Shown: one piece after another, positions 1 to 64,000 of the stretch | Numbering within the stretch: the first letter of the stretch is position 1 | Layout: every line of letters starts with the position of its first letter | Source: Candidatus Marinacidobacterales bacterium | GTDB lineage: Bacteria > Acidobacteriota > Vicinamibacteria > Marinacidobacterales > DATDRI01 | Length of the DNA stretch: 64,000 bases | NCBI GenBank assembly: GCA_965226495.1 | Contig: OZ245365.1 | Span: 1,280,001 to 1,344,000 of the forward strand | Direction of reading: 5' to 3' | The notes under the pieces: model-generated | Databases searched by the model: none | What the model was told of the DNA's origin: nothing | The model's input: only the letters and a program-made list of their open reading frames with translations | Made by a program: the position numbers and the translations under genes

Positions 1-458
1 ACGAGTATCGCCATGACACCCAGCCAGTAATTGGGCGCTGCCTGCCCGACCAACGCAATCATCTGTCCCGCTCGATCTACTAAGGATAAAGGTCTCGTCG
101 CCGAGATGATTCCGACCGGTAACCCCACCAAAAGCATGAAGATCATGGATGCCACCGTCAGCTCGATCGTTGCCGGCAAGTGTTGAAGCACCAAACCCAT
201 CGCCGGAACTCTTGCCTGAAGAGATTCGCCAAAATCTCCCCGAAGAATGTCGCCAAAGAAGGCCAGGTATTGAATGTAAAAGGGGCGGTCGAGTCCGAGC
301 TCCTTCCTCAGTAGGTCGGCTTCTTCTCTGGTGGCCATGGGATCCAGCAGAAGCGCTACCGGATCGCCGAGAACGTTCGTTATGAGAAAAACGATGATCG
401 TGATTCCCACGATCATCAGGAGGGAATGGAAGAACCGTCTCAGTATGAATGTCGGCAC
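1..458 (-). CDS. Peptide/nickel ABC transporter permease (DppB/OppB-like), cut off by the window edge
   Basis: Translated by hand from GTG at 458: MPTFILRRFFHSLLMIVGITIIVFLITNVLGDPVALLL...LGLDRPFYIQY...GDFGESL...LPATIEL. This is a typical DppB N-terminus, directly downstream of the binding-protein gene. Confidence 0.9.
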   Translation of the reverse strand, partial: MPTFILRRFFHSLLMIVGITIIVFLITNVLGDPVALLLDPMATREEADLLRKELGLDRPFYIQYLAFFGDILRGDFGESLQARVPAMGLVLQHLPATIELTVASMIFMLLVGLPVGIISATRPLSLVDRAGQMIALVGQAAPNYWLGVMAIL

Positions 459-464
459 GCCTGG

Positions 465-1976
465 CTATTGCCTTACGCTGACCGTCCACAAATCCATCAT
501 TTCATCACTGGGAGCTCGGAAGCCGACCACCTCCTTGGAAACGGCATAGATCCCCTTCACGTTGTAGAGGAACAGATAAATCGCATCCTCATGAACGATC
601 TTACGGATTTCGTATGCCGCTTCACTTCTCTTGCCGGCATCCATCGTGGCCTTAGTTCTCTTGACGGTCTCCCACAGCGATTGGTCCGGATGGAAGGAAA
701 GAAAAGAGCTCGGGTCCAGCTCGTTCAGAGAATGCGAGATATCCCAATCCCTCGAGGCCATCCCGATGAGGTAAATTCCCTCGAACTCACGACCGATGAG
801 CTTACTGATGTAAGTGCCGCTCTCCATGACATGAACTTTAGTGTCGATGCCCGCCTTTCCGAGTTGGTCCGCGACCGCCAGGACCACTTGTCGGTCCATC
901 GGGTAACGCCCGTTCGGAGTGTAGAGGTTCAGCGGAAACCCGTCCGAATAGCCGGCCTCGGTCAGAAGGGCTCGCGCTTTCTCGAGATCGTACGGGTAGG
1001 GTTCTAACAGTGGGCCACTGCGTTCGGCGATCCGTAGAGGGACGTGTGTTCCGAGAGGCGTACCCATCCCGCCGAGCACGCCCTCGACGATTGCCTCCTT
1101 GTCGACGGCGTAGTTGAGGGCCTGGCGTACTCGTTTGTCCCGGAGGGCGGCGACGTTGGTCGTATCCATAATGATATGCATCGCACGTAGACTCTCGATC
1201 GATTGGACATCTATATCGTCATCGTCTTCGAGCGTCGCCACCATGAAAGGTGGCACGTCGGTAATGATGTCCACGCCCCCGGTCTGCAGCTCAGCGACCC
1301 GGGTCCCCATTTCCGGAATGATTCGAAAGACCAGCGTCTCGACCTTTGGGGGAGGGAGATACCAGTCGGAAACTGCCGTCAGCGTCAAGCGATCGTTGGG
1401 TTCCCAGGAAACGAACTCGAAGGGTCCCGTCCCGACGGCATGATGTCGAACGCCTTGCTTTTCGTTTTCTTCGAAGGTCTCTTTCGAAACGATCCCCACG
1501 AAGGCTGCCAGCACATTGGGTAGGAGCGGATCCGGGATTTTCGTCTTGATGTCTATGGTGTGGCTGTCGATGACTTCTATGGTGTCGTAGCTGGCGAAAT
1601 AGGATCCAAAGTTCCACCTGTTACGCGGATCCAGTAGCCACTCGAGCGTGAACTTGACGTCGGTTGCGGTAAACGGATAACCGTTGTGGAACTTCACTCC
1701 CTGCCGAAGATGGAAACGCCAGGTCTTGTCGTCGAGTAACTCCCAGGAAACTGCCAGACGAGGGTTGATCTTACCGTCGGGGCCGAAGTGAACGAGACTG
1801 TCGTACACGTGCCGCTGCATCATGATGCCGGTCACGTTGAATGCCAGTAGCGGAGACAATCCCTTCATGTCGGTGGTCACAGCGACCGTCAGGGTGTTCT
1901 TGGGTTGTGGCGATCCACGCCAGAAAATCACGAGGGCAATGAGGATGAGGAGGGAAAGTGCGGCGAGTCGCTTCAT
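465..1976 (-). CDS. ABC transporter substrate-binding protein, family 5 (DppA/OppA-like)
   Basis: Motifs VYDSLV, LAVSWE, FHLRQGVKFHNG, GTGPF, RVRQALNYAVD and YDLEKARALL; N-terminal hydrophobic anchor. ATG 1976 preferred as start (ORF is open to 1991). Confidence 0.93.
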   Translation of the reverse strand: MKRLAALSLLILIALVIFWRGSPQPKNTLTVAVTTDMKGLSPLLAFNVTGIMMQRHVYDSLVHFGPDGKINPRLAVSWELLDDKTWRFHLRQGVKFHNGYPFTATDVKFTLEWLLDPRNRWNFGSYFASYDTIEVIDSHTIDIKTKIPDPLLPNVLAAFVGIVSKETFEENEKQGVRHHAVGTGPFEFVSWEPNDRLTLTAVSDWYLPPPKVETLVFRIIPEMGTRVAELQTGGVDIITDVPPFMVATLEDDDDIDVQSIESLRAMHIIMDTTNVAALRDKRVRQALNYAVDKEAIVEGVLGGMGTPLGTHVPLRIAERSGPLLEPYPYDLEKARALLTEAGYSDGFPLNLYTPNGRYPMDRQVVLAVADQLGKAGIDTKVHVMESGTYISKLIGREFEGIYLIGMASRDWDISHSLNELDPSSFLSFHPDQSLWETVKRTKATMDAGKRSEAAYEIRKIVHEDAIYLFLYNVKGIYAVSKEVVGFRAPSDEMMDLWTVSVRQ

Positions 1977-2022
1977 CGACACAAACCTCAACGGCGTCGT
2001 CGGAGCTCTCTAGAGACTCTTC

Positions 2023-2883
2023 TCAAGAATCGAACATCCTCCGAATCGTCTGAAACAGCTCGCTACCCTCGTCGCCCGTGGCGAGGGCAGTGACATCGTG
2101 TTCGCATCCTTCTAACAGCACGAGCTCCGCCTCTCCGCCTCTCTCCTTCAACGTCCGAACGAACTCCTTCGATGACTTCACCCGCCCTGCTTTCTCTTCG
2201 AGAGAGCCGACGCCGACGACCGTCTTGCGAGGGACCGTCTCGATATTCAAGATTGGGCTGGCCTCGCCCCGAAGCTCCGGGTCCGGAAGGTATTCGCGCA
2301 CCCAGGTCGGGACCCGGAGATCGTAGGACGTGCTGACCGGGGCACAGCCCTTGATCATGTCTGTCGGTAGAGACATCTGTTCGAGCCAGTCGGTTTTGAC
2401 GCTAACGAAGGCAGAAAGATTGGCTCCCGACGAATGGCCGCCCACATAGATTCGGTCAGGATCGCCCCCATGGGCGGCAATGTTCCGGAAAACCCAGGCC
2501 AACGCATGCCGTGCGTCATCATGCGCGTCGGGGTAACGAAAGCTGGGCGTGAGTCGATAGCCTGCTGCGACGGTCAGGATGTTGTGATGAACGAACGGCG
2601 AGGCAACGAAGCCGTATTCGGCGCGGTCGCCTTCCCGGAACCCACCACCATGAAAAAAGACGAAAACAGGCCATCCTGAAGATTTTTCTTTGGGGGCGTA
2701 TAGGTCGAGCCTCTGCTTGGGGTGGTCGCCATAGGGTATGTCCAGTTCATTCGGTACGGACTCCCGAATCGCGGTAGTTAGTTCATCCGCCTTCTCATAG
2801 AAAGCTTTCCAGTTGATGTGGAACTCTTCTGGGTGCGTAACGGTGTAATAGTTTGAGGAGCTCGACCCGTCGAAGTTTTTCAT
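2023..2883 (-). CDS. Alpha/beta hydrolase, arylformamidase (kynurenine formamidase)-like
   Basis: YGDHPKQRLDLY, FFHGGGF oxyanion motif, GHSSG nucleophile, C-terminal His. Confidence 0.8.
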   Translation of the reverse strand: MKNFDGSSSSNYYTVTHPEEFHINWKAFYEKADELTTAIRESVPNELDIPYGDHPKQRLDLYAPKEKSSGWPVFVFFHGGGFREGDRAEYGFVASPFVHHNILTVAAGYRLTPSFRYPDAHDDARHALAWVFRNIAAHGGDPDRIYVGGHSSGANLSAFVSVKTDWLEQMSLPTDMIKGCAPVSTSYDLRVPTWVREYLPDPELRGEASPILNIETVPRKTVVGVGSLEEKAGRVKSSKEFVRTLKERGGEAELVLLEGCEHDVTALATGDEGSELFQTIRRMFDS

Positions 2884-3050
2884 GCCCGCGTACCTCCAAC
2901 ATTGGAATGTTGGGATTCTAAATGGCCTAGGGTTCCAGGGTCAACCGACAGGACCGGATCGAGAATTTGACGGGAGAGACCCTGCTGGTACACTCTGGGC
3001 CGCCGGCGGGAATCCTGAATCCGACACGAAAGTTACGGGAGACGAAACCA

Positions 3051-3863
3051 ATGGGTAAGGAAAGTGGCTTCGAGACGATTCGTCTCGACCGAGACGAGCG
3101 TGGCGTAGCGACGATCACCATGGACCGGCCCGCCGACGGCAACCCGATGGACGAGGAGTCGATCCGCGAAATGACTCTCGTCGCCGAACGGCTCGGCGAA
3201 GACGACAGCGTGCGGGTCGTCGTCTTGACGGGGGAGGGAAACGTCTTCTGTGCCGGCGGCAAGCCGGCTTTTCTCGAGAAGCTCAGAAGCTTCAGCTTTG
3301 CGAAGAACATCAGCCTAGGCGGGCGGCTCGATCGTATGTACGCCACGCTCTCCGGGCTCCCCAAACCGCTAATTGGACGCATCAATGGTGACGCCATCGG
3401 GGGCGGAACAGGCCTAACCACGACCTGTGACATCGCCATCGCCGTCGAGGAAGCTCGGTTTGGATTCTCCGACGTTCGCGTCGGCATAGCACCCACCGTC
3501 GTCGCGCCATACTTCGTTCGAAAGGTCGGTCCCTCGTTCGCGCGCGCCGCCTTTATCAGCTGCGAGAAATTCTCCGCACGAAGAGCTAGCGAGATCGGGC
3601 TGGTTCATCGGGTAGCTCCCAAGGCCGACCTCGACGCGGTGGTGGAGGAAACGATCGATTCTTGTCTCATGGGAGGTCCGAGAGCAATGGCCGTTGCGAA
3701 GCGATTGCCGGACATCGTACAGCATGGCTCGGAGGCTCTGAGAAAGGAACTGGTCGAAATCGTGGCGAGACTGCGCGAGACGGATGAAGGCCGAGAGGGA
3801 CTGGCGGCGCTGATCGAGAAGCGAAAGCCCAGTTGGGTGGCAGGAGACAAAAGTGACGACTAG
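3051..3863 (+). CDS. Enoyl-CoA hydratase/isomerase (methylglutaconyl-CoA hydratase-like)
   Basis: VATITMDRP, FCAGG, INGDAIGGG, EGREGLAALIEKRKPSW. ATG 3051 follows a GGGAG RBS-like sequence. Confidence 0.88.
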   Translation: MGKESGFETIRLDRDERGVATITMDRPADGNPMDEESIREMTLVAERLGEDDSVRVVVLTGEGNVFCAGGKPAFLEKLRSFSFAKNISLGGRLDRMYATLSGLPKPLIGRINGDAIGGGTGLTTTCDIAIAVEEARFGFSDVRVGIAPTVVAPYFVRKVGPSFARAAFISCEKFSARRASEIGLVHRVAPKADLDAVVEETIDSCLMGGPRAMAVAKRLPDIVQHGSEALRKELVEIVARLRETDEGREGLAALIEKRKPSWVAGDKSDD

Positions 3864-5556
3864 AAAACGTTTGTTCGAAGTGGTTCTGAAGGCTACGTTC
3901 GGTATCGCCGTATTGTCGGTTGTCGGTTGCGCCAGCCCTTCGGCCGACGCACCAGACCTCATCCTGCATTCGGGCAAGATCCTCACGGTGAATGACGGAT
4001 TCGAGATCGCGGAGGCACTCGCGATTGCCGACGGAAACATCGCCGCCGTCGGAACCGATGCGGAGATCCAGCCTCTGGCGGGGACGGACACGACGGTGTT
4101 TGATCTCGAAGGCAGAACCGTAATCCCCGGCATCGTCGATGCGCACTCCCACCAGGATGGCTACGGGATGCACATTTACCGCGCCGATCTTTCGAAGGTG
4201 GGTAGCGTCGCGGAGATGATGTCCGTCGTCGAAGCCAAAGTTAAACAAAGCCAGCCAGGAGAATGGATCACCAATTCCGGCTTCTGGAACGAGACCAAGC
4301 TCGAGGAGCGCCGTAACCCGACACGCTTCGACATCGATCCGATCTCTCCCGAAAACCCGGTATACCTAGGCCGCGGGCATCTGGGCATCATTAATACGAA
4401 GGCGATGGAAGCCCTGGGTATGGACGAAGACACGCCTAACCCTCCGGGCGGGACGATAGAACGGGATGAGCAAGGTCGTATCACCGGCCGTTTGTACGAG
4501 AGGGCCCTCGATCCGTTGGAAGAAGCCGTTCCCAAGCCGACTCATGAACAGAGGATGGGTGCCATTCTCCAAACGTACAAAGAAATGGCAGCGGCCGGCG
4601 CGACCAGTGTGCGTTCTGCAGGAAGTCCCATTGAAAGCATCGCCGCTTACGTCGAGCTCAACGATCGCGGTGAGCTGCCGCTTCGCACGGGTGTCACCGC
4701 CTACCTGAATCCCAATCAATCCGCTGAGCAGATCGAGGCGTGGCTCCAGCGACTACCCCCGGCTTCCCGGTCGGGCGACATGTTCCATGTCTGGGGAGTG
4801 AAGATGACTGCCGACGGTGGCTCGGATCTCGCGTACCTCCGCCGCGACTACGCGAATCGACCGGGATTTAGGGGCCAGTTGGGCGGATCGCTGGAAGACT
4901 TCACGACCGCGGTTTCTCTATGCAACCAATACGGGAGGAGAGTCGGGATTCACGCGCTCGGTGACGCGGCCATCGATTTTACCCTCGACGCCTACGAAGC
5001 GGCCGACGCGGAAGACTCGATAGTGGACAAGCGTTGGTCCATCGAGCACGGTTACCTCATTCAACCGGAGCAGTACCCGCGGATGAAGCGCCTCGGGCTC
5101 ATCATTCACCCACAGACCTGGCATCTCTATCACTTGAGAAGAAACTTCCTCGACAACTACGGACAAGAGTATGCCGATATGTCGCATCCTTACCGCGATC
5201 TGGTGGATCAGGGGATCCCCATCGCCGGCGGGATGGATTGGAGAGTCGCTCCGTACGATTACTTCTTCTTCATGTGGGTCGCCATCACGCGGAAGACGCT
5301 CGACGGAGAAGTGGTAGGTCCCGATCAAGCCCTGACCCGCGAGGAAGCGCTTCGCTTCCATACCGTCTGGGCCGCCTATTCGACTTTCGAGGAAGATCGG
5401 AAGGGTTCGCTCGAGCCCGGGAAATTCGCCGATCTTGCCGTGCTCGACAACGACTACCTCGGCGTCGAGGAGGACGAGATCAAAGACATCCGCCCTCTGC
5501 TCACCATGGTAGGGGGCCAAGTTGTTTTTCGAGATCCTGACTACACCTTCCCCTAA
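3853..5556 (+). CDS. Amidohydrolase family 3 (YtcJ/NfdA-like), probable lipoprotein
   Basis: PGIVDAHSH, IHALGD, SIEH and GSLEPGKFADLAVL; signal peptide ending VVGC. Confidence 0.88.
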   Translation: MTTRKRLFEVVLKATFGIAVLSVVGCASPSADAPDLILHSGKILTVNDGFEIAEALAIADGNIAAVGTDAEIQPLAGTDTTVFDLEGRTVIPGIVDAHSHQDGYGMHIYRADLSKVGSVAEMMSVVEAKVKQSQPGEWITNSGFWNETKLEERRNPTRFDIDPISPENPVYLGRGHLGIINTKAMEALGMDEDTPNPPGGTIERDEQGRITGRLYERALDPLEEAVPKPTHEQRMGAILQTYKEMAAAGATSVRSAGSPIESIAAYVELNDRGELPLRTGVTAYLNPNQSAEQIEAWLQRLPPASRSGDMFHVWGVKMTADGGSDLAYLRRDYANRPGFRGQLGGSLEDFTTAVSLCNQYGRRVGIHALGDAAIDFTLDAYEAADAEDSIVDKRWSIEHGYLIQPEQYPRMKRLGLIIHPQTWHLYHLRRNFLDNYGQEYADMSHPYRDLVDQGIPIAGGMDWRVAPYDYFFFMWVAITRKTLDGEVVGPDQALTREEALRFHTVWAAYSTFEEDRKGSLEPGKFADLAVLDNDYLGVEEDEIKDIRPLLTMVGGQVVFRDPDYTFP

Positions 5557-5568
5557 GGAGACAGACAG

Positions 5569-6063
5569 ATGCTGCTATCCGATACTCTGACCGCAGAGTT
5601 TGCCTTCGAGTCTGAAACGACGAAGAAGCTGATGGACCGGCTTCCCGAAGACAAGCTCTCTTGGACGCCCCACCAGAAGTCGATGACGCTCAGTCGGCTC
5701 GCGACCCACATTGCTCAGATCCCCGAATGGGGGGAGACCATCGTGCAGCACGAGAGCTTCGACATGGCCAGCGTCGATTACAAACCCCTCGAGCTCGGGA
5801 GTCGACAAGAGGTTTTAGATCTTCTCCAGAAGAACCTGGCGCAGTTTGCGGAGATCGTGAAGGGGAAGGACGACTCGTTGATGCTCGCGAAGTGGCAGCT
5901 CAAGCACGGCGACCATGTTGCCGTCGACGTACCGCGCATCGCGGCGCTTCGAGGTTTCGTTCTGAACCACACCATCCACCATCGCGGACAGCTATCGGTT
6001 TACCTCCGCCTGAACGACGTCCCCCTTCCTGCCATGTACGGGCCTTCCGCCGACGAATCCTAA
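5569..6063 (+). CDS. DinB family protein
   Basis: WTPHQKSMTLSRLATHIA and NHTIHHRGQLSVYLR; AAGGAG RBS. Confidence 0.9.
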   Translation: MLLSDTLTAEFAFESETTKKLMDRLPEDKLSWTPHQKSMTLSRLATHIAQIPEWGETIVQHESFDMASVDYKPLELGSRQEVLDLLQKNLAQFAEIVKGKDDSLMLAKWQLKHGDHVAVDVPRIAALRGFVLNHTIHHRGQLSVYLRLNDVPLPAMYGPSADES

Positions 6064-7277
6064 TTCATGGGCGGTCCGACTGCGACAATAGGCTCGTTAG
6101 GCCGGAAATGCAGAGGGAACTTGGTCACCGGTCGCATGGGGTCCTTCAAGTCCACCAAGTAAGGAGCACGGTCCTTCTCTTTGACATCCCCGAGTTCGAA
6201 AACCACGGTGGAGGCGGCTAGGGCGGAGCCATCGGGTGAGGCCGCAATTCGCGTGCCATAAGGATGAGGCCAATCATCGAACTTCCCCGACATCCGCGCG
6301 ACCGTGGTAAGCCGTGGTGGGGCAGTGCCCATCGGTATTTCGGCGATAGAGAACATCATCCTGTCCCCTCGGAAGATCCAGAAGCCCGAAGATTTGGCGG
6401 GACTGAATACCGCCGCATAGAGGGTCTCGCCATCCGGCGACCAATCGAGATGTCCCAATACGTACTGTTCGACAGGGAGCTTCGGCACCAAGGTCTCTTG
6501 GAGTCCGGCCTCTGAGAAGATAAGGATGAGCGCCCCTGTCGGCCCGCCGCCGGCGACGGCCATTCGCTCCCCATTTCGATAGGGCGCCATGAAAGGGGAG
6601 AGCTCGTCGATCCCATGTTCCTCTAGTTCTCTCTTGGTCAGCTCGAAGAGTGGCAAGAGAGTGAGGTCCTCCAAATTCAGTTTTCCGAATTCTTCAGCCC
6701 GGAATACGCGTTTGCTCTTTGGATCGCTCGTCGGCTCGAATCGTGTTGCCCGGTAATAGACGGTGTCGCCAGCGTCGTAAAGCATGACGGTTTCCTCGGT
6801 TTCGCCGGACGTCACTTCGCCAGTGCGGAGATCGACTTTGTTCAGCGTTTCGCCGCCGAAGTAAAGGCTCCCTGCGATTTCCGGAATCGGTGATGCCGTT
6901 GCTATCGTAGCCGCGCCGCGCGGGAGCTCGATCCTCTCGCGCGGTTCAGGAGAGTTGAGAGGTAGTAGTAGTATCCCGCTCGTTGACAACACGATCACCC
7001 GCTCGCCGCCCGCCTCCCATTGTGCATCGATGACGCCCGCATCTTCGTCGGGTTCGGACACTAGAAAGATAGAACGCGTCGCTCCGCTGGCGCGATCCAA
7101 CAGCACGACACCAGACTCCTTCGCCGTCGGGTCGTAATAGGAGTAGAGCAGCTTAGAGCCGTCGGGACTCCACGAGGGTCGGGAGGGTAGGCAAGCGGAA
7201 ACGCACAGAATAAGTGCCAGAAGACTGACCACCGTGAATAATTCATTGCGATTTCCAATCTGATTGAGTCTTTCCAT
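6060..7277 (-). CDS. Lipoprotein with TolB/PD40-like beta-propeller repeats
   Basis: Lipobox VSAC; WSPDG/SPDG repeats; GGAGG RBS; has its own sigma54 promoter. Confidence 0.7.
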   Translation of the reverse strand: MERLNQIGNRNELFTVVSLLALILCVSACLPSRPSWSPDGSKLLYSYYDPTAKESGVVLLDRASGATRSIFLVSEPDEDAGVIDAQWEAGGERVIVLSTSGILLLPLNSPEPRERIELPRGAATIATASPIPEIAGSLYFGGETLNKVDLRTGEVTSGETEETVMLYDAGDTVYYRATRFEPTSDPKSKRVFRAEEFGKLNLEDLTLLPLFELTKRELEEHGIDELSPFMAPYRNGERMAVAGGGPTGALILIFSEAGLQETLVPKLPVEQYVLGHLDWSPDGETLYAAVFSPAKSSGFWIFRGDRMMFSIAEIPMGTAPPRLTTVARMSGKFDDWPHPYGTRIAASPDGSALAASTVVFELGDVKEKDRAPYLVDLKDPMRPVTKFPLHFRPNEPIVAVGPPMN

Positions 7278-7306
7278 CTTCTTCGCCTCCTCTAGACGGG
7301 AAGAAG

Positions 7307-7323
7307 AGCAAGGACGGTGCCAA
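7307..7323 (-). promoter_or_regulatory. sigma54 -24/-12 promoter of the propeller lipoprotein gene
   Basis: Minus strand reads TTGGCACCGTCCTTGCT, a full match to TGGCAC-N5-TTGC. Confidence 0.85.
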
Positions 7324-7376
7324 CGCGCAGAGACTCATCGGTGGCAACATACCGTGGACAGAACGCCTCGTATCGC

Positions 7377-7408
7377 TTCGGATATCGAAACGGTGTTCGT
7401 GTATCGAA
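7377..7408. promoter_or_regulatory. Tandem palindromic enhancer (UAS) pair TTCG-N5-CGAA
   Basis: TTCGGATATCGAA (7377-7389) and TTCGTGTATCGAA (7396-7408); 56 bp from the GG of the minus-strand sigma54 promoter. Confidence 0.75.
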
Positions 7409-7482
7409 ACACGCCCTAGCCTCACCAGCTCGCTAAGTCCTTGCTTCTAAACTGTCGATTCTGTTGAACTGTGTTTCCGCGA

Positions 7483-7498
7483 CGGCATGAATCTGGCA
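7483..7498 (+). promoter_or_regulatory. Weaker sigma54-like promoter upstream of the activator gene
   Basis: CGGCATGAATCTGGCA (GG-N10-GC), 76 bp from the UAS pair. Confidence 0.45.
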
Positions 7499-7589
7499 GT
7501 TCACCAAGCAGGTTCCACCATGGCGTACGAGGCTTCACACCGCTTCACTCGGTGGTTTTCTGGCTGTAACATAGCTGCAGAGGTACCTC

Positions 7590-9167
7590 GTGGACGATTG
7601 GTCCCCTGAGACAACGCTCGATCCGAACAGCCCGCTGTCAGAGACTGGGACAGGACCGTCGCATCGACTTCTTGCTATCTACGAAGTAGGCCGATTGCTG
7701 TTGGAGCAGCGCGAGCCGCGCCAAATCATACTGACGATTCACAAAGCCCTCGTCGACCACCTCAAGCCCGATCATGCGTGCGTCCTGAGCGTCGGCGGGA
7801 ACGGCTCTCTGCACGCGGTGACGGCGCACGACCTGGATCTCGACAAACCCGAGGACGCCTGGCCTATCAGCCGGACCGCTTTGCGGCAAGCTCAAGAGAC
7901 GGGCCTCGCGCTTCTTGCGAAAGACGTTCTGCAAGATCCACAGTTCGGCGGCTCTCAGAGCGTCCACAAGTTCAGTATTGGGTCGGTCCTGTGTGTTCCG
8001 CTGGGAAAGGACCCGGTGCGCGGTCTGATTTATGCCGACCGCCGCAACAAGCGCGATGCGTTCACCCGGGAAGACCTCGAGTTTCTCACCGCCATCTCGG
8101 TCTACACCGGCCTAGTGCTGGAGCGCGCCGAGGAGTATCTCCGAACTTCGGAGGCGCTCAAACGTAGGGACGAACGGCTGGAGCTACTCGAAAGGGAGAT
8201 TCTCCGTTATGAGATCGTGGGAAAGTCGCCTCGCCTACTAGAGTCGTATGACCACTTGCGTCGATTAGCAGGGGCCGGCGCGCGGGTTCTGCTTAGGGGA
8301 GAAACAGGCACTGGCAAGGAGCTCTTCGCCCGTGCCTACGCCGCCGCCACCGAGCGAGGGAAGCCTTACGTGCCAGTTCCCATCCCGGCCCTTGCCCCTA
8401 ATCTCGTCGAGTCGGAGCTCTTCGGGCACGTAAAAGGGGCTTTCACTGAGGCCTCTCGCGACAAAAAAGGTTATCTCGAGGTCGCGCACGGCGGGGTCTT
8501 GTTTTTGGACGAGATCGGCGATATCGAACCGGCGACCCAGGTGAAACTGCTTCGCTTTCTGGACTCCGGGGAGCTTCACCGGGTCGGAGACACCGACCCA
8601 CGACACGTCGACACGCTCGTTGTCTCGGCTACGAATCGCAATTTGGAAAAGCTCGTAGAAGAAGGACGTTTTCGTTCCGATCTCCTGGCGCGCCTGGGAC
8701 ACCCGATCGAGATCCCACCTTTGCGCGAGCGCACCGGGGACATCCCGATTTTGGTGAACCACTTCAATGAAGTTTACTGCCGGGGACCGAAGCGGAAGAC
8801 CTTTGCGCCGGAGAGTATGGAGCTGATGAAGCGTTACCCCTGGGAGTTCAACGTACGCCAGCTTCAGCAGGTCGTGGAGCATGTGGTGTGTCTCGTCGAT
8901 CGCGAGACCATACTCCCCGAAGACTTGCCCGATTTCGTCCGCCTCGGCGCGGAACTGCCAGGGCCCACCTCGGGTGGGCTCGGGAGCGGAGATCGCGGCT
9001 CTCGGCCCTTGAAAGACGTCATCGACGAGGCGGAACGCGCGCATATCACACAGACCCTCGAGCTCACCGGCGGCAATAAACGCAAAGCGATCAAGCTCCT
9101 CGGCATATCCTCGGAAACCTTTTATAATAGGCTCGAGGAGTTCGGCCTTCACAAGAAAAAGTCCTAA
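7590..9167 (+). CDS. sigma54-dependent transcriptional activator (GAF-AAA+-Fis HTH)
   Basis: GAF-type segments SVLCVPL, GLIYAD and FTREDLEFL; Walker A GETGTGKE; ESELFGHVKGAFTEA; Walker B FLDEIG; NVRQL; HTH GGNKRKAIKLLGIS. Confidence 0.93.
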   Translation: MDDWSPETTLDPNSPLSETGTGPSHRLLAIYEVGRLLLEQREPRQIILTIHKALVDHLKPDHACVLSVGGNGSLHAVTAHDLDLDKPEDAWPISRTALRQAQETGLALLAKDVLQDPQFGGSQSVHKFSIGSVLCVPLGKDPVRGLIYADRRNKRDAFTREDLEFLTAISVYTGLVLERAEEYLRTSEALKRRDERLELLEREILRYEIVGKSPRLLESYDHLRRLAGAGARVLLRGETGTGKELFARAYAAATERGKPYVPVPIPALAPNLVESELFGHVKGAFTEASRDKKGYLEVAHGGVLFLDEIGDIEPATQVKLLRFLDSGELHRVGDTDPRHVDTLVVSATNRNLEKLVEEGRFRSDLLARLGHPIEIPPLRERTGDIPILVNHFNEVYCRGPKRKTFAPESMELMKRYPWEFNVRQLQQVVEHVVCLVDRETILPEDLPDFVRLGAELPGPTSGGLGSGDRGSRPLKDVIDEAERAHITQTLELTGGNKRKAIKLLGISSETFYNRLEEFGLHKKKS

Positions 9168-10297
9168 CGCGGAACCGAGAGCCGCATCCGCGCGATGCCC
9201 CCAGCATGATCTGATGGCCATCGGCCCGATGACGTAAGATCCCTCACCTCCTCGCCCACCACGACTGCCTGGATGGGGCCGATTGGCGGACCATGTCCGT
9301 TGGCGGTGTTTCGGGCCCAAATCAGATCGATCCGCCGATTCAGTTGCGGCTCCGGATTGTCGAGTAGCTCGGCGTGACAACAGGTGTCGCCTGGCCTGGC
9401 CCGCCCTCTTTTCGCCGCCCATGCGTCGACGTAGCCCGCCCAGGCGAACTGCAGGTAAGGTGGCACGATGTCGTCGACAACCGGATCGTCTGGATCCGAG
9501 TTGAAGTCCCCGACGACGATCACTGGGTCGTCCGCTGCCGCCAGGATGCCGAGGAGTTCCTGCGCCTGTAGCGCCTGAAAAGCGAGGGCCGGTCCCTGAA
9601 AATCCACCTCCAAATGCGTGTTGACGAAGTGGTATTTCCGTCCACGAACCCACGCGTCGACCGACGTGAAACCCCGCAGGAACTCGAGCTCGGCTCCGGC
9701 TATGGAGACGGGAACGTTGAAAGTGTAGTTTTGCGACATGGCGTTCGCAGTCCCGACGTCTCCGCGAACGAGGATCACGTCCCGATCGGTCACTCGCCCA
9801 TCGAAGAACAGCGGAATCCCATTCGAATCGAATCCATCAAACCCAGGCAGCTCAACATCGACATTCTGAACGAGTGACGCGACGCGGTAATCCAAACCCC
9901 GACGGTCGAGAGCCGCGAGCAGGAGATCCAGATAGTCGAATTCAACATCCACCGCAGGGGTGGCGTTCAAATCACCCGGAAACTGCGTCCGGATCAAGAA
10001 GGCCTCCTGAAGTCCGATGAGCTCGGGCCTTTTTCTCGCGATCTCGTCCGCAATGGCCTCCATCCGCTCGGGTGGATTGCTCTGGCGTATGATTTTGAGG
10101 ATTTCGGCGACTTTAATAGAGAGATCGAACGGTGACTGCGCTTCCAGAACGCGGAAGACGTCGGCCCCAAAGTAGAGGTTGCGCGTCATCACTTTGACGC
10201 TTCCAGAACGGCGGTTCACGCCGTCGTGCCCCAGAACGAGCGGCGTCGTCAGAAGTACGAGAACAAAGGACATCCAGCGAGTCATTCTCCGTGTCAT
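9164..10297 (-). CDS. Secreted endonuclease/exonuclease/phosphatase (EEP) family protein
   Basis: VMTRNLY, IGLQE, NTHLE, GDFNS, RIDLIW and PSDH motifs. Signal peptide follows ATG 10297, which has an AAGGAG RBS (ORF is open to 10405). Confidence 0.88.
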   Translation of the reverse strand: MTRRMTRWMSFVLVLLTTPLVLGHDGVNRRSGSVKVMTRNLYFGADVFRVLEAQSPFDLSIKVAEILKIIRQSNPPERMEAIADEIARKRPELIGLQEAFLIRTQFPGDLNATPAVDVEFDYLDLLLAALDRRGLDYRVASLVQNVDVELPGFDGFDSNGIPLFFDGRVTDRDVILVRGDVGTANAMSQNYTFNVPVSIAGAELEFLRGFTSVDAWVRGRKYHFVNTHLEVDFQGPALAFQALQAQELLGILAAADDPVIVVGDFNSDPDDPVVDDIVPPYLQFAWAGYVDAWAAKRGRARPGDTCCHAELLDNPEPQLNRRIDLIWARNTANGHGPPIGPIQAVVVGEEVRDLTSSGRWPSDHAGGIARMRLSVPR

Positions 10298-10320
10298 TCG
10301 ATAGCTCCTTTCGCGCAGGT

Positions 10321-10410
10321 AGGGCATGGAGTCGAAGAATCCGTGACATCCACGGCTGTGGATTGGCAGCTGTCTCGACCCGCTAGGGGCATCCTTCGAC
10401 TCCATGCCTT
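10321..10410 (-). repeat. Long inverted repeat in the 5' leader of the EEP gene
   Basis: GGCATGGAGTCGAAG (10323-10337) and CTTCGACTCCATGCC (10394-10408): 15 bp perfect, 18/20 when extended. Confidence 0.8.
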
Positions 10411-10432
10411 TCTTTCCTGGCGTGCTAGGTAC

Positions 10433-10533
10433 AGCAAATGCGATGCCAACAGGGAGGCGTGAACCAGGCAGTGTTTATGCGCAGCTAGTGATACGGGAGT
10501 AGTTCAGATTTCGAACGCGTTTCGATTTACGGA
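10433..10533 (-). promoter_or_regulatory. sigma54 promoter plus UAS pair for the EEP gene
   Basis: Minus strand TTGGCATCGCATTTGCT (10433-10449). Plus-strand TTCAGATTTCGAA (10503-10515) and TTCGATTTACGGA (10521-10533), 56 bp from the GG. Confidence 0.8.
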
Positions 10534-10549
10534 GAGGTTCTACGCGGTC

Positions 10550-12697
10550 TCAAAAACGGAAGCGCAACTTTCCTACGATGAGCCTAGTGAGGATGTCGCC
10601 AAAGACGTGTTGTTGGATCTCTGAATTCATCAGATTGGTGATCTCTATGATGGTGCTCAGCTTCCCGTCCTCCCACCGGATTCCGAATCCGGCGTTGACG
10701 AGCGTGTAGGCGTCGCTAGGCCCGTGAAAGCGAGCGTCCAAGACGTCCTGCCAAAACGACCAAAACGCATCGTCGGCGAAGTTCACCGATACGTTGCCGA
10801 AGTATCGGCCATAGTTAAAGCTGAAGCCAGCGTTGAAACGGTGCGTCGGTGGCAGGTTGAGCTCGCTGAGATCGAATCCCGTCGGCTCCGGCTCGTCTTG
10901 CCACGAATAGTTCGCAAAAACGCCGAAGAATGGGTTGATGCTCGTATCAACGGAAAGCTCTATCCCCTTGTCCCGAACGCGCTCAAGATTCCGAAACGAG
11001 AGCTCGGCGGGAAGCCCCAAGCCGGCCCGGTCTAGCTCGTCCAAAACGCTCGGTGGCAGCGGCCAACCTGGGGGTGGGTTCGTGCTGTCGTAGGTGTCGG
11101 TTTGAGTGAATTGGATGATGTCGTCGATTTCGTTGATATAGAAGGCCGCGCTGACGATGGTGCGGCCCTCGATGACCCCGGTGTAACCGAGCTCATAAGA
11201 GGTAAGGGATTCCTCTCGTAGCGCTGCGTTTCCGACGGCGGCAACGGGAAAAACGAACGGATCCCCGGGGAGCGATGGGACGATCGATTCGAGGTCTACC
11301 GCGTCTAAGATGACCGTATCCAGAAAGTTGTTCACCAAGGATGGTGCGCGGAAGGCGCGGTTGAAGGAGATACGGAACGTTTGGTCCGGGTTGGGTTTCA
11401 CCATGAAACTGGTTCGTGGTGAAAAAACAACGTCTTCCAATACATCGAACTTATCGATACGTCCGCCCACCACCCAGCGAAAATGCTCGGAGAGGAAGAT
11501 CTCGTCTTGGATATAGAGCCCAACCTCGTCGCGGTTGTCCCTAACGGGTGCCAGGGAGATATCGAACCTGTTGTGACGCACGTTCCCCCCGTATGACAGC
11601 AAATGCTTGCCTCCGATTACATTCAAGTTTCCGAGCTCGATGTCGTAGGTCTGGTTCTTGAAAGTGAAATTGATGGGTTGGCCATCGGCGCCGATGGCAA
11701 GAAGCGCAGGTGCCTCGCTATCGGTGATGTTGGTGAAAAATCTCAGACTGAAATCGCCGCGCTGATACCGGACCGTTCCGTAGGCGAGAAAAGTCTCTGG
11801 CTTGATCGCGAAGGGACCGAGGCCGGAGTGAACGATTCCTCCGGTGCCCGCGTAGCCGCCCGCGAAGACGAACTTTTGCGGCCGGCTCAGATCTTGCCGA
11901 TCGCTAGGAAAGTCGTAATCGAAACGGACATCGAACTGGGGCTGCCTTGTCCCCTGGTTAGCGTACGGCGGATAGGGGGTTTGGAATTCGTTGGGAATCG
12001 TGCCGGTGGGGCGAGGGAGGGCGTGCTGGGCGTAGATCCCAGCCGAGATCTTGAATGCGAGCCGCTCGCTGACTGCCTGTCCATAGGTGCCATTCAAGGC
12101 GAACAGATTTCCGCTATCCTGCTCGTTCCCTTCGACAGAACGGTCGAACCCTCCGAAGTCGATCGCCAGGGTAGTACCCAACATTTCTCGAGGAGGCTTG
12201 GTGATGACGTTGACGACGCCAGTCATTGCGTTGGCTCCCCAAACTGCGGAAGCAGGCCCGCGGATGATTTCAATCTGTTTGATCTCGTCGGTGTTGATGG
12301 GAAGCAGGTCCCAGAAAACGAAACCAAAGAAATCCTGGTAGATGGTTCGTCCGTCGAGCAAGGCGAGCTGCGATGTGACGAGGGTCGAGGTCGAGGCGCG
12401 GCTCCTGAGATTGATGTCGCGAGCCGACATCTGAATCACGTTGAGGCCGGGGACGACGCGCAGGAGATCGCCGTAGTTTTGCGCCGGAGAGCTCTCAATG
12501 ACACGATAAGGCAAGACGCTCACGGTGGCGGGCGCATTGACGAGCTCCTCCTGAAGCTTGGAGACGCTCACCACGATCACTTCCTGGTAGGGGGGAAGGT
12601 CCTCCTTATCCTGTTCCTGGTCTTGTCCGTCCTCAGTGAGCGGAAAAGGAAGCGACAGGAAGGTGGCGAGCAGGGGGGTTACACACCAGACCAACAT
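10550..12697 (-). CDS. TonB-dependent outer-membrane receptor
   Basis: TonB-box-like EVIVVS; plug motif IKQIEIIRGPASAVWGANAMTGVVNVITK; FRAPS; C-terminal aromatic strand LRFRF. Confidence 0.93.
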   Translation of the reverse strand: MLVWCVTPLLATFLSLPFPLTEDGQDQEQDKEDLPPYQEVIVVSVSKLQEELVNAPATVSVLPYRVIESSPAQNYGDLLRVVPGLNVIQMSARDINLRSRASTSTLVTSQLALLDGRTIYQDFFGFVFWDLLPINTDEIKQIEIIRGPASAVWGANAMTGVVNVITKPPREMLGTTLAIDFGGFDRSVEGNEQDSGNLFALNGTYGQAVSERLAFKISAGIYAQHALPRPTGTIPNEFQTPYPPYANQGTRQPQFDVRFDYDFPSDRQDLSRPQKFVFAGGYAGTGGIVHSGLGPFAIKPETFLAYGTVRYQRGDFSLRFFTNITDSEAPALLAIGADGQPINFTFKNQTYDIELGNLNVIGGKHLLSYGGNVRHNRFDISLAPVRDNRDEVGLYIQDEIFLSEHFRWVVGGRIDKFDVLEDVVFSPRTSFMVKPNPDQTFRISFNRAFRAPSLVNNFLDTVILDAVDLESIVPSLPGDPFVFPVAAVGNAALREESLTSYELGYTGVIEGRTIVSAAFYINEIDDIIQFTQTDTYDSTNPPPGWPLPPSVLDELDRAGLGLPAELSFRNLERVRDKGIELSVDTSINPFFGVFANYSWQDEPEPTGFDLSELNLPPTHRFNAGFSFNYGRYFGNVSVNFADDAFWSFWQDVLDARFHGPSDAYTLVNAGFGIRWEDGKLSTIIEITNLMNSEIQQHVFGDILTRLIVGKLRFRF

Positions 12698-12924
12698 AGG
12701 CAGTTTTCGTTGCTACGGAAGCTACTCGGTCCCGGCCTCGGAGTCAATCCGGTGAAAAGGGAGAGTTTCCCGTCTGATAAGACGGTCGCTGCGCAACGCA
12801 AGACGCCGCAGCAGACCGCGGGGAAGGCCGTTTTTGACACCACGAAACGTCCCTACTATTCTCTAAGGTGGGCGGCACCTTGCACCCCAGTTAACATTCC
12901 AACCTCTGCCTTCTGGGAGATTTG

Positions 12925-14607
12925 ATGTCCGGCAATGAGGAGCTTGCACTCGGCGACATCCTCGATGGCAAGTACATCATCGAGGAGCTCATCGGTCGGG
13001 GAGGTATGGGCGCTGTTTATCGTGCCCGGCACGTGGAGCTCGGTTCGCCGCGAGCCATCAAGATCATGCGCCGAGAGCTCGCCCAAGACGCTTCCTTCGT
13101 CCGGCGCTTTCGGAACGAGCCGCTCCTTGCCGAGGGAGTGCGACACCCGAACGTCGTGTCGGTCTACGACTTTTCTACTCTTGACGACGGCACCTCCTAC
13201 ATCGTCTGGGAGTACGTCGAGGGAAACACACTAGCGCAGCTTCTCACCAAGGGAAACGTCTTCACCAGTTCCGAAGTAGTGAATTTCGTCGAACAGGTGG
13301 CCGACGGACTGTCGGCAGTGCACGAAAAGGGCATCCTTCATCGAGACGTGTCGCCGGACAACATCATGATCTGCACCGATGCTAGAGGTAGCAGCAACGT
13401 CAAGCTTCTCGACTTCGGAGTGGCCAAAGGCGGAGGGATCCCTGGAGAAACTCCAGCCGATGCCAGCATGTTATTTGGCAAGATCGGCTATGCCTCCCCG
13501 GAGCAGATGGGTCTTCTCCAAGACGACGAGCTCCTCGACGGTCGTACCGACGTCTTCTCACTTGCCGCCGTCGCATATACGATGCTCACGGGTGAATCGC
13601 CGTTTCGCACCGCGAGTTTGCAAGTCTTCGTCCACGATCTGATCATCGCTCCAGAGTCAGAGATCAAGGCCCGTTATCTCGAGAGTTTGCCCGAACCCTG
13701 GCGGGCGCCGCTCTCACGAGCCTTGGCCCGCGACCGTGAGGCGCGACCAGCGACCACCAACGCGTTCGCCGAGGAGATAAAGAAGGCGGCGAAGGCAATG
13801 GGCTCGGAGGGGAGTAGCATCCAGCAACCGGAAGCGGGAGCACCGCGATGGCGGGGTGTGCTCTTCGCGTCGGCCGTTGCCGCAGCCATAGTCGCGATTG
13901 CGGTCGCGGTGACGACGACGACGCGCGACGTGATCCGAACTCCTGTGAAGATCGGTGAGCCTTCCGCAAAGGGGCGACAGGCTTTTCCTGACGAGACTGT
14001 TGGTCTCGCGGAGCCAGCCATCGCCGAGTTGCCACAGAGGGAAGAGGTTGCGACCGAACTCGCTCCGGAGCCTTCGCGTTCGGTTGTCGCGCCGATCGAG
14101 ACAGAGCCCTCCCGGGAAAGAGAGGACGCGCAAGCCGGCCCGGTGCAAATCGCTGTACCAATGGAGGACGAGAGAAACCGGGTAGAAGAAGCTGGAGTGG
14201 ACTCCACTCCCGGCGAGCCGCCCGCCGCGGAGCCGAAGCATCCCAACCCGATCGATGACAAGATGGCCGAGGGCCCGAGCGAGCGTCCTCAACCCCCCGC
14301 TCCGGCACCGCCGGGGCCGCAACCGAAGACGGCGACAACCGTGATACAGCCACGGCTTGTATTCCAGAAGGAGCCGGTCTACACAGACATGGCGAAGAGG
14401 CTCAGAATCCAGGGCGACGTCATCTTGAAGGCCATGATCACTTCACAGGGGAACGTCACGGATATCGAGGTCGTCCGTTCCCTTCCTCACCTGGATGGGG
14501 CGGCGATCGAGGCGGCTCGCCAATGGAAGTACGAGCCCGCCCTGAGGGACGGCGTCGCCGTGCCGTACAAGATGGATCTGAAGGTAACGTTCCGCTTCAC
14601 GCCCTGA
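12925..14607 (+). CDS. Ser/Thr protein kinase - TM - Pro-rich linker - TonB C-terminal domain fusion
   Basis: GRGGMGAVY, AIK, HRDVSPDN, DFG and GYASPEQ; TM VLFASAVAAAIVAIAVAV; C-terminal EPVYTDMAKRLRIQGDVILKAMI...LDGAAIEAARQWKYEPA. Confidence 0.9.
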   Translation: MSGNEELALGDILDGKYIIEELIGRGGMGAVYRARHVELGSPRAIKIMRRELAQDASFVRRFRNEPLLAEGVRHPNVVSVYDFSTLDDGTSYIVWEYVEGNTLAQLLTKGNVFTSSEVVNFVEQVADGLSAVHEKGILHRDVSPDNIMICTDARGSSNVKLLDFGVAKGGGIPGETPADASMLFGKIGYASPEQMGLLQDDELLDGRTDVFSLAAVAYTMLTGESPFRTASLQVFVHDLIIAPESEIKARYLESLPEPWRAPLSRALARDREARPATTNAFAEEIKKAAKAMGSEGSSIQQPEAGAPRWRGVLFASAVAAAIVAIAVAVTTTTRDVIRTPVKIGEPSAKGRQAFPDETVGLAEPAIAELPQREEVATELAPEPSRSVVAPIETEPSREREDAQAGPVQIAVPMEDERNRVEEAGVDSTPGEPPAAEPKHPNPIDDKMAEGPSERPQPPAPAPPGPQPKTATTVIQPRLVFQKEPVYTDMAKRLRIQGDVILKAMITSQGNVTDIEVVRSLPHLDGAAIEAARQWKYEPALRDGVAVPYKMDLKVTFRFTP

Positions 14608-14628
14608 CATCCTCTTTACCAAGAATAC

Positions 14629-14728
14629 CTCGAGAATCGAAACCCGTTCGGAGTTCGAAACGCATTTGTCCCACGAGCATTCCGAAGAGCCTTCTTTTTC
14701 GGCCTTTTCGATTGGCATCGAACTTGCT
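14629..14728 (+). promoter_or_regulatory. UAS pair plus sigma54 promoter
   Basis: CTCGAGAATCGAA (14629-14641), TTCGGAGTTCGAA (14647-14659) and TTGGCATCGAACTTGCT (14712-14728); 55 bp from UAS to GG. Confidence 0.82.
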
Positions 14729-14742
14729 CTTCGAGTCGATCC

Positions 14743-15015
14743 ATGAACGCACAGAACGTCTCCGTTGAAGTCACACGTCCCCGAGACCGACGTGGATTCT
14801 TGAACGCGAGGATGGTCCGAGGGCTTTCGTTCTTCACGGCGAGCATGTGCATTCTAGTTGCGGTGGTGGCGAGCCTTCTCGCCATATGGAAGTTCACAGG
14901 AACGGACGTGCTTTGGCGGACGGTAGCGACCTGCGCGGTGGTCGCGGGTGGCGCCATGACGTTTTCGTGGATTAATATTATCTTCGGGGATAATCCAACC
15001 GCCGATCCTTCCTAA
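14743..15015 (+). CDS. Small two-TM membrane protein of unknown function
   Basis: 90 aa with two hydrophobic helices; starts just after a sigma54 promoter. Confidence 0.65.
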   Translation: MNAQNVSVEVTRPRDRRGFLNARMVRGLSFFTASMCILVAVVASLLAIWKFTGTDVLWRTVATCAVVAGGAMTFSWINIIFGDNPTADPS

Positions 15016-15022
15016 CTTAGGT

Positions 15023-15123
15023 TTCGAAAATCGGAAACCGTTCGGAACTCGAAACGCGTTTCTGTCCGCTAGATGGGCTAACCGCCCTCTTTCTCAGCTT
15101 TCTAGAGTGGCATCGAACTTGCT
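15023..15123 (+). promoter_or_regulatory. UAS pair plus sigma54 promoter of the TRAP operon
   Basis: TTCGAAAATCGGA (15023-15035), TTCGGAACTCGAA (15041-15053) and GTGGCATCGAACTTGCT (15107-15123); 56 bp from UAS to GG. Confidence 0.82.
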
Positions 15124-15169
15124 AACTCGAGTCGTAGCCGCCCGCACAAGGCTGCAAAGGAGGGTTCCA

Positions 15170-16222
15170 ATGGCTTACGTGTTTCATTGCCGATCACTCC
15201 GCATCCTTTTGGTCTCCCTAGTTCTCATGGTCGCTGCCACCGGCTGCTCCATGAAGAAGTACGCGATCAACAAGGTCGGTGACAGTCTCGCTTCCGGCGG
15301 CTCGGTTTACGAGAGCGACGACGACCTCGAGCTGGTTGGTGACGCGTTCCCGTTCTCACTCAAGCTGGTGGAGAGCCTGCTGGCGGAGTCGCCGCGTCAT
15401 CGGGGATTGCTGCTCGCCGCTTCCAAAGGGTTTACATCCTACTCCTACATCTTCGTGCATGGCGAAGCCGATGTCGTCGCCGTGGAGGATCTAGCCAGGG
15501 CCACGGAGCTTCGCGCGCGGGCCCGAAATCTTTATCTACGAGCTTATCGCTACGGAATTCGTGGCCTCGAGCTTTCCTACCCGGGTATCGGTTTCGCACT
15601 CACGTCGGATCCCGAACTGCCGCCGGAGCCCTTCGTCGCGCGCGCGATGCGGGACCTTGAGCTTTCGGAGCTAGAAATCGATCAACTCCCTATTTTCCTC
15701 GATCCCGAACAGGCGGTCTCTCGCATCACCGATAAGAAGAACGTGCCCCTGCTCTATTGGACGGGGGCGGCGCTGGGGTTGGCGATCTCTGTCTCCCGCA
15801 ACGATCCCGCGATGCTTGCGCGCTTGCCTGAGGTCGACGCCCTCGTCGGACAGGCGATGCGGCTAGACGAGAGTTGGGACGAGGGAGCGCTCCACGAGTT
15901 CGAAGTGATCTTCGCACGCGCTAGGCCCGGGGCGTTGGATTTCGAAGGGATGGACGTCCACTTCCGCCGCGCCCTCGAGCTATCGAACGGGGCGCGCGCG
16001 GGCCTTTTCGTTTCTTACGCGGAGGCCGTGGCCATACCCAACCAGGATCGCTCTCAGTTCGAGACGCTTCTCGAAAGCGCATTCGCTATCGATCCCGACA
16101 AGCACAAGGACAATCGCTTAGTAAACCTCGTCGCTCAGCGACGAGCGCGCTGGCTGCTATCAAGGGTCGACGATCTGATTCTTCCCGTCGAATCGATGGG
16201 GTCGGAAGGAGAGAGCCAATGA
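15170..16222 (+). CDS. TRAP transporter TatT component (TPR-like lipoprotein)
   Basis: Lipobox AATGC; DDDLELVGDAFPFSLKLVESLL, VPLLYW and HFRRALELS; upstream of dctP/dctQM; AAGGAGG RBS before ATG 15170. Confidence 0.85.
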   Translation: MAYVFHCRSLRILLVSLVLMVAATGCSMKKYAINKVGDSLASGGSVYESDDDLELVGDAFPFSLKLVESLLAESPRHRGLLLAASKGFTSYSYIFVHGEADVVAVEDLARATELRARARNLYLRAYRYGIRGLELSYPGIGFALTSDPELPPEPFVARAMRDLELSELEIDQLPIFLDPEQAVSRITDKKNVPLLYWTGAALGLAISVSRNDPAMLARLPEVDALVGQAMRLDESWDEGALHEFEVIFARARPGALDFEGMDVHFRRALELSNGARAGLFVSYAEAVAIPNQDRSQFETLLESAFAIDPDKHKDNRLVNLVAQRRARWLLSRVDDLILPVESMGSEGESQ

Positions 16223-17283
16223 GGTACTCCATGTATGCGGTTCGAGCACTGGTTTGTCTAGTCCTACTTGGGTCGGCCCGGCCGGCTCTTTCCCAAAAAA
16301 TACGTATCAATTTGGGGACGGTGGCACCCGAGGGATCGATCTGGCACGAGATCCTTCTCGACGTGCGCCAGCAATGGGAGCAAATCTCCGGAGGCGAAGT
16401 CACGCTCCGTATCTATCCTAGCGGCATTCAGGGTGACGAAAGCGAGATGCTTCGAAAGGTTCGTATCGGCCAGCTCCACGCGGTCGCACTTTCTGGTGCG
16501 GGGCTTTCTCGCATCGACTCGAGTGTCTCTTGCCTTCAGGTCCCAATGCTCATCGAAACCTACGAAGAGCTCGACTACGTGGTCGAACGAGTGACGCCCA
16601 CGCTGGAAACGAAGCTTGCCGAGAAAGGCTTCGTCGTTTTGCATTGGGGCGACGTTGGGTGGGTGCACTTTTTCACCAAGAAGCCGGCGAGGACGCTCGA
16701 CGACATCCGTGAGATGAAGCTCTTCACCTCTGCCGGTGATCCGGAGACAGAGAAGCTCTACAAGGAGTTCGGCTTCCGACCGATTCCGCTCGCCCTGACC
16801 GATCTTCTCCCAGCGCTGCAAACCGGCATGATCGACGCAATAGACGTGCCTCCGCTGTTCGCGCTGCTCCAGCAGACGTTCGCTCTTGCGAGCCACATGA
16901 CGCCGGTGAAATGGGCTCCGCTGACCGCGGCGACCGTGATAAGCGAGAGGGCGTGGCAGGGAATACCGGCCGCGTGGCGTGAAGAGATGATCCTGGCTGC
17001 GCGCGCCGCCGCCGAGAAACGGCGCGACGAGATTCGGCGAATGGGTGAACGTGCCATCGACGAGATGCAAAGGAGGGGTTTGAAGGTCGTCGAGCTCGAT
17101 GAGGCGGCGCTCGTTTCCTGGCATCGGGAAGCCGAGCAGGCTTATCCCCGTCTCCGCGGAACGATGGTTCCGGAAGACCTCTTCGACCAAGTGACGCGCC
17201 TCAGCAGTGAGTTCAAAAAACGGCGGGGGACGGCCGATCAGGTCAACGGAGTGGAACGCGATCCGGCGCGTACGCGGCCATGA
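16219..17283 (+). CDS. dctP: TRAP transporter substrate-binding protein (DctP/TatP)
   Basis: LGTVAPEGSIW, GDESEMLRKVRIGQL, ALQTGMIDA. Confidence 0.88.
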   Translation: MRYSMYAVRALVCLVLLGSARPALSQKIRINLGTVAPEGSIWHEILLDVRQQWEQISGGEVTLRIYPSGIQGDESEMLRKVRIGQLHAVALSGAGLSRIDSSVSCLQVPMLIETYEELDYVVERVTPTLETKLAEKGFVVLHWGDVGWVHFFTKKPARTLDDIREMKLFTSAGDPETEKLYKEFGFRPIPLALTDLLPALQTGMIDAIDVPPLFALLQQTFALASHMTPVKWAPLTAATVISERAWQGIPAAWREEMILAARAAAEKRRDEIRRMGERAIDEMQRRGLKVVELDEAALVSWHREAEQAYPRLRGTMVPEDLFDQVTRLSSEFKKRRGTADQVNGVERDPARTRP

Positions 17284-19127
17284 GTGGTGTGCAAGCTACC
17301 GTAGTCCCTATCTGCGGGGAAACGACGTTACCGAAAGTACGCGCTTTCCGAATCGAAGACTCTCTATCGATCGGCGTACTGGCTCTGATGGTATTGATTC
17401 CCCTCATTGAGGTGGCGGGTCGTGAGCTCGCGGGGAGAGGTTTGCCGGGAGCCATCCCGATTGTCCAGCATCTGACGCTTTGGATTGCGTTTCTAGGAGC
17501 GGGGCTTGCGGCCCGCTCCGATCGGCTCCTCGCTCTTTCGACGGCGGACGTCCTCCCCCAACGCTGGCGCCGGCCGGTTCGGATCTTTACTTCGGCGGTC
17601 GGTGTCGCGGTGTCGGCGTCTCTTCTCTTGGCAAGCCTCGATCTCATTCGGGTCGAGCTGGCGGCGGGTGAGAGGGTAGCGTTCGGAGTACCGGTATGGT
17701 TCGCACTCGCCGTCATGCCCATCGGCTTCGCCTTGATCGCGGGCCGATTGATCTGGCACGCGTCCGATCGTGCATGGGGAAGAGTCCTGGTCGCGTCGGG
17801 GCTCTTGGTTCCCGCCGTCCTCGGGCAGTTTGCGGGTCTACAGGACGCGGGGCTGCTCGGTCCCGGAGTCTTGCTTCTACTCGTCGCGACGGCCCTGGGG
17901 CTTCCTATCTTTGCGGTTCTCGGAGGCGCGGCACTGCTCTTGTTTTGGACATCGGGAATTCCTGTGGCTGCGGTCCCGGTCGAGACCTATCGTTTGACCG
18001 CGCAGCCCATGTTGCCTGCGATTCCTCTATTTACGCTCGCGGGCTACTTACTCGCGGAGGGAGGTGCGAGTCGCCGGCTGCTTCGCAGTTTTACCGCCAT
18101 CGTCGGTTGGATGCCGGGAGGCCTCGCCATCGTGACCACTTTGGTTCTCGCATTCTTCACGCCTCTCACCGGTGCATCGGGGGTCACCATTCTTTCGATG
18201 GGAGGTCTCCTGCTGCCGATGCTAGTGAAGGCCCGGTATCCGGAGAAATCCTCGGTGGGTTTGGTTACGGTTTCTGGATCGATTGGTCTCCTCTTTGCAC
18301 CGAGTCTGCCCGTCATCCTATACGGCGTTTACTCGAATACGCCGATCGACGAGCTATTCATCGGTGGGTTGATGCCCGGGCTGTTGCTCGTGGTGCTGAT
18401 TGCTGGATGGGGTGCGAGCCGCGGCTTCCTTGCCGGGGCCCAACGGAGCTCCTTCGATAAACGCGAAGCTCTCGCGGCCCTGTGGGAGGCAAAGTGGGAG
18501 TTCCTTCTTCCTGTCGTCATCCTCGTGGGCATCTTCGGTGGGTTCGCTACGATTGTAGAAGCAGCCGCCCTTACCGTGCTCTACGCCTTCGTTGTGGAGT
18601 GCGTCGTCTACAAAGACATCCGGATCGGGCGCGATCTCGCTTCGATAGCCGTAGAGAGCGCTACCCTCGTTGGCGGGTTCCTCATCATTCTGGGTACGGC
18701 ACTCGGCTTCACCAACTATCTGATTCACGCCGAAGTACCGATCCGCGCGCTCCATTGGGTACAGACTTACATCGAATCACCGCTCGTCTTCTTGTTGACG
18801 CTCAACGTGTTTCTGCTCATCGTCGGAGCGCTGATGGACATCTATTCGGCGATCTTCGTTATTGTTCCGCTCATCGCTCCGATGGGGATCGCTTACGGCA
18901 TTCACCCGGTGCATCTCGGTATCGTCTTCCTCGCCAACATGGAGCTGGGCTACTTGATGCCGCCCATGGGAGAGAACCTGTTTCTTTCCTCTTATCGGTT
19001 CAAGCAGTCGCTCACTCGGGTCTATCTATCTACAGGCCCGTATGTTCTCATTTTGCTGGCGGCGGTCTTGCTGATTACTTATGTTCCCGCTTTCACCTTG
19101 TGGCCGCTCGAGCTGCTCGGACGGTGA
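17280..19127 (+). CDS. TRAP transporter fused small and large permease (DctQM)
   Basis: N-terminal DctQ-like TMs; AIPLFTLAG, TGASGVTI, GIHPVHLGIVFLANMELGYLMPPMG. Confidence 0.9.
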   Translation: MSGVQATVVPICGETTLPKVRAFRIEDSLSIGVLALMVLIPLIEVAGRELAGRGLPGAIPIVQHLTLWIAFLGAGLAARSDRLLALSTADVLPQRWRRPVRIFTSAVGVAVSASLLLASLDLIRVELAAGERVAFGVPVWFALAVMPIGFALIAGRLIWHASDRAWGRVLVASGLLVPAVLGQFAGLQDAGLLGPGVLLLLVATALGLPIFAVLGGAALLLFWTSGIPVAAVPVETYRLTAQPMLPAIPLFTLAGYLLAEGGASRRLLRSFTAIVGWMPGGLAIVTTLVLAFFTPLTGASGVTILSMGGLLLPMLVKARYPEKSSVGLVTVSGSIGLLFAPSLPVILYGVYSNTPIDELFIGGLMPGLLLVVLIAGWGASRGFLAGAQRSSFDKREALAALWEAKWEFLLPVVILVGIFGGFATIVEAAALTVLYAFVVECVVYKDIRIGRDLASIAVESATLVGGFLIILGTALGFTNYLIHAEVPIRALHWVQTYIESPLVFLLTLNVFLLIVGALMDIYSAIFVIVPLIAPMGIAYGIHPVHLGIVFLANMELGYLMPPMGENLFLSSYRFKQSLTRVYLSTGPYVLILLAAVLLITYVPAFTLWPLELLGR

Positions 19128-19222
19128 GCGAGGTCTCTTGCCCGCCATACGCGCCGCCCGCATGCCGGTGGCGACGGCGCTTCGAGAGCTCTAGTCGCGC
19201 AAACGAAAGGGGCAGACCCCCC

Positions 19223-19735
19223 TCAGGGTCCGTTCCAAGGAGTCGTTCTCGGAATCCATCGCGGCACGTGCTGCTTGTAGCTCTCGTAGTCTTCACCGAA
19301 CCTTCGAACCAGACCAGGTTCTTCCGAAACGATGAAATAGACGTAATTAATGATGAAAAAGACGACCGCGAGCTCGGCGATGGCGAGAGAGCCCAGAAAA
19401 ACGGCTTCCCCGAGAAGAATCGTGATGACGCCGGTGATCATGGGGTTTCTTACGAATCGATAGGGTCCCTCGACTACGAGCTTCTGTGTCGGATCCCGGG
19501 GGGCCAACGTGCCCTCTCCGACGACCGCGAAAAGCCGCACCGTCTTCACAAGGAGCCACAACCCAGTTCCGATCAGCAGAACTCCCACTCCACGCGACGC
19601 GAAATAAATTGGTACCGAGAAGGGCCAGCGAGTATCGATCTCGTCCAGGAATACGACGATGAGACTCGGCACCACCACGAGGACCATGAAAGGCAGAGCC
19701 AGGACGGAGGCAAGAACTCGCAGATGGGGGACCAA
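19223..19735 (-). CDS. Isoprenylcysteine carboxylmethyltransferase (ICMT/PEMT) family protein
   Basis: GTLAP, LVVEGPYRFVRNPM, EEPGLVRRFGEDYESYKQHVPRWIP. Confidence 0.88.
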   Translation of the reverse strand: MVPHLRVLASVLALPFMVLVVVPSLIVVFLDEIDTRWPFSVPIYFASRGVGVLLIGTGLWLLVKTVRLFAVVGEGTLAPRDPTQKLVVEGPYRFVRNPMITGVITILLGEAVFLGSLAIAELAVVFFIINYVYFIVSEEPGLVRRFGEDYESYKQHVPRWIPRTTPWNGP

Positions 19736-19736
19736 T

Positions 19737-21560
19737 CTATGTCGTGGGCTTCTGGTTGTACCAGAACACCAAAATGAACTCGAAGACGTCGTCCGGGTAG
19801 TCGTCCGGTAAAGCAGCGAGAGCCGCCTGACGAAGAGCCCGCGCCGCCGCTTCGTCTAGTGTCGAGTTATTGGAGCCCTTCTTGACTCGAACCTCAAGGA
19901 TCTGTCCGCGGCGGTTGATCGAAGCTTCGACCGAGGCGTGGCCTACAGTGTGCGTATCCGAACCGGGAACCTTCCACCGCCGTTGCACTTCTGTGACCAT
20001 TTGGTGGACCCAGGGTTGGAGGTCGGCCCCCTTAGCATCGTAGTAGATGCTGTTGGACAGACGAACCGCTGGCCCGTAGGCGTTGAGATCTGTAAGGAAC
20101 GCCTTCGCCATCTGGCGTTCCGCGGCCGCCGTCGCGACGGTCACGACGCGCTCACCGATTTCCCGCGCTTCGTCCACGCGGTTCAATCGCAACAAGAGCT
20201 CACCAGTGTTGACTAAATAGATCACGTTCTGCGGTTCGAGCTCCACCGATCGTTGAGCGATACCGATAGCCTCTTCCAAATTTTCCCCTCGACGCACGTA
20301 CTCGTACGCGAGCTGGCCGTACCCCGGTCCAAATAAGGGATTGATGTCGATGGCCCGCTTCAAGGAGCTTTCGGCTCTTGCCCACGCGTCCGTATCTTCT
20401 ACGTTCTCCGTTGCGAGTACAGCGTAGTAGTAATGAGAAATATAGCTCCCGGTACCCAACGCCACTGCGTCCTCGAACCAGCGTTTGGCGAGCTCCCGTT
20501 TGTCGCGCCGGAACTCCAAATAACCCATGCTCTCATGCGCCAGGGCATTTTTCGGATCCAGCCGCAGGGCCTCTTCCAGAAGGGCTTGGGCTTCATACGG
20601 GCGGTTGCTGGCCACCAAGAAGCTTCCCCGCACCGCAGCAGAATCCGCTGGTGAAAGCTCTCTCGCGGAGTATGCCTTGTCGTCGATCTCTGCCGGGGCA
20701 TCCATTCGAGGGCCCCGCCCCATCTTGCTCGAGCTCACGTAACCCTCGAGTTTTTCTTGGAGCTCGTCGAGATCGCCGAAGGATCGTCTAGCCGCCTCGA
20801 CCGAATCCACGTCTGCCTGCACCAGTCGTAGGTACGCGGACAAGGCGGGCCTGGTCCTCGCGTTCTCGTCGCCGAGCAAGAGATAGTGGATGAGTGCCCC
20901 TGATTGCGCGTAGAAGATGGAGACCCTATCGGGATCGGTGTCGTGTGGGTTCTCCTTCATCCCGATGAGCTCCTCGAGCGGCAGCATTCTGTTGCGTTCG
21001 AAGATCTTTCGGCCGATGGGGATGCCCATATCGACGGTCTTGCCCTGAATCCGCGTGCGTTCCCAGACCTCGGCCAATCCTTCGTTCATCCACATCGGGA
21101 TTTTCTCCTCGTTCAAACTCGCGAGGAGATGAAAGTATTCGTGGTAGATCAGTCGGTAGCGTTCGTTGGCTCGTCCATCCAACCGAAGCACGACGAAGTG
21201 TTTATCGAAGCCTCTTTGGAAGACTCCAGCCGGCCGCTGGCCTTTCCGTTCCCAGTATTGGGGAAGGAGTTCTTTCAGTCCATCCTGGTCTTTGGTGGCA
21301 AGGACAACGATGGGGGAACCATCGTCCCTGGCTTTGGGAAGGGCAGTCAGGAAGACGGCACGAATCCGCTCGAGGTCGCCCGCGGTGCGGCGAGCCATTT
21401 TTTCGCCGGCGTTGCTGACAACGGTGAAGTGAGGGCTACGGACCTCGATCCAGGTATCTTGTTTGTCGGCTGCCCCGCCCGAGGGGTCGGGGACCGACAG
21501 TTCCAGCGTTACGGTCGCGAGGAGTGAGAAAAATAGCGCTCTCGCGGGGGTGGCTATCAT
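19737..21560 (-). CDS. DUF1570/gluzincin-like domain + TPR + TonB C-terminal domain protein
   Basis: WIEVRSPHFTVVSNA, HEYFH...NEGLAE, TPR repeats, C-terminal VQRRWKVP...SNNSTLDEAAARAL. Confidence 0.8.
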   Translation of the reverse strand: MIATPARALFFSLLATVTLELSVPDPSGGAADKQDTWIEVRSPHFTVVSNAGEKMARRTAGDLERIRAVFLTALPKARDDGSPIVVLATKDQDGLKELLPQYWERKGQRPAGVFQRGFDKHFVVLRLDGRANERYRLIYHEYFHLLASLNEEKIPMWMNEGLAEVWERTRIQGKTVDMGIPIGRKIFERNRMLPLEELIGMKENPHDTDPDRVSIFYAQSGALIHYLLLGDENARTRPALSAYLRLVQADVDSVEAARRSFGDLDELQEKLEGYVSSSKMGRGPRMDAPAEIDDKAYSARELSPADSAAVRGSFLVASNRPYEAQALLEEALRLDPKNALAHESMGYLEFRRDKRELAKRWFEDAVALGTGSYISHYYYAVLATENVEDTDAWARAESSLKRAIDINPLFGPGYGQLAYEYVRRGENLEEAIGIAQRSVELEPQNVIYLVNTGELLLRLNRVDEAREIGERVVTVATAAAERQMAKAFLTDLNAYGPAVRLSNSIYYDAKGADLQPWVHQMVTEVQRRWKVPGSDTHTVGHASVEASINRRGQILEVRVKKGSNNSTLDEAAARALRQAALAALPDDYPDDVFEFILVFWYNQKPTT

Positions 21561-21613
21561 GAGATTAATGCTCCTACCCGCTTTCCCCTGGGGGAGGGGA
21601 GAATAAGACCGTC

Positions 21614-21764
21614 TTTATACCCCTCCGCCCTCTCGGTTGTCAAGAAGCCGGGCCCGTCAAGTGATAGAGGGTGTCGATGTGAGATGCTGCCTAGTTCAGC
21701 TGACAGGTCCTTCGCAGAAACCGTGGCGATCGCTTTGACGAACTCTGCCCCGCCCGGGTAGTCT
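21614..21764. promoter_or_regulatory. Divergent sigma70-type promoters
   Basis: Minus: TTGACA-18-TATAAA (21643 to 21614). Plus: TTGACG-18-TAGTCT (21735-21764), 6 nt before GTG 21771. Confidence 0.55.
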
Positions 21765-21770
21765 AGTATC

Positions 21771-22724
21771 GTGAAGAGGCTCCTTCTCATGACTCTGGTC
21801 CTGCCGCTCTTTATGGGCGTGCAAAATCAATCCCCCGCGGTCGACGAGCCAGTCACTTCTCCGGAAGAAGATGTGTTTGCCATCCGTACTGCCCTGGTGA
21901 CGGTCACCAACGAGAACGGATTTCCCCTGACCGGATTGGTGGCCAATGACTTCGAGGTGTTGGAGGTGGAAGTCTCGCGCGATATCGTCGAGGTCCTCGG
22001 AGACGAGGACGGACGGGAGATTTTCTTGCTTGTCGATACGAGCGCGGCCTTTCAGGGGGAGATCCCTTCGTTGCGAAAAGGGCTCCAGGCATTCGCTGCG
22101 GCGCTCCGGGAGCCTCACGAGATCATGTTGGTGGAATTCGGTGGGCGGCCCAAGCACCTGGCCGGGCCAACGAGCGACCGCTACCAGCTAGACCGAGCGG
22201 CAAGGAAGGTCATCGCTCGTAGCGAAGGCGCTTACCTGGCGGATGCGATCGCCGACGTTACCAGCGGGATTACCGCCGCCAAGCAAGTCGAGACCGAACC
22301 GCCAATGATTGTCATCGTGGCTTCTCTCTCATCGGACTTCTCGTCACGACGATTCAATGAAGCCTACGATCTCGCCGTTCAATCGAGAGCCGAGTTCTAT
22401 GTCGTGCGGTACGATCGTGGGTTCCGAGGCTCCTTCAATTCTGAACGAGTGGAGGATGTTTTGCGGGGTCTTTGTGAACGAAGTGGCGGCGCATTCACCA
22501 GGGTCCTGGCTGCCGGTGCGTTGGAGAAGACGCTCGGCGCACTGGCAACGCAGCTATTGCAGCCCCGATATCGAATATCTTTCTTGACCGAAGTCGAACC
22601 ACAAACCTTGATGGAAGACCTGAACATCACCGTTTTCCGAGAACACGCCAGGACACTTCTCATTCAGTTGCTCCCGTACGAGAGGCGCGTTACCGTCTCC
22701 CAACCTACTCAAGAAGGCCAATAA
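21771..22724 (+). CDS. VWA domain protein (acidobacterial VWFA type), exported
   Basis: Signal peptide; VTVTNENGFPLTGLVANDFEV, LLVDTS, LCERSGG. Confidence 0.78.
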   Translation: MKRLLLMTLVLPLFMGVQNQSPAVDEPVTSPEEDVFAIRTALVTVTNENGFPLTGLVANDFEVLEVEVSRDIVEVLGDEDGREIFLLVDTSAAFQGEIPSLRKGLQAFAAALREPHEIMLVEFGGRPKHLAGPTSDRYQLDRAARKVIARSEGAYLADAIADVTSGITAAKQVETEPPMIVIVASLSSDFSSRRFNEAYDLAVQSRAEFYVVRYDRGFRGSFNSERVEDVLRGLCERSGGAFTRVLAAGALEKTLGALATQLLQPRYRISFLTEVEPQTLMEDLNITVFREHARTLLIQLLPYERRVTVSQPTQEGQ

Positions 22725-22737
22725 TCGTACTCTCTAA

Positions 22738-23682
22738 GTGAATATCATGAGAACACCCACGTTGTTTATCTTGACCTCCGTGTTGCTCCTTGGCCTCGCG
22801 AATCAAAGAGCTTATTCTCAAGACGCGTTCGCCATTCGCACCGCGCTGGTGTCGGTGACCGACTCGAGTGGCGCCCGCATCGAAGAGCTTGCCGAGGACG
22901 ACTTCAAGCTCGTCGAGCGCGGTGTCGAGCGAGACATCACGGCAGTGATGGATGAGGAAAAAGGCGCCGAGCTCTATCTCTTGGTCGACACCAGCGTGGC
23001 TATGCGGCGCTACGTCCAGCAGCTGAGGACCGGCGTCAAGCAATTCATCGACGCCATTGGCAGCCGTTTCGAGGTCACCCTCTATGAGGTCGGAATGAGG
23101 CCGAGAAAGCTGGCCGGGCCTACCAACGACCGAGCTGCTCTTTCGAGCGCGGTGTCGAAGCTCGTGGCCCAGGCGGGTGAGGGGGCTTACGTTCTAGATG
23201 CGATCTCTGAGACCAGCAAGGAGATACGCGACACCGAGCGCGAAGAAGATATACCGCCGGTCATCGTCGTGATCTTCACCGCCTCCGGCCCCGAACTATC
23301 ACACACTAGCGATCGGGCCGCCGAGAACGCGGGCAAGCGGTCTGGTGCGGTGTACCATGTCGTTATTTATGACGCGAGCGGCCAGGGAGGCAACCCTTCA
23401 CAACGCGCGAAGGTCGATAACGTTCTGGATGACTTGAGCAGAGAGACCGGCGGATCGCTGAAGCGGATCTTGTCTGCCAACGCGATCGGTAACGCTCTGA
23501 CGCGTGTCGCGGAAGAAGAGTTGCAGCCGGCGTACCGGGTATCATTCCTGACGGAGCTTTCTCCGGAGACAAAGCCCGAGGACCTGGAGATCTCCGTCGA
23601 CAGGTCCGGCGCGGAGGTGGAGCTCAGAAAGCTCCTTCCGGGAGAAAAGCGGGTGGACGCCAAGCCGCCCACAAGCCCCTGA
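22738..23682 (+). CDS. VWA domain protein, paralog of the upstream gene
   Basis: VSVTDSSGARIEELAEDDFKLVE, LLVDTS, LSRETGG; shares FAIRTALV and SFLTE with the neighbouring gene. Confidence 0.78.
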   Translation: MNIMRTPTLFILTSVLLLGLANQRAYSQDAFAIRTALVSVTDSSGARIEELAEDDFKLVERGVERDITAVMDEEKGAELYLLVDTSVAMRRYVQQLRTGVKQFIDAIGSRFEVTLYEVGMRPRKLAGPTNDRAALSSAVSKLVAQAGEGAYVLDAISETSKEIRDTEREEDIPPVIVVIFTASGPELSHTSDRAAENAGKRSGAVYHVVIYDASGQGGNPSQRAKVDNVLDDLSRETGGSLKRILSANAIGNALTRVAEEELQPAYRVSFLTELSPETKPEDLEISVDRSGAEVELRKLLPGEKRVDAKPPTSP

Positions 23683-23710
23683 ACGAGCTACTTCATAGGG
23701 CCGACAGTCC

Positions 23711-25174
23711 TCATCTCAGGCCCTCAGACCGGTCCGCCGGAACGCCGTAATCCTTCAGGATGTCTCCGTTCTCCAACTCGACCTGCTGCCGGTCGAGAAC
23801 AATGAGCCCGTCTCGATCGTCCTTGAAGACGACGAACGGATTGTCCGCACCGGCCTCCACGAACCGGATCAGCTCGGCTAGATTGTTCACCTTCTTGTCG
23901 TCTACCTCGATGATTCGCCGGTCCCCAACACGCTGGTAACCCACGTTCACGTCGGAGGGGAGAACGTGGTCCAGGATTACGACTTGCTCTTCTTCCGAGC
24001 TCCGGTACTCGTGACGAAAGGCAAGGAGGCGTTGGGGTGCGTCGTTTTGCCACTGCTTACCCCAGGCCTTGAGGTGATTAAGGGTCAATCCACTGAACAC
24101 CAGCCCGCCGTAGATGTAGTAGGCCGGCGGGGCCTCGTGGCCAGCCGGAACGAGCCTCTGATGGTTCATGGGTTGGTCTAGCGTCACGGAAACTTGAAGG
24201 GATTCCCCTTCACGCAGGATCCCGACACGGATCTCGTCACCCATTTGGTGAAGGCGAACAAAGTGGTTCAAGGGAGCACGTTCACCGCCCCGCATCACGA
24301 TGGTGCCGTCGTCGTCCAAGGGCAGGTCGTTCATCGTAAGCACCACATCCCGCGCACGAAGGTGGCCGTCGGCAGGCATACCGGGCACGACCGATGCGAT
24401 GATCACGCCAGACTGGGTCGCTTCGAGACCGCACATCTTACGGAGTCCGCCGTTCTTCAGAGGCTGCCAGCGAATCCCGAGCGAGGGGATGCCCTCGAAG
24501 TGGCCGTCTTCAACATCGGTTAGGAACTGCCTCACGATGGGCATGGGCACGATATGGCCGAGGTCTCCGTTCATCTGCGACTGCATCGCAACTCCCATAA
24601 CTTGCCCATCGACCACCGCCGCCCCGCCGCTGTTTCCCTTGCGTATCGCACCGTTCAACTTGACGGCTTGTAGAGCGGTATTGCTGTGGGCGTAGGTTTG
24701 TTCCTCGATCGCGGTCACGGCTCCGCGCGTGGCGCTCAGCGAGTCCTCTCCTCCTGGAAATCCATAGATCACCACGTCTTCACCTAGTCCCGGAAGCTCT
24801 CCGAAGGGAAGTGGAGTGATGCCCTCGAAAAAGGATGGTGTCTTGACCGTCAAAAGAGCGAGATCGGCCTCGTGCGATACGAACAAGACCCGCGCAACAT
24901 GCTTTTCCTCTCGCCCGTTGAGCCGCACTTGAAGAAAAGTTTGGTCGGCTACCACATGGGCGTTAGTCAGAATGCGGTGGCCTTCGATGACGAAACCCGA
25001 GCCGGTCGACTGACCGGGAAAGTAAGAATCCCAGGGACTGAAATAGTCCGGCTCGCTCTTGACAACGTAGACCTTGACCACAGAGGCGCGGACGTCGACG
25101 CCGTTCGCGAGAACTGGCAGAACGCCTAGCGCCCATAGAAATATCGACAGATGAATTAATGCACACGTCTTCAT
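23711..25174 (-). CDS. HtrA/Deg-family trypsin-like serine protease with PDZ domains
   Basis: GSGFVI, TNAHVV, DLALL and GNSGG catalytic motifs; YYIYGGLVF in the PDZ region; signal peptide. Confidence 0.9.
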   Translation of the reverse strand: MKTCALIHLSIFLWALGVLPVLANGVDVRASVVKVYVVKSEPDYFSPWDSYFPGQSTGSGFVIEGHRILTNAHVVADQTFLQVRLNGREEKHVARVLFVSHEADLALLTVKTPSFFEGITPLPFGELPGLGEDVVIYGFPGGEDSLSATRGAVTAIEEQTYAHSNTALQAVKLNGAIRKGNSGGAAVVDGQVMGVAMQSQMNGDLGHIVPMPIVRQFLTDVEDGHFEGIPSLGIRWQPLKNGGLRKMCGLEATQSGVIIASVVPGMPADGHLRARDVVLTMNDLPLDDDGTIVMRGGERAPLNHFVRLHQMGDEIRVGILREGESLQVSVTLDQPMNHQRLVPAGHEAPPAYYIYGGLVFSGLTLNHLKAWGKQWQNDAPQRLLAFRHEYRSSEEEQVVILDHVLPSDVNVGYQRVGDRRIIEVDDKKVNNLAELIRFVEAGADNPFVVFKDDRDGLIVLDRQQVELENGDILKDYGVPADRSEGLR

Positions 25175-25207
25175 TTGTATGACTCCTGCCTCGGGCCCCT
25201 AGAAGGG

Positions 25208-25438
25208 CTAGGAGGATTGGCGGCGCTGGGCGGGAAGGTCCGATGCCATGCGGGCACCAACCATCGCCACCACTATCGCAACCAAGGCGAACAGCAGGAA
25301 TCCAGGGAAGACGAGCGGCAACAGGGTCTCCGGGGCCGGATAGAACAAGAGCAGAAGAAACGCGGCAGCCGTACCGGAAACCAAGCCGTTGGCCATCTGG
25401 ATACACGTCAACCAGGCGGTTCGAAGGATGGCAAGCAT
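25208..25438 (-). CDS. Small hypothetical membrane protein
   Basis: 76 aa, two hydrophobic segments, AAGGGAG RBS. Confidence 0.5.
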   Translation of the reverse strand: MLAILRTAWLTCIQMANGLVSGTAAAFLLLLFYPAPETLLPLVFPGFLLFALVAIVVAMVGARMASDLPAQRRQSS

Positions 25439-25560
25439 TGAAACTCCCTTATTAAGTGCCTGGGGGAGGCAGGGAAATTATGAGAAGAAGATTAGCAGAA
25501 TCGACTACGGTTGGTCAAATGGGTCGACCCATTCATGCAAAAGGGAGTCGGTATGCCACG

Positions 25561-25600
25561 AAAAAAACCCCGCCGGCCCGGCAAGCCGGACAGGCGGGGT
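25561..25600 (-). terminator. Intrinsic terminator of the csp gene
   Basis: ACCCCGCC...GGCGGGGT stem followed by a T run on the minus strand. Confidence 0.8.
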
Positions 25601-25625
25601 CTCGATACTAAAGAGGGTCAGTCAG

Positions 25626-25826
25626 TTAGACAGGTTTTACGTTCGAAGCCTGGGGGCCTTTCGGGCCCTGCGTCACCTCGAACTCGACCTTTTGACCTTC
25701 TTGGAGCGAACGGAAACCGTCGCCCGCGATCGCTGAAAAATGGACAAACACGTCGGGACCGTCTTCACGCTGGATGAAGCCGAAACCCTTGCTGTCGTTG
25801 AACCACTTTACGGAACCAGTTGCCAT
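25626..25826 (-). CDS. cspA: Cold-shock protein
   Basis: [13 protein letters not shown] (RNP1), DVFVHFSAI (RNP2), [10 protein letters not shown]. Confidence 0.96.
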
Positions 25827-26070
25827 GCCGGGTCTACCTCCTTTCCTTCAAGATTCTCCCAACTGTGGTCGGGGTAAGGTGTAGACTCTGCAATGGCAAA
25901 ACAAAAAAGCCACGGGGATTTTGGTTCTTCCCGTGGCTCGTCTTTCGTTTCCTAAGCAAGAGAACAACTACACTTTACGGGACCGAGTATAGCATCGGCC
26001 GGTCGAAAACGCTAGTGCAAGTCAAGCCCCCCCCAGTCGAGGGATGGCCGGCCGGCGGTGGAGTGGACTG

Positions 26071-27009
26071 ATGGGGACGTTTCGTATCCTGAGCTTGGAC
26101 GGCGGAGGGGTCCGCGGCCTTCTATCTGCCGTCCTGCTCGAGCAGCTCGACTCTCGTGTTCCCGGATGGCGCGACAAAGTCGATCTGCTCGCAGGTACTT
26201 CCACCGGTGGCATCATCGCTCTCGGCCTTGGGAAAGGGTTGAGCCCAACCGAGCTCCGCGACTTCTACTACTACAAATCTCCCGAGATATTCGGAGATTC
26301 CTTTTGGGATGATTTGCGTGACTTGGGAGGGATTACCGGGGCGGAGTACAGCCTTAGGAGCCTCCGAAAGAACCTGGAAGCCATCTTCGGGAAGACAAGA
26401 TTGCAGGACCTCAGGACGCGGGTGTTGATCTCCTCGTTCGATCTCGATAACGAAGATAAGGACCCGATGAAACGGCGTTGGAAGCCCAAGTTCTTCCACA
26501 ATTACCCGGGCCAGGACAGCGATGGCGGCCGTCGCGCCTCGGACGTCGCCCTTTACACGAGTGCTGCGCCGACCTATTTCCCGTCCGTCGACGGATACAT
26601 CGACGGGGGTGTCGTCGCGAACAACCCGAGCATGGCCGCCGTGGCTCAAACTCAGGACAAGCGCGCGCGTATTCCGGGGCGCCCGTCGATCGATGAGATC
26701 GTCTTGCTCTCTGTCGGGACCGGCGAAGTGCTCTCCTTCGTGCCTGGCAAGCGTCATGACTGGGGTTTCGCCCAATGGGCCCAACCCTTAGTGAAGCTGA
26801 TGCTCGATGGCACGCTGGGCGTCCCCGACTACCAGTGCAAGCAGATACTGGGAAAGCAATATCAGCGCCTGAACTATACTTTCCCCCCGGGTCAAGAGAT
26901 CGAGCTCGACGAATATCAGGAGAGAGACCGGCTGGTAGATATCGGCGAGAACCAGATGGGGTCGGATCTCACCAAGACGGTCCGCTGGCTCAGAACCAAC
27001 TGGATGTAG
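26071..27009 (+). CDS. Patatin-like phospholipase
   Basis: LSLDGGGVRG, GTSTG, SAAPTYF, DGG. Confidence 0.92.
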   Translation: MGTFRILSLDGGGVRGLLSAVLLEQLDSRVPGWRDKVDLLAGTSTGGIIALGLGKGLSPTELRDFYYYKSPEIFGDSFWDDLRDLGGITGAEYSLRSLRKNLEAIFGKTRLQDLRTRVLISSFDLDNEDKDPMKRRWKPKFFHNYPGQDSDGGRRASDVALYTSAAPTYFPSVDGYIDGGVVANNPSMAAVAQTQDKRARIPGRPSIDEIVLLSVGTGEVLSFVPGKRHDWGFAQWAQPLVKLMLDGTLGVPDYQCKQILGKQYQRLNYTFPPGQEIELDEYQERDRLVDIGENQMGSDLTKTVRWLRTNWM

Positions 27010-27138
27010 CTTCGTAGGTTATTCGACGCCCCATCCGATCCCCGCGCCTGAGGTAAGCTGGGGGCTCGCCCGGTCTGCAGATGGATGCATCGCTATGCGG
27101 CCTCGCTTAGGTGAACGAGTAACGGGAGAATCGAAGAG

Positions 27139-27873
27139 ATGACCGAAGTCAGCGAAAAGCTCGAGGCGCTTGTTGAGAGGGATCGCGACCACGATTGTGA
27201 GGGTATAGGCCCGGCGAAGGTTTGCGTCAAGGTCGTGGGAGTTGCCGACCTGCCCACCCGGTTCGGACAATTTCGGATCGTAGCGTTCTGGAACAACCGA
27301 GACGCTAAAGAGCATGTCGCCATCGTGCGAGGTAACATCCTCGGCTCCGAGGACGTTCCCACGCGGCTTCACTCGGAGTGCGTGACCGGTGACGTCGTCG
27401 GCTCACTCCGCTGCGACTGCCGGGATCAATTAGAAATTGCCTTACGGAAGATTGGCACCTACGAAAAGGGGCTCATTCTTTACTTGCGCCAGGAGGGCAG
27501 AGGCATCGGCCTCATCAACAAAGTGCGCGCCTACGCGCTTCAAGACGAGGGGCTCGACACCGTCGACGCCAATGAGGCGCTCGGATTCCGGGATGACGAA
27601 CGCGACTATGCGATCGCGGCCCACATGATCCACAGTCTGAACGTGAAGTCCATACACCTCATGACCAACAACCCTCGCAAGATCGAACAGCTCACCCAGC
27701 ATGGCGTCAAGGTCAGCCAGCGTTTACCTCACGTCATACCCCCCAATGAGCACAACCGCTTCTACCTGGAGACCAAGGCGAATCGCTCGGGTCACTGGAT
27801 CGATTTTGCCGGCAAACCGCATCTGATGGAACAGAGTGATCCCGTCGTCGTCGAGGGAATGGCCGAGGAGTGA
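27139..27873 (+). CDS. ribA: GTP cyclohydrolase II (stand-alone)
   Basis: RLHSECVTGD, SLRCDC, QEGRGIGL, MTNNP. Confidence 0.95.
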   Translation: MTEVSEKLEALVERDRDHDCEGIGPAKVCVKVVGVADLPTRFGQFRIVAFWNNRDAKEHVAIVRGNILGSEDVPTRLHSECVTGDVVGSLRCDCRDQLEIALRKIGTYEKGLILYLRQEGRGIGLINKVRAYALQDEGLDTVDANEALGFRDDERDYAIAAHMIHSLNVKSIHLMTNNPRKIEQLTQHGVKVSQRLPHVIPPNEHNRFYLETKANRSGHWIDFAGKPHLMEQSDPVVVEGMAEE

Positions 27874-28024
27874 GTGGGTTCCTAGTTTCTAGATCCGGTC
27901 CAGGGGATTTGGTGCTGATAGTTCCATCTCCCCTGAAACAAATGAAGTTTCGCGGGCGGAGTGGATATGCTATTTTCCTGGGCCAGGCCGTGAAGCAGTT
28001 TACTCCAACACCCTGAGGGCCCTC

Positions 28025-29026
28025 GTGTCACCTCTCAAGATTGGCGATCTAACCTCTCAGCCCGGGCGGACATTAAGAGGATGGCTCCAGGTCGGAACGA
28101 GACCGGCCGGAGCACCTCTAGAGATTCCGTTTTTCCTCATCCAAGGTGCCAAGGAAGGCCCCGTACTGCTCGTGGACGCGTGTAATCACGGGAGCGAGTA
28201 CGAAGGACCACCCGCCGTCATCAAGCTGGCTCGGTCTCTGGATCCCACGAAGCTTCGAGGCACCGTGATCGCGGTCCCCGTCGTAAACCTGCCCTCGTTT
28301 GAAGAGGGTAGACGGGAATCATCGATCGACGGTGTCAACATCAACCGCATTTGGCCGGGTGATGAAACTCGAACCATCTCCTACCAGCTCGCCTTCCACT
28401 ATTTTCGGGAGGTTGTAGAAAAGGCGAACTACGTCGTGACTCATCACAGCGGAGGGAGGGACCTCCAGCATCCTCCCCTGGTGGCGTTCCAGGACGATGG
28501 GGACGAGCTGGGAAAAAAGTCCCGGGAGCTCGCGCGCGCCTTCGGCACGAAATACCTGACTCGCTGGACCCCCTTCGATGGGGCCCTGGTCAAGGAGACG
28601 TGGAAGCGAGGCATCGTCACCCTCAACCCGGAAGCAGGGGGAGTCGATCGAAGCAAGAAGACTTTTTGGGGAAACGTCGATGCCCTCGTGAACGGTACCC
28701 TGGGTGTCATGAAACAGCTGGACATGCTCGACGGCAAGCCCAAATTGCCGACCAAGCAGATCGTCACCCGCACCGTTGCCGAGCCACCACTCTCCTATGT
28801 TCGACTCAAGGCGGGTGGGCTCTTTGTTCCCGAAGTCGAAATCGAAGATTCGGTCAAGAAGGGCACCGTTCTGGGGCGTCTCACCGATCTCTTTGGTGAC
28901 GACGTTCAAGTGATCGAGGCACCCATGGACGCACTCGTCCTAGGCCTTCACTACGACTGCCTCAGCTTCCCCGGAGAGTTCGCTACCATCCTAGGGGAGT
29001 ACGAGGAAACGATAGAGAACGCTTGA
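28025..29026 (+). CDS. Succinylglutamate desuccinylase/aspartoacylase (M14) family
   Basis: HGSE Zn motif, NINR, HSGG, EAGG; C-terminal biotinyl-like hybrid segment. Confidence 0.88.
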   Translation: MSPLKIGDLTSQPGRTLRGWLQVGTRPAGAPLEIPFFLIQGAKEGPVLLVDACNHGSEYEGPPAVIKLARSLDPTKLRGTVIAVPVVNLPSFEEGRRESSIDGVNINRIWPGDETRTISYQLAFHYFREVVEKANYVVTHHSGGRDLQHPPLVAFQDDGDELGKKSRELARAFGTKYLTRWTPFDGALVKETWKRGIVTLNPEAGGVDRSKKTFWGNVDALVNGTLGVMKQLDMLDGKPKLPTKQIVTRTVAEPPLSYVRLKAGGLFVPEVEIEDSVKKGTVLGRLTDLFGDDVQVIEAPMDALVLGLHYDCLSFPGEFATILGEYEETIENA

Positions 29027-29074
29027 TCCGTTTCCACGGGTGAGGACGTCGCCCTGACCGCGGATGACCCCGCC

Positions 29075-30526
29075 ATGATCTATATCGTTGGCATCGCTCT
29101 ATACCTCGTTTTCCTGATCGGCATCGGAGTCTACAAGAGTCGCGCCGTCAAGACGCAAGACGACTTCATGGTGGCCAGCCGAAGCGTTTCGGCCTTATTC
29201 CTGGCCAGCACACTCATCTGTACTTCGGTGGGTTCCGGCATCTTGTTCGGCGGTGCGGGCCGCGCCTTTCGAGACGGCTTCTCCGCGATGTGGATGAACC
29301 TAGGTGGCTGGGCAGGCATGTTGGGAGTTTATTTCTTGGCCCACCGCGTTCAGCGGATAAAACAGTACACCGCTCCCGACATCCTCGAAATGCGATACAC
29401 CGCGACGGCCCGACTACTGGGTACCGGTGCCGTGATCATGGCCTACCTGACCATCGCGAGCTATCAGTTCAGAGGGGGAGGTCGTCTTCTGCACGTCCTG
29501 ACCGGGCTCGACCCCATTTACGGGCAAGTCATCACCTGCGTCTTGGCAGCGCTTTATACCGGCCTCGCCGGAATGCTTTCCATCGTCGCGCTCGACATCT
29601 TCAACGGAGTTTTGATCGCAGGTACCGCGTTGATTGCAGTCCCCTTCGTGCTGAAGGCGGCGGGCGGTTGGGGCTCGATGCAGACAACGCTGCCCGAGTC
29701 CCACTTCTACGCGTTCGGGTCCCTGGGGCTGCTCTCCACCCTCGGCTTGTTCTTTCCCTTGTTTCTCCAGATCGTCGGGGACAGCGGCATGTACCAAAAA
29801 CTCATGTCCGCGAAGGACCCCGACTCGGCACGGCGGGGCGTACTGGGGATGCTGGCGGGGGTGATTCCGATCCAGACGGCTTTGGCCGCCATCGGCGTGA
29901 TCGGGGCCGCCATCTACTGGAGCGATCCCGCTTTCGTCGGTTCGGGCGGTGGCTTCGACGCTGCAGCGACGGAGACTATCGTGCTTCAGGTGGGGCGCTT
30001 CGACTTGCCGGTCGTGCTTGGTGTCGCTCTCCTCTGTGCCGCCGCCGCTATCATTTTTTCGACCGCCAACACGATGCTGATGATCCCCTCGACGAACCTA
30101 ACGCGGGATGTCTATCAGAGGTTCGTGAACCCGCAGGCGAGCCAGCGGCGGATGGTTCTCGTGCAGCGGCTGATCATCGTCGTGCTCGCGGTCATCTCTT
30201 TCTCGATCGCGTCTTTTTTCGACAGCATCCTGGATATGGCTCTTTACGCCTATACGATGGTGGGTGCCGCGGTCACCCCGGCACTCCTGGCGGCTTTCCT
30301 TTGGCGACGGGTGACGGCTTTGGGGGGCACGGTATCGATCGCGGCGGGTATGACGGTAACCATGGGTTACGCCGTGCTCAATGCGTTCGGGGTCACGAAC
30401 ATGGGATACAGCTACATCATTTATCCAGCGGTGACCGCGTCGGTCGTTTGTCTGGTGGCGGTGAGTCTAGCAACGTCTCCCTCACCGGAAGAGAAGTGGC
30501 GTCCCTTCTGGCCAGATAAGGAATGA
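29075..30526 (+). CDS. Sodium:solute symporter (SSS) family protein
   Basis: DFMVASR, TAPDILEMRY, YTGLAGM, STAN; roughly 13 hydrophobic segments. Confidence 0.9.
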   Translation: MIYIVGIALYLVFLIGIGVYKSRAVKTQDDFMVASRSVSALFLASTLICTSVGSGILFGGAGRAFRDGFSAMWMNLGGWAGMLGVYFLAHRVQRIKQYTAPDILEMRYTATARLLGTGAVIMAYLTIASYQFRGGGRLLHVLTGLDPIYGQVITCVLAALYTGLAGMLSIVALDIFNGVLIAGTALIAVPFVLKAAGGWGSMQTTLPESHFYAFGSLGLLSTLGLFFPLFLQIVGDSGMYQKLMSAKDPDSARRGVLGMLAGVIPIQTALAAIGVIGAAIYWSDPAFVGSGGGFDAAATETIVLQVGRFDLPVVLGVALLCAAAAIIFSTANTMLMIPSTNLTRDVYQRFVNPQASQRRMVLVQRLIIVVLAVISFSIASFFDSILDMALYAYTMVGAAVTPALLAAFLWRRVTALGGTVSIAAGMTVTMGYAVLNAFGVTNMGYSYIIYPAVTASVVCLVAVSLATSPSPEEKWRPFWPDKE

Positions 30527-30530
30527 GTCT

Positions 30531-32138
30531 CTACGCGGCGCTCAGCGCATAGAGCAAGTCGGCATAGCACTTTTCGATTCCTGGCAGTCCGACCACGGCA
30601 GACGGCGAGGAGGCCGACGAAGGCTTCGGGTCGACCAACATGTACTCGTTCGGCGCGTGCAGGTTGCCACCGTGTCCCAGTCCCACCAAGATGAGAGGTA
30701 GGTCGAGTCTTTCGGTGAACTGATAGAACGGCGCATTTGCTCCGAAACGAGGCCACACCGCAGGAGTGATGCCGTATTTGTTATAGACCGAGATCGCTTT
30801 TTGCACGAGGGGAGCTTCGACCGTCGTCTGCGACGGCGGGTACGAGGCGAGGGTTCTGATCTCGATGTCCTCGAAGCCGCTATCATCGAGGTGTTGACGG
30901 ATCATCTTCAAGGCGGTCTCCGGACGTTGATTCGGCACGAGCATCGAATCGATCTTGGCCACCGCTCGGCTGGGCAAGATGCAGTTGGCGCCCGGGCCTA
31001 CGTAGCCGGAGGAGATACCGTCGATGTTGAGCGTGGTGTCGAAGAGAAACTGCGTGAACGTATCTTTGCCCCGGCTCCCTCCGATCCATCTCTTCACGCC
31101 CAAGTCGGTGTACTGAGTAAACTCGCCATTTGGGCCGAAGAATCCCTCCAGTTGAGGACTGTTGATCAGGCGCTGTTGCTCTGCATTGGGAGGCTGGATC
31201 GAGTCACTATAGCCAGGGACGGTAATGGTGTTCCCGTCGGGTGACGTCAGAGTCGAGAGCGCTTGTACGAGTCGCCAGGCAGGGGAGTCGACAATCGATT
31301 TGAACCAACCGCCGATGTCATCCACGGTGGGGCCGCCCTGAGCGCTACCGGTCGCTTCGAGCTCGAGGTAGAGCCATCCTTTCATCCCCAAACTCAACGT
31401 GGCGGCGCCTTCTGCGTTTTGGGAATTATGAGGGCAAATGACACCGACCGCTTCACGCAACCGCTCTCCGTAACGATCGATTACCTGCGCATAGCTACGG
31501 GAACCGATCTCCTCCTCGCCTTCGGCAGCGATCATTAGATTGATGGGAAGATTGCCCTCCGCCGCGATAATGGATTCCACCGCGTTCAAGAAGGCGCGCT
31601 CCGGTCCTTTCTGGTTCGCCGCTCCCCGCGCCATGATCGCCGTGCCGAGCTCCTCCATTTCGACGAGCTCGCCGGCAAAAGGAGCGACCCGCCATTTATC
31701 GTCTACCGCGGGGACGACGTCATACATCATGTAAACGGCCAGCGTGGTCTCCGCACCGGCGTCGTAATAGCCCCAGACACCAGGATGCCCGGTGGTCGGC
31801 ACCAGCTCGGCTTCCTTGAATCCCAGCCGCCGGAAATCATTACGGACCATCGTTGCCATTTCCTCGATCCCAGTGCCGTGGGCACTGTCCGAGGGTTGTC
31901 GTAACCAGCGGCGGACGTGCTCCAGATGAGCGTCTCGATGCTGGTCGATGTACTCATAAACGGCAGGATGGTTTCCTTCGTACGCCGAAATCTCCGACGC
32001 GTCGAAGGCTTCTTCCGTCGTAATCTCGAATTGGGAACGTGTAGACTGCGGCCCAGGGCCAAACCTACTGCCAAGGCTCCCCAAGGCGGCCGCGGGTACT
32101 CCTAGCAAACTTGCCTGCATGAAGTCGCGGCGGTTCAT
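30531..32138 (-). CDS. Tat-exported M20/M25/M40-family hydrolase with altered metal ligands
   Basis: NRRDFM Tat motif; GEEEIGS, GMKG and HAPNE. Confidence 0.82.
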   Translation of the reverse strand: MNRRDFMQASLLGVPAAALGSLGSRFGPGPQSTRSQFEITTEEAFDASEISAYEGNHPAVYEYIDQHRDAHLEHVRRWLRQPSDSAHGTGIEEMATMVRNDFRRLGFKEAELVPTTGHPGVWGYYDAGAETTLAVYMMYDVVPAVDDKWRVAPFAGELVEMEELGTAIMARGAANQKGPERAFLNAVESIIAAEGNLPINLMIAAEGEEEIGSRSYAQVIDRYGERLREAVGVICPHNSQNAEGAATLSLGMKGWLYLELEATGSAQGGPTVDDIGGWFKSIVDSPAWRLVQALSTLTSPDGNTITVPGYSDSIQPPNAEQQRLINSPQLEGFFGPNGEFTQYTDLGVKRWIGGSRGKDTFTQFLFDTTLNIDGISSGYVGPGANCILPSRAVAKIDSMLVPNQRPETALKMIRQHLDDSGFEDIEIRTLASYPPSQTTVEAPLVQKAISVYNKYGITPAVWPRFGANAPFYQFTERLDLPLILVGLGHGGNLHAPNEYMLVDPKPSSASSPSAVVGLPGIEKCYADLLYALSAA

Positions 32139-33886
32139 GGCGTCGGCCTGCGCCTCTTGCGCTCCTCTTCCGTCCGCTTCGCATCGAGGTTCCCAGTCGT
32201 CGCGTCGAACACCGCTCCGTAGTCCCTAAGGGCGGCTTCGGCCGACACGTAACCTCTCGCGACGTCCTGCTCCACGAGCACCGGATCCCGCTCCAACGGA
32301 TCGCCGTTGCCCCCGCCCCCGCCAGTCAGCATTCTTATCCGAGCTCCGGGTTTGAGTTTCAATCCCACCGTCTTGAGTAAAACGTCTTCAGGTACACCCT
32401 CTTCGGTCGAGACGGTGCAACTGTTGGTTTTGCCAGGTTTTCCGCCAAACAAACCCCATGGCGGGCACTGGTTTCTCTCAAAGAAAATGTTGACCTGAGC
32501 TTCTTGGTCGAGGACGCGATGAACCCTCTCATACCCCAGTCCACCGCGATACTTCCCCGGCCCCGCCGAGTCCTGTCGTAGACCGAAGCTCTCCATCACT
32601 AGCGGTGACTTGGCCTCGAGAACTTCGACCGGTACGTTCCGCGTGTCGCCGTTCATGAGGGACGTAACGACACTCTCTCCGTCTTCGAACGAGCGTCCAC
32701 CCCATCCCCCCTGGATCCCTTCGATGTGGATGAATTTCTTGCCGGTTCTTTCGTCCTCGCCGTAAGCGATGATCGAGGAAACGGCACCGTAGTGGCCGGC
32801 AGGGACTCTATCGGGAATCGCTTCGGATAGTGCCTTGTAGGCCAAATCCACGAGGACGACGAGCGGCATCGCGTAGGCGGCTACCGGCGCGGGCTCGATC
32901 GCACTCACGAGAGTTCCCGGCGGAATAATCGTCTTGATGGGCCGGAAGTTTCCTTCGTTGACCAAGAGAAAGGGCGCAGTGAGGGAAACCGAGGCCACCC
33001 GAGCGACCGACACCGCGCACGGCGCCCCGCAGTTGATGGGACCCTTGACCATCGGGGGCATCTTGGAGAAATCGAACGTCATTTCATCTCCGGAGACCAG
33101 GATCTTGAGCTTGATCGGTACGTTCTTATCCATCTCGATGCCGTCGTTGTCGAGAAAGGCGCTCGCCTCGTATTCTCCATCGGGGATTTTTTCGATCGCC
33201 GCCCGCGCGATCCGCTCGTTGTGATCCATGAGCCGCTCGACGTAGGCAAAGGTCTCCTCGACGCCCAGCTTGGACAAGATCTCCGAGAAGCGTTTTTCTC
33301 CCGTCCGGCAAGCCGCGACCAAGGCGAAGAGGTCTCCCAAGACGATGTCGGTAAAACGTGTGTTGGTGCGGAAGAAGGAGATAATGTCTTGGTTCACTTC
33401 GCCCGCTTTGAAGAGCTTGAGTGACTTGAAGCGGATGCCTTCCTGGTGAACGTCGGTGGTGTCGAAGAACCAACCTCCCCCAGGGGCCTTCCCCCCTAGG
33501 TCGATGAGGTGGCCTCGTCCGGCCGCAAAGGCGACTAGCTTTCCTTCGAAGAAGATGGGAGAGCAGACGCTCATATCGCCGAGATGGGTTCCGGTGGTGT
33601 AGGGGTCGTTCGTGATGAGCAAGTCACCGGGCTCGATTCCGTCTAGCCCGTACGTCTTGATCCCGTCGGTGATGGAAGCCCCCAGGTTACCGAGGAAGAT
33701 GGGAAGCCCTGAGGCCTGAGCGAGTGTCCGACCTTCGGCGTCGAAGAGCCCGACCGCGAAGTCCAGGACCTCGTAGATCAGCGTACTGTGAGACGTCCGG
33801 ATCAGGTTGAGCTTCATCTCTTCGGCCGCCGCGTTCAGGCTCGAGCGGAGAATCTCTTGAGTGATCGGGTCGGGTTTCTTCGCCAT
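32135..33886 (-). CDS. Hydantoinase B / 5-oxoprolinase subunit
   Basis: NDPYTTGTHLGD, HLIDLGG, DSAGPGKYRGG, GGGGNGDPLERD. Confidence 0.92.
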   Translation of the reverse strand: MAKKPDPITQEILRSSLNAAAEEMKLNLIRTSHSTLIYEVLDFAVGLFDAEGRTLAQASGLPIFLGNLGASITDGIKTYGLDGIEPGDLLITNDPYTTGTHLGDMSVCSPIFFEGKLVAFAAGRGHLIDLGGKAPGGGWFFDTTDVHQEGIRFKSLKLFKAGEVNQDIISFFRTNTRFTDIVLGDLFALVAACRTGEKRFSEILSKLGVEETFAYVERLMDHNERIARAAIEKIPDGEYEASAFLDNDGIEMDKNVPIKLKILVSGDEMTFDFSKMPPMVKGPINCGAPCAVSVARVASVSLTAPFLLVNEGNFRPIKTIIPPGTLVSAIEPAPVAAYAMPLVVLVDLAYKALSEAIPDRVPAGHYGAVSSIIAYGEDERTGKKFIHIEGIQGGWGGRSFEDGESVVTSLMNGDTRNVPVEVLEAKSPLVMESFGLRQDSAGPGKYRGGLGYERVHRVLDQEAQVNIFFERNQCPPWGLFGGKPGKTNSCTVSTEEGVPEDVLLKTVGLKLKPGARIRMLTGGGGGNGDPLERDPVLVEQDVARGYVSAEAALRDYGAVFDATTGNLDAKRTEEERKRRRPTP

Positions 33887-33888
33887 CT

Positions 33889-35943
33889 CTAGGCTCCTAT
33901 CTCGATCACGATATGACCGTGCTCGGTGACGGTGGCCTCGTCACCTTCGTGAAGCACGATGGTCGATGCATATTCCTCTACGATGGCCGGTCCGGTGAAT
34001 CTGTTACCCGCTCGCAGCTCGGAGCGGAGATAGATGGGACACTCGACCCAATCTGCGCCGTCTTCCAGCAGGACCTTGCGAGCTCCAGCCATCGCCTCCC
34101 GGCGCACGGTCTTTTTTCCAGCTTCCAATTTTGGGAATTGTGGGCGTTCCACCGTGCCGACCACGGTAACGCGGAGGTTTACGATCTGCGCCGGGGAGTC
34201 CGGCTCCGAGACCCCGTAATGCGTCTGGTGGAGCTGGTCGAAGCTTGCTTTGATTGGAGGTTTCAGGTCTTCGCTGAATTGTTTTGAAGGAATGGGAACC
34301 GAGACGCTGTGTTCCTGGCCCACGTACCTCATGTCCATGAATCGAAGCACCGACACCGATCGGTCGGCCACGCCGTCGGCGGTCAAGTGTTCTTTCCCTT
34401 CGGACTCCATGGAGGCGAACACGCGCTCGACTTCAGACGGTTCTGCTACCGCGAAGTCCACCGCGAGCGTTCGTACGTAGTCGTGCTTCAAGTCTGTGAG
34501 GAGCATGGCGAGTGCGGAGAAATTGCCCGGATAGAGAGGGACGATGACTTTGGGGATCTCGAGCTCCCGCGCCAGCGCGATGGCGTGGACCGGGCCGGCG
34601 CCTCCGAAGGCGACCAGGACAAAATCTCTGGGATCGTGTCCTCGCTCGACCGTGACGGCCCTCAACGCATGAAGCATGTTGGTGTTCACGATCTTGAGGA
34701 TGCCGAGTGCCATCTCCGAGGAAGTGAAATCAAACCGAGCTGCGACCTGCGAGATCGCCTTTTCTGCTGCCTCAGGGTTGAGCGGCATCTCTCCGCCGAG
34801 AAAGTTCTTGGGGTTGAGCCGGCCAGTGAGGAGATTGGCATCGGTCACCGTCGGTTCGAGGCCGCCCCACCCATAGCAAGCCGGTCCGGGATCGGAGCCC
34901 GCACTTCGGGGCCCTACCATGAGAGCTCCCGCGTCATCGATCCAAGCGAGGCTTCCACCACCCGCTCCCACTTCCACGAGATCCGTAACCGGCATGACGA
35001 TGGGGTGTCCCTTCTTACCCCCCACGCGGTATTGGTTGGTGACTTGGGCCCGGCCGTCCTCGATGAGGCAAGCCTTGGCGGTCGTGCCTCCCATATCGAA
35101 GGAGATCACGTTGCGGTGGCCGAGAAGCTCTCCGATTCTGATGGCGCCGACGACGCCCCCGGCGGGACCGGACTCCATCAGCGTCACCGGTTTCTGAGTG
35201 GCGAGCTCCGGGCTCATGACGCCACCATTCGACTGCATGATTAGCAAAGAGCCCCGAAAGTCCTTCCTTCGAATCTCTGTTTCCAGATCCCGAAGGTACT
35301 TGGTCACGCGAGGCGCGACATACGCGTTGACACACGTCGTGCTCGTTCGCTCGTACTCCCTGTATTCCCTCAACACTTCATGCGAGAGCGTGACGGGGAT
35401 GTCGGGGCAGATCTTCCTGGCGATCTCCCCCAGCTTTTTCTCGTGTTCGGGGTTCACGTAGGAATTGATGAGGCACACCGCTAGGGAAGCGACACCCCGC
35501 CGTTTGAGCTCTTCCATGACGGACGCCGCCTCATCCCGGTCGAGCGCTTCGAGGATGTCACCCGAGGATCGGATGCGCTCCGTTACTTCGAAGCGGAGCT
35601 CCCGAGGAACGAGCGGCTTGGGTTTGTTGTAGAGGCAGTCGTACATATCAAGCCGATTCGCCCGGCCGATCTCGTAGACATCGCGGAAACCCTTGGTGGT
35701 GAGAAGAGCGGTCTTGGCTCCCTTGAGCTCGAGGAGAGTATTGATGGCGATGGTCGTACCGTGGATCAGGTACTGTGTGTCGGAGAGATCGTGCTCGACC
35801 TTCTCGACGCACTCGCGAATTGCCCTTTCGGGTGCGTCCGGGGTGCTCGAGACTTTGGTGAGCGTGAGTCGGCCGGTACCTTCTTCCAGGGCGACGAAAT
35901 CGGTGAAGGTGCCCCCGATATCGGTGGCCACTCGGTCACGCAT
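33889..35943 (-). CDS. Hydantoinase A / 5-oxoprolinase subunit
   Basis: DIGGTFTD, HGTT, SGPAGG, DMGGTT, GAGGGS, FGGAG. ATG 35943 preferred as start (ORF is open to 35973). Confidence 0.93.
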   Translation of the reverse strand: MRDRVATDIGGTFTDFVALEEGTGRLTLTKVSSTPDAPERAIRECVEKVEHDLSDTQYLIHGTTIAINTLLELKGAKTALLTTKGFRDVYEIGRANRLDMYDCLYNKPKPLVPRELRFEVTERIRSSGDILEALDRDEAASVMEELKRRGVASLAVCLINSYVNPEHEKKLGEIARKICPDIPVTLSHEVLREYREYERTSTTCVNAYVAPRVTKYLRDLETEIRRKDFRGSLLIMQSNGGVMSPELATQKPVTLMESGPAGGVVGAIRIGELLGHRNVISFDMGGTTAKACLIEDGRAQVTNQYRVGGKKGHPIVMPVTDLVEVGAGGGSLAWIDDAGALMVGPRSAGSDPGPACYGWGGLEPTVTDANLLTGRLNPKNFLGGEMPLNPEAAEKAISQVAARFDFTSSEMALGILKIVNTNMLHALRAVTVERGHDPRDFVLVAFGGAGPVHAIALARELEIPKVIVPLYPGNFSALAMLLTDLKHDYVRTLAVDFAVAEPSEVERVFASMESEGKEHLTADGVADRSVSVLRFMDMRYVGQEHSVSVPIPSKQFSEDLKPPIKASFDQLHQTHYGVSEPDSPAQIVNLRVTVVGTVERPQFPKLEAGKKTVRREAMAGARKVLLEDGADWVECPIYLRSELRAGNRFTGPAIVEEYASTIVLHEGDEATVTEHGHIVIEIGA

Positions 35944-36121
35944 TGCGGAGGCATTATAGTCCTCATCTGTCATTCAGACGAGGCGGGCAATCAGACGAGG
36001 CGGGACTGAGGAAACTCGGTTCGGATTTCCTCATCCCGAGAGCCGCGTTTAAACTCGGGTGCAGCAATGCCTCAGATTAACAAACTGGACCAACGACCGG
36101 GATTCATGTGAGGGGGAAGGT

Positions 36122-37429
36122 TTGAAGCGCATATGGGTGAGCCTCTTTTCCATTGCGGGGCCGGCGGCCGTGATGGCAGCCGGTTCTATGGGGACTGGAT
36201 CCACGGCCTCTTTGGTCCTCGCCGGTGCCTGGTTCCAGTATTCCCTCGGCTGGGTGATATTGCTGGTGATCCCTCCCTTCGTCGTAGCTCTAGATTCAGC
36301 CTCTCGGATCGGAATCTGTGGGGCCAAGGGGATGATGTCGCTGATTTCGGAACGACTCCATCCGGGAGTCTCCTGGATCATTTTGGTGATCATGACCCTG
36401 GTTCACATCCTGGTGGCGATGGGACAGATTTCAGTCATGTCAGCCGCCCTCCTAAGTGCAATTGGAATCGATCCGCCTTCAGGAGGCGCTCCTGACCCTA
36501 GTTATCGCATGGCGGAAGTCCTTTGCATCGCCTTGGTCTCGTTTTCTCTTTTGGCGCTGCTTCTCAGAGGCGGGTATCCACGCGTGCAAAAGATGCTGAC
36601 CGGACTCCTTCTGTTGATGCTGGCCTGCTTTCTGGTGGTGGCCTTTCGGGGTTTTAGCGACATCTTGCTCATCTTGCGAGGCCTGATTCCATCGATTCCC
36701 GAGGCCCTGCCCGTTCCGGGTAGCTCGGTGGCGAGGAGTGCCGGTGTATCCATCATCGCGATCGCCGGAGGAGTGTTGGCCCCCGCAAGTCTTCTCGGCA
36801 TGTCGTATCTGACGAAGGACAGCCAATCTTCGGTCTCTCAGTTCGGGCGAAACTTGTGGATGGCCATCATTAACCTCGGACTCATCTTCGGTTGTTACTC
36901 TCTCTTTGTACTCATCGCGGGCGGGTATGCTCTCTACCCTCTTTCAGAGAACGCAGCCATCGAACAGATCCATCAGGCCGGTCAGGTTCTAACGCGGGCG
37001 TTGCCCGGAAACATTTCCTTCCTGGCCCCTCGCATCTTTGCGCTGGGTCTCTTTGTCTGCGGCCTGACCACCTTGGTCGTGATCGCTCAAGTGATGGCCT
37101 ATCTAACTCTGGATGTGCTGGGAAAAAACTGGAGGCACACACAAGACAATCGGCTCTTCTCGGGTCTACTGGCCGCTTGGATCGTGGTTCCTTCTATTTT
37201 GGCTCCTTTTTGGGATTTCCCCGCGCTTCTCAAGGTGCTTTTGATCATGGGAGTCAATGTGGTGGTGGCACCTTTGGCTCTCGCCATCATCCTCTACCTG
37301 ATCAACTCGTCGACCCTGATGGGCGCGCACCGGGCGGGTTGGGTGCGAAATCTTTTTCTCGTGGCGGGTCTACTGCTGGGTCTGGTGCTGGCAGCTATCC
37401 GGTTGCCGGGTTATCTAGCGTCTCTTTAA
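36122..37429 (+). CDS. NRAMP/MntH-related transporter lacking the DPGN motif
   Basis: GPAAVMAAGSMGTGS...AGAWFQYSLGW N-terminus; roughly 11 TMs; TTG 36122 follows a GGGGGAAGG RBS. Confidence 0.7.
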   Translation: MKRIWVSLFSIAGPAAVMAAGSMGTGSTASLVLAGAWFQYSLGWVILLVIPPFVVALDSASRIGICGAKGMMSLISERLHPGVSWIILVIMTLVHILVAMGQISVMSAALLSAIGIDPPSGGAPDPSYRMAEVLCIALVSFSLLALLLRGGYPRVQKMLTGLLLLMLACFLVVAFRGFSDILLILRGLIPSIPEALPVPGSSVARSAGVSIIAIAGGVLAPASLLGMSYLTKDSQSSVSQFGRNLWMAIINLGLIFGCYSLFVLIAGGYALYPLSENAAIEQIHQAGQVLTRALPGNISFLAPRIFALGLFVCGLTTLVVIAQVMAYLTLDVLGKNWRHTQDNRLFSGLLAAWIVVPSILAPFWDFPALLKVLLIMGVNVVVAPLALAIILYLINSSTLMGAHRAGWVRNLFLVAGLLLGLVLAAIRLPGYLASL

Positions 37430-37458
37430 AAAAGTCTGCCGGCAGAGGAAGGATGGCC

Positions 37459-39723
37459 TCAGTGCTGCAGTGGCTCAGATGGCCAACGGGTAATCTTCAA
37501 GTCATGCAGTGGTCCTTGATCGCGTTCTTCGACGTCCATGGCGTGCCGGCGGCCGCAGGACGGACACAAATACTCCACTAATTTCAGCGTCTCGTGCACG
37601 TTGATACCGGCGGGCCGTTCGTCCGCCTCGAGACAATGACGTGCTGCCCGCGCCTTCCAGTTTTCAGAGGCAGCACCGAACCGATAGCCGCAACAGCACG
37701 CAAAATACATCGGTCCGCCATCGTCGCGTGCAAGCACGAGTCCGGACCCGAATCGCGCCAGCACCTGGTCCGCTTCTTCTCGCGTTACCTCGTCCCGATG
37801 CGGCGACTCTGCCCGGTCCAGTCGCGCGCGGCGCATCGTCTCCCGCCGGGTCTTGGTTGCCGCCGCCGGCTCACCGGGTACGACACCGTACGCCTCTTTG
37901 GCGCGCGCGGTCGAGATAATTCCCAACTCCACGTCCTGGGTGACCAGCTCGGGTTCCCGTTCCAGGGGATCTCCGTAGCCGCCGCCACCCTGCCAGGTGT
38001 ATTGCACGACATCCCCGGGAAAGATCGGCAGCTCGTCCTGTTTCGCCTGGAGTACCTGGACCTCGCCGCCAAGGGCCTCGAGGTCGAGGGGCGCAGAAAT
38101 CTGCTCTAGCTGGAGTGGCAACTTGCCTTCGGCCCACCGGGCCCGCACCTCGGTCCGGTGCACGATCATGGCAGCGCTGCAGACACCTGGCCAGCCGCCA
38201 AACTGCCCGAACGACACCGGCACCTCGACGCCGTGGGAGGTCAGCGAGCTGCGCAGCCGTTCCACCCCATGCGGTGTCCAGGCCGTGCCCGCGGCCCGTC
38301 CACCACGATGCTCCCCGTCACCTCCTGTATCTGGGAAAAAGGAGCGATAGAGAAACAGCATCGGTCCATGTACTTCGTTGCCCTCGATGTTGGCGATGTG
38401 CGGTTTCGGCGACACGAAGCAGCCGGATTGATCGATACCGTCCACGAGAGCCGTCGCACCGCCTCCACCGATCTGCGCGTCGATGAGCTGATTTCCGAAC
38501 GGCTCGCCATGTTGATTTCGATCGCCGGTGAAAAAGGCGGCCATCGTGCCATGGGTGACCGCTTGCGAATGAACGCATTCGTCTTTCGATAGGGCAAGCA
38601 ATTTTGAAATGGCATGGGCGGTGGTGGATGTGATGACCCAACCCTGACCAATGGTTGCGGCGCCGGTCGCGGCAGGTGGATTCGCATTGCAGATCAATCC
38701 CTTGGGGGCGATGACCTCGATCGCATTCAGGATGCCATGATTCCAGGGAATACCAGCCCCGAGGAGCGGTGCCACACCACCAAAAATCGCCCCGACCAGG
38801 CACCCCTCGGTGCAATTGATGTAACCGGGCGCCTGGGGGGAGGACTCCGACATATCGATCCGCAGCCGATCGCCGTCCTTGATGATACGCACGTCGGTTC
38901 GGTAGACATGATTGTTTGTGCCGTCATGGTCCAGGAATCCCCGCGTGCGCACTTCACCGTCGGGTAACGCTCGCACCCGTTCGCGCATCCGCCGTTCCGA
39001 GTAGCGGATCGATTCGTTCATCACCGTGAGGACGGTATCGACGCTGTAGCGTTTCATGAGCTCGCCGAGTCGTTCACGGGCCACCACGTTGGAGGCGATG
39101 AAGCCGCGGAGATCCAGCGCAATCATTTGCGGTTGGCGCGTCATATTGAGAATCAACCGCCAGACGTCACGACGAAGCTTGCCCCGGTCGATGAGCTTTA
39201 TTGGGGGCATCATCAGACCTTCTTGTTGCTTTTCCCGTGCGCGCACCGAGACCGAGCCGACGGTCATGCCACCCATGTCCACCTGATGCGCGGTGACTCC
39301 CGCCCAAGAGACGAGCCGTCCATCGAAAAAGATGGGTGCCATCAGCGTCACATCAGGATGGTGCACCGCACCCCGATAAGGATCGTTGACGATGAACATG
39401 TCGCCATCGGCAATGTCTTCGTCCGGAAAGTCTTCGCGAATATTTCGCAAGATGATAGGCATGGCACCGGAATGAAAAACGACCTGCGGACCCATCGATG
39501 CCAGACGGCCGTCGGGTGTGAAGAGGGCATTGTTGAAGTCCCCGGCTTCAGCCACGATCGGCGATACCGACACTTCTTTGAGAGCCAATCCTTGTTCGGC
39601 GTTGGTTGCTTCGAGCTTGTGCCGGATGATTTCAAAGGTTACCGGATCGACGCTCAACGGTCGTTCCAGCTCTTGCCAGTCGGCAACGCTCGGTCCCAGT
39701 ACGAAGTCGCTAGGGTCTGTCAT
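37459..39723 (-). CDS. Hydantoinase B/oxoprolinase fused to an acetone carboxylase gamma-like Zn domain
   Basis: NDPYRGAVHHPD, HQVDMGG, GGGGYGDPLERE; C-terminal CCCG...NWK...YLCPSCG. Confidence 0.88.
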   Translation of the reverse strand: MTDPSDFVLGPSVADWQELERPLSVDPVTFEIIRHKLEATNAEQGLALKEVSVSPIVAEAGDFNNALFTPDGRLASMGPQVVFHSGAMPIILRNIREDFPDEDIADGDMFIVNDPYRGAVHHPDVTLMAPIFFDGRLVSWAGVTAHQVDMGGMTVGSVSVRAREKQQEGLMMPPIKLIDRGKLRRDVWRLILNMTRQPQMIALDLRGFIASNVVARERLGELMKRYSVDTVLTVMNESIRYSERRMRERVRALPDGEVRTRGFLDHDGTNNHVYRTDVRIIKDGDRLRIDMSESSPQAPGYINCTEGCLVGAIFGGVAPLLGAGIPWNHGILNAIEVIAPKGLICNANPPAATGAATIGQGWVITSTTAHAISKLLALSKDECVHSQAVTHGTMAAFFTGDRNQHGEPFGNQLIDAQIGGGGATALVDGIDQSGCFVSPKPHIANIEGNEVHGPMLFLYRSFFPDTGGDGEHRGGRAAGTAWTPHGVERLRSSLTSHGVEVPVSFGQFGGWPGVCSAAMIVHRTEVRARWAEGKLPLQLEQISAPLDLEALGGEVQVLQAKQDELPIFPGDVVQYTWQGGGGYGDPLEREPELVTQDVELGIISTARAKEAYGVVPGEPAAATKTRRETMRRARLDRAESPHRDEVTREEADQVLARFGSGLVLARDDGGPMYFACCCGYRFGAASENWKARAARHCLEADERPAGINVHETLKLVEYLCPSCGRRHAMDVEERDQGPLHDLKITRWPSEPLQH

Positions 39724-41825
39724 TTCGAAGGTGAACTCGCGGAGTCGACTTTCCGAATCGAGATGCCGAGCAGCTCATCCACGCTCGCAGTCTGTCCGGA
39801 TAGCAGCGCGAGCGTGGTGCCATCGTATTCAATGATGGCTGGCCCGGTGAGGCCATTGCCGGGCCGAAGATCGGGACCAGAGTAAACCGCCGTCTCGACG
39901 AAGGCCTGTCGGCCTGCATCATAGGCGCGGCGCGTACCGCAGCGGGCACCTTCTGCTTGCTCGCCGTCACCCTCAATCGGATAACGGGCGAGCGCCGGTC
40001 GCGGCAACGAACCGACGGCTTCAACCACAAAGGTCACCAACTCGAACCCGGCGGTCTCCGGCACCGACTCCTCACCGTACCTGCGGGCATAGGCAGCCAA
40101 GAAATCATCCAGCAACTTACCAACGGTCCCGGAGAACCCGACGGAGACGGTTTTCAGCTGGCGGATGAAACGCACTTCGACCAGCCGCCGCAGCTTCCGG
40201 CCCGCAGGAGGGACGCCCTGCATTTCGAGGGCATTGTTGGCGCGATCTTCCAAGCCTTGGAAGATCTTTTCGAGCTTGTCAGGATCCACATCGGTTCCGT
40301 GAGCCTTACGGGAAAGCCGCATGGGTACCGCCAACTCCGCTGCGAGAGCGACGTCAGACGCTACTGCACCCACCGCGCAGAAAACAGATTGGTTTGAGGG
40401 CACGTAGATCTCGTCGACGACATCGAGTGCAAACGCCGGCGCATGGGTTCCCCCGGCCCCGCCAAAGGCATAGAGAACGAAGTCTCGTGGATCGTAACCC
40501 TGCTCGACGGTCACCGTTCTCAGAAGGTCTGCCATCCGAGTATCCACGATGCGTTTGATTCCGGCTGCCGCCTCGTCAATGCTGATGTTGAGTGGTGTGG
40601 CCACATGGGTATGAATGGCCTGTCGGGCGAGCTCGACATCAATGTCAAGCTTACCTCCGAGGAATCGTTCGGGATCGATAATGCCCAACACCACGTCGGC
40701 ATCCGTAACGGTCGGCTGCTGCCCTCCACGACCGTAGCACGCCGGTCCCGGGTCCGCGCCGGCGCTCTCGGGACCCACTCGAAGATACCCACCGTCCTCG
40801 ACGCGTGCTATCGAGCCCCCTCCCGCACCTATGACGCGGACGTCAACCATTGGCAACAGTAGATGGTACTTTTCGGCGACGGTGTCCCGTCGTTGCAACG
40901 CCTCGCCCTGATCGATCAAGGCGACATCGGTGGATGTGCCACCCATGTCGAAAGTAATCACATTCGATTGCCCGCGGTCTGCGCCCAGAAAGCGGGCCGC
41001 GGTGACGCCGCCCGACGGCCCAGATAGAAGCAGCCGCACCGGAGCACGACCCGCTTCGGCTGGCGTCATCACCCCGCCGGAAGAGTCCAAGAGGAACAGG
41101 CGCTTGGTGCCGAGGTGATCCTGGAGCACGTCCGTATAGCGACGCACCATGGGGCCGAGATAGGCATTGACCACGGTGGTCGCGGTGCGCTCATACTCGC
41201 CGAGCCGGGGCACGAGCTCATGGGATACCGAAACATAGAGCTCCGGTAGCTCTTCGGCGAGGATTTGCGCGGTCCGCGCTTCGTGCGCGGGATTCTTGAA
41301 AGACCAGAGATAGACCACCGCAACCGATTCGACCTCTAGTTCGCGGATTTTGGCCGCGGCCGTGCGTACATCTTCTTCCACCAGTGGACCAATCACATCG
41401 CCGGCATAGTCCACACGCTCGCGAATCCCGAAAATGCGCGAGCGAGGAACCAGGGGTTCTGGCACCTTCCGCTTGGAATAGTCGGTCAGCTCGGAGGTCG
41501 ACAATCCAGCCGTCATGCCTTGCATACGCTGCATGATGATGGTGTCTTCGAAACCCCGCGTCGTGATTAGTGCCACCTTGGCACCGCGACGTTCGATGTA
41601 GGCGTTGGTGGCTGCGGTCGTTCCGTGAGCGATTCGGTCCAGGCTCGCCAGCATGGTATCGGGATCTAACCCTTCAAGGACCGCGGCTTCCGTGAGGCCG
41701 ACCATCAAACCATCCAGAAGCCGGCCGGGTGTCGTGGGCGCTTTGGTCGCACGGAGGGAGCCATCGTCGCGCATGACCACGACGTCGGTAAACGTACCGC
41801 CAATATCGATTCCAACTGCCGTCAT
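39720..41825 (-). CDS. Hydantoinase A / oxoprolinase subunit (second copy)
   Basis: DIGGTFTD, HGTT, SGPSGG, DMGGTSTD, GAGGGS, FGGAG. Confidence 0.93.
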   Translation of the reverse strand: MTAVGIDIGGTFTDVVVMRDDGSLRATKAPTTPGRLLDGLMVGLTEAAVLEGLDPDTMLASLDRIAHGTTAATNAYIERRGAKVALITTRGFEDTIIMQRMQGMTAGLSTSELTDYSKRKVPEPLVPRSRIFGIRERVDYAGDVIGPLVEEDVRTAAAKIRELEVESVAVVYLWSFKNPAHEARTAQILAEELPELYVSVSHELVPRLGEYERTATTVVNAYLGPMVRRYTDVLQDHLGTKRLFLLDSSGGVMTPAEAGRAPVRLLLSGPSGGVTAARFLGADRGQSNVITFDMGGTSTDVALIDQGEALQRRDTVAEKYHLLLPMVDVRVIGAGGGSIARVEDGGYLRVGPESAGADPGPACYGRGGQQPTVTDADVVLGIIDPERFLGGKLDIDVELARQAIHTHVATPLNISIDEAAAGIKRIVDTRMADLLRTVTVEQGYDPRDFVLYAFGGAGGTHAPAFALDVVDEIYVPSNQSVFCAVGAVASDVALAAELAVPMRLSRKAHGTDVDPDKLEKIFQGLEDRANNALEMQGVPPAGRKLRRLVEVRFIRQLKTVSVGFSGTVGKLLDDFLAAYARRYGEESVPETAGFELVTFVVEAVGSLPRPALARYPIEGDGEQAEGARCGTRRAYDAGRQAFVETAVYSGPDLRPGNGLTGPAIIEYDGTTLALLSGQTASVDELLGISIRKVDSASSPSK

Positions 41826-41955
41826 GGAGGGGCATTATAGCCCTGGAGGCGAGGGCGACGAAAAGCGTCGCATGCTTGACCGGTGACCGGCGGTCGGCCG
41901 GGAGGATGTCTATCCTATGGGTCGGCAGTTCTTGCTGGGAGGACTCGGGGACCGC

Positions 41956-42207
41956 TCACCCGCGATCTCGAGCGATATCATCGCTCCATTCCTGCCGGAG
42001 CTGCTCGTCGATCCTTTCTCCGTAAACCAGACCTGGGTCGTTCACGATGCCCGCCCATGGAATAGTACGGGAGTGCTCCGCCGTTGCGACAAGTTTCTCC
42101 GTGATAAGCTGGTGAATCACTTCGGAGAACGACACCTCCCGGCGCTGAGCCTCGCGCTCGACGAGCTTCGCTAACTCATCGGAGAGTGTGATCGTTTCGC
42201 GTTTCAT
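41956..42207 (-). CDS. CopG/RHH antitoxin-like protein
   Basis: MKRETITLSDELAKLVEREAQRREVSFSEVI ribbon-helix-helix pattern; GAGG RBS. Confidence 0.72.
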   Translation of the reverse strand: MKRETITLSDELAKLVEREAQRREVSFSEVIHQLITEKLVATAEHSRTIPWAGIVNDPGLVYGERIDEQLRQEWSDDIARDRG

Positions 42208-42230
42208 CTACATACCTCATCTTGGGATAA

Positions 42231-44873
42231 CTACGTCTCGTCGTCGAGGGTTAAGAGCCAGATGTCGGCTTCCGAGGTGATCATCGTGAAGTAGAGGGTC
42301 CGCCCGTCGGGAGTCAGCGCAAAAAATCCATCAACCTTGTGAGGCTCCACAGAGAGCACTTCCCGCTCTTCCAGGGTTCGGCTATCGATGAGAACGATGG
42401 CCTGGCCGGTGCTCGTCAGCAGTGTATCCGTGTCGGCAACCCACCTAGCGTTCAGCCCGGCATCGCTCAGCTTCGTATACCGCTGCGACTCGAGGTCATA
42501 AACGGCCACGCCACTGAACCTCCCAGATGTTACCTGCCCGCCCGCCAAGCGACGACCGTCCGCCGACCAGTCTGTCGGAAAGAATCTGTCAGAGGCATCC
42601 TCTAAAGGTGGCAAGACTTCCGGCTTCTGTTCACTGAAGCTGGTGTCGAGGCGAAAAATGGCGGGCTCGATCTGTGGAAAGACGGTATAAGCCATTAAAG
42701 ATCCATCCGGCGACCACACTGCGATGTTCGCGTAACCGCTGGTATCGGTGAGCTGGCGAAGCCCGCTGCCGTCCGGACGGACGGTCCAAATCTCATAGTT
42801 ACCCGTTCGATCGGAATGGAAAGCGATCCGCTCACTATCGGGTGACCACCGGGGATTTCTGTCCTTGGCGAGGTCGTCGGTGAGCTGTCTGCGAGCGCTT
42901 CCATCGGATCGCATCACGAACACGTCCAGCTGTTGGCCTGCCGTCCAGTAGGTCAGCCACTCGCCGTCGCGGGAAGTATCGGTCACGTTGAAGCGATTAG
43001 ATCCCCGCGTGACAGCGACAGGGCTGCCGACTGCCTCGCCAGCCGAAGGGTCGAAGCCCACTTTATGGATATTCCAAGCCACCGATTGAGTTACGTAGGC
43101 TACTTTCCGGCCATCTCCGGAAAGGCTGAGGTGCAGAGCTTCCGCAGCCACCCCGCTTGTGACTGGCTCCGGGTTTCCAAGAACCTCACCGGTTTCCTCT
43201 CTGATGGCGACGCGCCACAGGTTCATGGCGCCACCCCGGTCACTCGAAAAGTAGAGGTATTTGCCATCCGGTGACCAAACCGGGTTCCAGTCGAAGTGAC
43301 CGTCTTCGGTCACACGAACGGGCTCACCACCGTCTGCAGGTATCGTCCAGATCTCGGCGCCTTCGACGAGCGACCAGAAGGCGATGCGGTGACCGCGCGG
43401 AGACCAATGAGGCTGAGCAGCGTCGTCATCCGTGAGAAGCTTTTTTTCGCCGCTCGTGGTGTCGATGATCCAGAGCTCACTCGGTGGCCGGTCGCGGATA
43501 TTTGAAGTCACGCCGGTCGCGCAGACGATCCGCTTTCCATCCGGCGACCAGGCGGGGTTGTACCCGAAGTCGGCCACCCGCGTCACCGACTCTCCGGTGC
43601 GTCCCATCAAAGAAAGCCCGCCTCCGTCTCGCTCGGAGCGAAACACGATCTGCCCCCCGTCCGGCGAGAAGGCGGGCTGGGTGTCATCGGCCTCGACGCC
43701 CTCGGTGAGGTTGATGGCTCGCTCACCGCCCACGCTTTGGAGATAGATGTCCCAATTCCCGGAGGTGTCGCTCGCGTAGACCACCCAGTTTCCATCGGGC
43801 GAGAGGGTAGGAAACAATTCTCGGGCGGGATCGGTCGTGAGCTGGGTGAATCTACCCGCGACCCCCTGTCCGTTTTGGCTCGTCGATGCGGAATCGTCCG
43901 GTCGGAGAAAGTACCCAACCAGCGCGGCCACGACCGCCACCGCGCCAACCGCGGCCCAGACGGTCCAGTTCTTTCGAGCCGGGGCAGCGGCCTGCCCAGT
44001 CTCGAGAACACCCGAGTCCAGCTCCTGCTTGAGCTCGTCGAGCTCGTTCCTCAGGTCCTTGGCCGATTGATAGCGGCGTTCCGGATCTTTCACCAGCGCG
44101 CGCTTCACGATCCGCGCGAGCTCCGGAGGGCAGGTGGGATTGAGCGTCGTCACGGATGTGGGAGTGTCGCGAAGAATTGCGGAGAGAAACGAGCCCGGCC
44201 CGTCTCCCTTGAAGGGACGCTCGCCGGCGAGCATTTCATAGAAGACGATGCCGAGGGAGAAGATGTCGGTACGGTGATCGAGCGGCTTGCCCTCGGCCTG
44301 CTCCGGCGACATGTACGCAGCCGTCCCCACGATGCGCCCCGCCTCGGTCATGGCCGCAGTCGGGAGCGCGCTGTCGGATGCATCTCCCGCCTCGGGCCGC
44401 AGCTTGGCGAGGCCGAAGTCCAGGATCTTGAGCTGCCCCTCGTCGCTCACCATGATGTTGTCGGGCTTCAGATCTCGATGCGTGATGCCGTGCCCGTGCG
44501 CGGAGCTCACCGCGTCCGCGACCGGAACCGCGATCTCAAAAAAGCGTTTCAGCCCGAGATCTTTCGATTCAATGAGGTCGGTGAGAGTCTTCCCTTGGAC
44601 GAGCTCCATGGTAATGAAGTGGACCCCGTCCGATTCTTCGATGGAGTGGATGGTGACGATGTTCGGGTGATTGAGCGCCGCGACCGCTTTGGCTTCACGC
44701 TCGAATCGCTCCCTCCGCTCCGCGTTAGCCGTCATATCAGACGGCAGAACTTTGACGGCGATCTCCCTGTCGAGCTTCGGGTCACGCGCGCGGTAGACTT
44801 CGCCCATGCCACCCGCACCGAGCGCGGAGAGAATCTCGTAATTTCCCAGACGATGGCCAGCGCTAAGAGCCAT
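42231..44873 (-). CDS. Ser/Thr protein kinase - TM - PD40/TolB beta-propeller
   Basis: GAGGMGEVY, HRDLKPDN, DFG, GTAAYMSPEQ; TM; many WSPDG repeats. Confidence 0.93.
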   Translation of the reverse strand: MALSAGHRLGNYEILSALGAGGMGEVYRARDPKLDREIAVKVLPSDMTANAERRERFEREAKAVAALNHPNIVTIHSIEESDGVHFITMELVQGKTLTDLIESKDLGLKRFFEIAVPVADAVSSAHGHGITHRDLKPDNIMVSDEGQLKILDFGLAKLRPEAGDASDSALPTAAMTEAGRIVGTAAYMSPEQAEGKPLDHRTDIFSLGIVFYEMLAGERPFKGDGPGSFLSAILRDTPTSVTTLNPTCPPELARIVKRALVKDPERRYQSAKDLRNELDELKQELDSGVLETGQAAAPARKNWTVWAAVGAVAVVAALVGYFLRPDDSASTSQNGQGVAGRFTQLTTDPARELFPTLSPDGNWVVYASDTSGNWDIYLQSVGGERAINLTEGVEADDTQPAFSPDGGQIVFRSERDGGGLSLMGRTGESVTRVADFGYNPAWSPDGKRIVCATGVTSNIRDRPPSELWIIDTTSGEKKLLTDDDAAQPHWSPRGHRIAFWSLVEGAEIWTIPADGGEPVRVTEDGHFDWNPVWSPDGKYLYFSSDRGGAMNLWRVAIREETGEVLGNPEPVTSGVAAEALHLSLSGDGRKVAYVTQSVAWNIHKVGFDPSAGEAVGSPVAVTRGSNRFNVTDTSRDGEWLTYWTAGQQLDVFVMRSDGSARRQLTDDLAKDRNPRWSPDSERIAFHSDRTGNYEIWTVRPDGSGLRQLTDTSGYANIAVWSPDGSLMAYTVFPQIEPAIFRLDTSFSEQKPEVLPPLEDASDRFFPTDWSADGRRLAGGQVTSGRFSGVAVYDLESQRYTKLSDAGLNARWVADTDTLLTSTGQAIVLIDSRTLEEREVLSVEPHKVDGFFALTPDGRTLYFTMITSEADIWLLTLDDET

Positions 44874-44875
44874 GA

Positions 44876-44911
44876 CCCCTCACCCAATCCCTCTCCCCAA
44901 GGGGGAGAGGG
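44876..44911. repeat. REP-like palindromic element
   Basis: CCCCTCACCC followed by the hairpin CCCTCTCCCC-AAG-GGGGAGAGGG; related copy at 60261-60316. Confidence 0.65.
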
Positions 44912-45086
44912 TTAGATCGAGTGACGAGGCACGTGCACTCAATGGCCTCGTCAAACCTAGAATAGTCGGTCCCAGTTTCGTGCCGGGATTCAAGGACATA
45001 GCTGGCCTTTCTTACTGAGGAAAATAGCCCGGCACGAAGCGAAAAGTCAAAGCGTTGTGCGGTGGTAACCGTGCTAGAGTTGACGC

Positions 45087-45311
45087 ATGGCACGACTACA
45101 TTTGCAGGTATCGAAGGCGATTGAGGAGGCAGTGAAACGCCGCGCGCGAGCCAGGGGGATGAGCGTCTCGAGTTATCTTGCGGAGCTGGTTCAACGCCAA
45201 ATCGCGGATAACTGGCCTGAAGACTTCTTTACCGATGTCGTGGGAGGCTGGGCCGGCGAGCCCTTGACGAGACCCGCTGATTTGATGCTCGAGGAAAGAG
45301 AAGGGTCCTAG
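45087..45311 (+). CDS. CopG/VapB-like antitoxin
   Basis: RHH pattern AVKRRARARGMSVSSYLAELV; C-terminal WPEDFF...GGWAGEPLTRP tail. Confidence 0.7.
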   Translation: MARLHLQVSKAIEEAVKRRARARGMSVSSYLAELVQRQIADNWPEDFFTDVVGGWAGEPLTRPADLMLEEREGS

Positions 45312-45442
45312 CTTTTGTCAGGAGCCCGGGCCCACTGGGCGGTGCGGCTTGGAGGTGTTACCTATCTCCACAAATCCCGAATTGGCAAACGTTTTCCAAG
45401 ATTATGTTAAATTCGCCGTTTCGAATCTACCCAAATAACTCG

Positions 45443-47280
45443 GGACGTGAGAAAAATTCGGATTGCGGGGAGATGGGGATGGTTGGTCCACAGTTCTGAC
45501 GATCACGGCGATCGGGCCGGCATCCCGCGGATTCACGCCGTTATCGGCGCTGGAGTTTCGATGATGCCTTCTGACACGCTGAAACTCGCCCGGCTGCGTG
45601 TGCACAATCGCCGGTCGGGTGGCGCTCACGCCGGCACGGGCTCCGATACCAAGTTCGGCCTCCATCGGAGGCGAATCCACTGCTGGATATCGTAGGTGAG
45701 GGCGGCCCAGAGAGATTCGGTGCGCACTTTGGCGATTCCGCGCACGCTAAACTGCCGCAGGCCGAACTTGGCTTTGATCCAAAGATTCGGAAACTCGGCC
45801 ACCTGCGAGCGTGTCTTATAGATGGCCTTGGCTTCGTCGGTCTGCATCTTCTGCCGGAATGCGGCTATCTCCGGCAAGGGTTCGAGCCTTTCGATCGACC
45901 GACCGCTCGACGCGCGAGGACAGCAGAACTCCTTGACCGAGCACGTGTCGCAATCTTTCGCCGAGGCCTTGTATCGATAGCGCATCATGCCATCGCGTTC
46001 GAACTTTGCGTCGTAGCGTAAACGCTTGCCCTGCGGGCATACGTACGTGTTGCTCGCCTCATCGTGCACAAAGCTCGATGCTTCGAAAGCCGAAATAATG
46101 CCGTAGCGCTGATAGGACTTGCGCCGATTGGCCTCTGCCGACTTGCCCCGGGGCTCAGGGCCGACGAGGTCGATGCCGCGCTTCGCCATCTCCACGATGT
46201 TGTGGCTACTGATGTAGCCCCCATCTACGACCACCTGATCGGGCGTGCGCTGCAGCGTCTGTTCGATCCGTTCCATCGCCGGCGTCAGCTGCTGATAATC
46301 GCTGCCGGCCTGCGTGGCATCGATGTCGACAATCAAGCCGTGCGCGGCATCCGTTAAGATCTGGACGTTGTAGCTGGGCGCGGAACCGCCCTCGGCTTGC
46401 TTCATCACCCGCGCGTCGGGGTCGGTCGTGCTCACGCGCTCCATGCGGCTTTTCGCCGCTTTCAGCTTGTCGAATTCCTTCAACGCTGATTCTAGCCGCT
46501 GGCGTCTCTCACGCTTGGCGCGTTGCTGCGCTGCCTGCATCTGCCGGCTCGATTCCTCCTCCGTCTGTGCCTCGAGGGCCTCGACCGCCTCACGCGCCTG
46601 CTCCAGATACGCCTCGACTCGAGGCTTACGGCGAAATCTATTCGACGATGCGTTCGCGCGCACCTTCGTCCCATCCTGCATGACCCGCTCGAGTGGGATC
46701 AATCCTTCCGCACTCAGCAGCCCTAACGTTTGCACAAACAACTCGTGCAAGGCGTCCGCATGCGCGACCCGAAAGTCCGACAGCGTGTGCGCACTGATGC
46801 CTTCCATCCCCGTCAGCCATTGATACCCCGGCTCATGCTCGCACAGTCGCTCAATCGCGCGGGCCGAACTCTCTCCCCGGCTGTAGCTGTAGACCCAAAG
46901 GCTCACCAGAAGCTGCGGGTCAAACGCAGGCCGGCCTGCGGCACCGGCGACCGAGCGGACCTGCTCCCTATAGCGACTAAGATCCAGCTGCCCCACGAAC
47001 TCCCAGATCGCACGCGCTGGGTGATCCCTGGGGATCAACCGCTCCACGTCGACCGTCCGCAGCAGCATCTGCGCGCGATCGACCACCTTCAACCGAGCCT
47101 CTCCCGCCCGCTCGCACTCATCGCCGTCACCACCATCGCCAGGCACGGGCAAGCCCGGCAACGACGCTTGCTTATCGCCCACGCTTACCCCACTTCCTCC
47201 TACGATTCGTCACGTATCCCATGACCGCAATCTTGCAACATAGCTGCAACGTGAGTAAAGCCCAATTTTTTCTCACGTCC
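45443..47280 (-). mobile_element. IS1182-family insertion sequence (1838 bp)
   Basis: Perfect 14-bp terminal inverted repeats GGACGTGAGAAAAA (45443-45456) and TTTTTCTCACGTCC (47267-47280) around a transposase; no clear target duplication. Confidence 0.88.
45626..47182 (-). CDS. IS1182-family DDE transposase
   Basis: DUF772-type GRPAFDPQLLVSLWVYSY...SARAIERLC, DGTKVRANAS, STTDPDAR, DGGY, YVCPQG, YKTRSQVAE. Confidence 0.93.
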   Translation of the reverse strand: MGDKQASLPGLPVPGDGGDGDECERAGEARLKVVDRAQMLLRTVDVERLIPRDHPARAIWEFVGQLDLSRYREQVRSVAGAAGRPAFDPQLLVSLWVYSYSRGESSARAIERLCEHEPGYQWLTGMEGISAHTLSDFRVAHADALHELFVQTLGLLSAEGLIPLERVMQDGTKVRANASSNRFRRKPRVEAYLEQAREAVEALEAQTEEESSRQMQAAQQRAKRERRQRLESALKEFDKLKAAKSRMERVSTTDPDARVMKQAEGGSAPSYNVQILTDAAHGLIVDIDATQAGSDYQQLTPAMERIEQTLQRTPDQVVVDGGYISSHNIVEMAKRGIDLVGPEPRGKSAEANRRKSYQRYGIISAFEASSFVHDEASNTYVCPQGKRLRYDAKFERDGMMRYRYKASAKDCDTCSVKEFCCPRASSGRSIERLEPLPEIAAFRQKMQTDEAKAIYKTRSQVAEFPNLWIKAKFGLRQFSVRGIAKVRTESLWAALTYDIQQWIRLRWRPNLVSEPVPA

Positions 47281-47380
47281 TTGGTCCGGACCAAGTAACC
47301 AAAAGTAACAACTACGGGTCTTCTCGAAGAGCTTTTTTTGGCCGAGGGCTTCGTTGGTAATTGGAGTCTAAGTTACGAAT

Positions 47381-47611
47381 CTACGTTCTTATCTCGTCGG
47401 CCAGTCCAGGAATCGCAGTGGGAGGAACGACGTCGATCGAATCGTGTAAGGCGTACTCTTTCGATCCCGGGTAGCCGACCCACAGTCTCTCGAGTCCGAG
47501 ATCTTCTAAAGCGATCAGCATGGGTCGCTTTCTTCGGGGAGCATCCTGATACTGGAACTCGAACCCGTGGCGCTTGCCGCCCAGCATCACGACCAAGTCG
47601 AGCTCGATGCT
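47381..47611 (-). pseudogene. C-terminal remnant of an AAA ATPase/DUF4143 protein
   Basis: ELDLVVMLGGKRHGFEFQYQDAP...LEDLGLERLWVGYPG resembles the nuclease-like C-terminus of DUF4143 proteins; N-terminus absent. Confidence 0.6.
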
Positions 47612-47811
47612 TCATTCGTCTGCTATTGCGGACAGCCTGCCGAGTCGACCGCTCTCCGTTCTTCTGAGCATTTCTGCTTTCGGCGCCTTCCAGGTCTTCA
47701 TCTTCGCCAGGTCTGGCGCGTAGACTCGCATGATGACATCCAGGTTCAGATCCTCGCAGGGCGTGCCGGCAGCCAGTTCTCTGCCGGCACGCCCTGCGGC
47801 CGTTTCGAGGC
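47612..47811 (-). pseudogene. Frameshifted C-terminal remnant of a DUF1254/DUF1214 protein
   Basis: One frame gives KRPQGVPAENWLP, another gives EDLNLDVIMRVYAPDLAKMKTWKAPKAE; the frameshift coincides with a perfect 17-bp inverted repeat. Confidence 0.5.
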
Positions 47812-47923
47812 GTCCGCCCGTGATCGGGCTAAGTCCTAGCTGCCGTGGCCGGTTAGCTTGGGCGGTGACCCTCTCGTAGGCTGGGTGGTCTACGGTCTCG
47901 ATCGGTGGCCGAGATAGAAGGGG

Positions 47924-47969
47924 GGAGGGACAACGACGACCGGTGCCTTTTAGTCGTCGTCGGCCCTCC
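47924..47969 (-). terminator. Hairpin downstream of the OMP gene (possible terminator)
   Basis: GGAGGG..ACGACGAC / GTCGTCGT..CCCTCC stem. Confidence 0.45.
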
Positions 47970-47985
47970 GCCGGCGCCAGCAGTC

Positions 47986-48636
47986 CTACTGGTGCCTGCC
48001 CAACTTGAAGACGACTCCCGCACCTAGTCGAAATTGATTGAGCGTGGTGTCGGCGAGAATCGCTCGATAATCGCCCTGCAAACGGATGGCTACGTTGTCT
48101 GAAACACTGACGTCGATTCCACCACCCGGTTGAAGGGCGAACTGGGTCGCCGACCGGCTGAAATCGCGGTCGAGCAAATCGAGAGCCTGGTTAGGGAGGC
48201 TAGGGAGGTTAGGTAGGTTGGGTATGTTGGGTAAGTTAAAGTTAGGTAGGTTGAAGTTCGGCAAGTTTAGATCGAGGTTAGCAGCACCCCGGGCAGCTCC
48301 GCCCAGCATCTGAAAAAAGAACGTCACGTTCTTTCCTCGTTTCGTGAACTTGGGACCAGCCATGTATGTCGACACGTTGATGTCGATGCCTTGGCCTAGG
48401 AAAGTATCGCTTCGGTAGTTGGCCCCGACTTCGCCAGCTACGGCCAGCCAATGGTTGAAGTTGTAGGCGACGGGAACGGTCCAGCCGACGGGAAGCGTCT
48501 CGTCGATCGTCTGTTCACTCAAAATTGAATAGTTGACACCGATCTCGAACTTGGGTGTTTCTTGCGCGATGGCCGGTGAAGCGGCGATAGCTGCCATCAC
48601 CAGCAAGACAGGAAGAATTCCGATCCGTTTCGTCAT
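47986..48636 (-). CDS. Outer-membrane beta-barrel protein (8-strand type) with a low-complexity loop
   Basis: Signal peptide ending AIA-Q; amphipathic strands; QPGGGID; LQGDY; AAGGAG RBS before ATG 48636. Confidence 0.8.
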   Translation of the reverse strand: MTKRIGILPVLLVMAAIAASPAIAQETPKFEIGVNYSILSEQTIDETLPVGWTVPVAYNFNHWLAVAGEVGANYRSDTFLGQGIDINVSTYMAGPKFTKRGKNVTFFFQMLGGAARGAANLDLNLPNFNLPNFNLPNIPNLPNLPSLPNQALDLLDRDFSRSATQFALQPGGGIDVSVSDNVAIRLQGDYRAILADTTLNQFRLGAGVVFKLGRHQ

Positions 48637-48816
48637 TCGTTGTTGCTCCTTTCTGAAATTGCTTTCTTTCAGAGGGTGTCCTACTGCAAGGGGCGTTCCA
48701 CCCTGCGGGAGGTCGATCAAGAGCTGGAGTTGCTTGTAGTTAGCCGTTAGAAGTGTCTTGGGGAGGGAGATAAGGGACTAACCGATTGGATAGGGATCTA
48801 TCCGAAGGGTGAACTA

Positions 48817-48982
48817 CTAAGCGCCGCTTGAGGTCTTGTGGCAGTCTTCTTGAAGCTCCGTGACCCTGGCCCGGTTTGTTCCGAGGGCCGTGGCGAGGTT
48901 CTTTACCAGTGTGGCGAAAAAGGGCTCGCCGGTCTCGGCGGAAGATCGTGCGGAGAGCGGTGTCCTCGTCCAGCAGAGACAT
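48817..48982 (-). pseudogene. N-terminal remnant of a GAF-domain (FhlA-like) regulator
   Basis: MSLLDEDTALRTI, then a frameshift to SAETGEPFFATLVKNLATALGTNRARVTE, then a stop. Confidence 0.5.
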
Positions 48983-49000
48983 CGAAGCGTGTTGTTCGAT

Positions 49001-52000
49001 TCAGCGTGTTACCTTGGGTGAAATAACCCCCGGTACGCCCTTGTCTCGCATGGAATCGTTGAATTGATTGACCTCGCTCTCGAGAAGTTGCCTGAGAGCA
49101 TCCATGTGAGGGGCAAGCTCGGTGTTCAAGTCTTCGAATCGCCGGTAAGAGCCCTCGGTCGGGCGTCCATATGCGCTGTTCACGTGTCCGTAGAGGTACA
49201 CGAACTGGTTGTCGATCTTGGGGGGGAAGTTGAGTGGATCCTGTGATACTTCGTTCTTTGTTTGGATGAGCTCATCTTCGATCGCGGTCAATTGTTCCCC
49301 TATTGATTTTGACGTCTCGCTGAAATCCCCTTCGTAGCCCGCTTCTTCCGCCCGCTTGGCGACCTCTTCGAGCTGGGTCCGCACGGAGCGGATCGTGCGA
49401 ATGCCATCGTGAATCTTACCGATGCGGTCCCTAATGGCCATCACCAGCTCGAAGTTCTTAGCCAGATCCTGTTGCGTGACGTGCTCGAGCCGCGGATCTT
49501 TCAACACTTCAAACGATTCCGTGTGGCTCCAGTCGCCGATGCTGAGGCGAACCTGGTACATGCCCGGAGCCGCGTAGGCGCCGCCGGTATAGCCCAACGA
49601 CATGACGGAGCCTTTGACAATGTCCGGCCCAGGATACTTGAGGTCCCAGACGAAGCGATTCATCCCCTCCTCGGCAGGAGCAGGCTCGTCTTTTCGGTCG
49701 CGCGGGCGGGAATTGCTATCACCTTCTCCTGTCGCGTCGTCCTCCTTCTTCCGGTTCGTGTGAGTTTGAATCACGTTCCCATCGCGATCCAGGATCTCGA
49801 GCCTCAATGCTTTCTCTTCAGGCTTCTCCGCCAGGTAGCAATAAATGATGGCACCGGCAGGGGTGGCCTCGCGCGCTCGGGAACCGCGGAAGCGCCCCGT
49901 TCTGACGCGGTGGGCGTCGCGGGGCTTGAACAGGTGCGATGGAGCGGTTGCTACTTGGTCGGTGATTTGATGTAGCGGTGTCAGGTCGTCGAGTATCCAA
50001 AACGAGCGACCATGCGTGGCAACCACGAGATCCTTCTCGTGCACTTTCATGTCAGCGATCTGGACTACCGGCAGGTTGAGTTGAAGCGATTGCCAGTGTT
50101 GGCCATCGTCGAAAGAGACGAACATGCCAAACTCGGTCCCGGCATAGAGCAGCCCCTTCCGATCAGGATCCTCTCTTACGACGCGCACCGGATGGTCGGG
50201 CGGGATTCCGTTACGACCGTTGGTGAGGAGCTTCCAGCTGTTTCCATGATCGTCGGTGCGAAAAATATAGGGAGAAAAATCGTCCCAGCGGTACTTGTAG
50301 ACCGCGATGAATGCGCGGCCCGCTTCATGGGTCGATACCTCGATTGTGTTGACCGTGCCCCATTCGGGCATGGCCGCCGGAGTAATGCTGGTCCAGCTCT
50401 CGCCATTGTCACGGGAGATGTGGACGAGGCCATCGTCCGTTCCCGCCCACAACACTCCCGGGGTGTGTGGCGACTCGAGAAACGCGAAGATCGTGTCGTA
50501 CACCTCGACTCCAGAATCGTCGTGCTGGAGCGGCCCTCCGGGGAGCTCCTGTTTTTCGGGGTCGTTTCTCGTGAGATCGCCGCTGATCGTCTCCCAACTC
50601 ATGCCGCGGTCCCGGGTCCGGTGCACGTAATTGGACGTGTGGTAGAGCACCTCGGGATCGTGGGGCGAGAAGACAATGGGCGCATTCCATTGAAATCGGT
50701 ACTTGAGGTCTCTGGCCGGGACGCCATCTGCGAGTTGGGGATAAATGATGACGTTGCGTCGATGACCGGTACGGTGGTCGTACCGGTCGATTCTCCCGAT
50801 GTAGTTGCCGGCGTATGAAAGATCTGGGTCTTCGGCGCTGACCGCGATGTGTCCCGACTCTCCGCCGGCGACGTCGTACCAATACTGCTTCGGTGTCACA
50901 CCTCCCGGGTTCCGAGACGGCACGCTAATCGTGGAGTTGTCTTGCTGTGCTCCGTACACGCGGTAAGGGAAACGGTCGTCAACGGTCACGCGATAAAACT
51001 CCGCGGTGGGTTGATTGAGCTGGGTGGACCACGACTTGGCGTCGTCCAGCGAAACGTTGGCACCTCCATCGTTGGCCTGAATCATGATCTTCGGTTGCTC
51101 TGGGTTGATCCACATATCGTGGTTGTCGCCGTGGGGGACACGGATCGATGTAAACGTCTTTCCACCGCCGATGGATTTGTAGTAGCCGCCGTTCATGATG
51201 TAGACGGTGTTCTCGTCGCGCGGGTGGGCATAGATGTGAGAGTAGTACCAGCCGCGTACCTGCAGTCTTCGATCCTTATTGATTTGTTTCCATGTATCTC
51301 CGTCATCGTCGGAGCGATAGACGCCGCCTTCGCCATCTCTCGCGGTAACCAGGGCCCACACGCGGTTGGGATTCTCCAGTGAGACCGATACGCCGATGCG
51401 GCCGATGAGTCCGGCCGGAAGTCCGCCGTTCAATTTTTCCCACTCGTCTCCGCCGTCGGTCGTCTTGTAAAGGCCACCTTCTTCGGCTCCATCGATCAGA
51501 GTCCAAGGTTTCCGCTCGGCTCGCCACATCGCAGCGTAGATTTGGCGCGGGTTCGCCGGATTCATCGAGAGATCGACGGCGCCGGTTTCCTCGGAAATGA
51601 AGAGCACCTTCTCCCAGCTCTTGCCGCCGTCCTTTGTGCGGAAGACGCCACGCTCCGGGTTCGGCCCAAAAATATGCCCGAGCGCAGCCACGTAAACCAA
51701 ATCTGGATTGCTTGGGTGGATGCGAACTCGCCCAATCTGTCCTGCCTCGCGAAGACCCACGTGAGTCCAAGTCTTCCCGGCGTCGGTGGATTTGTAGACT
51801 CCATCTCCGACGGAGATGTTGCCCCGCGGACAGGCGGAGCCCGTCCCTACATAGATGACGTTGGGGTCGGAAAGCGATACATCGATTGCGCCGATCGAAG
51901 CGACCTCCAAGAAGTCGTCGGAGATGTTTTCCCACGTTTCGCCGGCATCGTGTGTTTCCCACACACCGCCGCCCGTCGTTCCCATGTAGAAGGTGAACGG

Positions 52001-52195
52001 TCGCATGGGGACTCCGGCGACCGCCGTGACACGTCCTCCGCGATAGGGTCCGATGAGGCGGTATTCCAATGCCTCGTAGAGGCTCGGGTCGTAGACCACG
52101 TTGGTAGCGTCGGTTTCGCTCTCGCTCGCGGTGGATGAAGGGCCGATCAGCAAGACTGCAAAGGCCAAAAAGGGCAGGGCCGAGGGTCGGAGCAT
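49001..52195 (-). CDS. VPS10/sortilin-like BNR-repeat glycosyl hydrolase
   Basis: IGPYRGGRV, many SxDxGxTW Asp boxes, PHGDNHDMWI, ATHGRSFWILDD; signal peptide. Confidence 0.9.
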   Translation of the reverse strand: MLRPSALPFLAFAVLLIGPSSTASESETDATNVVYDPSLYEALEYRLIGPYRGGRVTAVAGVPMRPFTFYMGTTGGGVWETHDAGETWENISDDFLEVASIGAIDVSLSDPNVIYVGTGSACPRGNISVGDGVYKSTDAGKTWTHVGLREAGQIGRVRIHPSNPDLVYVAALGHIFGPNPERGVFRTKDGGKSWEKVLFISEETGAVDLSMNPANPRQIYAAMWRAERKPWTLIDGAEEGGLYKTTDGGDEWEKLNGGLPAGLIGRIGVSVSLENPNRVWALVTARDGEGGVYRSDDDGDTWKQINKDRRLQVRGWYYSHIYAHPRDENTVYIMNGGYYKSIGGGKTFTSIRVPHGDNHDMWINPEQPKIMIQANDGGANVSLDDAKSWSTQLNQPTAEFYRVTVDDRFPYRVYGAQQDNSTISVPSRNPGGVTPKQYWYDVAGGESGHIAVSAEDPDLSYAGNYIGRIDRYDHRTGHRRNVIIYPQLADGVPARDLKYRFQWNAPIVFSPHDPEVLYHTSNYVHRTRDRGMSWETISGDLTRNDPEKQELPGGPLQHDDSGVEVYDTIFAFLESPHTPGVLWAGTDDGLVHISRDNGESWTSITPAAMPEWGTVNTIEVSTHEAGRAFIAVYKYRWDDFSPYIFRTDDHGNSWKLLTNGRNGIPPDHPVRVVREDPDRKGLLYAGTEFGMFVSFDDGQHWQSLQLNLPVVQIADMKVHEKDLVVATHGRSFWILDDLTPLHQITDQVATAPSHLFKPRDAHRVRTGRFRGSRAREATPAGAIIYCYLAEKPEEKALRLEILDRDGNVIQTHTNRKKEDDATGEGDSNSRPRDRKDEPAPAEEGMNRFVWDLKYPGPDIVKGSVMSLGYTGGAYAAPGMYQVRLSIGDWSHTESFEVLKDPRLEHVTQQDLAKNFELVMAIRDRIGKIHDGIRTIRSVRTQLEEVAKRAEEAGYEGDFSETSKSIGEQLTAIEDELIQTKNEVSQDPLNFPPKIDNQFVYLYGHVNSAYGRPTEGSYRRFEDLNTELAPHMDALRQLLESEVNQFNDSMRDKGVPGVISPKVTR

Positions 52196-52259
52196 TGCGG
52201 GATTATATATCGTGGCACGTCGGAGGCGTGCCCCTTAGAGGCGTGGGCAGCTGGCCTAA

Positions 52260-52553
52260 GTGGTTCTTAGGCATGCGCTTTTCTGGTCCGTTTCTACGTC
52301 GGCTCAGGAGGCGACCGAGTGCATCGTTCCCAAGGAGCAGGTCATCGGAACTTCGGTAGGACCGGATGGCATCCCGTCGCTGACATCACCCGAGGTGGTC
52401 GAGGCTGCCGCGGGGGACGAGTTCATGTTCGCGGGCGATCTCGTTTTGGGCATCGTGTTGAACGGGGAAGCCAGGGCCCATCCCGATATTTCCTTTTGGT
52501 TCGCCTGGGCCGGCTTTAATCGAGACACCGAGATCTACAGCAACATCCAGTAG
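52260..52553 (+). pseudogene. Internally deleted DUF3179-like gene
   Basis: DGIPSL...DLVLGIVLNGEARAHP is joined directly to the C-terminal motif FWFAWAGFNRDTEIY. Confidence 0.6.
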
Positions 52554-52566
52554 AAGACCTCGCTAC

Positions 52567-53832
52567 CTAAGCAAGCAGCGCCCGGTGTGTCTTCATGCCC
52601 GCAAGCGCGCGGTCGATGTGTGCTTGAGTATTGTAGAGGTGAGGGCAAAGGCGCAGACCGCCCGTTTGCGCCGCGGCGATGCCTTGCTCTTCGTAGAGCG
52701 CGTCGAAGGCTTTCTTACGGTTCTCTTGCGTCATCTCGACGATGCACACACCGCCGCTGAGATTGGGGTCCATCGGTGTGACTAGTCTGGCGCCCATTTC
52801 TTGCAGGCCGGCCTTCAAGGTGCCCGCCAGCTCGTAGACGCGGGCTTCGATGCGCGTGGGATCGACCCTCTGGTGAAAGTCCACGGCCGTACCCACCGCT
52901 GCCAAGCAGGGGTCATCACGTTGACCGAGCGACTCGAACTTTCTAGCCCCTTTGAGCTCGGTGTGGACGCCGTCGCCCCATCCTGGCGCCACGACATTCG
53001 GCCAGATCTTGGAGACGTGGTCTTCCTTTACGTAAAGCATGCCGGCCTCGAGTGGGCCGACTAACCATTTGTGGGTGCTCGCGGCGTAGGAGTCGCAGCC
53101 AAGCTCACGTAGGTCGACTTTCAGTGCGCCCCATGCTTGCGCCGCGTCGACGTGGACATGGATCCCGCTTCGATGCGCTACATCACAGAGCTCCTTAACC
53201 GGCAGTCGAATGCCGGTGACGTTGGAAACGTGCGTGATCGTGAGCACGCGGGTTCGAGGGCCGAGGGCGTTTTCGAAGACCGAGATGAGCTCGTCCACAC
53301 TCGACGGGTGCCGTGGTGTGGTCACCCGCTTGGTGGTCAGACCGAAGCGAGCGGCTCTCACCTCCCAGGCAACGTTATTTGTGGGATGGTTCTGATCCCA
53401 GAGTACTACTTCGTCGCCTTCCTTGAGTGGAAGCCCGTTGTTGATGGTGTTGTTGGCCTCGCTGGTATTGCGCACCAGCGCGATTTCGTCGGCGCTCACG
53501 CCGAGGTGCTGGGCGACTTTGCTTCGCGATTCTTCTCGAAGCTGGGCGAACTTCGCACGATTGTTGAACGAGCAGTCCATGTTGATGTCGCGCGTGAGCG
53601 CGACCACGCGATCGGTCACGACCCGAGGCGCCGGACACAAGTTGGCCGCGTTCATCGGAACCTTCTCTTCGCGAAAAGGAAATTGCTCTCGCACCATCTC
53701 CCAATAGGCTTCGCCCTCATCGGGAGCGGGCAGCGGGGAGTGCGATTCACCGAGGGCCTTTGCCGCGGGCAGTAACGCCGCACCGCCGGCTAGGCGCTTG
53801 AGGAAGGAACGACGGGACGTCTCTGGGACCAT
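52567..53832 (-). CDS. Tat-exported class V PLP aminotransferase (isopenicillin N epimerase-like)
   Basis: SRRSFLK Tat motif; RNTSE, HVSNVTG, VDAAQ, STHKW; AGGAGG RBS before ATG 53832. Confidence 0.87.
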   Translation of the reverse strand: MVPETSRRSFLKRLAGGAALLPAAKALGESHSPLPAPDEGEAYWEMVREQFPFREEKVPMNAANLCPAPRVVTDRVVALTRDINMDCSFNNRAKFAQLREESRSKVAQHLGVSADEIALVRNTSEANNTINNGLPLKEGDEVVLWDQNHPTNNVAWEVRAARFGLTTKRVTTPRHPSSVDELISVFENALGPRTRVLTITHVSNVTGIRLPVKELCDVAHRSGIHVHVDAAQAWGALKVDLRELGCDSYAASTHKWLVGPLEAGMLYVKEDHVSKIWPNVVAPGWGDGVHTELKGARKFESLGQRDDPCLAAVGTAVDFHQRVDPTRIEARVYELAGTLKAGLQEMGARLVTPMDPNLSGGVCIVEMTQENRKKAFDALYEEQGIAAAQTGGLRLCPHLYNTQAHIDRALAGMKTHRALLA

Positions 53833-54070
53833 TTCGGACCTCCTTCGATAGGGGCATCTTACATCAACGCGATTCGCGCGGGCGCAACAACGCGGCGGAT
53901 GGCTCGGGGGTCTGGCGCTCGCCATTGTACTCGTAAGACATTGATCAAACAATAGTTATCCTGTGGGATTAGCCTCCGCCCGAGCCCGACCCCCGCGGCT
54001 CCTTGGCAGCGAAGGGTTTTACAGGTACAATGAAATAGTTCCTGAAAATTGAGCCCCGGAGGGTCACAAC

Positions 54071-54490
54071 ATGAAGGTCGGCGACTGCATGACCAAAGAC
54101 CCGCACTTCGTCCATGAAGACGCCAGCATGAAAGAGGCGATGGTATTGATGCGTCAGCATCACATACGCCATCTCCCCATCACCGAGGGTACGATCTTGG
54201 TAGGCATCGTGACCGATCGAGACATCCGGAAAGCATCACCCTCACTTTTGTCGGGCGTGGACATGAGCGAGTACGAAGAAGTGCTGAGCAACACTCCGGT
54301 TTCCCGCATCATGACGCGGGAGCCGTTCACCGCGACGACAGAGATGGAACTCAAAGATGCGGTTCAGATTCTCGTCGACAAGAAGGTCGGCGGACTACCG
54401 GTGGTTGATGGTAAAGAACTGGTCGGGATTTTCACCGAGATTGATGCACTCAAAGTGCTGGTGAACGTCCTGTCCGAGGTTGCCCAGTAA
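54071..54490 (+). CDS. CBS-domain protein (AcuB-like)
   Basis: Two CBS repeats: IRHLPI..LVGIVTDRD and VGGLPVV..LVGIFTEID. Confidence 0.9.
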   Translation: MKVGDCMTKDPHFVHEDASMKEAMVLMRQHHIRHLPITEGTILVGIVTDRDIRKASPSLLSGVDMSEYEEVLSNTPVSRIMTREPFTATTEMELKDAVQILVDKKVGGLPVVDGKELVGIFTEIDALKVLVNVLSEVAQ

Positions 54491-54553
54491 CTCGAAGTCG
54501 CTCGAAGCCTTCCTCGGTCATTTGTTCGGCCGAACGCGTGAGCGTTGCCGGAT

Positions 54554-55561
<1,008 letters not shown>

Positions 55562-55593
55562 TTACTCCTTCAAATATGCGAGTCGAGGAGCAG

Positions 55594-55673
55594 AGTATAA
55601 GATTGTGGCTCCGGGGCTGTCAAAGTGGGTTAAAAAGGCTTCATTGACAGGGCCTTGCGGGCCCCGCTATAGT
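55594..55673. promoter_or_regulatory. Back-to-back sigma70 promoters for gap and the LPS operon
   Basis: Minus: TTGACA-18-TATACT (55623 to 55594). Plus: TTGACA-18-TATAGT (55644-55673). Confidence 0.72.
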
Positions 55674-55683
55674 CGGCCGTTTC

Positions 55684-56958
55684 ATGTATCTTTTCTATAG
55701 TCTGGTCTTAACGGTGGGAGCAATACTCAGCCTACCGTATTTCATCTATCGCGGCCTCGTCACGGGCAAATACTGGCCATCACTCAAGGAACGTCTGGGT
55801 TTTCTGCCCGCTTCCTTGAACTCCGAGCGGCAGTCTTCGATTTGGGTGCACGCGGTCTCGGTTGGCGAAGTGATCGCGACGCGCTCGCTACTCCCGTTGA
55901 TCCGCGAATCGTTTCCCGACACGCCGGTCTTCGTATCGGTGACCACGCTCACCGGAAAACAAATCGCCGACCGACAACTGCGAGAGGCCGATGGCGTGTT
56001 TTTTTGTCCCTTCGACTGGTGTTTCGCGGTGCGTCGAGTGGTTGCTCGGATTCGCCCTCGCGCGTTGATGCTCATGGAGACCGAGATTTGGCCAAACATG
56101 CTCAAGGCGTGTCACGACGCTGGGGCGGCGACGATGTTGGTCAATGGTCGGATCTCCGATCATTCGTACGGCCGCTACCGACTCATCCGGTTTTTTCTAC
56201 GCCGCTTTCTGAAGCCCGTCGACTCCTTCTGCATGCAGACCGCCCGTTACGCGGAGCGCATCATCGACCTGGGAGCCGCTCCGGAAAAGGTCCACATCAC
56301 GGGAAGCCTCAAATTCGATGCGGTCGTGCCTACCCAGGGACCGCCGTCAGACGCCGCGCAGTTGATACCTCCGGGGCGGGTCGTGTTGGTCGCCGGGAGC
56401 ACGCTCGCACCAGAAGAGGAGATTTTGCTCGACACGTTTGAGTCACTGCGTGGAGAGTATCCTCACTTGTTTTTGATCATCGCGCCTCGGCATCCGGAGC
56501 GTTTCGATGAGGTCACGAAGCTTGCAGAATCGCGTAGCCTCGATGTTGTCCGGCGTTCTTCGCTCGCTGGTCCCGATACGGACGCGAACGTCATGGTGCT
56601 CGATACGCTGGGTGAGCTGGCGTCCATCTATCGCGCGACCGATGTGGTCTTCATTGGCGGAAGCCTCGCGACATGGGGAGGCCATAACCTCATCGAACCC
56701 GCCGCGGAAGGAAAGCCGGTCGTTTTCGGCCCGCACATGAGCAACTTCCAAGAGATCGCGTCCTCTTTTCTCGGTGCGGACGCAGCGGTGCAGGTGAACG
56801 GGCGCGATGAGCTTCGAGAGGTGTTGTCGCGCTTGCTGAAAGATGAGACTTGGCGCGGTGGCTTGGGCGCGCGGGCGCGCGAGCACGTGGAGGCGAACCG
56901 AGGCGCGGGCCGAAAGACAATGGAGAGCGCTCGCCGAGCGGTCGGCGCTGCGACATGA
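55684..56958 (+). CDS. waaA: Kdo transferase
   Basis: WVHAVSVGE, ETEIWPN, NGRIS, APRHPER, GGHNLIEPA. Confidence 0.95.
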   Translation: MYLFYSLVLTVGAILSLPYFIYRGLVTGKYWPSLKERLGFLPASLNSERQSSIWVHAVSVGEVIATRSLLPLIRESFPDTPVFVSVTTLTGKQIADRQLREADGVFFCPFDWCFAVRRVVARIRPRALMLMETEIWPNMLKACHDAGAATMLVNGRISDHSYGRYRLIRFFLRRFLKPVDSFCMQTARYAERIIDLGAAPEKVHITGSLKFDAVVPTQGPPSDAAQLIPPGRVVLVAGSTLAPEEEILLDTFESLRGEYPHLFLIIAPRHPERFDEVTKLAESRSLDVVRRSSLAGPDTDANVMVLDTLGELASIYRATDVVFIGGSLATWGGHNLIEPAAEGKPVVFGPHMSNFQEIASSFLGADAAVQVNGRDELREVLSRLLKDETWRGGLGARAREHVEANRGAGRKTMESARRAVGAAT

Positions 56959-58055
56959 GCGGATCTGTTTTGGAGACGATCGCACTACCAGCCACTGTTC
57001 CGATTTCATGGGCCTATGGCGCGGTCGTGGGAGCGCGGAACTGGCTTTACGAGCACGAGGCTCTCTCGGTGAAAAAGCTTCCCGCGGCTGTGATCAGCGT
57101 CGGAAATCTGACGGTCGGCGGGAGCGGCAAGACGCCGCTGGTGGCCCATATTGCCCGCCACTTTCTTTCCCAGGGTCGCCCGGTGACGGTTCTCTCGAGG
57201 GGTTACCGGAGGGCTTCTTCAGGTGCCACCCACTTGGTGGTGTCGGACGGCCGGTCCATTCTCGCCGGGGTGGACGAGGCAGGTGATGAGCCCATGGAGC
57301 TGGCCCAGCAAGTTCCCGGACTCGCGGTTGCCGTCGGGGCCAACCGCTACGAGGTGGGGATGGAGCTCTATCGGAAACGAGGCCCGCAAATCTTCATCCT
57401 CGACGATGGATTCCAGCATCGACGTCTTGCTCGTAATCTCGACATCGTGTGCATCGATGCCGAGGAGCCGGTGGAGACTCTTCGTATGCTTCCGGCGGGA
57501 AGGCTGCGCGAGCCGCTCGCCAATCTGGAGAGAGCTGGAGCGTTGGTGTGGACGCGTTGGCGAGAGGGGAGCCCTTCCAAATCCTTGGAGTCGCGGGTCC
57601 TGCGATCCCTTAGCTACGACCGGCCCATCTTTCGGTCGATCAACAGCGTCTCGGCGCTGCATCCACTCGGGAATCCAAAGAAGACGCTCCCGCCCGATAG
57701 TCTTCGCGGTCAGGACGTGGGTGTCTTGGCTGCCATCGCCCGGCCCGAGCGGCTTCGGCAGGATGTCGAGGCGTGCGGGGCTCGTGTGGTGTGGTCGTGC
57801 TCCAAGAGGGATCACCACGCGTGGCAGCCTGACGAGGTCAGGCAGCTTCTCCGAGCCGCGCAATCCAGCGGAGCCAAGGCGGTGGTGACGACCGGAAAGG
57901 ACGCCGTGAAAATGTCTTTGGTCGGAGATGTGGCGGTGCCCCTCTACCAGGCGACATTGGAGACGCGGATCCTCGAGTCGGAAGCCTTTGAAGTTCTGCT
58001 AGATACGATGCCGGGGTTCGAAGGCCCCCACTCCCTCAACGACGACACCGCGTAA
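56955..58055 (+). CDS. lpxK: Tetraacyldisaccharide 4'-kinase
   Basis: VISVGNLTVGGSGKTP, SRGY, GDEP, LDDGFQH, GRLRE; ATGA overlap with waaA. Confidence 0.94.
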   Translation: MSGSVLETIALPATVPISWAYGAVVGARNWLYEHEALSVKKLPAAVISVGNLTVGGSGKTPLVAHIARHFLSQGRPVTVLSRGYRRASSGATHLVVSDGRSILAGVDEAGDEPMELAQQVPGLAVAVGANRYEVGMELYRKRGPQIFILDDGFQHRRLARNLDIVCIDAEEPVETLRMLPAGRLREPLANLERAGALVWTRWREGSPSKSLESRVLRSLSYDRPIFRSINSVSALHPLGNPKKTLPPDSLRGQDVGVLAAIARPERLRQDVEACGARVVWSCSKRDHHAWQPDEVRQLLRAAQSSGAKAVVTTGKDAVKMSLVGDVAVPLYQATLETRILESEAFEVLLDTMPGFEGPHSLNDDTA

Positions 58056-58189
58056 AGGCGTGTCCTTCATAAAGTTATGCTTTCACGCCTAGCTTTCTCG
58101 TTGTAAAATCAAGGCGCCCCTACCGGGCCCTGCAGGTTGGACTCGGGCCCGGGCCCTTCCGACGAAGGAGCCTGGGGATAAACCTATAG

Positions 58190-59143
58190 ATGACAACGTT
58201 TCGGCACCACGTGGAGTACCTGACCGTGCTTGCTTTAGGCTATGCGATGCGGCCGCTTCCTCGCCGGTCCCGCTTGGCGCTCGGAAGGACGCTCGGCAGC
58301 ATTGTTTTCTCCGTCGACAAGAAGCACCAAGCGGTCACCATCAAGAACTTGAATACCGCGTTCGATTCGACGAAGTCCGCGGAGGAAAAATACGCGATCG
58401 CGCGCGGAACCTTCCGTCACTTCGGTGCCATGCTCTTCGAGCTCCTCGCCCTAGGAAAACCGTCCCGGCGCAAGATCGAGAAAATCGTCGAGTTCGAAGG
58501 GCTCGAGAACTACGAACGTGCTCGTGCGGCAGGCAGGGGAGTCCTTCTCGTGGCGGCGCACTTCGGGAATTGGGAGATTCACGCCATCGCGCACGCCTAC
58601 CGCCTGGGGCCGATAGCGGTGGTGGCGCGGCTACAAGACAATCCTCATTACAACCGATGGCTCGAGGACATCCGAACCGTTTCCTCGAATACCGTGCTTT
58701 ACAAGCAGAGGGCGTTGGCCCGAATGCTCCGCATGCTGAGAGACGGTGAGACCGTCGCGGTGCTCGTCGATCAGAACGTTTCCACAGAAGACGCCATCTT
58801 TGTCGACTTCTTCGGCCGGCAGGCGGCGACGACGCCCGTAGTTGCCTGGCTCGCGGCCAAGACCGGAGCGGCCTTGGTGCCGGTTTTCACGTTGCCGCTA
58901 ACGGACGGGCGGTACCGGTTGATCTACGAAACGCCGATCGATCCCAGCCCCTATGTTTCCTACCGGGGGTCCGAGCGCCGTCGAGTCATACAAGATCTGA
59001 CGCAGCAGTGCGTGGGAGTTCTCGAAGGTTACGTGCGTCGGAACCCTGAGTACTGGCTTTGGATGCACCGGCGTTGGAAGACCAGGCCACCGGAAGAGCG
59101 AGAGGCGAGAGACGCGCAGATTCGAGAAGGGGCAGCGAGTTGA
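58190..59143 (+). CDS. Lipid A late acyltransferase (LpxL/HtrB family)
   Basis: HFGNWE, LVDQ, FVDFFG, PEYWLWMHRRWK. Confidence 0.92.
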   Translation: MTTFRHHVEYLTVLALGYAMRPLPRRSRLALGRTLGSIVFSVDKKHQAVTIKNLNTAFDSTKSAEEKYAIARGTFRHFGAMLFELLALGKPSRRKIEKIVEFEGLENYERARAAGRGVLLVAAHFGNWEIHAIAHAYRLGPIAVVARLQDNPHYNRWLEDIRTVSSNTVLYKQRALARMLRMLRDGETVAVLVDQNVSTEDAIFVDFFGRQAATTPVVAWLAAKTGAALVPVFTLPLTDGRYRLIYETPIDPSPYVSYRGSERRRVIQDLTQQCVGVLEGYVRRNPEYWLWMHRRWKTRPPEEREARDAQIREGAAS

Positions 59144-60201
59144 AACGCTCCATCCTCGTCTACGCACCAAGCTGGATCGGAGACGCCGTGATGTCGCTAG
59201 GCGCTTTGCGGAGCTTGAGACGTGCCTATCCCGATTCACGTCTCGCCGTGCTCGCGAAGCCATGGGTCAAAGAGCTCTACGCGTGTTGTGAGGCGGTGGA
59301 TGAAACGCTGCAGTACGATCCTGGAAAGTCGCGCGGCGTCCGTGGTTTGCTCCGAACCGCCGGCATGCTTCGCGAAGCCAAGTTCGATTTGGCGGTGCTG
59401 TTTCCGAATGCATTTCGCGCCGCGGCGATCGTTTGGGCGGCCAGGATCCCCGAGCGTTGGGGATACGCGCACGATGGTCGGGGGCTTCTGCTGACAAAAC
59501 CCGTCCCTCCGCCAGCAAGGCCCTTCGGGCGTCACCAGGCTTATTACTATTTGGATTTGCTGCGTCATCTAGGCGTCGAGACCGGCCAGCCTGATACGCA
59601 CTTGAATCTGACCGAGCCCATGCGAGCCAAGGCCCTTGAGCTCTTAGGGAACTCAAACGGCCATGATGATGATGGGCGGGCGTTGGTTGGGATCCACCCC
59701 GGTGCCACCAATAGTCGAGCGAAGCGATGGATGCCCGAGCGTTACGCCGAGGTTGGAGACCGTTTGGCGGCTTCCCACAACGCTCGCATCGTTCTGCTCG
59801 GCGGACCGAGCGAGCAAGGTATCGCTGAAGAGATTCGATCTCATCTGAAAACGCCGTCCGTCAACCTCGCAGGAAAGACTTCGTTGGGTGAGCTCATGGG
59901 ACTCGTGGGCTCACTTTCCATTCTGCTCAGCAACGACTCGGGGCCGATGCACGTGGCGTCCGCCCTCGGTGTACCCACGATCGCGGTTTTTGGTCCGACC
60001 GATGAACGCGAAACCGGCCCACTGAGTCCGAAAGCACGCGTCGTGAGACACCACGTGGAGTGTAGCCCCTGCCTGCTCAAAGAGTGTCCCATCGACCACC
60101 GGTGCATGGACCGCGTTACGGTCGAAGACGTCTACGGCGCGTCGGTGGAACTTCTCGAAGGAACCGGCTCTCGAGAGAGAGCGCGAATGACTTCGCCCTA
60201 A
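59140..60201 (+). CDS. waaF: LPS heptosyltransferase II
   Basis: PSWIGDAVM, HPGA..AKRW, NLAGKT, NDSGPMHVA, FGPT. Confidence 0.9.
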   Translation: MKRSILVYAPSWIGDAVMSLGALRSLRRAYPDSRLAVLAKPWVKELYACCEAVDETLQYDPGKSRGVRGLLRTAGMLREAKFDLAVLFPNAFRAAAIVWAARIPERWGYAHDGRGLLLTKPVPPPARPFGRHQAYYYLDLLRHLGVETGQPDTHLNLTEPMRAKALELLGNSNGHDDDGRALVGIHPGATNSRAKRWMPERYAEVGDRLAASHNARIVLLGGPSEQGIAEEIRSHLKTPSVNLAGKTSLGELMGLVGSLSILLSNDSGPMHVASALGVPTIAVFGPTDERETGPLSPKARVVRHHVECSPCLLKECPIDHRCMDRVTVEDVYGASVELLEGTGSRERARMTSP

Positions 60202-60203
60202 GT

Positions 60204-60356
60204 ACTAGTGGACTGTAACAATGAAATCGATACTGGACATCATCGCCGTTATCCACGAGCCCCCTCACCCGCCCGCCTTCGGCGAACGACCTCTCCCCCG
60301 CGGTCGGGGGAGAGGTAAAAGAGGTGGTACCAACTTCGTTGGTACAGCCTACTAGT
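60204..60356. mobile_element. MITE-like element with CTAG ends, inserted in the LPS operon
   Basis: Left end ACTAGTGGACTGTAACAATGAAAT vs reverse complement of the right end ACTAGTAGGCTGTACCAACGAAGT (19/24 match); internal 12-bp perfect hairpin at 60289-60316. Confidence 0.6.
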
Positions 60357-60364
60357 GACCATAA

Positions 60365-60937
60365 ATGACTAAACAGCCCGGCAAGCCCGCGATTTTTTTG
60401 GATCGCGACGGTACCCTCAATGAGCCGGTGGGATTCGTTAATCACGCAAGCCTGTTTCGTTTGTTCCCCTGGACGGTGGACGCAATTCGGTTGATCAACC
60501 GTGAGGGGTATCTGGCGATCGTAGTAACGAACCAGTCGGGAGTTGCGCGCGGGCTCTACACGGAAGAATTAGTGGATGAAGTTCACGGACGATTCGAGAA
60601 AACCCTGGCCGACGCCGGGGTACATCTCGACGGCATCTACTATTGCCCCCATGGACCTACGCAAAACGAGTGCGACTGCCGCAAGCCCAAACCGGGCATG
60701 CTGCATCGAGCACAAGCCGATCTCGACATCGATCTCACCCGTTCAGTCGTGATCGGCGACGCCTACTCCGATTTGGAATTGGGCTGGAGCGTTGGAGCAC
60801 GCTCAGCCTTGGTTCTCACCGGTTTCGGCCAGGGGAACTACGAGCATCAGCGAAGCGGCTGGGCACGCCAACCCGATTGGGTAGCGCCGAATCTCTTCTC
60901 GGTGCTGATGGACATTTTCTCGGAGGCGAACGCGTGA
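60365..60937 (+). CDS. gmhB: D-glycero-D-manno-heptose-1,7-bisphosphate phosphatase
   Basis: FLDRDGT, VTNQSG, YCPH..CDCRKP, IGD. Confidence 0.93.
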   Translation: MTKQPGKPAIFLDRDGTLNEPVGFVNHASLFRLFPWTVDAIRLINREGYLAIVVTNQSGVARGLYTEELVDEVHGRFEKTLADAGVHLDGIYYCPHGPTQNECDCRKPKPGMLHRAQADLDIDLTRSVVIGDAYSDLELGWSVGARSALVLTGFGQGNYEHQRSGWARQPDWVAPNLFSVLMDIFSEANA

Positions 60938-61953
60938 AGAACGAACCAAAACGTGGGCGGCTCCTCGAGCTCGTCAATCAATTTGGTCGGGTCAAAGTGT
61001 TGGCGGTCGTCGATCTGGTTGCCGATGAGTACGTCTACGGTCGTATCTCCCGCGTCAGCCGTGAAGCCCCCGTTCTTATCTTGAACCACGATCGCACGCA
61101 GGTGGTTCCGGGGGGCGGCGCGAATGCTGTCGCCAACATCGCTTCTCTAGGCGGGCGACCCATGACGGTGGGGCTGGTGGGAAAGGACGGTCCCGGGAAA
61201 GAGCTGCTAGCCGGTTTCCGCCGCTCTCGTATCAACACTTCGGCGATCTTGAGCCGGCCTCGCTACGAGACACCGACCAAGACGCGCATCCTCGCCGGAG
61301 GCGTTCATTCGACCAAGCAGCAAGTTGTGCGGATCGATCGAGACAGTCACGTGAACTCCGCCGGTGGTTTCCGTCGCGAGCTTCAGCGCTCCATCACAGA
61401 GCTCCTTCCGAGGGCGGACGTCGTGATGGTCTCCGACTATGGATACGGGCTCGTCACGCCGGAGATGGCTCGCTCGCTCGCGACCCGGGCGAGCTCGCTT
61501 CGCAAGTTCGCAATTCTCGACTCCCGTTACAATATTCTCGACTACCCTGGCTTTGCTGCCGCGACGCCCAACGAACCGGAAGTAGAGGCGGCCCTCGGCC
61601 TGAACATCGGAGACGATGCAGAAGCCCTCGAGCAGTCGGGCCGCCAGATGCTTCGGCGCCTTCGTGGCCAGGCGATCTTGATGACGCGGGGCAGCCAAGG
61701 CATGATGCTCTTCGAGCCCCGCCGGCAGACGAAACACATTTCGGTCTTCGGCACCGACGAGGTCGCGGACGTGACCGGTGCAGGCGACACCGTCATCAGC
61801 ACCTTCACCTTGGCGCTTGGGGCGGGTGCCACTTTCCATGAAGCCGCACTACTCGCTAACTATGCCGGTGGCATCGTCGTCATGAAGAGAGGGACCGCGA
61901 CGGTCTCTCAGGATGAGCTGGCAGCAGCCGTGGACACGTACAAGAAGGACTGA
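60934..61953 (+). CDS. Heptose-7-phosphate kinase (RfaE domain I / HldA)
   Basis: ISRVSREAPV, PGGGANA, SDYGYG, TPNEPE, DVTGAGDT; GTGA overlap with gmhB. Confidence 0.9.
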   Translation: MKNEPKRGRLLELVNQFGRVKVLAVVDLVADEYVYGRISRVSREAPVLILNHDRTQVVPGGGANAVANIASLGGRPMTVGLVGKDGPGKELLAGFRRSRINTSAILSRPRYETPTKTRILAGGVHSTKQQVVRIDRDSHVNSAGGFRRELQRSITELLPRADVVMVSDYGYGLVTPEMARSLATRASSLRKFAILDSRYNILDYPGFAAATPNEPEVEAALGLNIGDDAEALEQSGRQMLRRLRGQAILMTRGSQGMMLFEPRRQTKHISVFGTDEVADVTGAGDTVISTFTLALGAGATFHEAALLANYAGGIVVMKRGTATVSQDELAAAVDTYKKD

Positions 61954-61954
61954 T

Positions 61955-62437
61955 TTGGGTCGGCGAGTCGATCTCGAGACGGCCAGTCGTCTCGCAGCGG
62001 AAGCCCGTAATGCGGGACAGCGGGTCGTTCTTGCCAACGGCTGCTTCGACCTCATCCACGTCGGTCACGTACGTTACCTCCAAGGTGCCAAGGCCGAAGG
62101 CGATCTGCTCATCGTCGCGGTGAACGGCGATCGTTCCGTGGCAACGCTCAAAGGCCCCGGGCGTCCCTTTCTCAACGCCGATGCTCGCGCCGAGCTCCTC
62201 GCCGCGATGGAGGCGGTAGACTTGGTGGTGATCTTCGAAGAGGAGACGGTGGCCTCCCTCATCGATACTTTCCGGCCGGACGTCCATTGCAAGGGCACTG
62301 ACTACACGGAGGGGAGTGTTCCCGAGCGCGAGGAGATGAAGCGGATCGGAGGTAGCACCAAGATCGTAGGTGATCCGAAAGATCATTCGACGCGGGATCT
62401 CACTGCGCTTTTGAGAGAACGGTTCTCGAAATCGTGA
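61955..62437 (+). CDS. Heptose-1-phosphate adenylyltransferase (RfaE domain II / HldC)
   Basis: ANGCFDLIHVGH, KGPGRP, KGTDY, HST; TTG 61955 preferred as start (ORF is open to 61913). Confidence 0.9.
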   Translation: MGRRVDLETASRLAAEARNAGQRVVLANGCFDLIHVGHVRYLQGAKAEGDLLIVAVNGDRSVATLKGPGRPFLNADARAELLAAMEAVDLVVIFEEETVASLIDTFRPDVHCKGTDYTEGSVPEREEMKRIGGSTKIVGDPKDHSTRDLTALLRERFSKS

Positions 62438-63510
62438 ACTTTCTCATTGTTCGGCTCGGCTCGATCGGAGACATCGTTCACACGCTTCCCGCGCTGGCCG
62501 CGCTCCGTCAGGCGTTCCCCGAGGCCCACATCGACTGGCTCGTAGAGTCGCGCTCGAAGGAGATCCTGATAGGAAATCCCTGCATCGACGGCTTGCTGGA
62601 AGTCGACACACTGGCTTGGAGAAGGCGACTGTACTCTCCTGCGACCTGGGGCCAAATCGGAGAACGCCTCCGTGCATTGCGGGCGCGGCGCTACGATGCC
62701 GTCTTCGACTTCCAAGGACTGCTGAAGTCCGGGGTCTTGAGCCGGCTTGCTCGAAGTCCGAAACGCATTGGTTTTGCTCGCGAACATCTCCGGGAATCGG
62801 GGGCAAGCGTCTTCACCAATCAGCGCCTTTCGCCTCCGGAGGACGTGCGGCACGTTATCGACAGGAATCTCTATCTACTTCGCGCCGTTGGGATCGAGAC
62901 ATCGGAGCGCGTTTTTCCCATCGCGGTGCCAGAAGACGTTCGCCGCCGCGCCGAGGAAGGACTGGCTTCTTACGGCATTTCCGACTACGTGGCCCTCAAT
63001 CCCGGTGGAGGTTGGCCGACAAAGCGGTGGAGTCCGGAGAGGTACGGGAAACTGGCGGAGGAAATCCAACGCGAATGGAATCTTCCTAGTCTCGTGCTAT
63101 GGGGTCCTGGTGAAGAGGATTTGGCGGAGCGGATCGTCGCGTCCTCTTCAGGCTCGGCGCGGCGGGCTCCTGCAACTAGGCTCAAAGAAATGATCCCCTA
63201 TCTCGAGGGCGCGCGCTTTTTCGTGGGTGGCGATACGGGGCCGCTTCACATCGCGTGCGCGCTTGGAGTTTCGGTCGTGGGAGTTTTCGGCCCGACCGAC
63301 CCGGCGCGAAACGGTCCGTTTGGGGAAGGGGATAGGGTGGTTTGGAAATCGGTACCTTGTAGTCCTTGCTACAAGAGGCGCTGCCCAGGGTTCGACACCG
63401 TATGTCTACGCTCGATGTCGGTCCCCGAGGTGATGGACGCCGTCCGGCTTCAACTGAACGGGCCTGAACCGGACGTAGCGAGCAAAAAAAAAGAGCTACC
63501 TCGCGGGTAG
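62434..63510 (+). CDS. waaC: LPS heptosyltransferase I (GT9)
   Basis: VRLGSIGDIVHTLP, DFQGLLKS, GGDTGPLH, FGPT. Confidence 0.88.
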   Translation: MNFLIVRLGSIGDIVHTLPALAALRQAFPEAHIDWLVESRSKEILIGNPCIDGLLEVDTLAWRRRLYSPATWGQIGERLRALRARRYDAVFDFQGLLKSGVLSRLARSPKRIGFAREHLRESGASVFTNQRLSPPEDVRHVIDRNLYLLRAVGIETSERVFPIAVPEDVRRRAEEGLASYGISDYVALNPGGGWPTKRWSPERYGKLAEEIQREWNLPSLVLWGPGEEDLAERIVASSSGSARRAPATRLKEMIPYLEGARFFVGGDTGPLHIACALGVSVVGVFGPTDPARNGPFGEGDRVVWKSVPCSPCYKRRCPGFDTVCLRSMSVPEVMDAVRLQLNGPEPDVASKKKELPRG

Positions 63511-63515
63511 CTCTT
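63484..63515 (-). terminator. Intrinsic terminator of hsp20, overlapping the waaC 3' end
   Basis: AAGAGCTACC / GGTAGCTCTT stem, with an A run on plus (T run on minus). Confidence 0.75.
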
Positions 63516-63537
63516 CTCGAAAAACGCTCGGTAGGCT

Positions 63538-63972
63538 TTACGCAGCTTCGATAGTGATCTGTCGCGGCTTGGCCTCTTCGGCCTTGGGTAGAGTGAGGGT
63601 CAAGACGCCGTCCTTGTAGCTGGCGTTGATCTTGTCCGCCGCCACACTGCTTGGCAACGTGAAGGACCGGTTGAACGAGCCATAGACCCTTTCGGACCTG
63701 AAGACGCCCTTATCGTTCTTACCGTTGACTTCCTTCTCGCGCTTTCTCTCGCCGCTTACGGTCAGAAGGTTGTCCTCGACGTTGATGTCGATCTCTTCCT
63801 TCTCGAGCCCAGGGAGTTCAGCCTTCAGCACGATCTCGCCTTCGTTGTCGAAAATGTCGACTGGCGGAGACCAGATGCCGGAGAAATCCTCACTGCGATC
63901 GAAACTTCGCTCGAACGTCCGCGCCAAAGGACCAAAGTTACTCCAGGGATTCCATCGAACTAGTGTAGTCAT
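63538..63972 (-). CDS. Hsp20/alpha-crystallin small heat-shock protein
   Basis: WSPPVDI, AELPG, ERVYGSFNRSFTLP, ASYKDGVLTLTLPK; GAGGAGG RBS. Confidence 0.95.
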   Translation of the reverse strand: MTTLVRWNPWSNFGPLARTFERSFDRSEDFSGIWSPPVDIFDNEGEIVLKAELPGLEKEEIDINVEDNLLTVSGERKREKEVNGKNDKGVFRSERVYGSFNRSFTLPSSVAADKINASYKDGVLTLTLPKAEEAKPRQITIEAA

Positions 63973-64000
63973 TGTCTATCCTCCTCAAGAATCTGGGGAT

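Follow-up and report, generated by a model that had tools for sequence, protein, structure and literature searches.

In cell-surface signalling of the FecA-FecR-FecI type, a TonB-dependent receptor of the outer membrane acts together with a single-pass protein of the inner membrane, extending across the periplasm, and a transcription activator of its own; they control a small local regulon for uptake of the receptor's substrate. To our knowledge, every studied case of signalling by a TonB-dependent receptor relies on the combination of STN domain, anti-sigma factor and ECF sigma factor. The TonB of the ExbB-ExbD-TonB complex and dedicated paralogs such as HasB have a Pro-rich periplasmic linker and a C-terminal TonB_C domain; the N-terminal signal anchor of TonB carries a Ser/His coupling motif, SxxxH, and works with ExbB/ExbD. 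TonB_C is also fused to BlaR1-type M56 peptidases, a group of which we know no characterised member. Among the sigma-54 activators (bEBPs), those of the GAF type, such as NorR, NifA and FhlA, are regulated through their GAF domain. FecA-FecR-FecI-type signalling by TonB-dependent transducers is treated in PMC9249621 and PMC11637429. A literature search yielded nothing on a module like the one analysed here.

We studied a stretch of 64,000 nucleotides from a Candidatus Marinacidobacterales bacterium (contig OZ245365.1; hereafter the window), in which a TonB-dependent receptor, a Hanks-type kinase fused to TonB_C and a GAF-type sigma-54 activator constitute a real, conserved and narrowly distributed module. 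An original prediction had proposed that the kinase reads the receptor and signals to the activator, and Pfam searches recovered every gene it had named, in the place where it had put them. Signalling from receptor to kinase to activator, in a three-tier trans-envelope module, is our best reading of the locus, with a probability of about 45%. It looks as if the module reports binding at the cell surface in a manner not described before.

Genes of the module and their closest relatives

Table 1. Genes and candidate regulatory sites of the locus, in window coordinates
Feature	Position	Strand	Basis
PD40 (TolB-like beta-propeller repeat) protein gene	6060..7277	-	Pfam PD40 24 bits
Sigma-54 promoter of PD40 gene, TGGCACCGTCCTTGCT	7307..7322	-	0 mismatches to TGGCAC-N5-TTGC
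Predicted enhancer (UAS) between divergent PD40 and activator genes, ATCGCTTCGGATATCGAAACGGTGTTCGTGTATCGAAAC	7371..7413	.	motif words
GAF-AAA+-HTH_8 sigma-54 activator (bEBP) gene	7590..9167	+	Pfam; Sigma54_activat 180.6 bits
Endonuclease/exonuclease/phosphatase-family (EEP) hydrolase gene	9164..10405	-	Pfam Exo_endo_phos 51.9 bits
Sigma-54 promoter of EEP gene, TGGCATCGCATTTGCT	10433..10448	-	motif match
Predicted enhancer, inverted repeat GATTTCGAACGCGTTTCGATTTA, 20 nt past receptor stop codon	10507..10529	.	sequence
TonB-dependent receptor gene, 715 aa	10550..12697	-	Pfam Plug 57.6 bits, barrel 122.1 bits
Sigma-70-like promoter candidate (TTGACA-17-TATTCT), receptor/kinase intergenic	12834..12862	+	10/12 matches, weak
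Hanks-type kinase-TM-linker-TonB_C gene	12922..14607	+	Pfam Pkinase 148 bits, TonB_C 73 bits
Predicted enhancer, ATCGAAACCCGTTCGGAGTTCGAAACGC	14636..14663	+	motif words
Sigma-54 promoter of small membrane protein gene, TGGCATCGAACTTGCT	14713..14728	+	motif match
Small membrane protein gene, 90 aa, two hydrophobic spans	14743..15015	+	translation
Predicted enhancer, GTTTCGAAAATCGGAAACCGTTCGGAACTCGAAACGCGTTTC	15021..15062	+	motif words
Sigma-54 promoter of TRAP operon, TGGCATCGAACTTGCT	15108..15123	+	identical to promoter at 14713
TPAT-type TRAP transporter operon	15170..19127	+	Pfam; NCBIfam TRAP_S1 280 bits (cut-off 50)
TAtT gene	to 16222	+	Pfam TAtT 250.7 bits
DctP gene	16219..17283	+	Pfam DctP 155.8 bits
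Fused DctQM gene	17280..19127	+	Pfam DctM 242.2, DctQ 63.5 bits

As predicted, the receptor gene is divergent from the gene of the kinase-TonB_C fusion, with the activator gene nearby (Table 1); Pfam confirmed the domains of the divergent pair and found GAF, Sigma54_activat and HTH_8 in the activator. The receptor consists of a signal peptide, a short acidic stretch, the TonB box EVIVVSVSKLQE (EVIVVSVS, residues 39-46, right behind the leader), a plug and a 22-strand-type barrel. Pfam gave just Plug (residues 53-161) and the barrel, in agreement with the earlier view that this receptor has no STN domain. In the PDB its sequence matched plugs only, those of CirA, PirA and BtuB, and its NCBIfam scores were all below cut-off. 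Receptors linked to the kinase, in the window and at all four linked loci, share the TonB-box signature EV[IV]VVSVS[KR]L; the aligned unlinked homologs have [ST][AG][ST] at the SVS position, typically ETVVV[ST]AS.

In the kinase fusion, the Pkinase domain (residues 19-283) is followed by a single hydrophobic span (about residues 310-333), a P/E-rich linker and TonB_C (residues 484-558), an arrangement that predicts a cytoplasmic kinase domain and a periplasmic TonB_C. The latter was recognized by both PF03544 (73 bits, cut-off 24.6) and TIGR01352 (56.7 bits, cut-off 27.1). The kinase domain (PF00069, 148 bits) has the Gly-rich loop, the VAIK Lys, the HRD Asp, DFG and the xPE of the activation loop, and G24-G29, K46, H139-D141, D163-G165 and E193 are invariant in five sequences. 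The catalytic-loop Lys of HRDxKxxN is replaced by Ser (HRDVSPDN here, HRD[VI]SPDN in all five orthologs); of the 93 kinase hits in this genome, 86 have KP at this position and just two have SP. The Ser variant is widespread in metagenomes, where more than 650 stretches match two search patterns and most of the matches listed carry Ser, and therefore need not mean a dead kinase.

The fusion resembles the PASTA kinases PknB and Stk1 in having a cytoplasmic Hanks kinase, a single transmembrane span and an extracytoplasmic ligand-binding domain, but its sensor is TonB_C, not PASTA, and it lacks their catalytic-loop Lys. Membership in PknB_PASTA_kin was rejected (226 bits against an NCBIfam cut-off of 450). 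Its TonB_C domain is nearest to two canonical TonBs of the genome (48% and 45% identity), one of which adjoins exbD genes, and more distant from the other kinase-TonB_C paralogs in the genome (30-37%). With TonB it shares the linker and TonB_C, and like that of HasB its gene adjoins one particular receptor. Where TonB has a short cytoplasmic tail, however, the fusion has a 300-residue kinase domain as its N-terminus, and the SxxxH motif is absent because the single transmembrane span has no His. The window contains no exbB or exbD, and exbD genes are found at 4.78 and 2.42 Mb. In its N-terminal kinase, the lack of a transmembrane His and the remote exbD genes, the fusion departs from a TonB energy transducer.

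Peptidase_M56 was present in 32 of 73 long TonB_C representatives, so that TonB_C is repeatedly found on transducers as a periplasmic module. None of the 73, a set biased towards multi-repeat proteins, has a kinase domain. The M56 fusions and the kinase fusion are both membrane signal-transducer scaffolds with a periplasmic TonB_C, whereas the output of the former is a metalloprotease sensor and most of them have two to four TonB_C repeats.

The activator has Walker A and B motifs (GETGTGKE, VLFLDE), the AAA+ sigma-54 interaction domain (PF00158, 180.6 bits) and a DNA-binding HTH_8 domain; -24/-12 promoters with upstream enhancers at the locus, and the presence of rpoN in the genome, identify it as a sigma-54 bEBP. 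It has the GAF, AAA+, HTH_8 order of NifA, NorR and FhlA and, like them, enhancers about 50-110 nt upstream of -24/-12 promoters, but differs in its GAFTEA loop (GAFTGA in the others; GAFTEA is invariant in 5/5 orthologs), in an extra conserved N-terminal peptide and in its linkage to a Hanks kinase. All NCBIfam matches fell far short of the equivalog cut-offs, and the activator was rejected as an equivalog of NifA (271.2 against 528.85) or NorR (236.5 against 476). In alignments, the N-terminal peptide reads E-x-T-[LI]-D-P, and no single Thr or Ser of this motif is invariant.

The PD40 protein starts with a hydrophobic, lipobox-like leader, and its gene, with a promoter directly upstream, is a predicted sigma-54-dependent target. 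So is the EEP gene, whose product is predicted from a signal-anchor-like stretch to be secreted or periplasmic; an EEP ortholog occupies the same position in genome G010. The 90-residue membrane protein matched no known family; its orthologs adjoin the module in G010 and G030 and an activator homolog in G018 (tblastn, 63-65% identity). The transporter combines a TAtT T-component with DctP and DctQ/DctM, as in TPAT-type TRAP systems (NCBIfam dctM 322.6 bits, cut-off 268.45). The ORF start of TAtT at 15107 overlaps the promoter of this gene, and translation more probably begins at 15170, with an ATG in the same frame. Among the scanned ORFs of window positions 1-36000, there was no match to anti-sigma or ECF sigma factors, whose absence had been predicted, nor to the FHA and PP2C families.

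Like FecA-FecR-FecI, the module pairs a receptor that has a TonB box with an inner-membrane regulator spanning the periplasm, in five of five genomes, and has a dedicated transcription activator with a small local regulon, predicted to serve uptake of the receptor's substrate. In contrast, the receptor has no STN domain, the scan of positions 1-36000 found neither a FecR-type anti-sigma nor an ECF sigma factor, a Hanks kinase forms the cytoplasmic output, with a sigma-54 bEBP as transcription factor, and the receptor gene is outside the regulon. Since the periplasmic reader is a TonB_C domain, contact is presumed to be made through the TonB box and not through a signalling domain.

Sigma-54 promoters and enhancers

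As the original prediction had described, four local transcription units share one architecture. It consists of TGGCA-N6-TTGC behind a TCGAAAC/CGTTCGG enhancer; the repeats are located 45-110 nt upstream of each promoter, and the PD40 promoter is followed by AGGAGG and the ATG at 7277. The position of the EEP promoter is also occupied in G010 (L034, 6936-6951). Strict sigma-54-like sites occur 55 times in the 6.34 Mb genome, and only three of them, all local, have at least two enhancer words upstream; by this count the EEP promoter has one. The combination of enhancer and sigma-54 promoter at the locus is therefore beyond chance, and it is found nowhere else in the genome. The genome contains CCGTTCGGNNNTCGAAAC exactly twice, and both copies are at the locus. 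A fifth perfect -24/-12 match, inside the PD40 ORF (6244-6258, minus strand), has no TCGAAAC/CGTTCGG repeats just upstream.

The receptor and kinase genes have no such sigma-54 promoter. Between them is a sigma-70-like candidate (Table 1), and sites of this kind were not more numerous in the region than in shuffles. In three other genomes the enhancer is found at the junction of kinase and activator genes (G022 and G024 with no mismatch, G030 with one), with two to four hits in total per genome, and the activator gene itself follows such a sigma-54 promoter in sister genomes.

Conservation of the unit and competing explanations

The original prediction stood to fall if orthologs of kinase, receptor and activator were unlinked in other genomes; a survey found them linked elsewhere as well. 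Kinase orthologs are present in five of 54 other genomes of the order (four at E<=1e-70 and a split copy in G008), in none of a phylum-wide sample of 400 other genomes (three had hits at E<=1e-65 in frames of 935-1211 aa, which were not counted as orthologs) and at none of 78 metagenome loci. In all five genomes a receptor ortholog is the divergent neighbour of the kinase. The activator adjoins the pair in four of the five, in two gene orders and amid unrelated flanking genes, and therefore points to selection on the unit, not to inherited collinearity; in three genomes its gene comes directly after that of the kinase, and the enhancer is situated at their junction. Conservation of the unit extends across genera. 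Of 80 loci with receptor homologs, just four have the kinase, those of the closest receptors (tblastn, 59-64% identity over the longest aligned segment); among the 76 that lack it, L072 has 63% identity over a segment of just 199 aa. The kinase occurs exactly where its receptor clade does and is missing wherever that clade is missing.

About 53 kb of DNA with an integrase interrupts the kinase gene of G008, where the receptor has a frameshift and no activator was found at E<=1e-90; judging from these sequences, the three genes appear to have decayed jointly. All three are intact only in G000, G030 and G024. The TonB_C part is out of frame in G010 and the receptor is frameshifted in G022, breaks that may be long-read sequencing errors. 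Because the orthologs are linked and the enhancer and sigma-54 promoter are conserved, it is well supported that kinase, receptor and activator are a functional unit. This genome has about 93 kinase-domain hits, 10 Plug-domain receptors and 26 sigma-54-activator family matches (20 at E<=1e-46), and none of its three other kinase-TonB_C fusions has a receptor within about 9 kb, so that functionally unconnected genes might have become neighbours by chance. This is very improbable and already contradicted by linkage kept across genera, gene orders and flanks, by the matching phyletic pattern and by the conserved enhancer.

The linkage of the kinase to the receptor (5/5) is tighter than to the activator (4/5), as would be the case if the fusion acted on the receptor, gating or positioning it as a tether or as a competitor of TonB that is not energised, and the kinase had targets other than the activator. 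The closeness of its TonB_C to canonical TonB and the lack of local exbB/exbD are compatible with such a role, and in a genome so rich in kinases many other substrates are possible. We nevertheless find it improbable, given the adjacency of the activator in four of five genomes, its apparent loss together with kinase and receptor in G008 and the conserved enhancer at the kinase-activator junction.

Activator homologs with 58-63% identity and the same N-terminal peptide exist without this kinase; the one in G018 has kept its TRAP and small-ORF neighbours, with only a 105-aa receptor remnant beside it, and there is no kinase in the vicinity of those at L207 and L210. It may thus be that the activator can do without the kinase. 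All three proteins could belong to a common substrate pathway, in which a small molecule, such as the imported ligand or its product, switches the activator by binding to the activator's own GAF domain, as in NorR, NifA and FhlA; the kinase would do no more than modulate, and TonB_C would have another role. The position of kinase and receptor genes outside the sigma-54 regulon would fit this explanation. We regard it as rather unlikely; it does not account for the common phyletic pattern of kinase and receptor and their constant divergent arrangement, for the three genomes with the activator directly behind the kinase and an enhancer in the junction, or for the other Hanks kinases that directly adjoin activator homologs at L205 (a PEGA kinase), L206 (a TPR kinase) and L204.

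Proposed signalling and its meaning

For the receptor-to-kinase-to-activator signalling that we favour, we infer that the TonB box is captured, that the kinase is activated, that the activator is phosphorylated and that the signal flows in this direction. Receptor and kinase would be made from ordinary, non-sigma-54 promoters. Ligand binding would free the TonB box of the receptor into the periplasm, where the TonB_C of the kinase would capture it by strand pairing, as TonB would, without energy from ExbB/ExbD. Capture might alter the oligomeric or conformational state of the kinase, and the cytoplasmic Hanks domain would then act on the GAF-type activator, most likely by Ser/Thr phosphorylation of its N-terminal peptide or GAF domain. 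From the shared TCGAAAC/CGTTCGG enhancers, the activator would fire the four local sigma-54 promoters, yielding a secreted EEP hydrolase, a PD40 propeller protein, a small membrane protein and a TPAT-TRAP importer in the inner membrane.

The observed part of this model, namely the architectures, the conserved linkage with receptor and activator and the common, conserved enhancer and promoters, supports signalling, together with the phyletic pattern and the joint decay in G008. Further support comes from the origin of TonB_C, the TonB-box signature, the other kinases beside activator homologs and rpoN. Phosphorylation of the activator on Thr is weakened by the homologs without the kinase, the lack of an invariant Thr and the missing catalytic-loop Lys, and the full model by these homologs, by the missing Lys and by the three paralogous fusions without a receptor neighbour. 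It also counts against the full model that all three genes are intact in only three genomes, that a small molecule could be sensed by the GAF domain alone, and that the receptor has retained a canonical TonB box, on which real TonB must act as well. It is possible, and we propose it tentatively, that a TonB_C uncoupled from ExbB/ExbD serves a eukaryote-like Hanks kinase as sensor of TonB-box exposure on one dedicated receptor and drives a sigma-54 bEBP by Ser/Thr phosphorylation.

If this is true, receptor occupancy would lead to Ser/Thr phosphorylation and to transcription by sigma-54 with no STN domain, anti-sigma or ECF sigma factor involved, and the TonB box itself would be readable as a signal. 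TonB_C domains on proteins other than TonB, kinases here and M56 sensors elsewhere, would be occupancy sensors, and Hanks kinases could feed sigma-54 activators. The parts are small, and reconstitution in a heterologous host is possible. Acidobacteriota are rich in kinases and sigma-54 activators, and their signalling is almost unstudied; a domain architecture that recurs among them would gain a testable function.

A kinase–TonB_C fusion beside a receptor and a sigma-54 activator

Pfam scans recovered all the genes named by the original prediction (see table). The TonB-dependent receptor matched only Plug and barrel domains, in keeping with the claim that its N-terminus is too short for an STN domain, and it is encoded divergently from the Hanks kinase, with 224 bp between the genes. 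In the translation of the kinase gene, a single hydrophobic span (about residues 310–333) is followed by a Pro/Glu-rich linker of roughly 150 residues, which places the kinase domain in the cytoplasm and TonB_C in the periplasm; Pfam and translation agree here with the arrangement originally described. Among the ORFs scanned in positions 1–36000 of the window, none matched an ECF sigma, anti-sigma, FHA or PP2C family, so that the reported absence of an anti-sigma or ECF gene holds for this region.

Features of the module, its local regulon and related loci
Feature	Location	Strand	Remarks
Activator	window 7590–9167	+	Pfam: GAF, AAA+, HTH_8; sigma-54 activator
TonB-dependent receptor	window 10550–12697	−	715 aa; Pfam: Plug and barrel, no STN
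Kinase–TonB_C fusion	window 12922–14607	+	561 aa; Pfam: Hanks kinase domain, residues 19–283, 148 bits; TonB_C, 484–558, 73 bits
Sigma-54 promoter	window 7307–7322	−	for PD40-repeat protein (6060–7277)
Sigma-54 promoter	window 10433–10448	−	for secreted EEP-family hydrolase (9164–10405)
Sigma-54 promoter	window 14713–14728	+	for 90-aa two-span membrane protein
Sigma-54 promoter	window 15108–15123	+	for TAtT-DctP-DctQM (TPAT-type TRAP) operon, to 19127
TPR protein ending in TonB_C/TonB_2	window 19737–21560	−
VWA-domain protein	window 21771–22724
VWA-domain protein	window 22738–23682
Paralogous kinase–TonB_C fusion	L001 9210–11507	−
Paralogous kinase–TonB_C fusion	L002 8963–10828	−
Paralogous kinase–TonB_C fusion	L003 about 9111–11027	−
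Hanks kinase with FGE-sulfatase-type domain	L211 4963–7998	−	1011 aa
CarboxypepD_reg-Plug-barrel receptor	L211 8385–10853	+	822 aa

The mature receptor begins with a short run of acidic residues, after which comes EVIVVSVSKLQE, and the Plug domain begins at residue 53 of the translation. Receptors with the kinase as neighbour (the window and all four linked loci) have EV[IV]VVSVS[KR]L in common; in the unlinked homologs that were aligned, the SVS position reads [ST][AG][ST], usually within ETVVV[ST]AS. This difference in the TonB box could be a co-adaptation or merely a clade signal.

In an alignment of kinase orthologs the Gly-rich loop, K46 and the HRD, DFG and xPE motifs are all retained, and the catalytic loop reads HRD[VI]SPDN in five of five sequences. 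The SP at this position occurs in only 2 of the 93 kinase hits of the window genome. More than 650 stretches were matched in a metagenome scan whose patterns were this loop and another peptide, and most of the matches listed contain the loop. Judged by its sequence, the loop appears to mark a widespread kinase subfamily and not an obvious pseudokinase.

The activator has GAFTEA in place of GAFTGA, as have its orthologs (5/5), and scores far under every NCBIfam equivalog cut-off. The peptide E-x-T-[LI]-D-P-x-x-P/A-L at its N-terminus is kept throughout the clade; the Thr moves between two neighbouring positions, so that no single residue of the peptide is invariant.

Four flanking transcription units had been proposed to share one enhancer/sigma-54 architecture, which our matches bear out: four promoters fit TGGCA[CT]-N5-[CT]TGC, and the same enhancer, built from TCGAAAC/CGTTCGG repeats, lies 45–110 nt upstream of each, most clearly as ATCGAAAC-CCGTTCGG-AGT-TCGAAACGC. 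The 6.34 Mb genome, which encodes rpoN, contains 55 strict sigma-54-like sites, only three of which have at least two enhancer words upstream, all at the module locus; CCGTTCGGNNNTCGAAAC occurs twice genome-wide, both times at this locus. No sigma-54 promoter of this type precedes the receptor gene or the kinase gene; a sigma-70-like site ahead of the kinase gene (12834–12862) is weak evidence. A fifth perfect −24/−12 match (TGGCAC-N5-TTGC, 6244–6258, minus strand) was treated as chance: it falls within the PD40 ORF, 184 nt from the stop codon, faces a convergent DinB-family gene and has none of the TCGAAAC/CGTTCGG repeats just upstream. The EEP protein, of the endonuclease/exonuclease/phosphatase family, had no match in a PDB sequence search.

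Distribution and linkage of the module

Of the 54 further genomes in the order, only 5 have a kinase ortholog, four at E<=1e-70 (G010, G022, G024, G030) and the fifth as a split copy in G008, all within one sister family. The family to which the window belongs has none in its seven other genomes, the unpublished G007 counted among them, and none was found among 400 further genomes sampled across the phylum in a stricter first look; three genomes of this sample had matches at E<=1e-65, all to differently built kinases in frames of 935–1211 aa. A metagenome scan with the kinase alignment gave 78 loci, all with paralog-level kinases (29–43% identical) and none with a receptor neighbour, and thus no new module members. 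DNA near-identical to positions 9100–15200 of the window (at least 72% of sampled words) is present in 20 public runs from seven studies, none of them on record as RNA, so the organism recurs across samples.

In all five genomes, the divergent neighbour of the kinase is a receptor ortholog (59–65% identity). Among 80 receptor-homolog loci drawn from 185,579 species genomes, the kinase is present in 4 only and absent from the other 76. These four hold the closest receptors by tblastn, with 59–64% identity over the longest aligned segment; the receptor of L072, a locus without the kinase, is 63% identical, but over a 199-aa segment only. These relatives are recorded under Vicinamibacteria, Vicinamibacterales or 'Candidatus Marinacidobacterales', names that all fall within Acidobacteriota. 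The neighbourhoods of homologs at about 56% identity (L046, L047, L050) are unrelated (RelA/SpoT, 2-oxoacid oxidoreductase, IS66) and do not point to a ligand. As a side observation, a receptor homolog of 44–47% identity recurs with equal match length, mostly 2151 bp, in many genomes (L086, L093–L102, L104, L109, L111, L112, L115, L117–L120) and repeatedly within assemblies, for example on five contigs of one and at two places in one chromosome; this locus may be duplicated or mobile.

An activator ortholog (63–72% identity) is adjacent in four of the five genomes, in two arrangements: activator(+) EEP(−) receptor(−) kinase(+) in the window and G010, and activator(−) kinase(−) receptor(+) in G030, G024 and G022. 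The genes flanking the module differ and are unrelated between loci, so that the conserved entity is the unit itself, not a larger syntenic block. The linkage that the original prediction presumed is thus found in other genomes, and it is strict for this kinase orthologous group. That the genes are chance neighbours is contradicted by this synteny, and we regard it as highly improbable.

All three genes are intact in the window genome, G030 and G024. Elsewhere kinase and TonB_C are in different frames (G010), the receptor lies in two frames (G022, G008), the activator has no match at E<=1e-90 (G008), and about 53 kb, including an integrase and a ParB-methylase, interrupt the kinase (L037 9810–10427 and L038 9419–10534, on G008:C2). 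Since several assemblies are long-read, some of these frame shifts may be errors. The G008 insert, with its phage-type integrase, looks like an integrative element that has the kinase gene as target.

The control elements are also found in the relatives. G010 has promoter and enhancer ahead of the EEP gene, like the window. From the stop codon of the kinase to the start of the activator, G022 has room for both a sigma-54 promoter and an enhancer, the latter with 0 mismatches to the 15-base core. G024 (0 mismatches) and G030 (1 mismatch) have the enhancer immediately behind the kinase gene, and a sigma-54 promoter about 240 nt downstream of it. In G030 the promoter is followed by a short reading frame (about 68 aa; L035 about 8175–7970, minus strand), which has a ribosome-binding site of its own and encodes a hydrophobic leader, and then by the activator; the promoter of G024 (L039) is identical and in the same position. 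The enhancer at up to one mismatch has only two to four matches in total per genome (G022, G024, G030). That an enhancer and a sigma-54 promoter stand ahead of the activator gene implies autoactivation in the sister family. One-mismatch matches outside the modules, in five genomes, were judged to be background because none lies beside homologs of regulon genes. Linkage, architecture and enhancers of the module are direct observations.

Activator homologs of 58–63% identity occur in nine sister-family genomes, eight without a kinase ortholog plus G022, where a second copy stands beside TAtT and a transposon-broken TRAP gene. The homolog in G018 adjoins a 105-aa remnant of the module's receptor, the TRAP genes (68–71% identity) and the ORF for the small membrane protein, with no kinase. 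Three homologs are near different Hanks kinases (G038, divergent from a PEGA kinase; G036, convergent with a TPR kinase; G034, about 0.8 kb away), and two have no kinase nearby. The activator clade extends beyond the genomes that have this kinase, and the activator can evidently persist without it. This would fit an activator that a ligand switches via the GAF domain, the kinase serving as modulator, an explanation that we consider possible, if rather unlikely. The recurrence of this clade beside Hanks kinases with different sensor domains is suggestive of a link between them, and only suggestive, because the genomes are kinase-rich and mutually related.

Relation to other fusions and known systems

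The window genome contains about 93 kinase-domain hits, 26 sigma-54-activator-family matches (20 at E<=1e-46), 10 Plug receptors and 18 TonB_C matches, four of these in kinase fusions. None of the three paralogous fusions has a receptor within about 9 kb; in two of them PEGA domains separate the TM span from TonB_C, and one of the three adjoins an FHA-RDD protein. Kinase–TonB_C fusions in general are therefore not bound to receptors: a receptor neighbour is found in this orthologous group (5/5) and in none of the paralogs (0/3). The same genome has a second divergent kinase/receptor pair (L211, G000:C1:3231000-3246000), so that 2 of its 10 Plug receptors are divergent neighbours of kinases. 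The TPR–TonB_C gene of the window adjoins two VWA genes, an arrangement resembling a Bat-type aerotolerance cluster.

The TonB_C domain of the fusion is closest to the two canonical TonBs of the genome (48% and 45%), with 30–37% to the other kinase fusions. One canonical tonB adjoins two exbD genes at 4.78 Mb; there is no exbD near the window. The fusion shares TonB_C with TonB but is not a TonB: it begins with a kinase domain, its TM span lacks His, and ExbBD is not encoded nearby. In outline, the module is like FecA-FecR-FecI cell-surface signalling, but it lacks the two defining features that were tested, an STN domain and an anti-sigma/ECF pair. M56/BlaR1–TonB_C fusions are an architectural analogue: in the long TonB_C representatives scanned, a set dominated by multi-repeat proteins, Peptidase_M56 was found in 32 of 73 and a kinase in none. 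An exhaustive protein search with the TonB_C part gave 51253 matches, the top ones mostly multi-repeat TonB_C proteins, and a word-indexed search only four proteins. The best-scoring relatives (P0011–P0160, from a library of 1.84 billion proteins) have two to six tandem TonB_C domains, many fused to BlaR1-type M56.

A candidate signalling route

Ligand binding frees the TonB box, as established for BtuB, FhuA and FecA. In the module, a ligand on the receptor would free the box, which the TonB_C domain of the kinase would capture without energy coupling; the kinase would then signal to the activator, and this would fire the four local promoters for hydrolase, propeller protein, small membrane protein and inner-membrane importer. 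We infer the binding of TonB_C to the box, the phosphorylation and the direction of flow. A predicted complex of the mature receptor (22–715) and the TonB_C part (468–560), each given as an alignment, had a score of 0.16 and a mark of 0.32. Alternatively, the kinase–TonB_C protein might act on the receptor or on other substrates, which we judge improbable. The whole route from receptor through kinase and activator to regulon seems the most likely mechanism, with a probability of about 0.45.

Our literature search, with subscription journals outside its scope, found no paper on kinase–TonB_C fusions, on such wiring or on Hanks kinases driving GAF-type bEBPs. Taken together, the sequence comparisons confirm the original observation and partly support its interpretation: the module is real, conserved and narrow in distribution, and the route proposed for its signalling is plausible and apparently undescribed.
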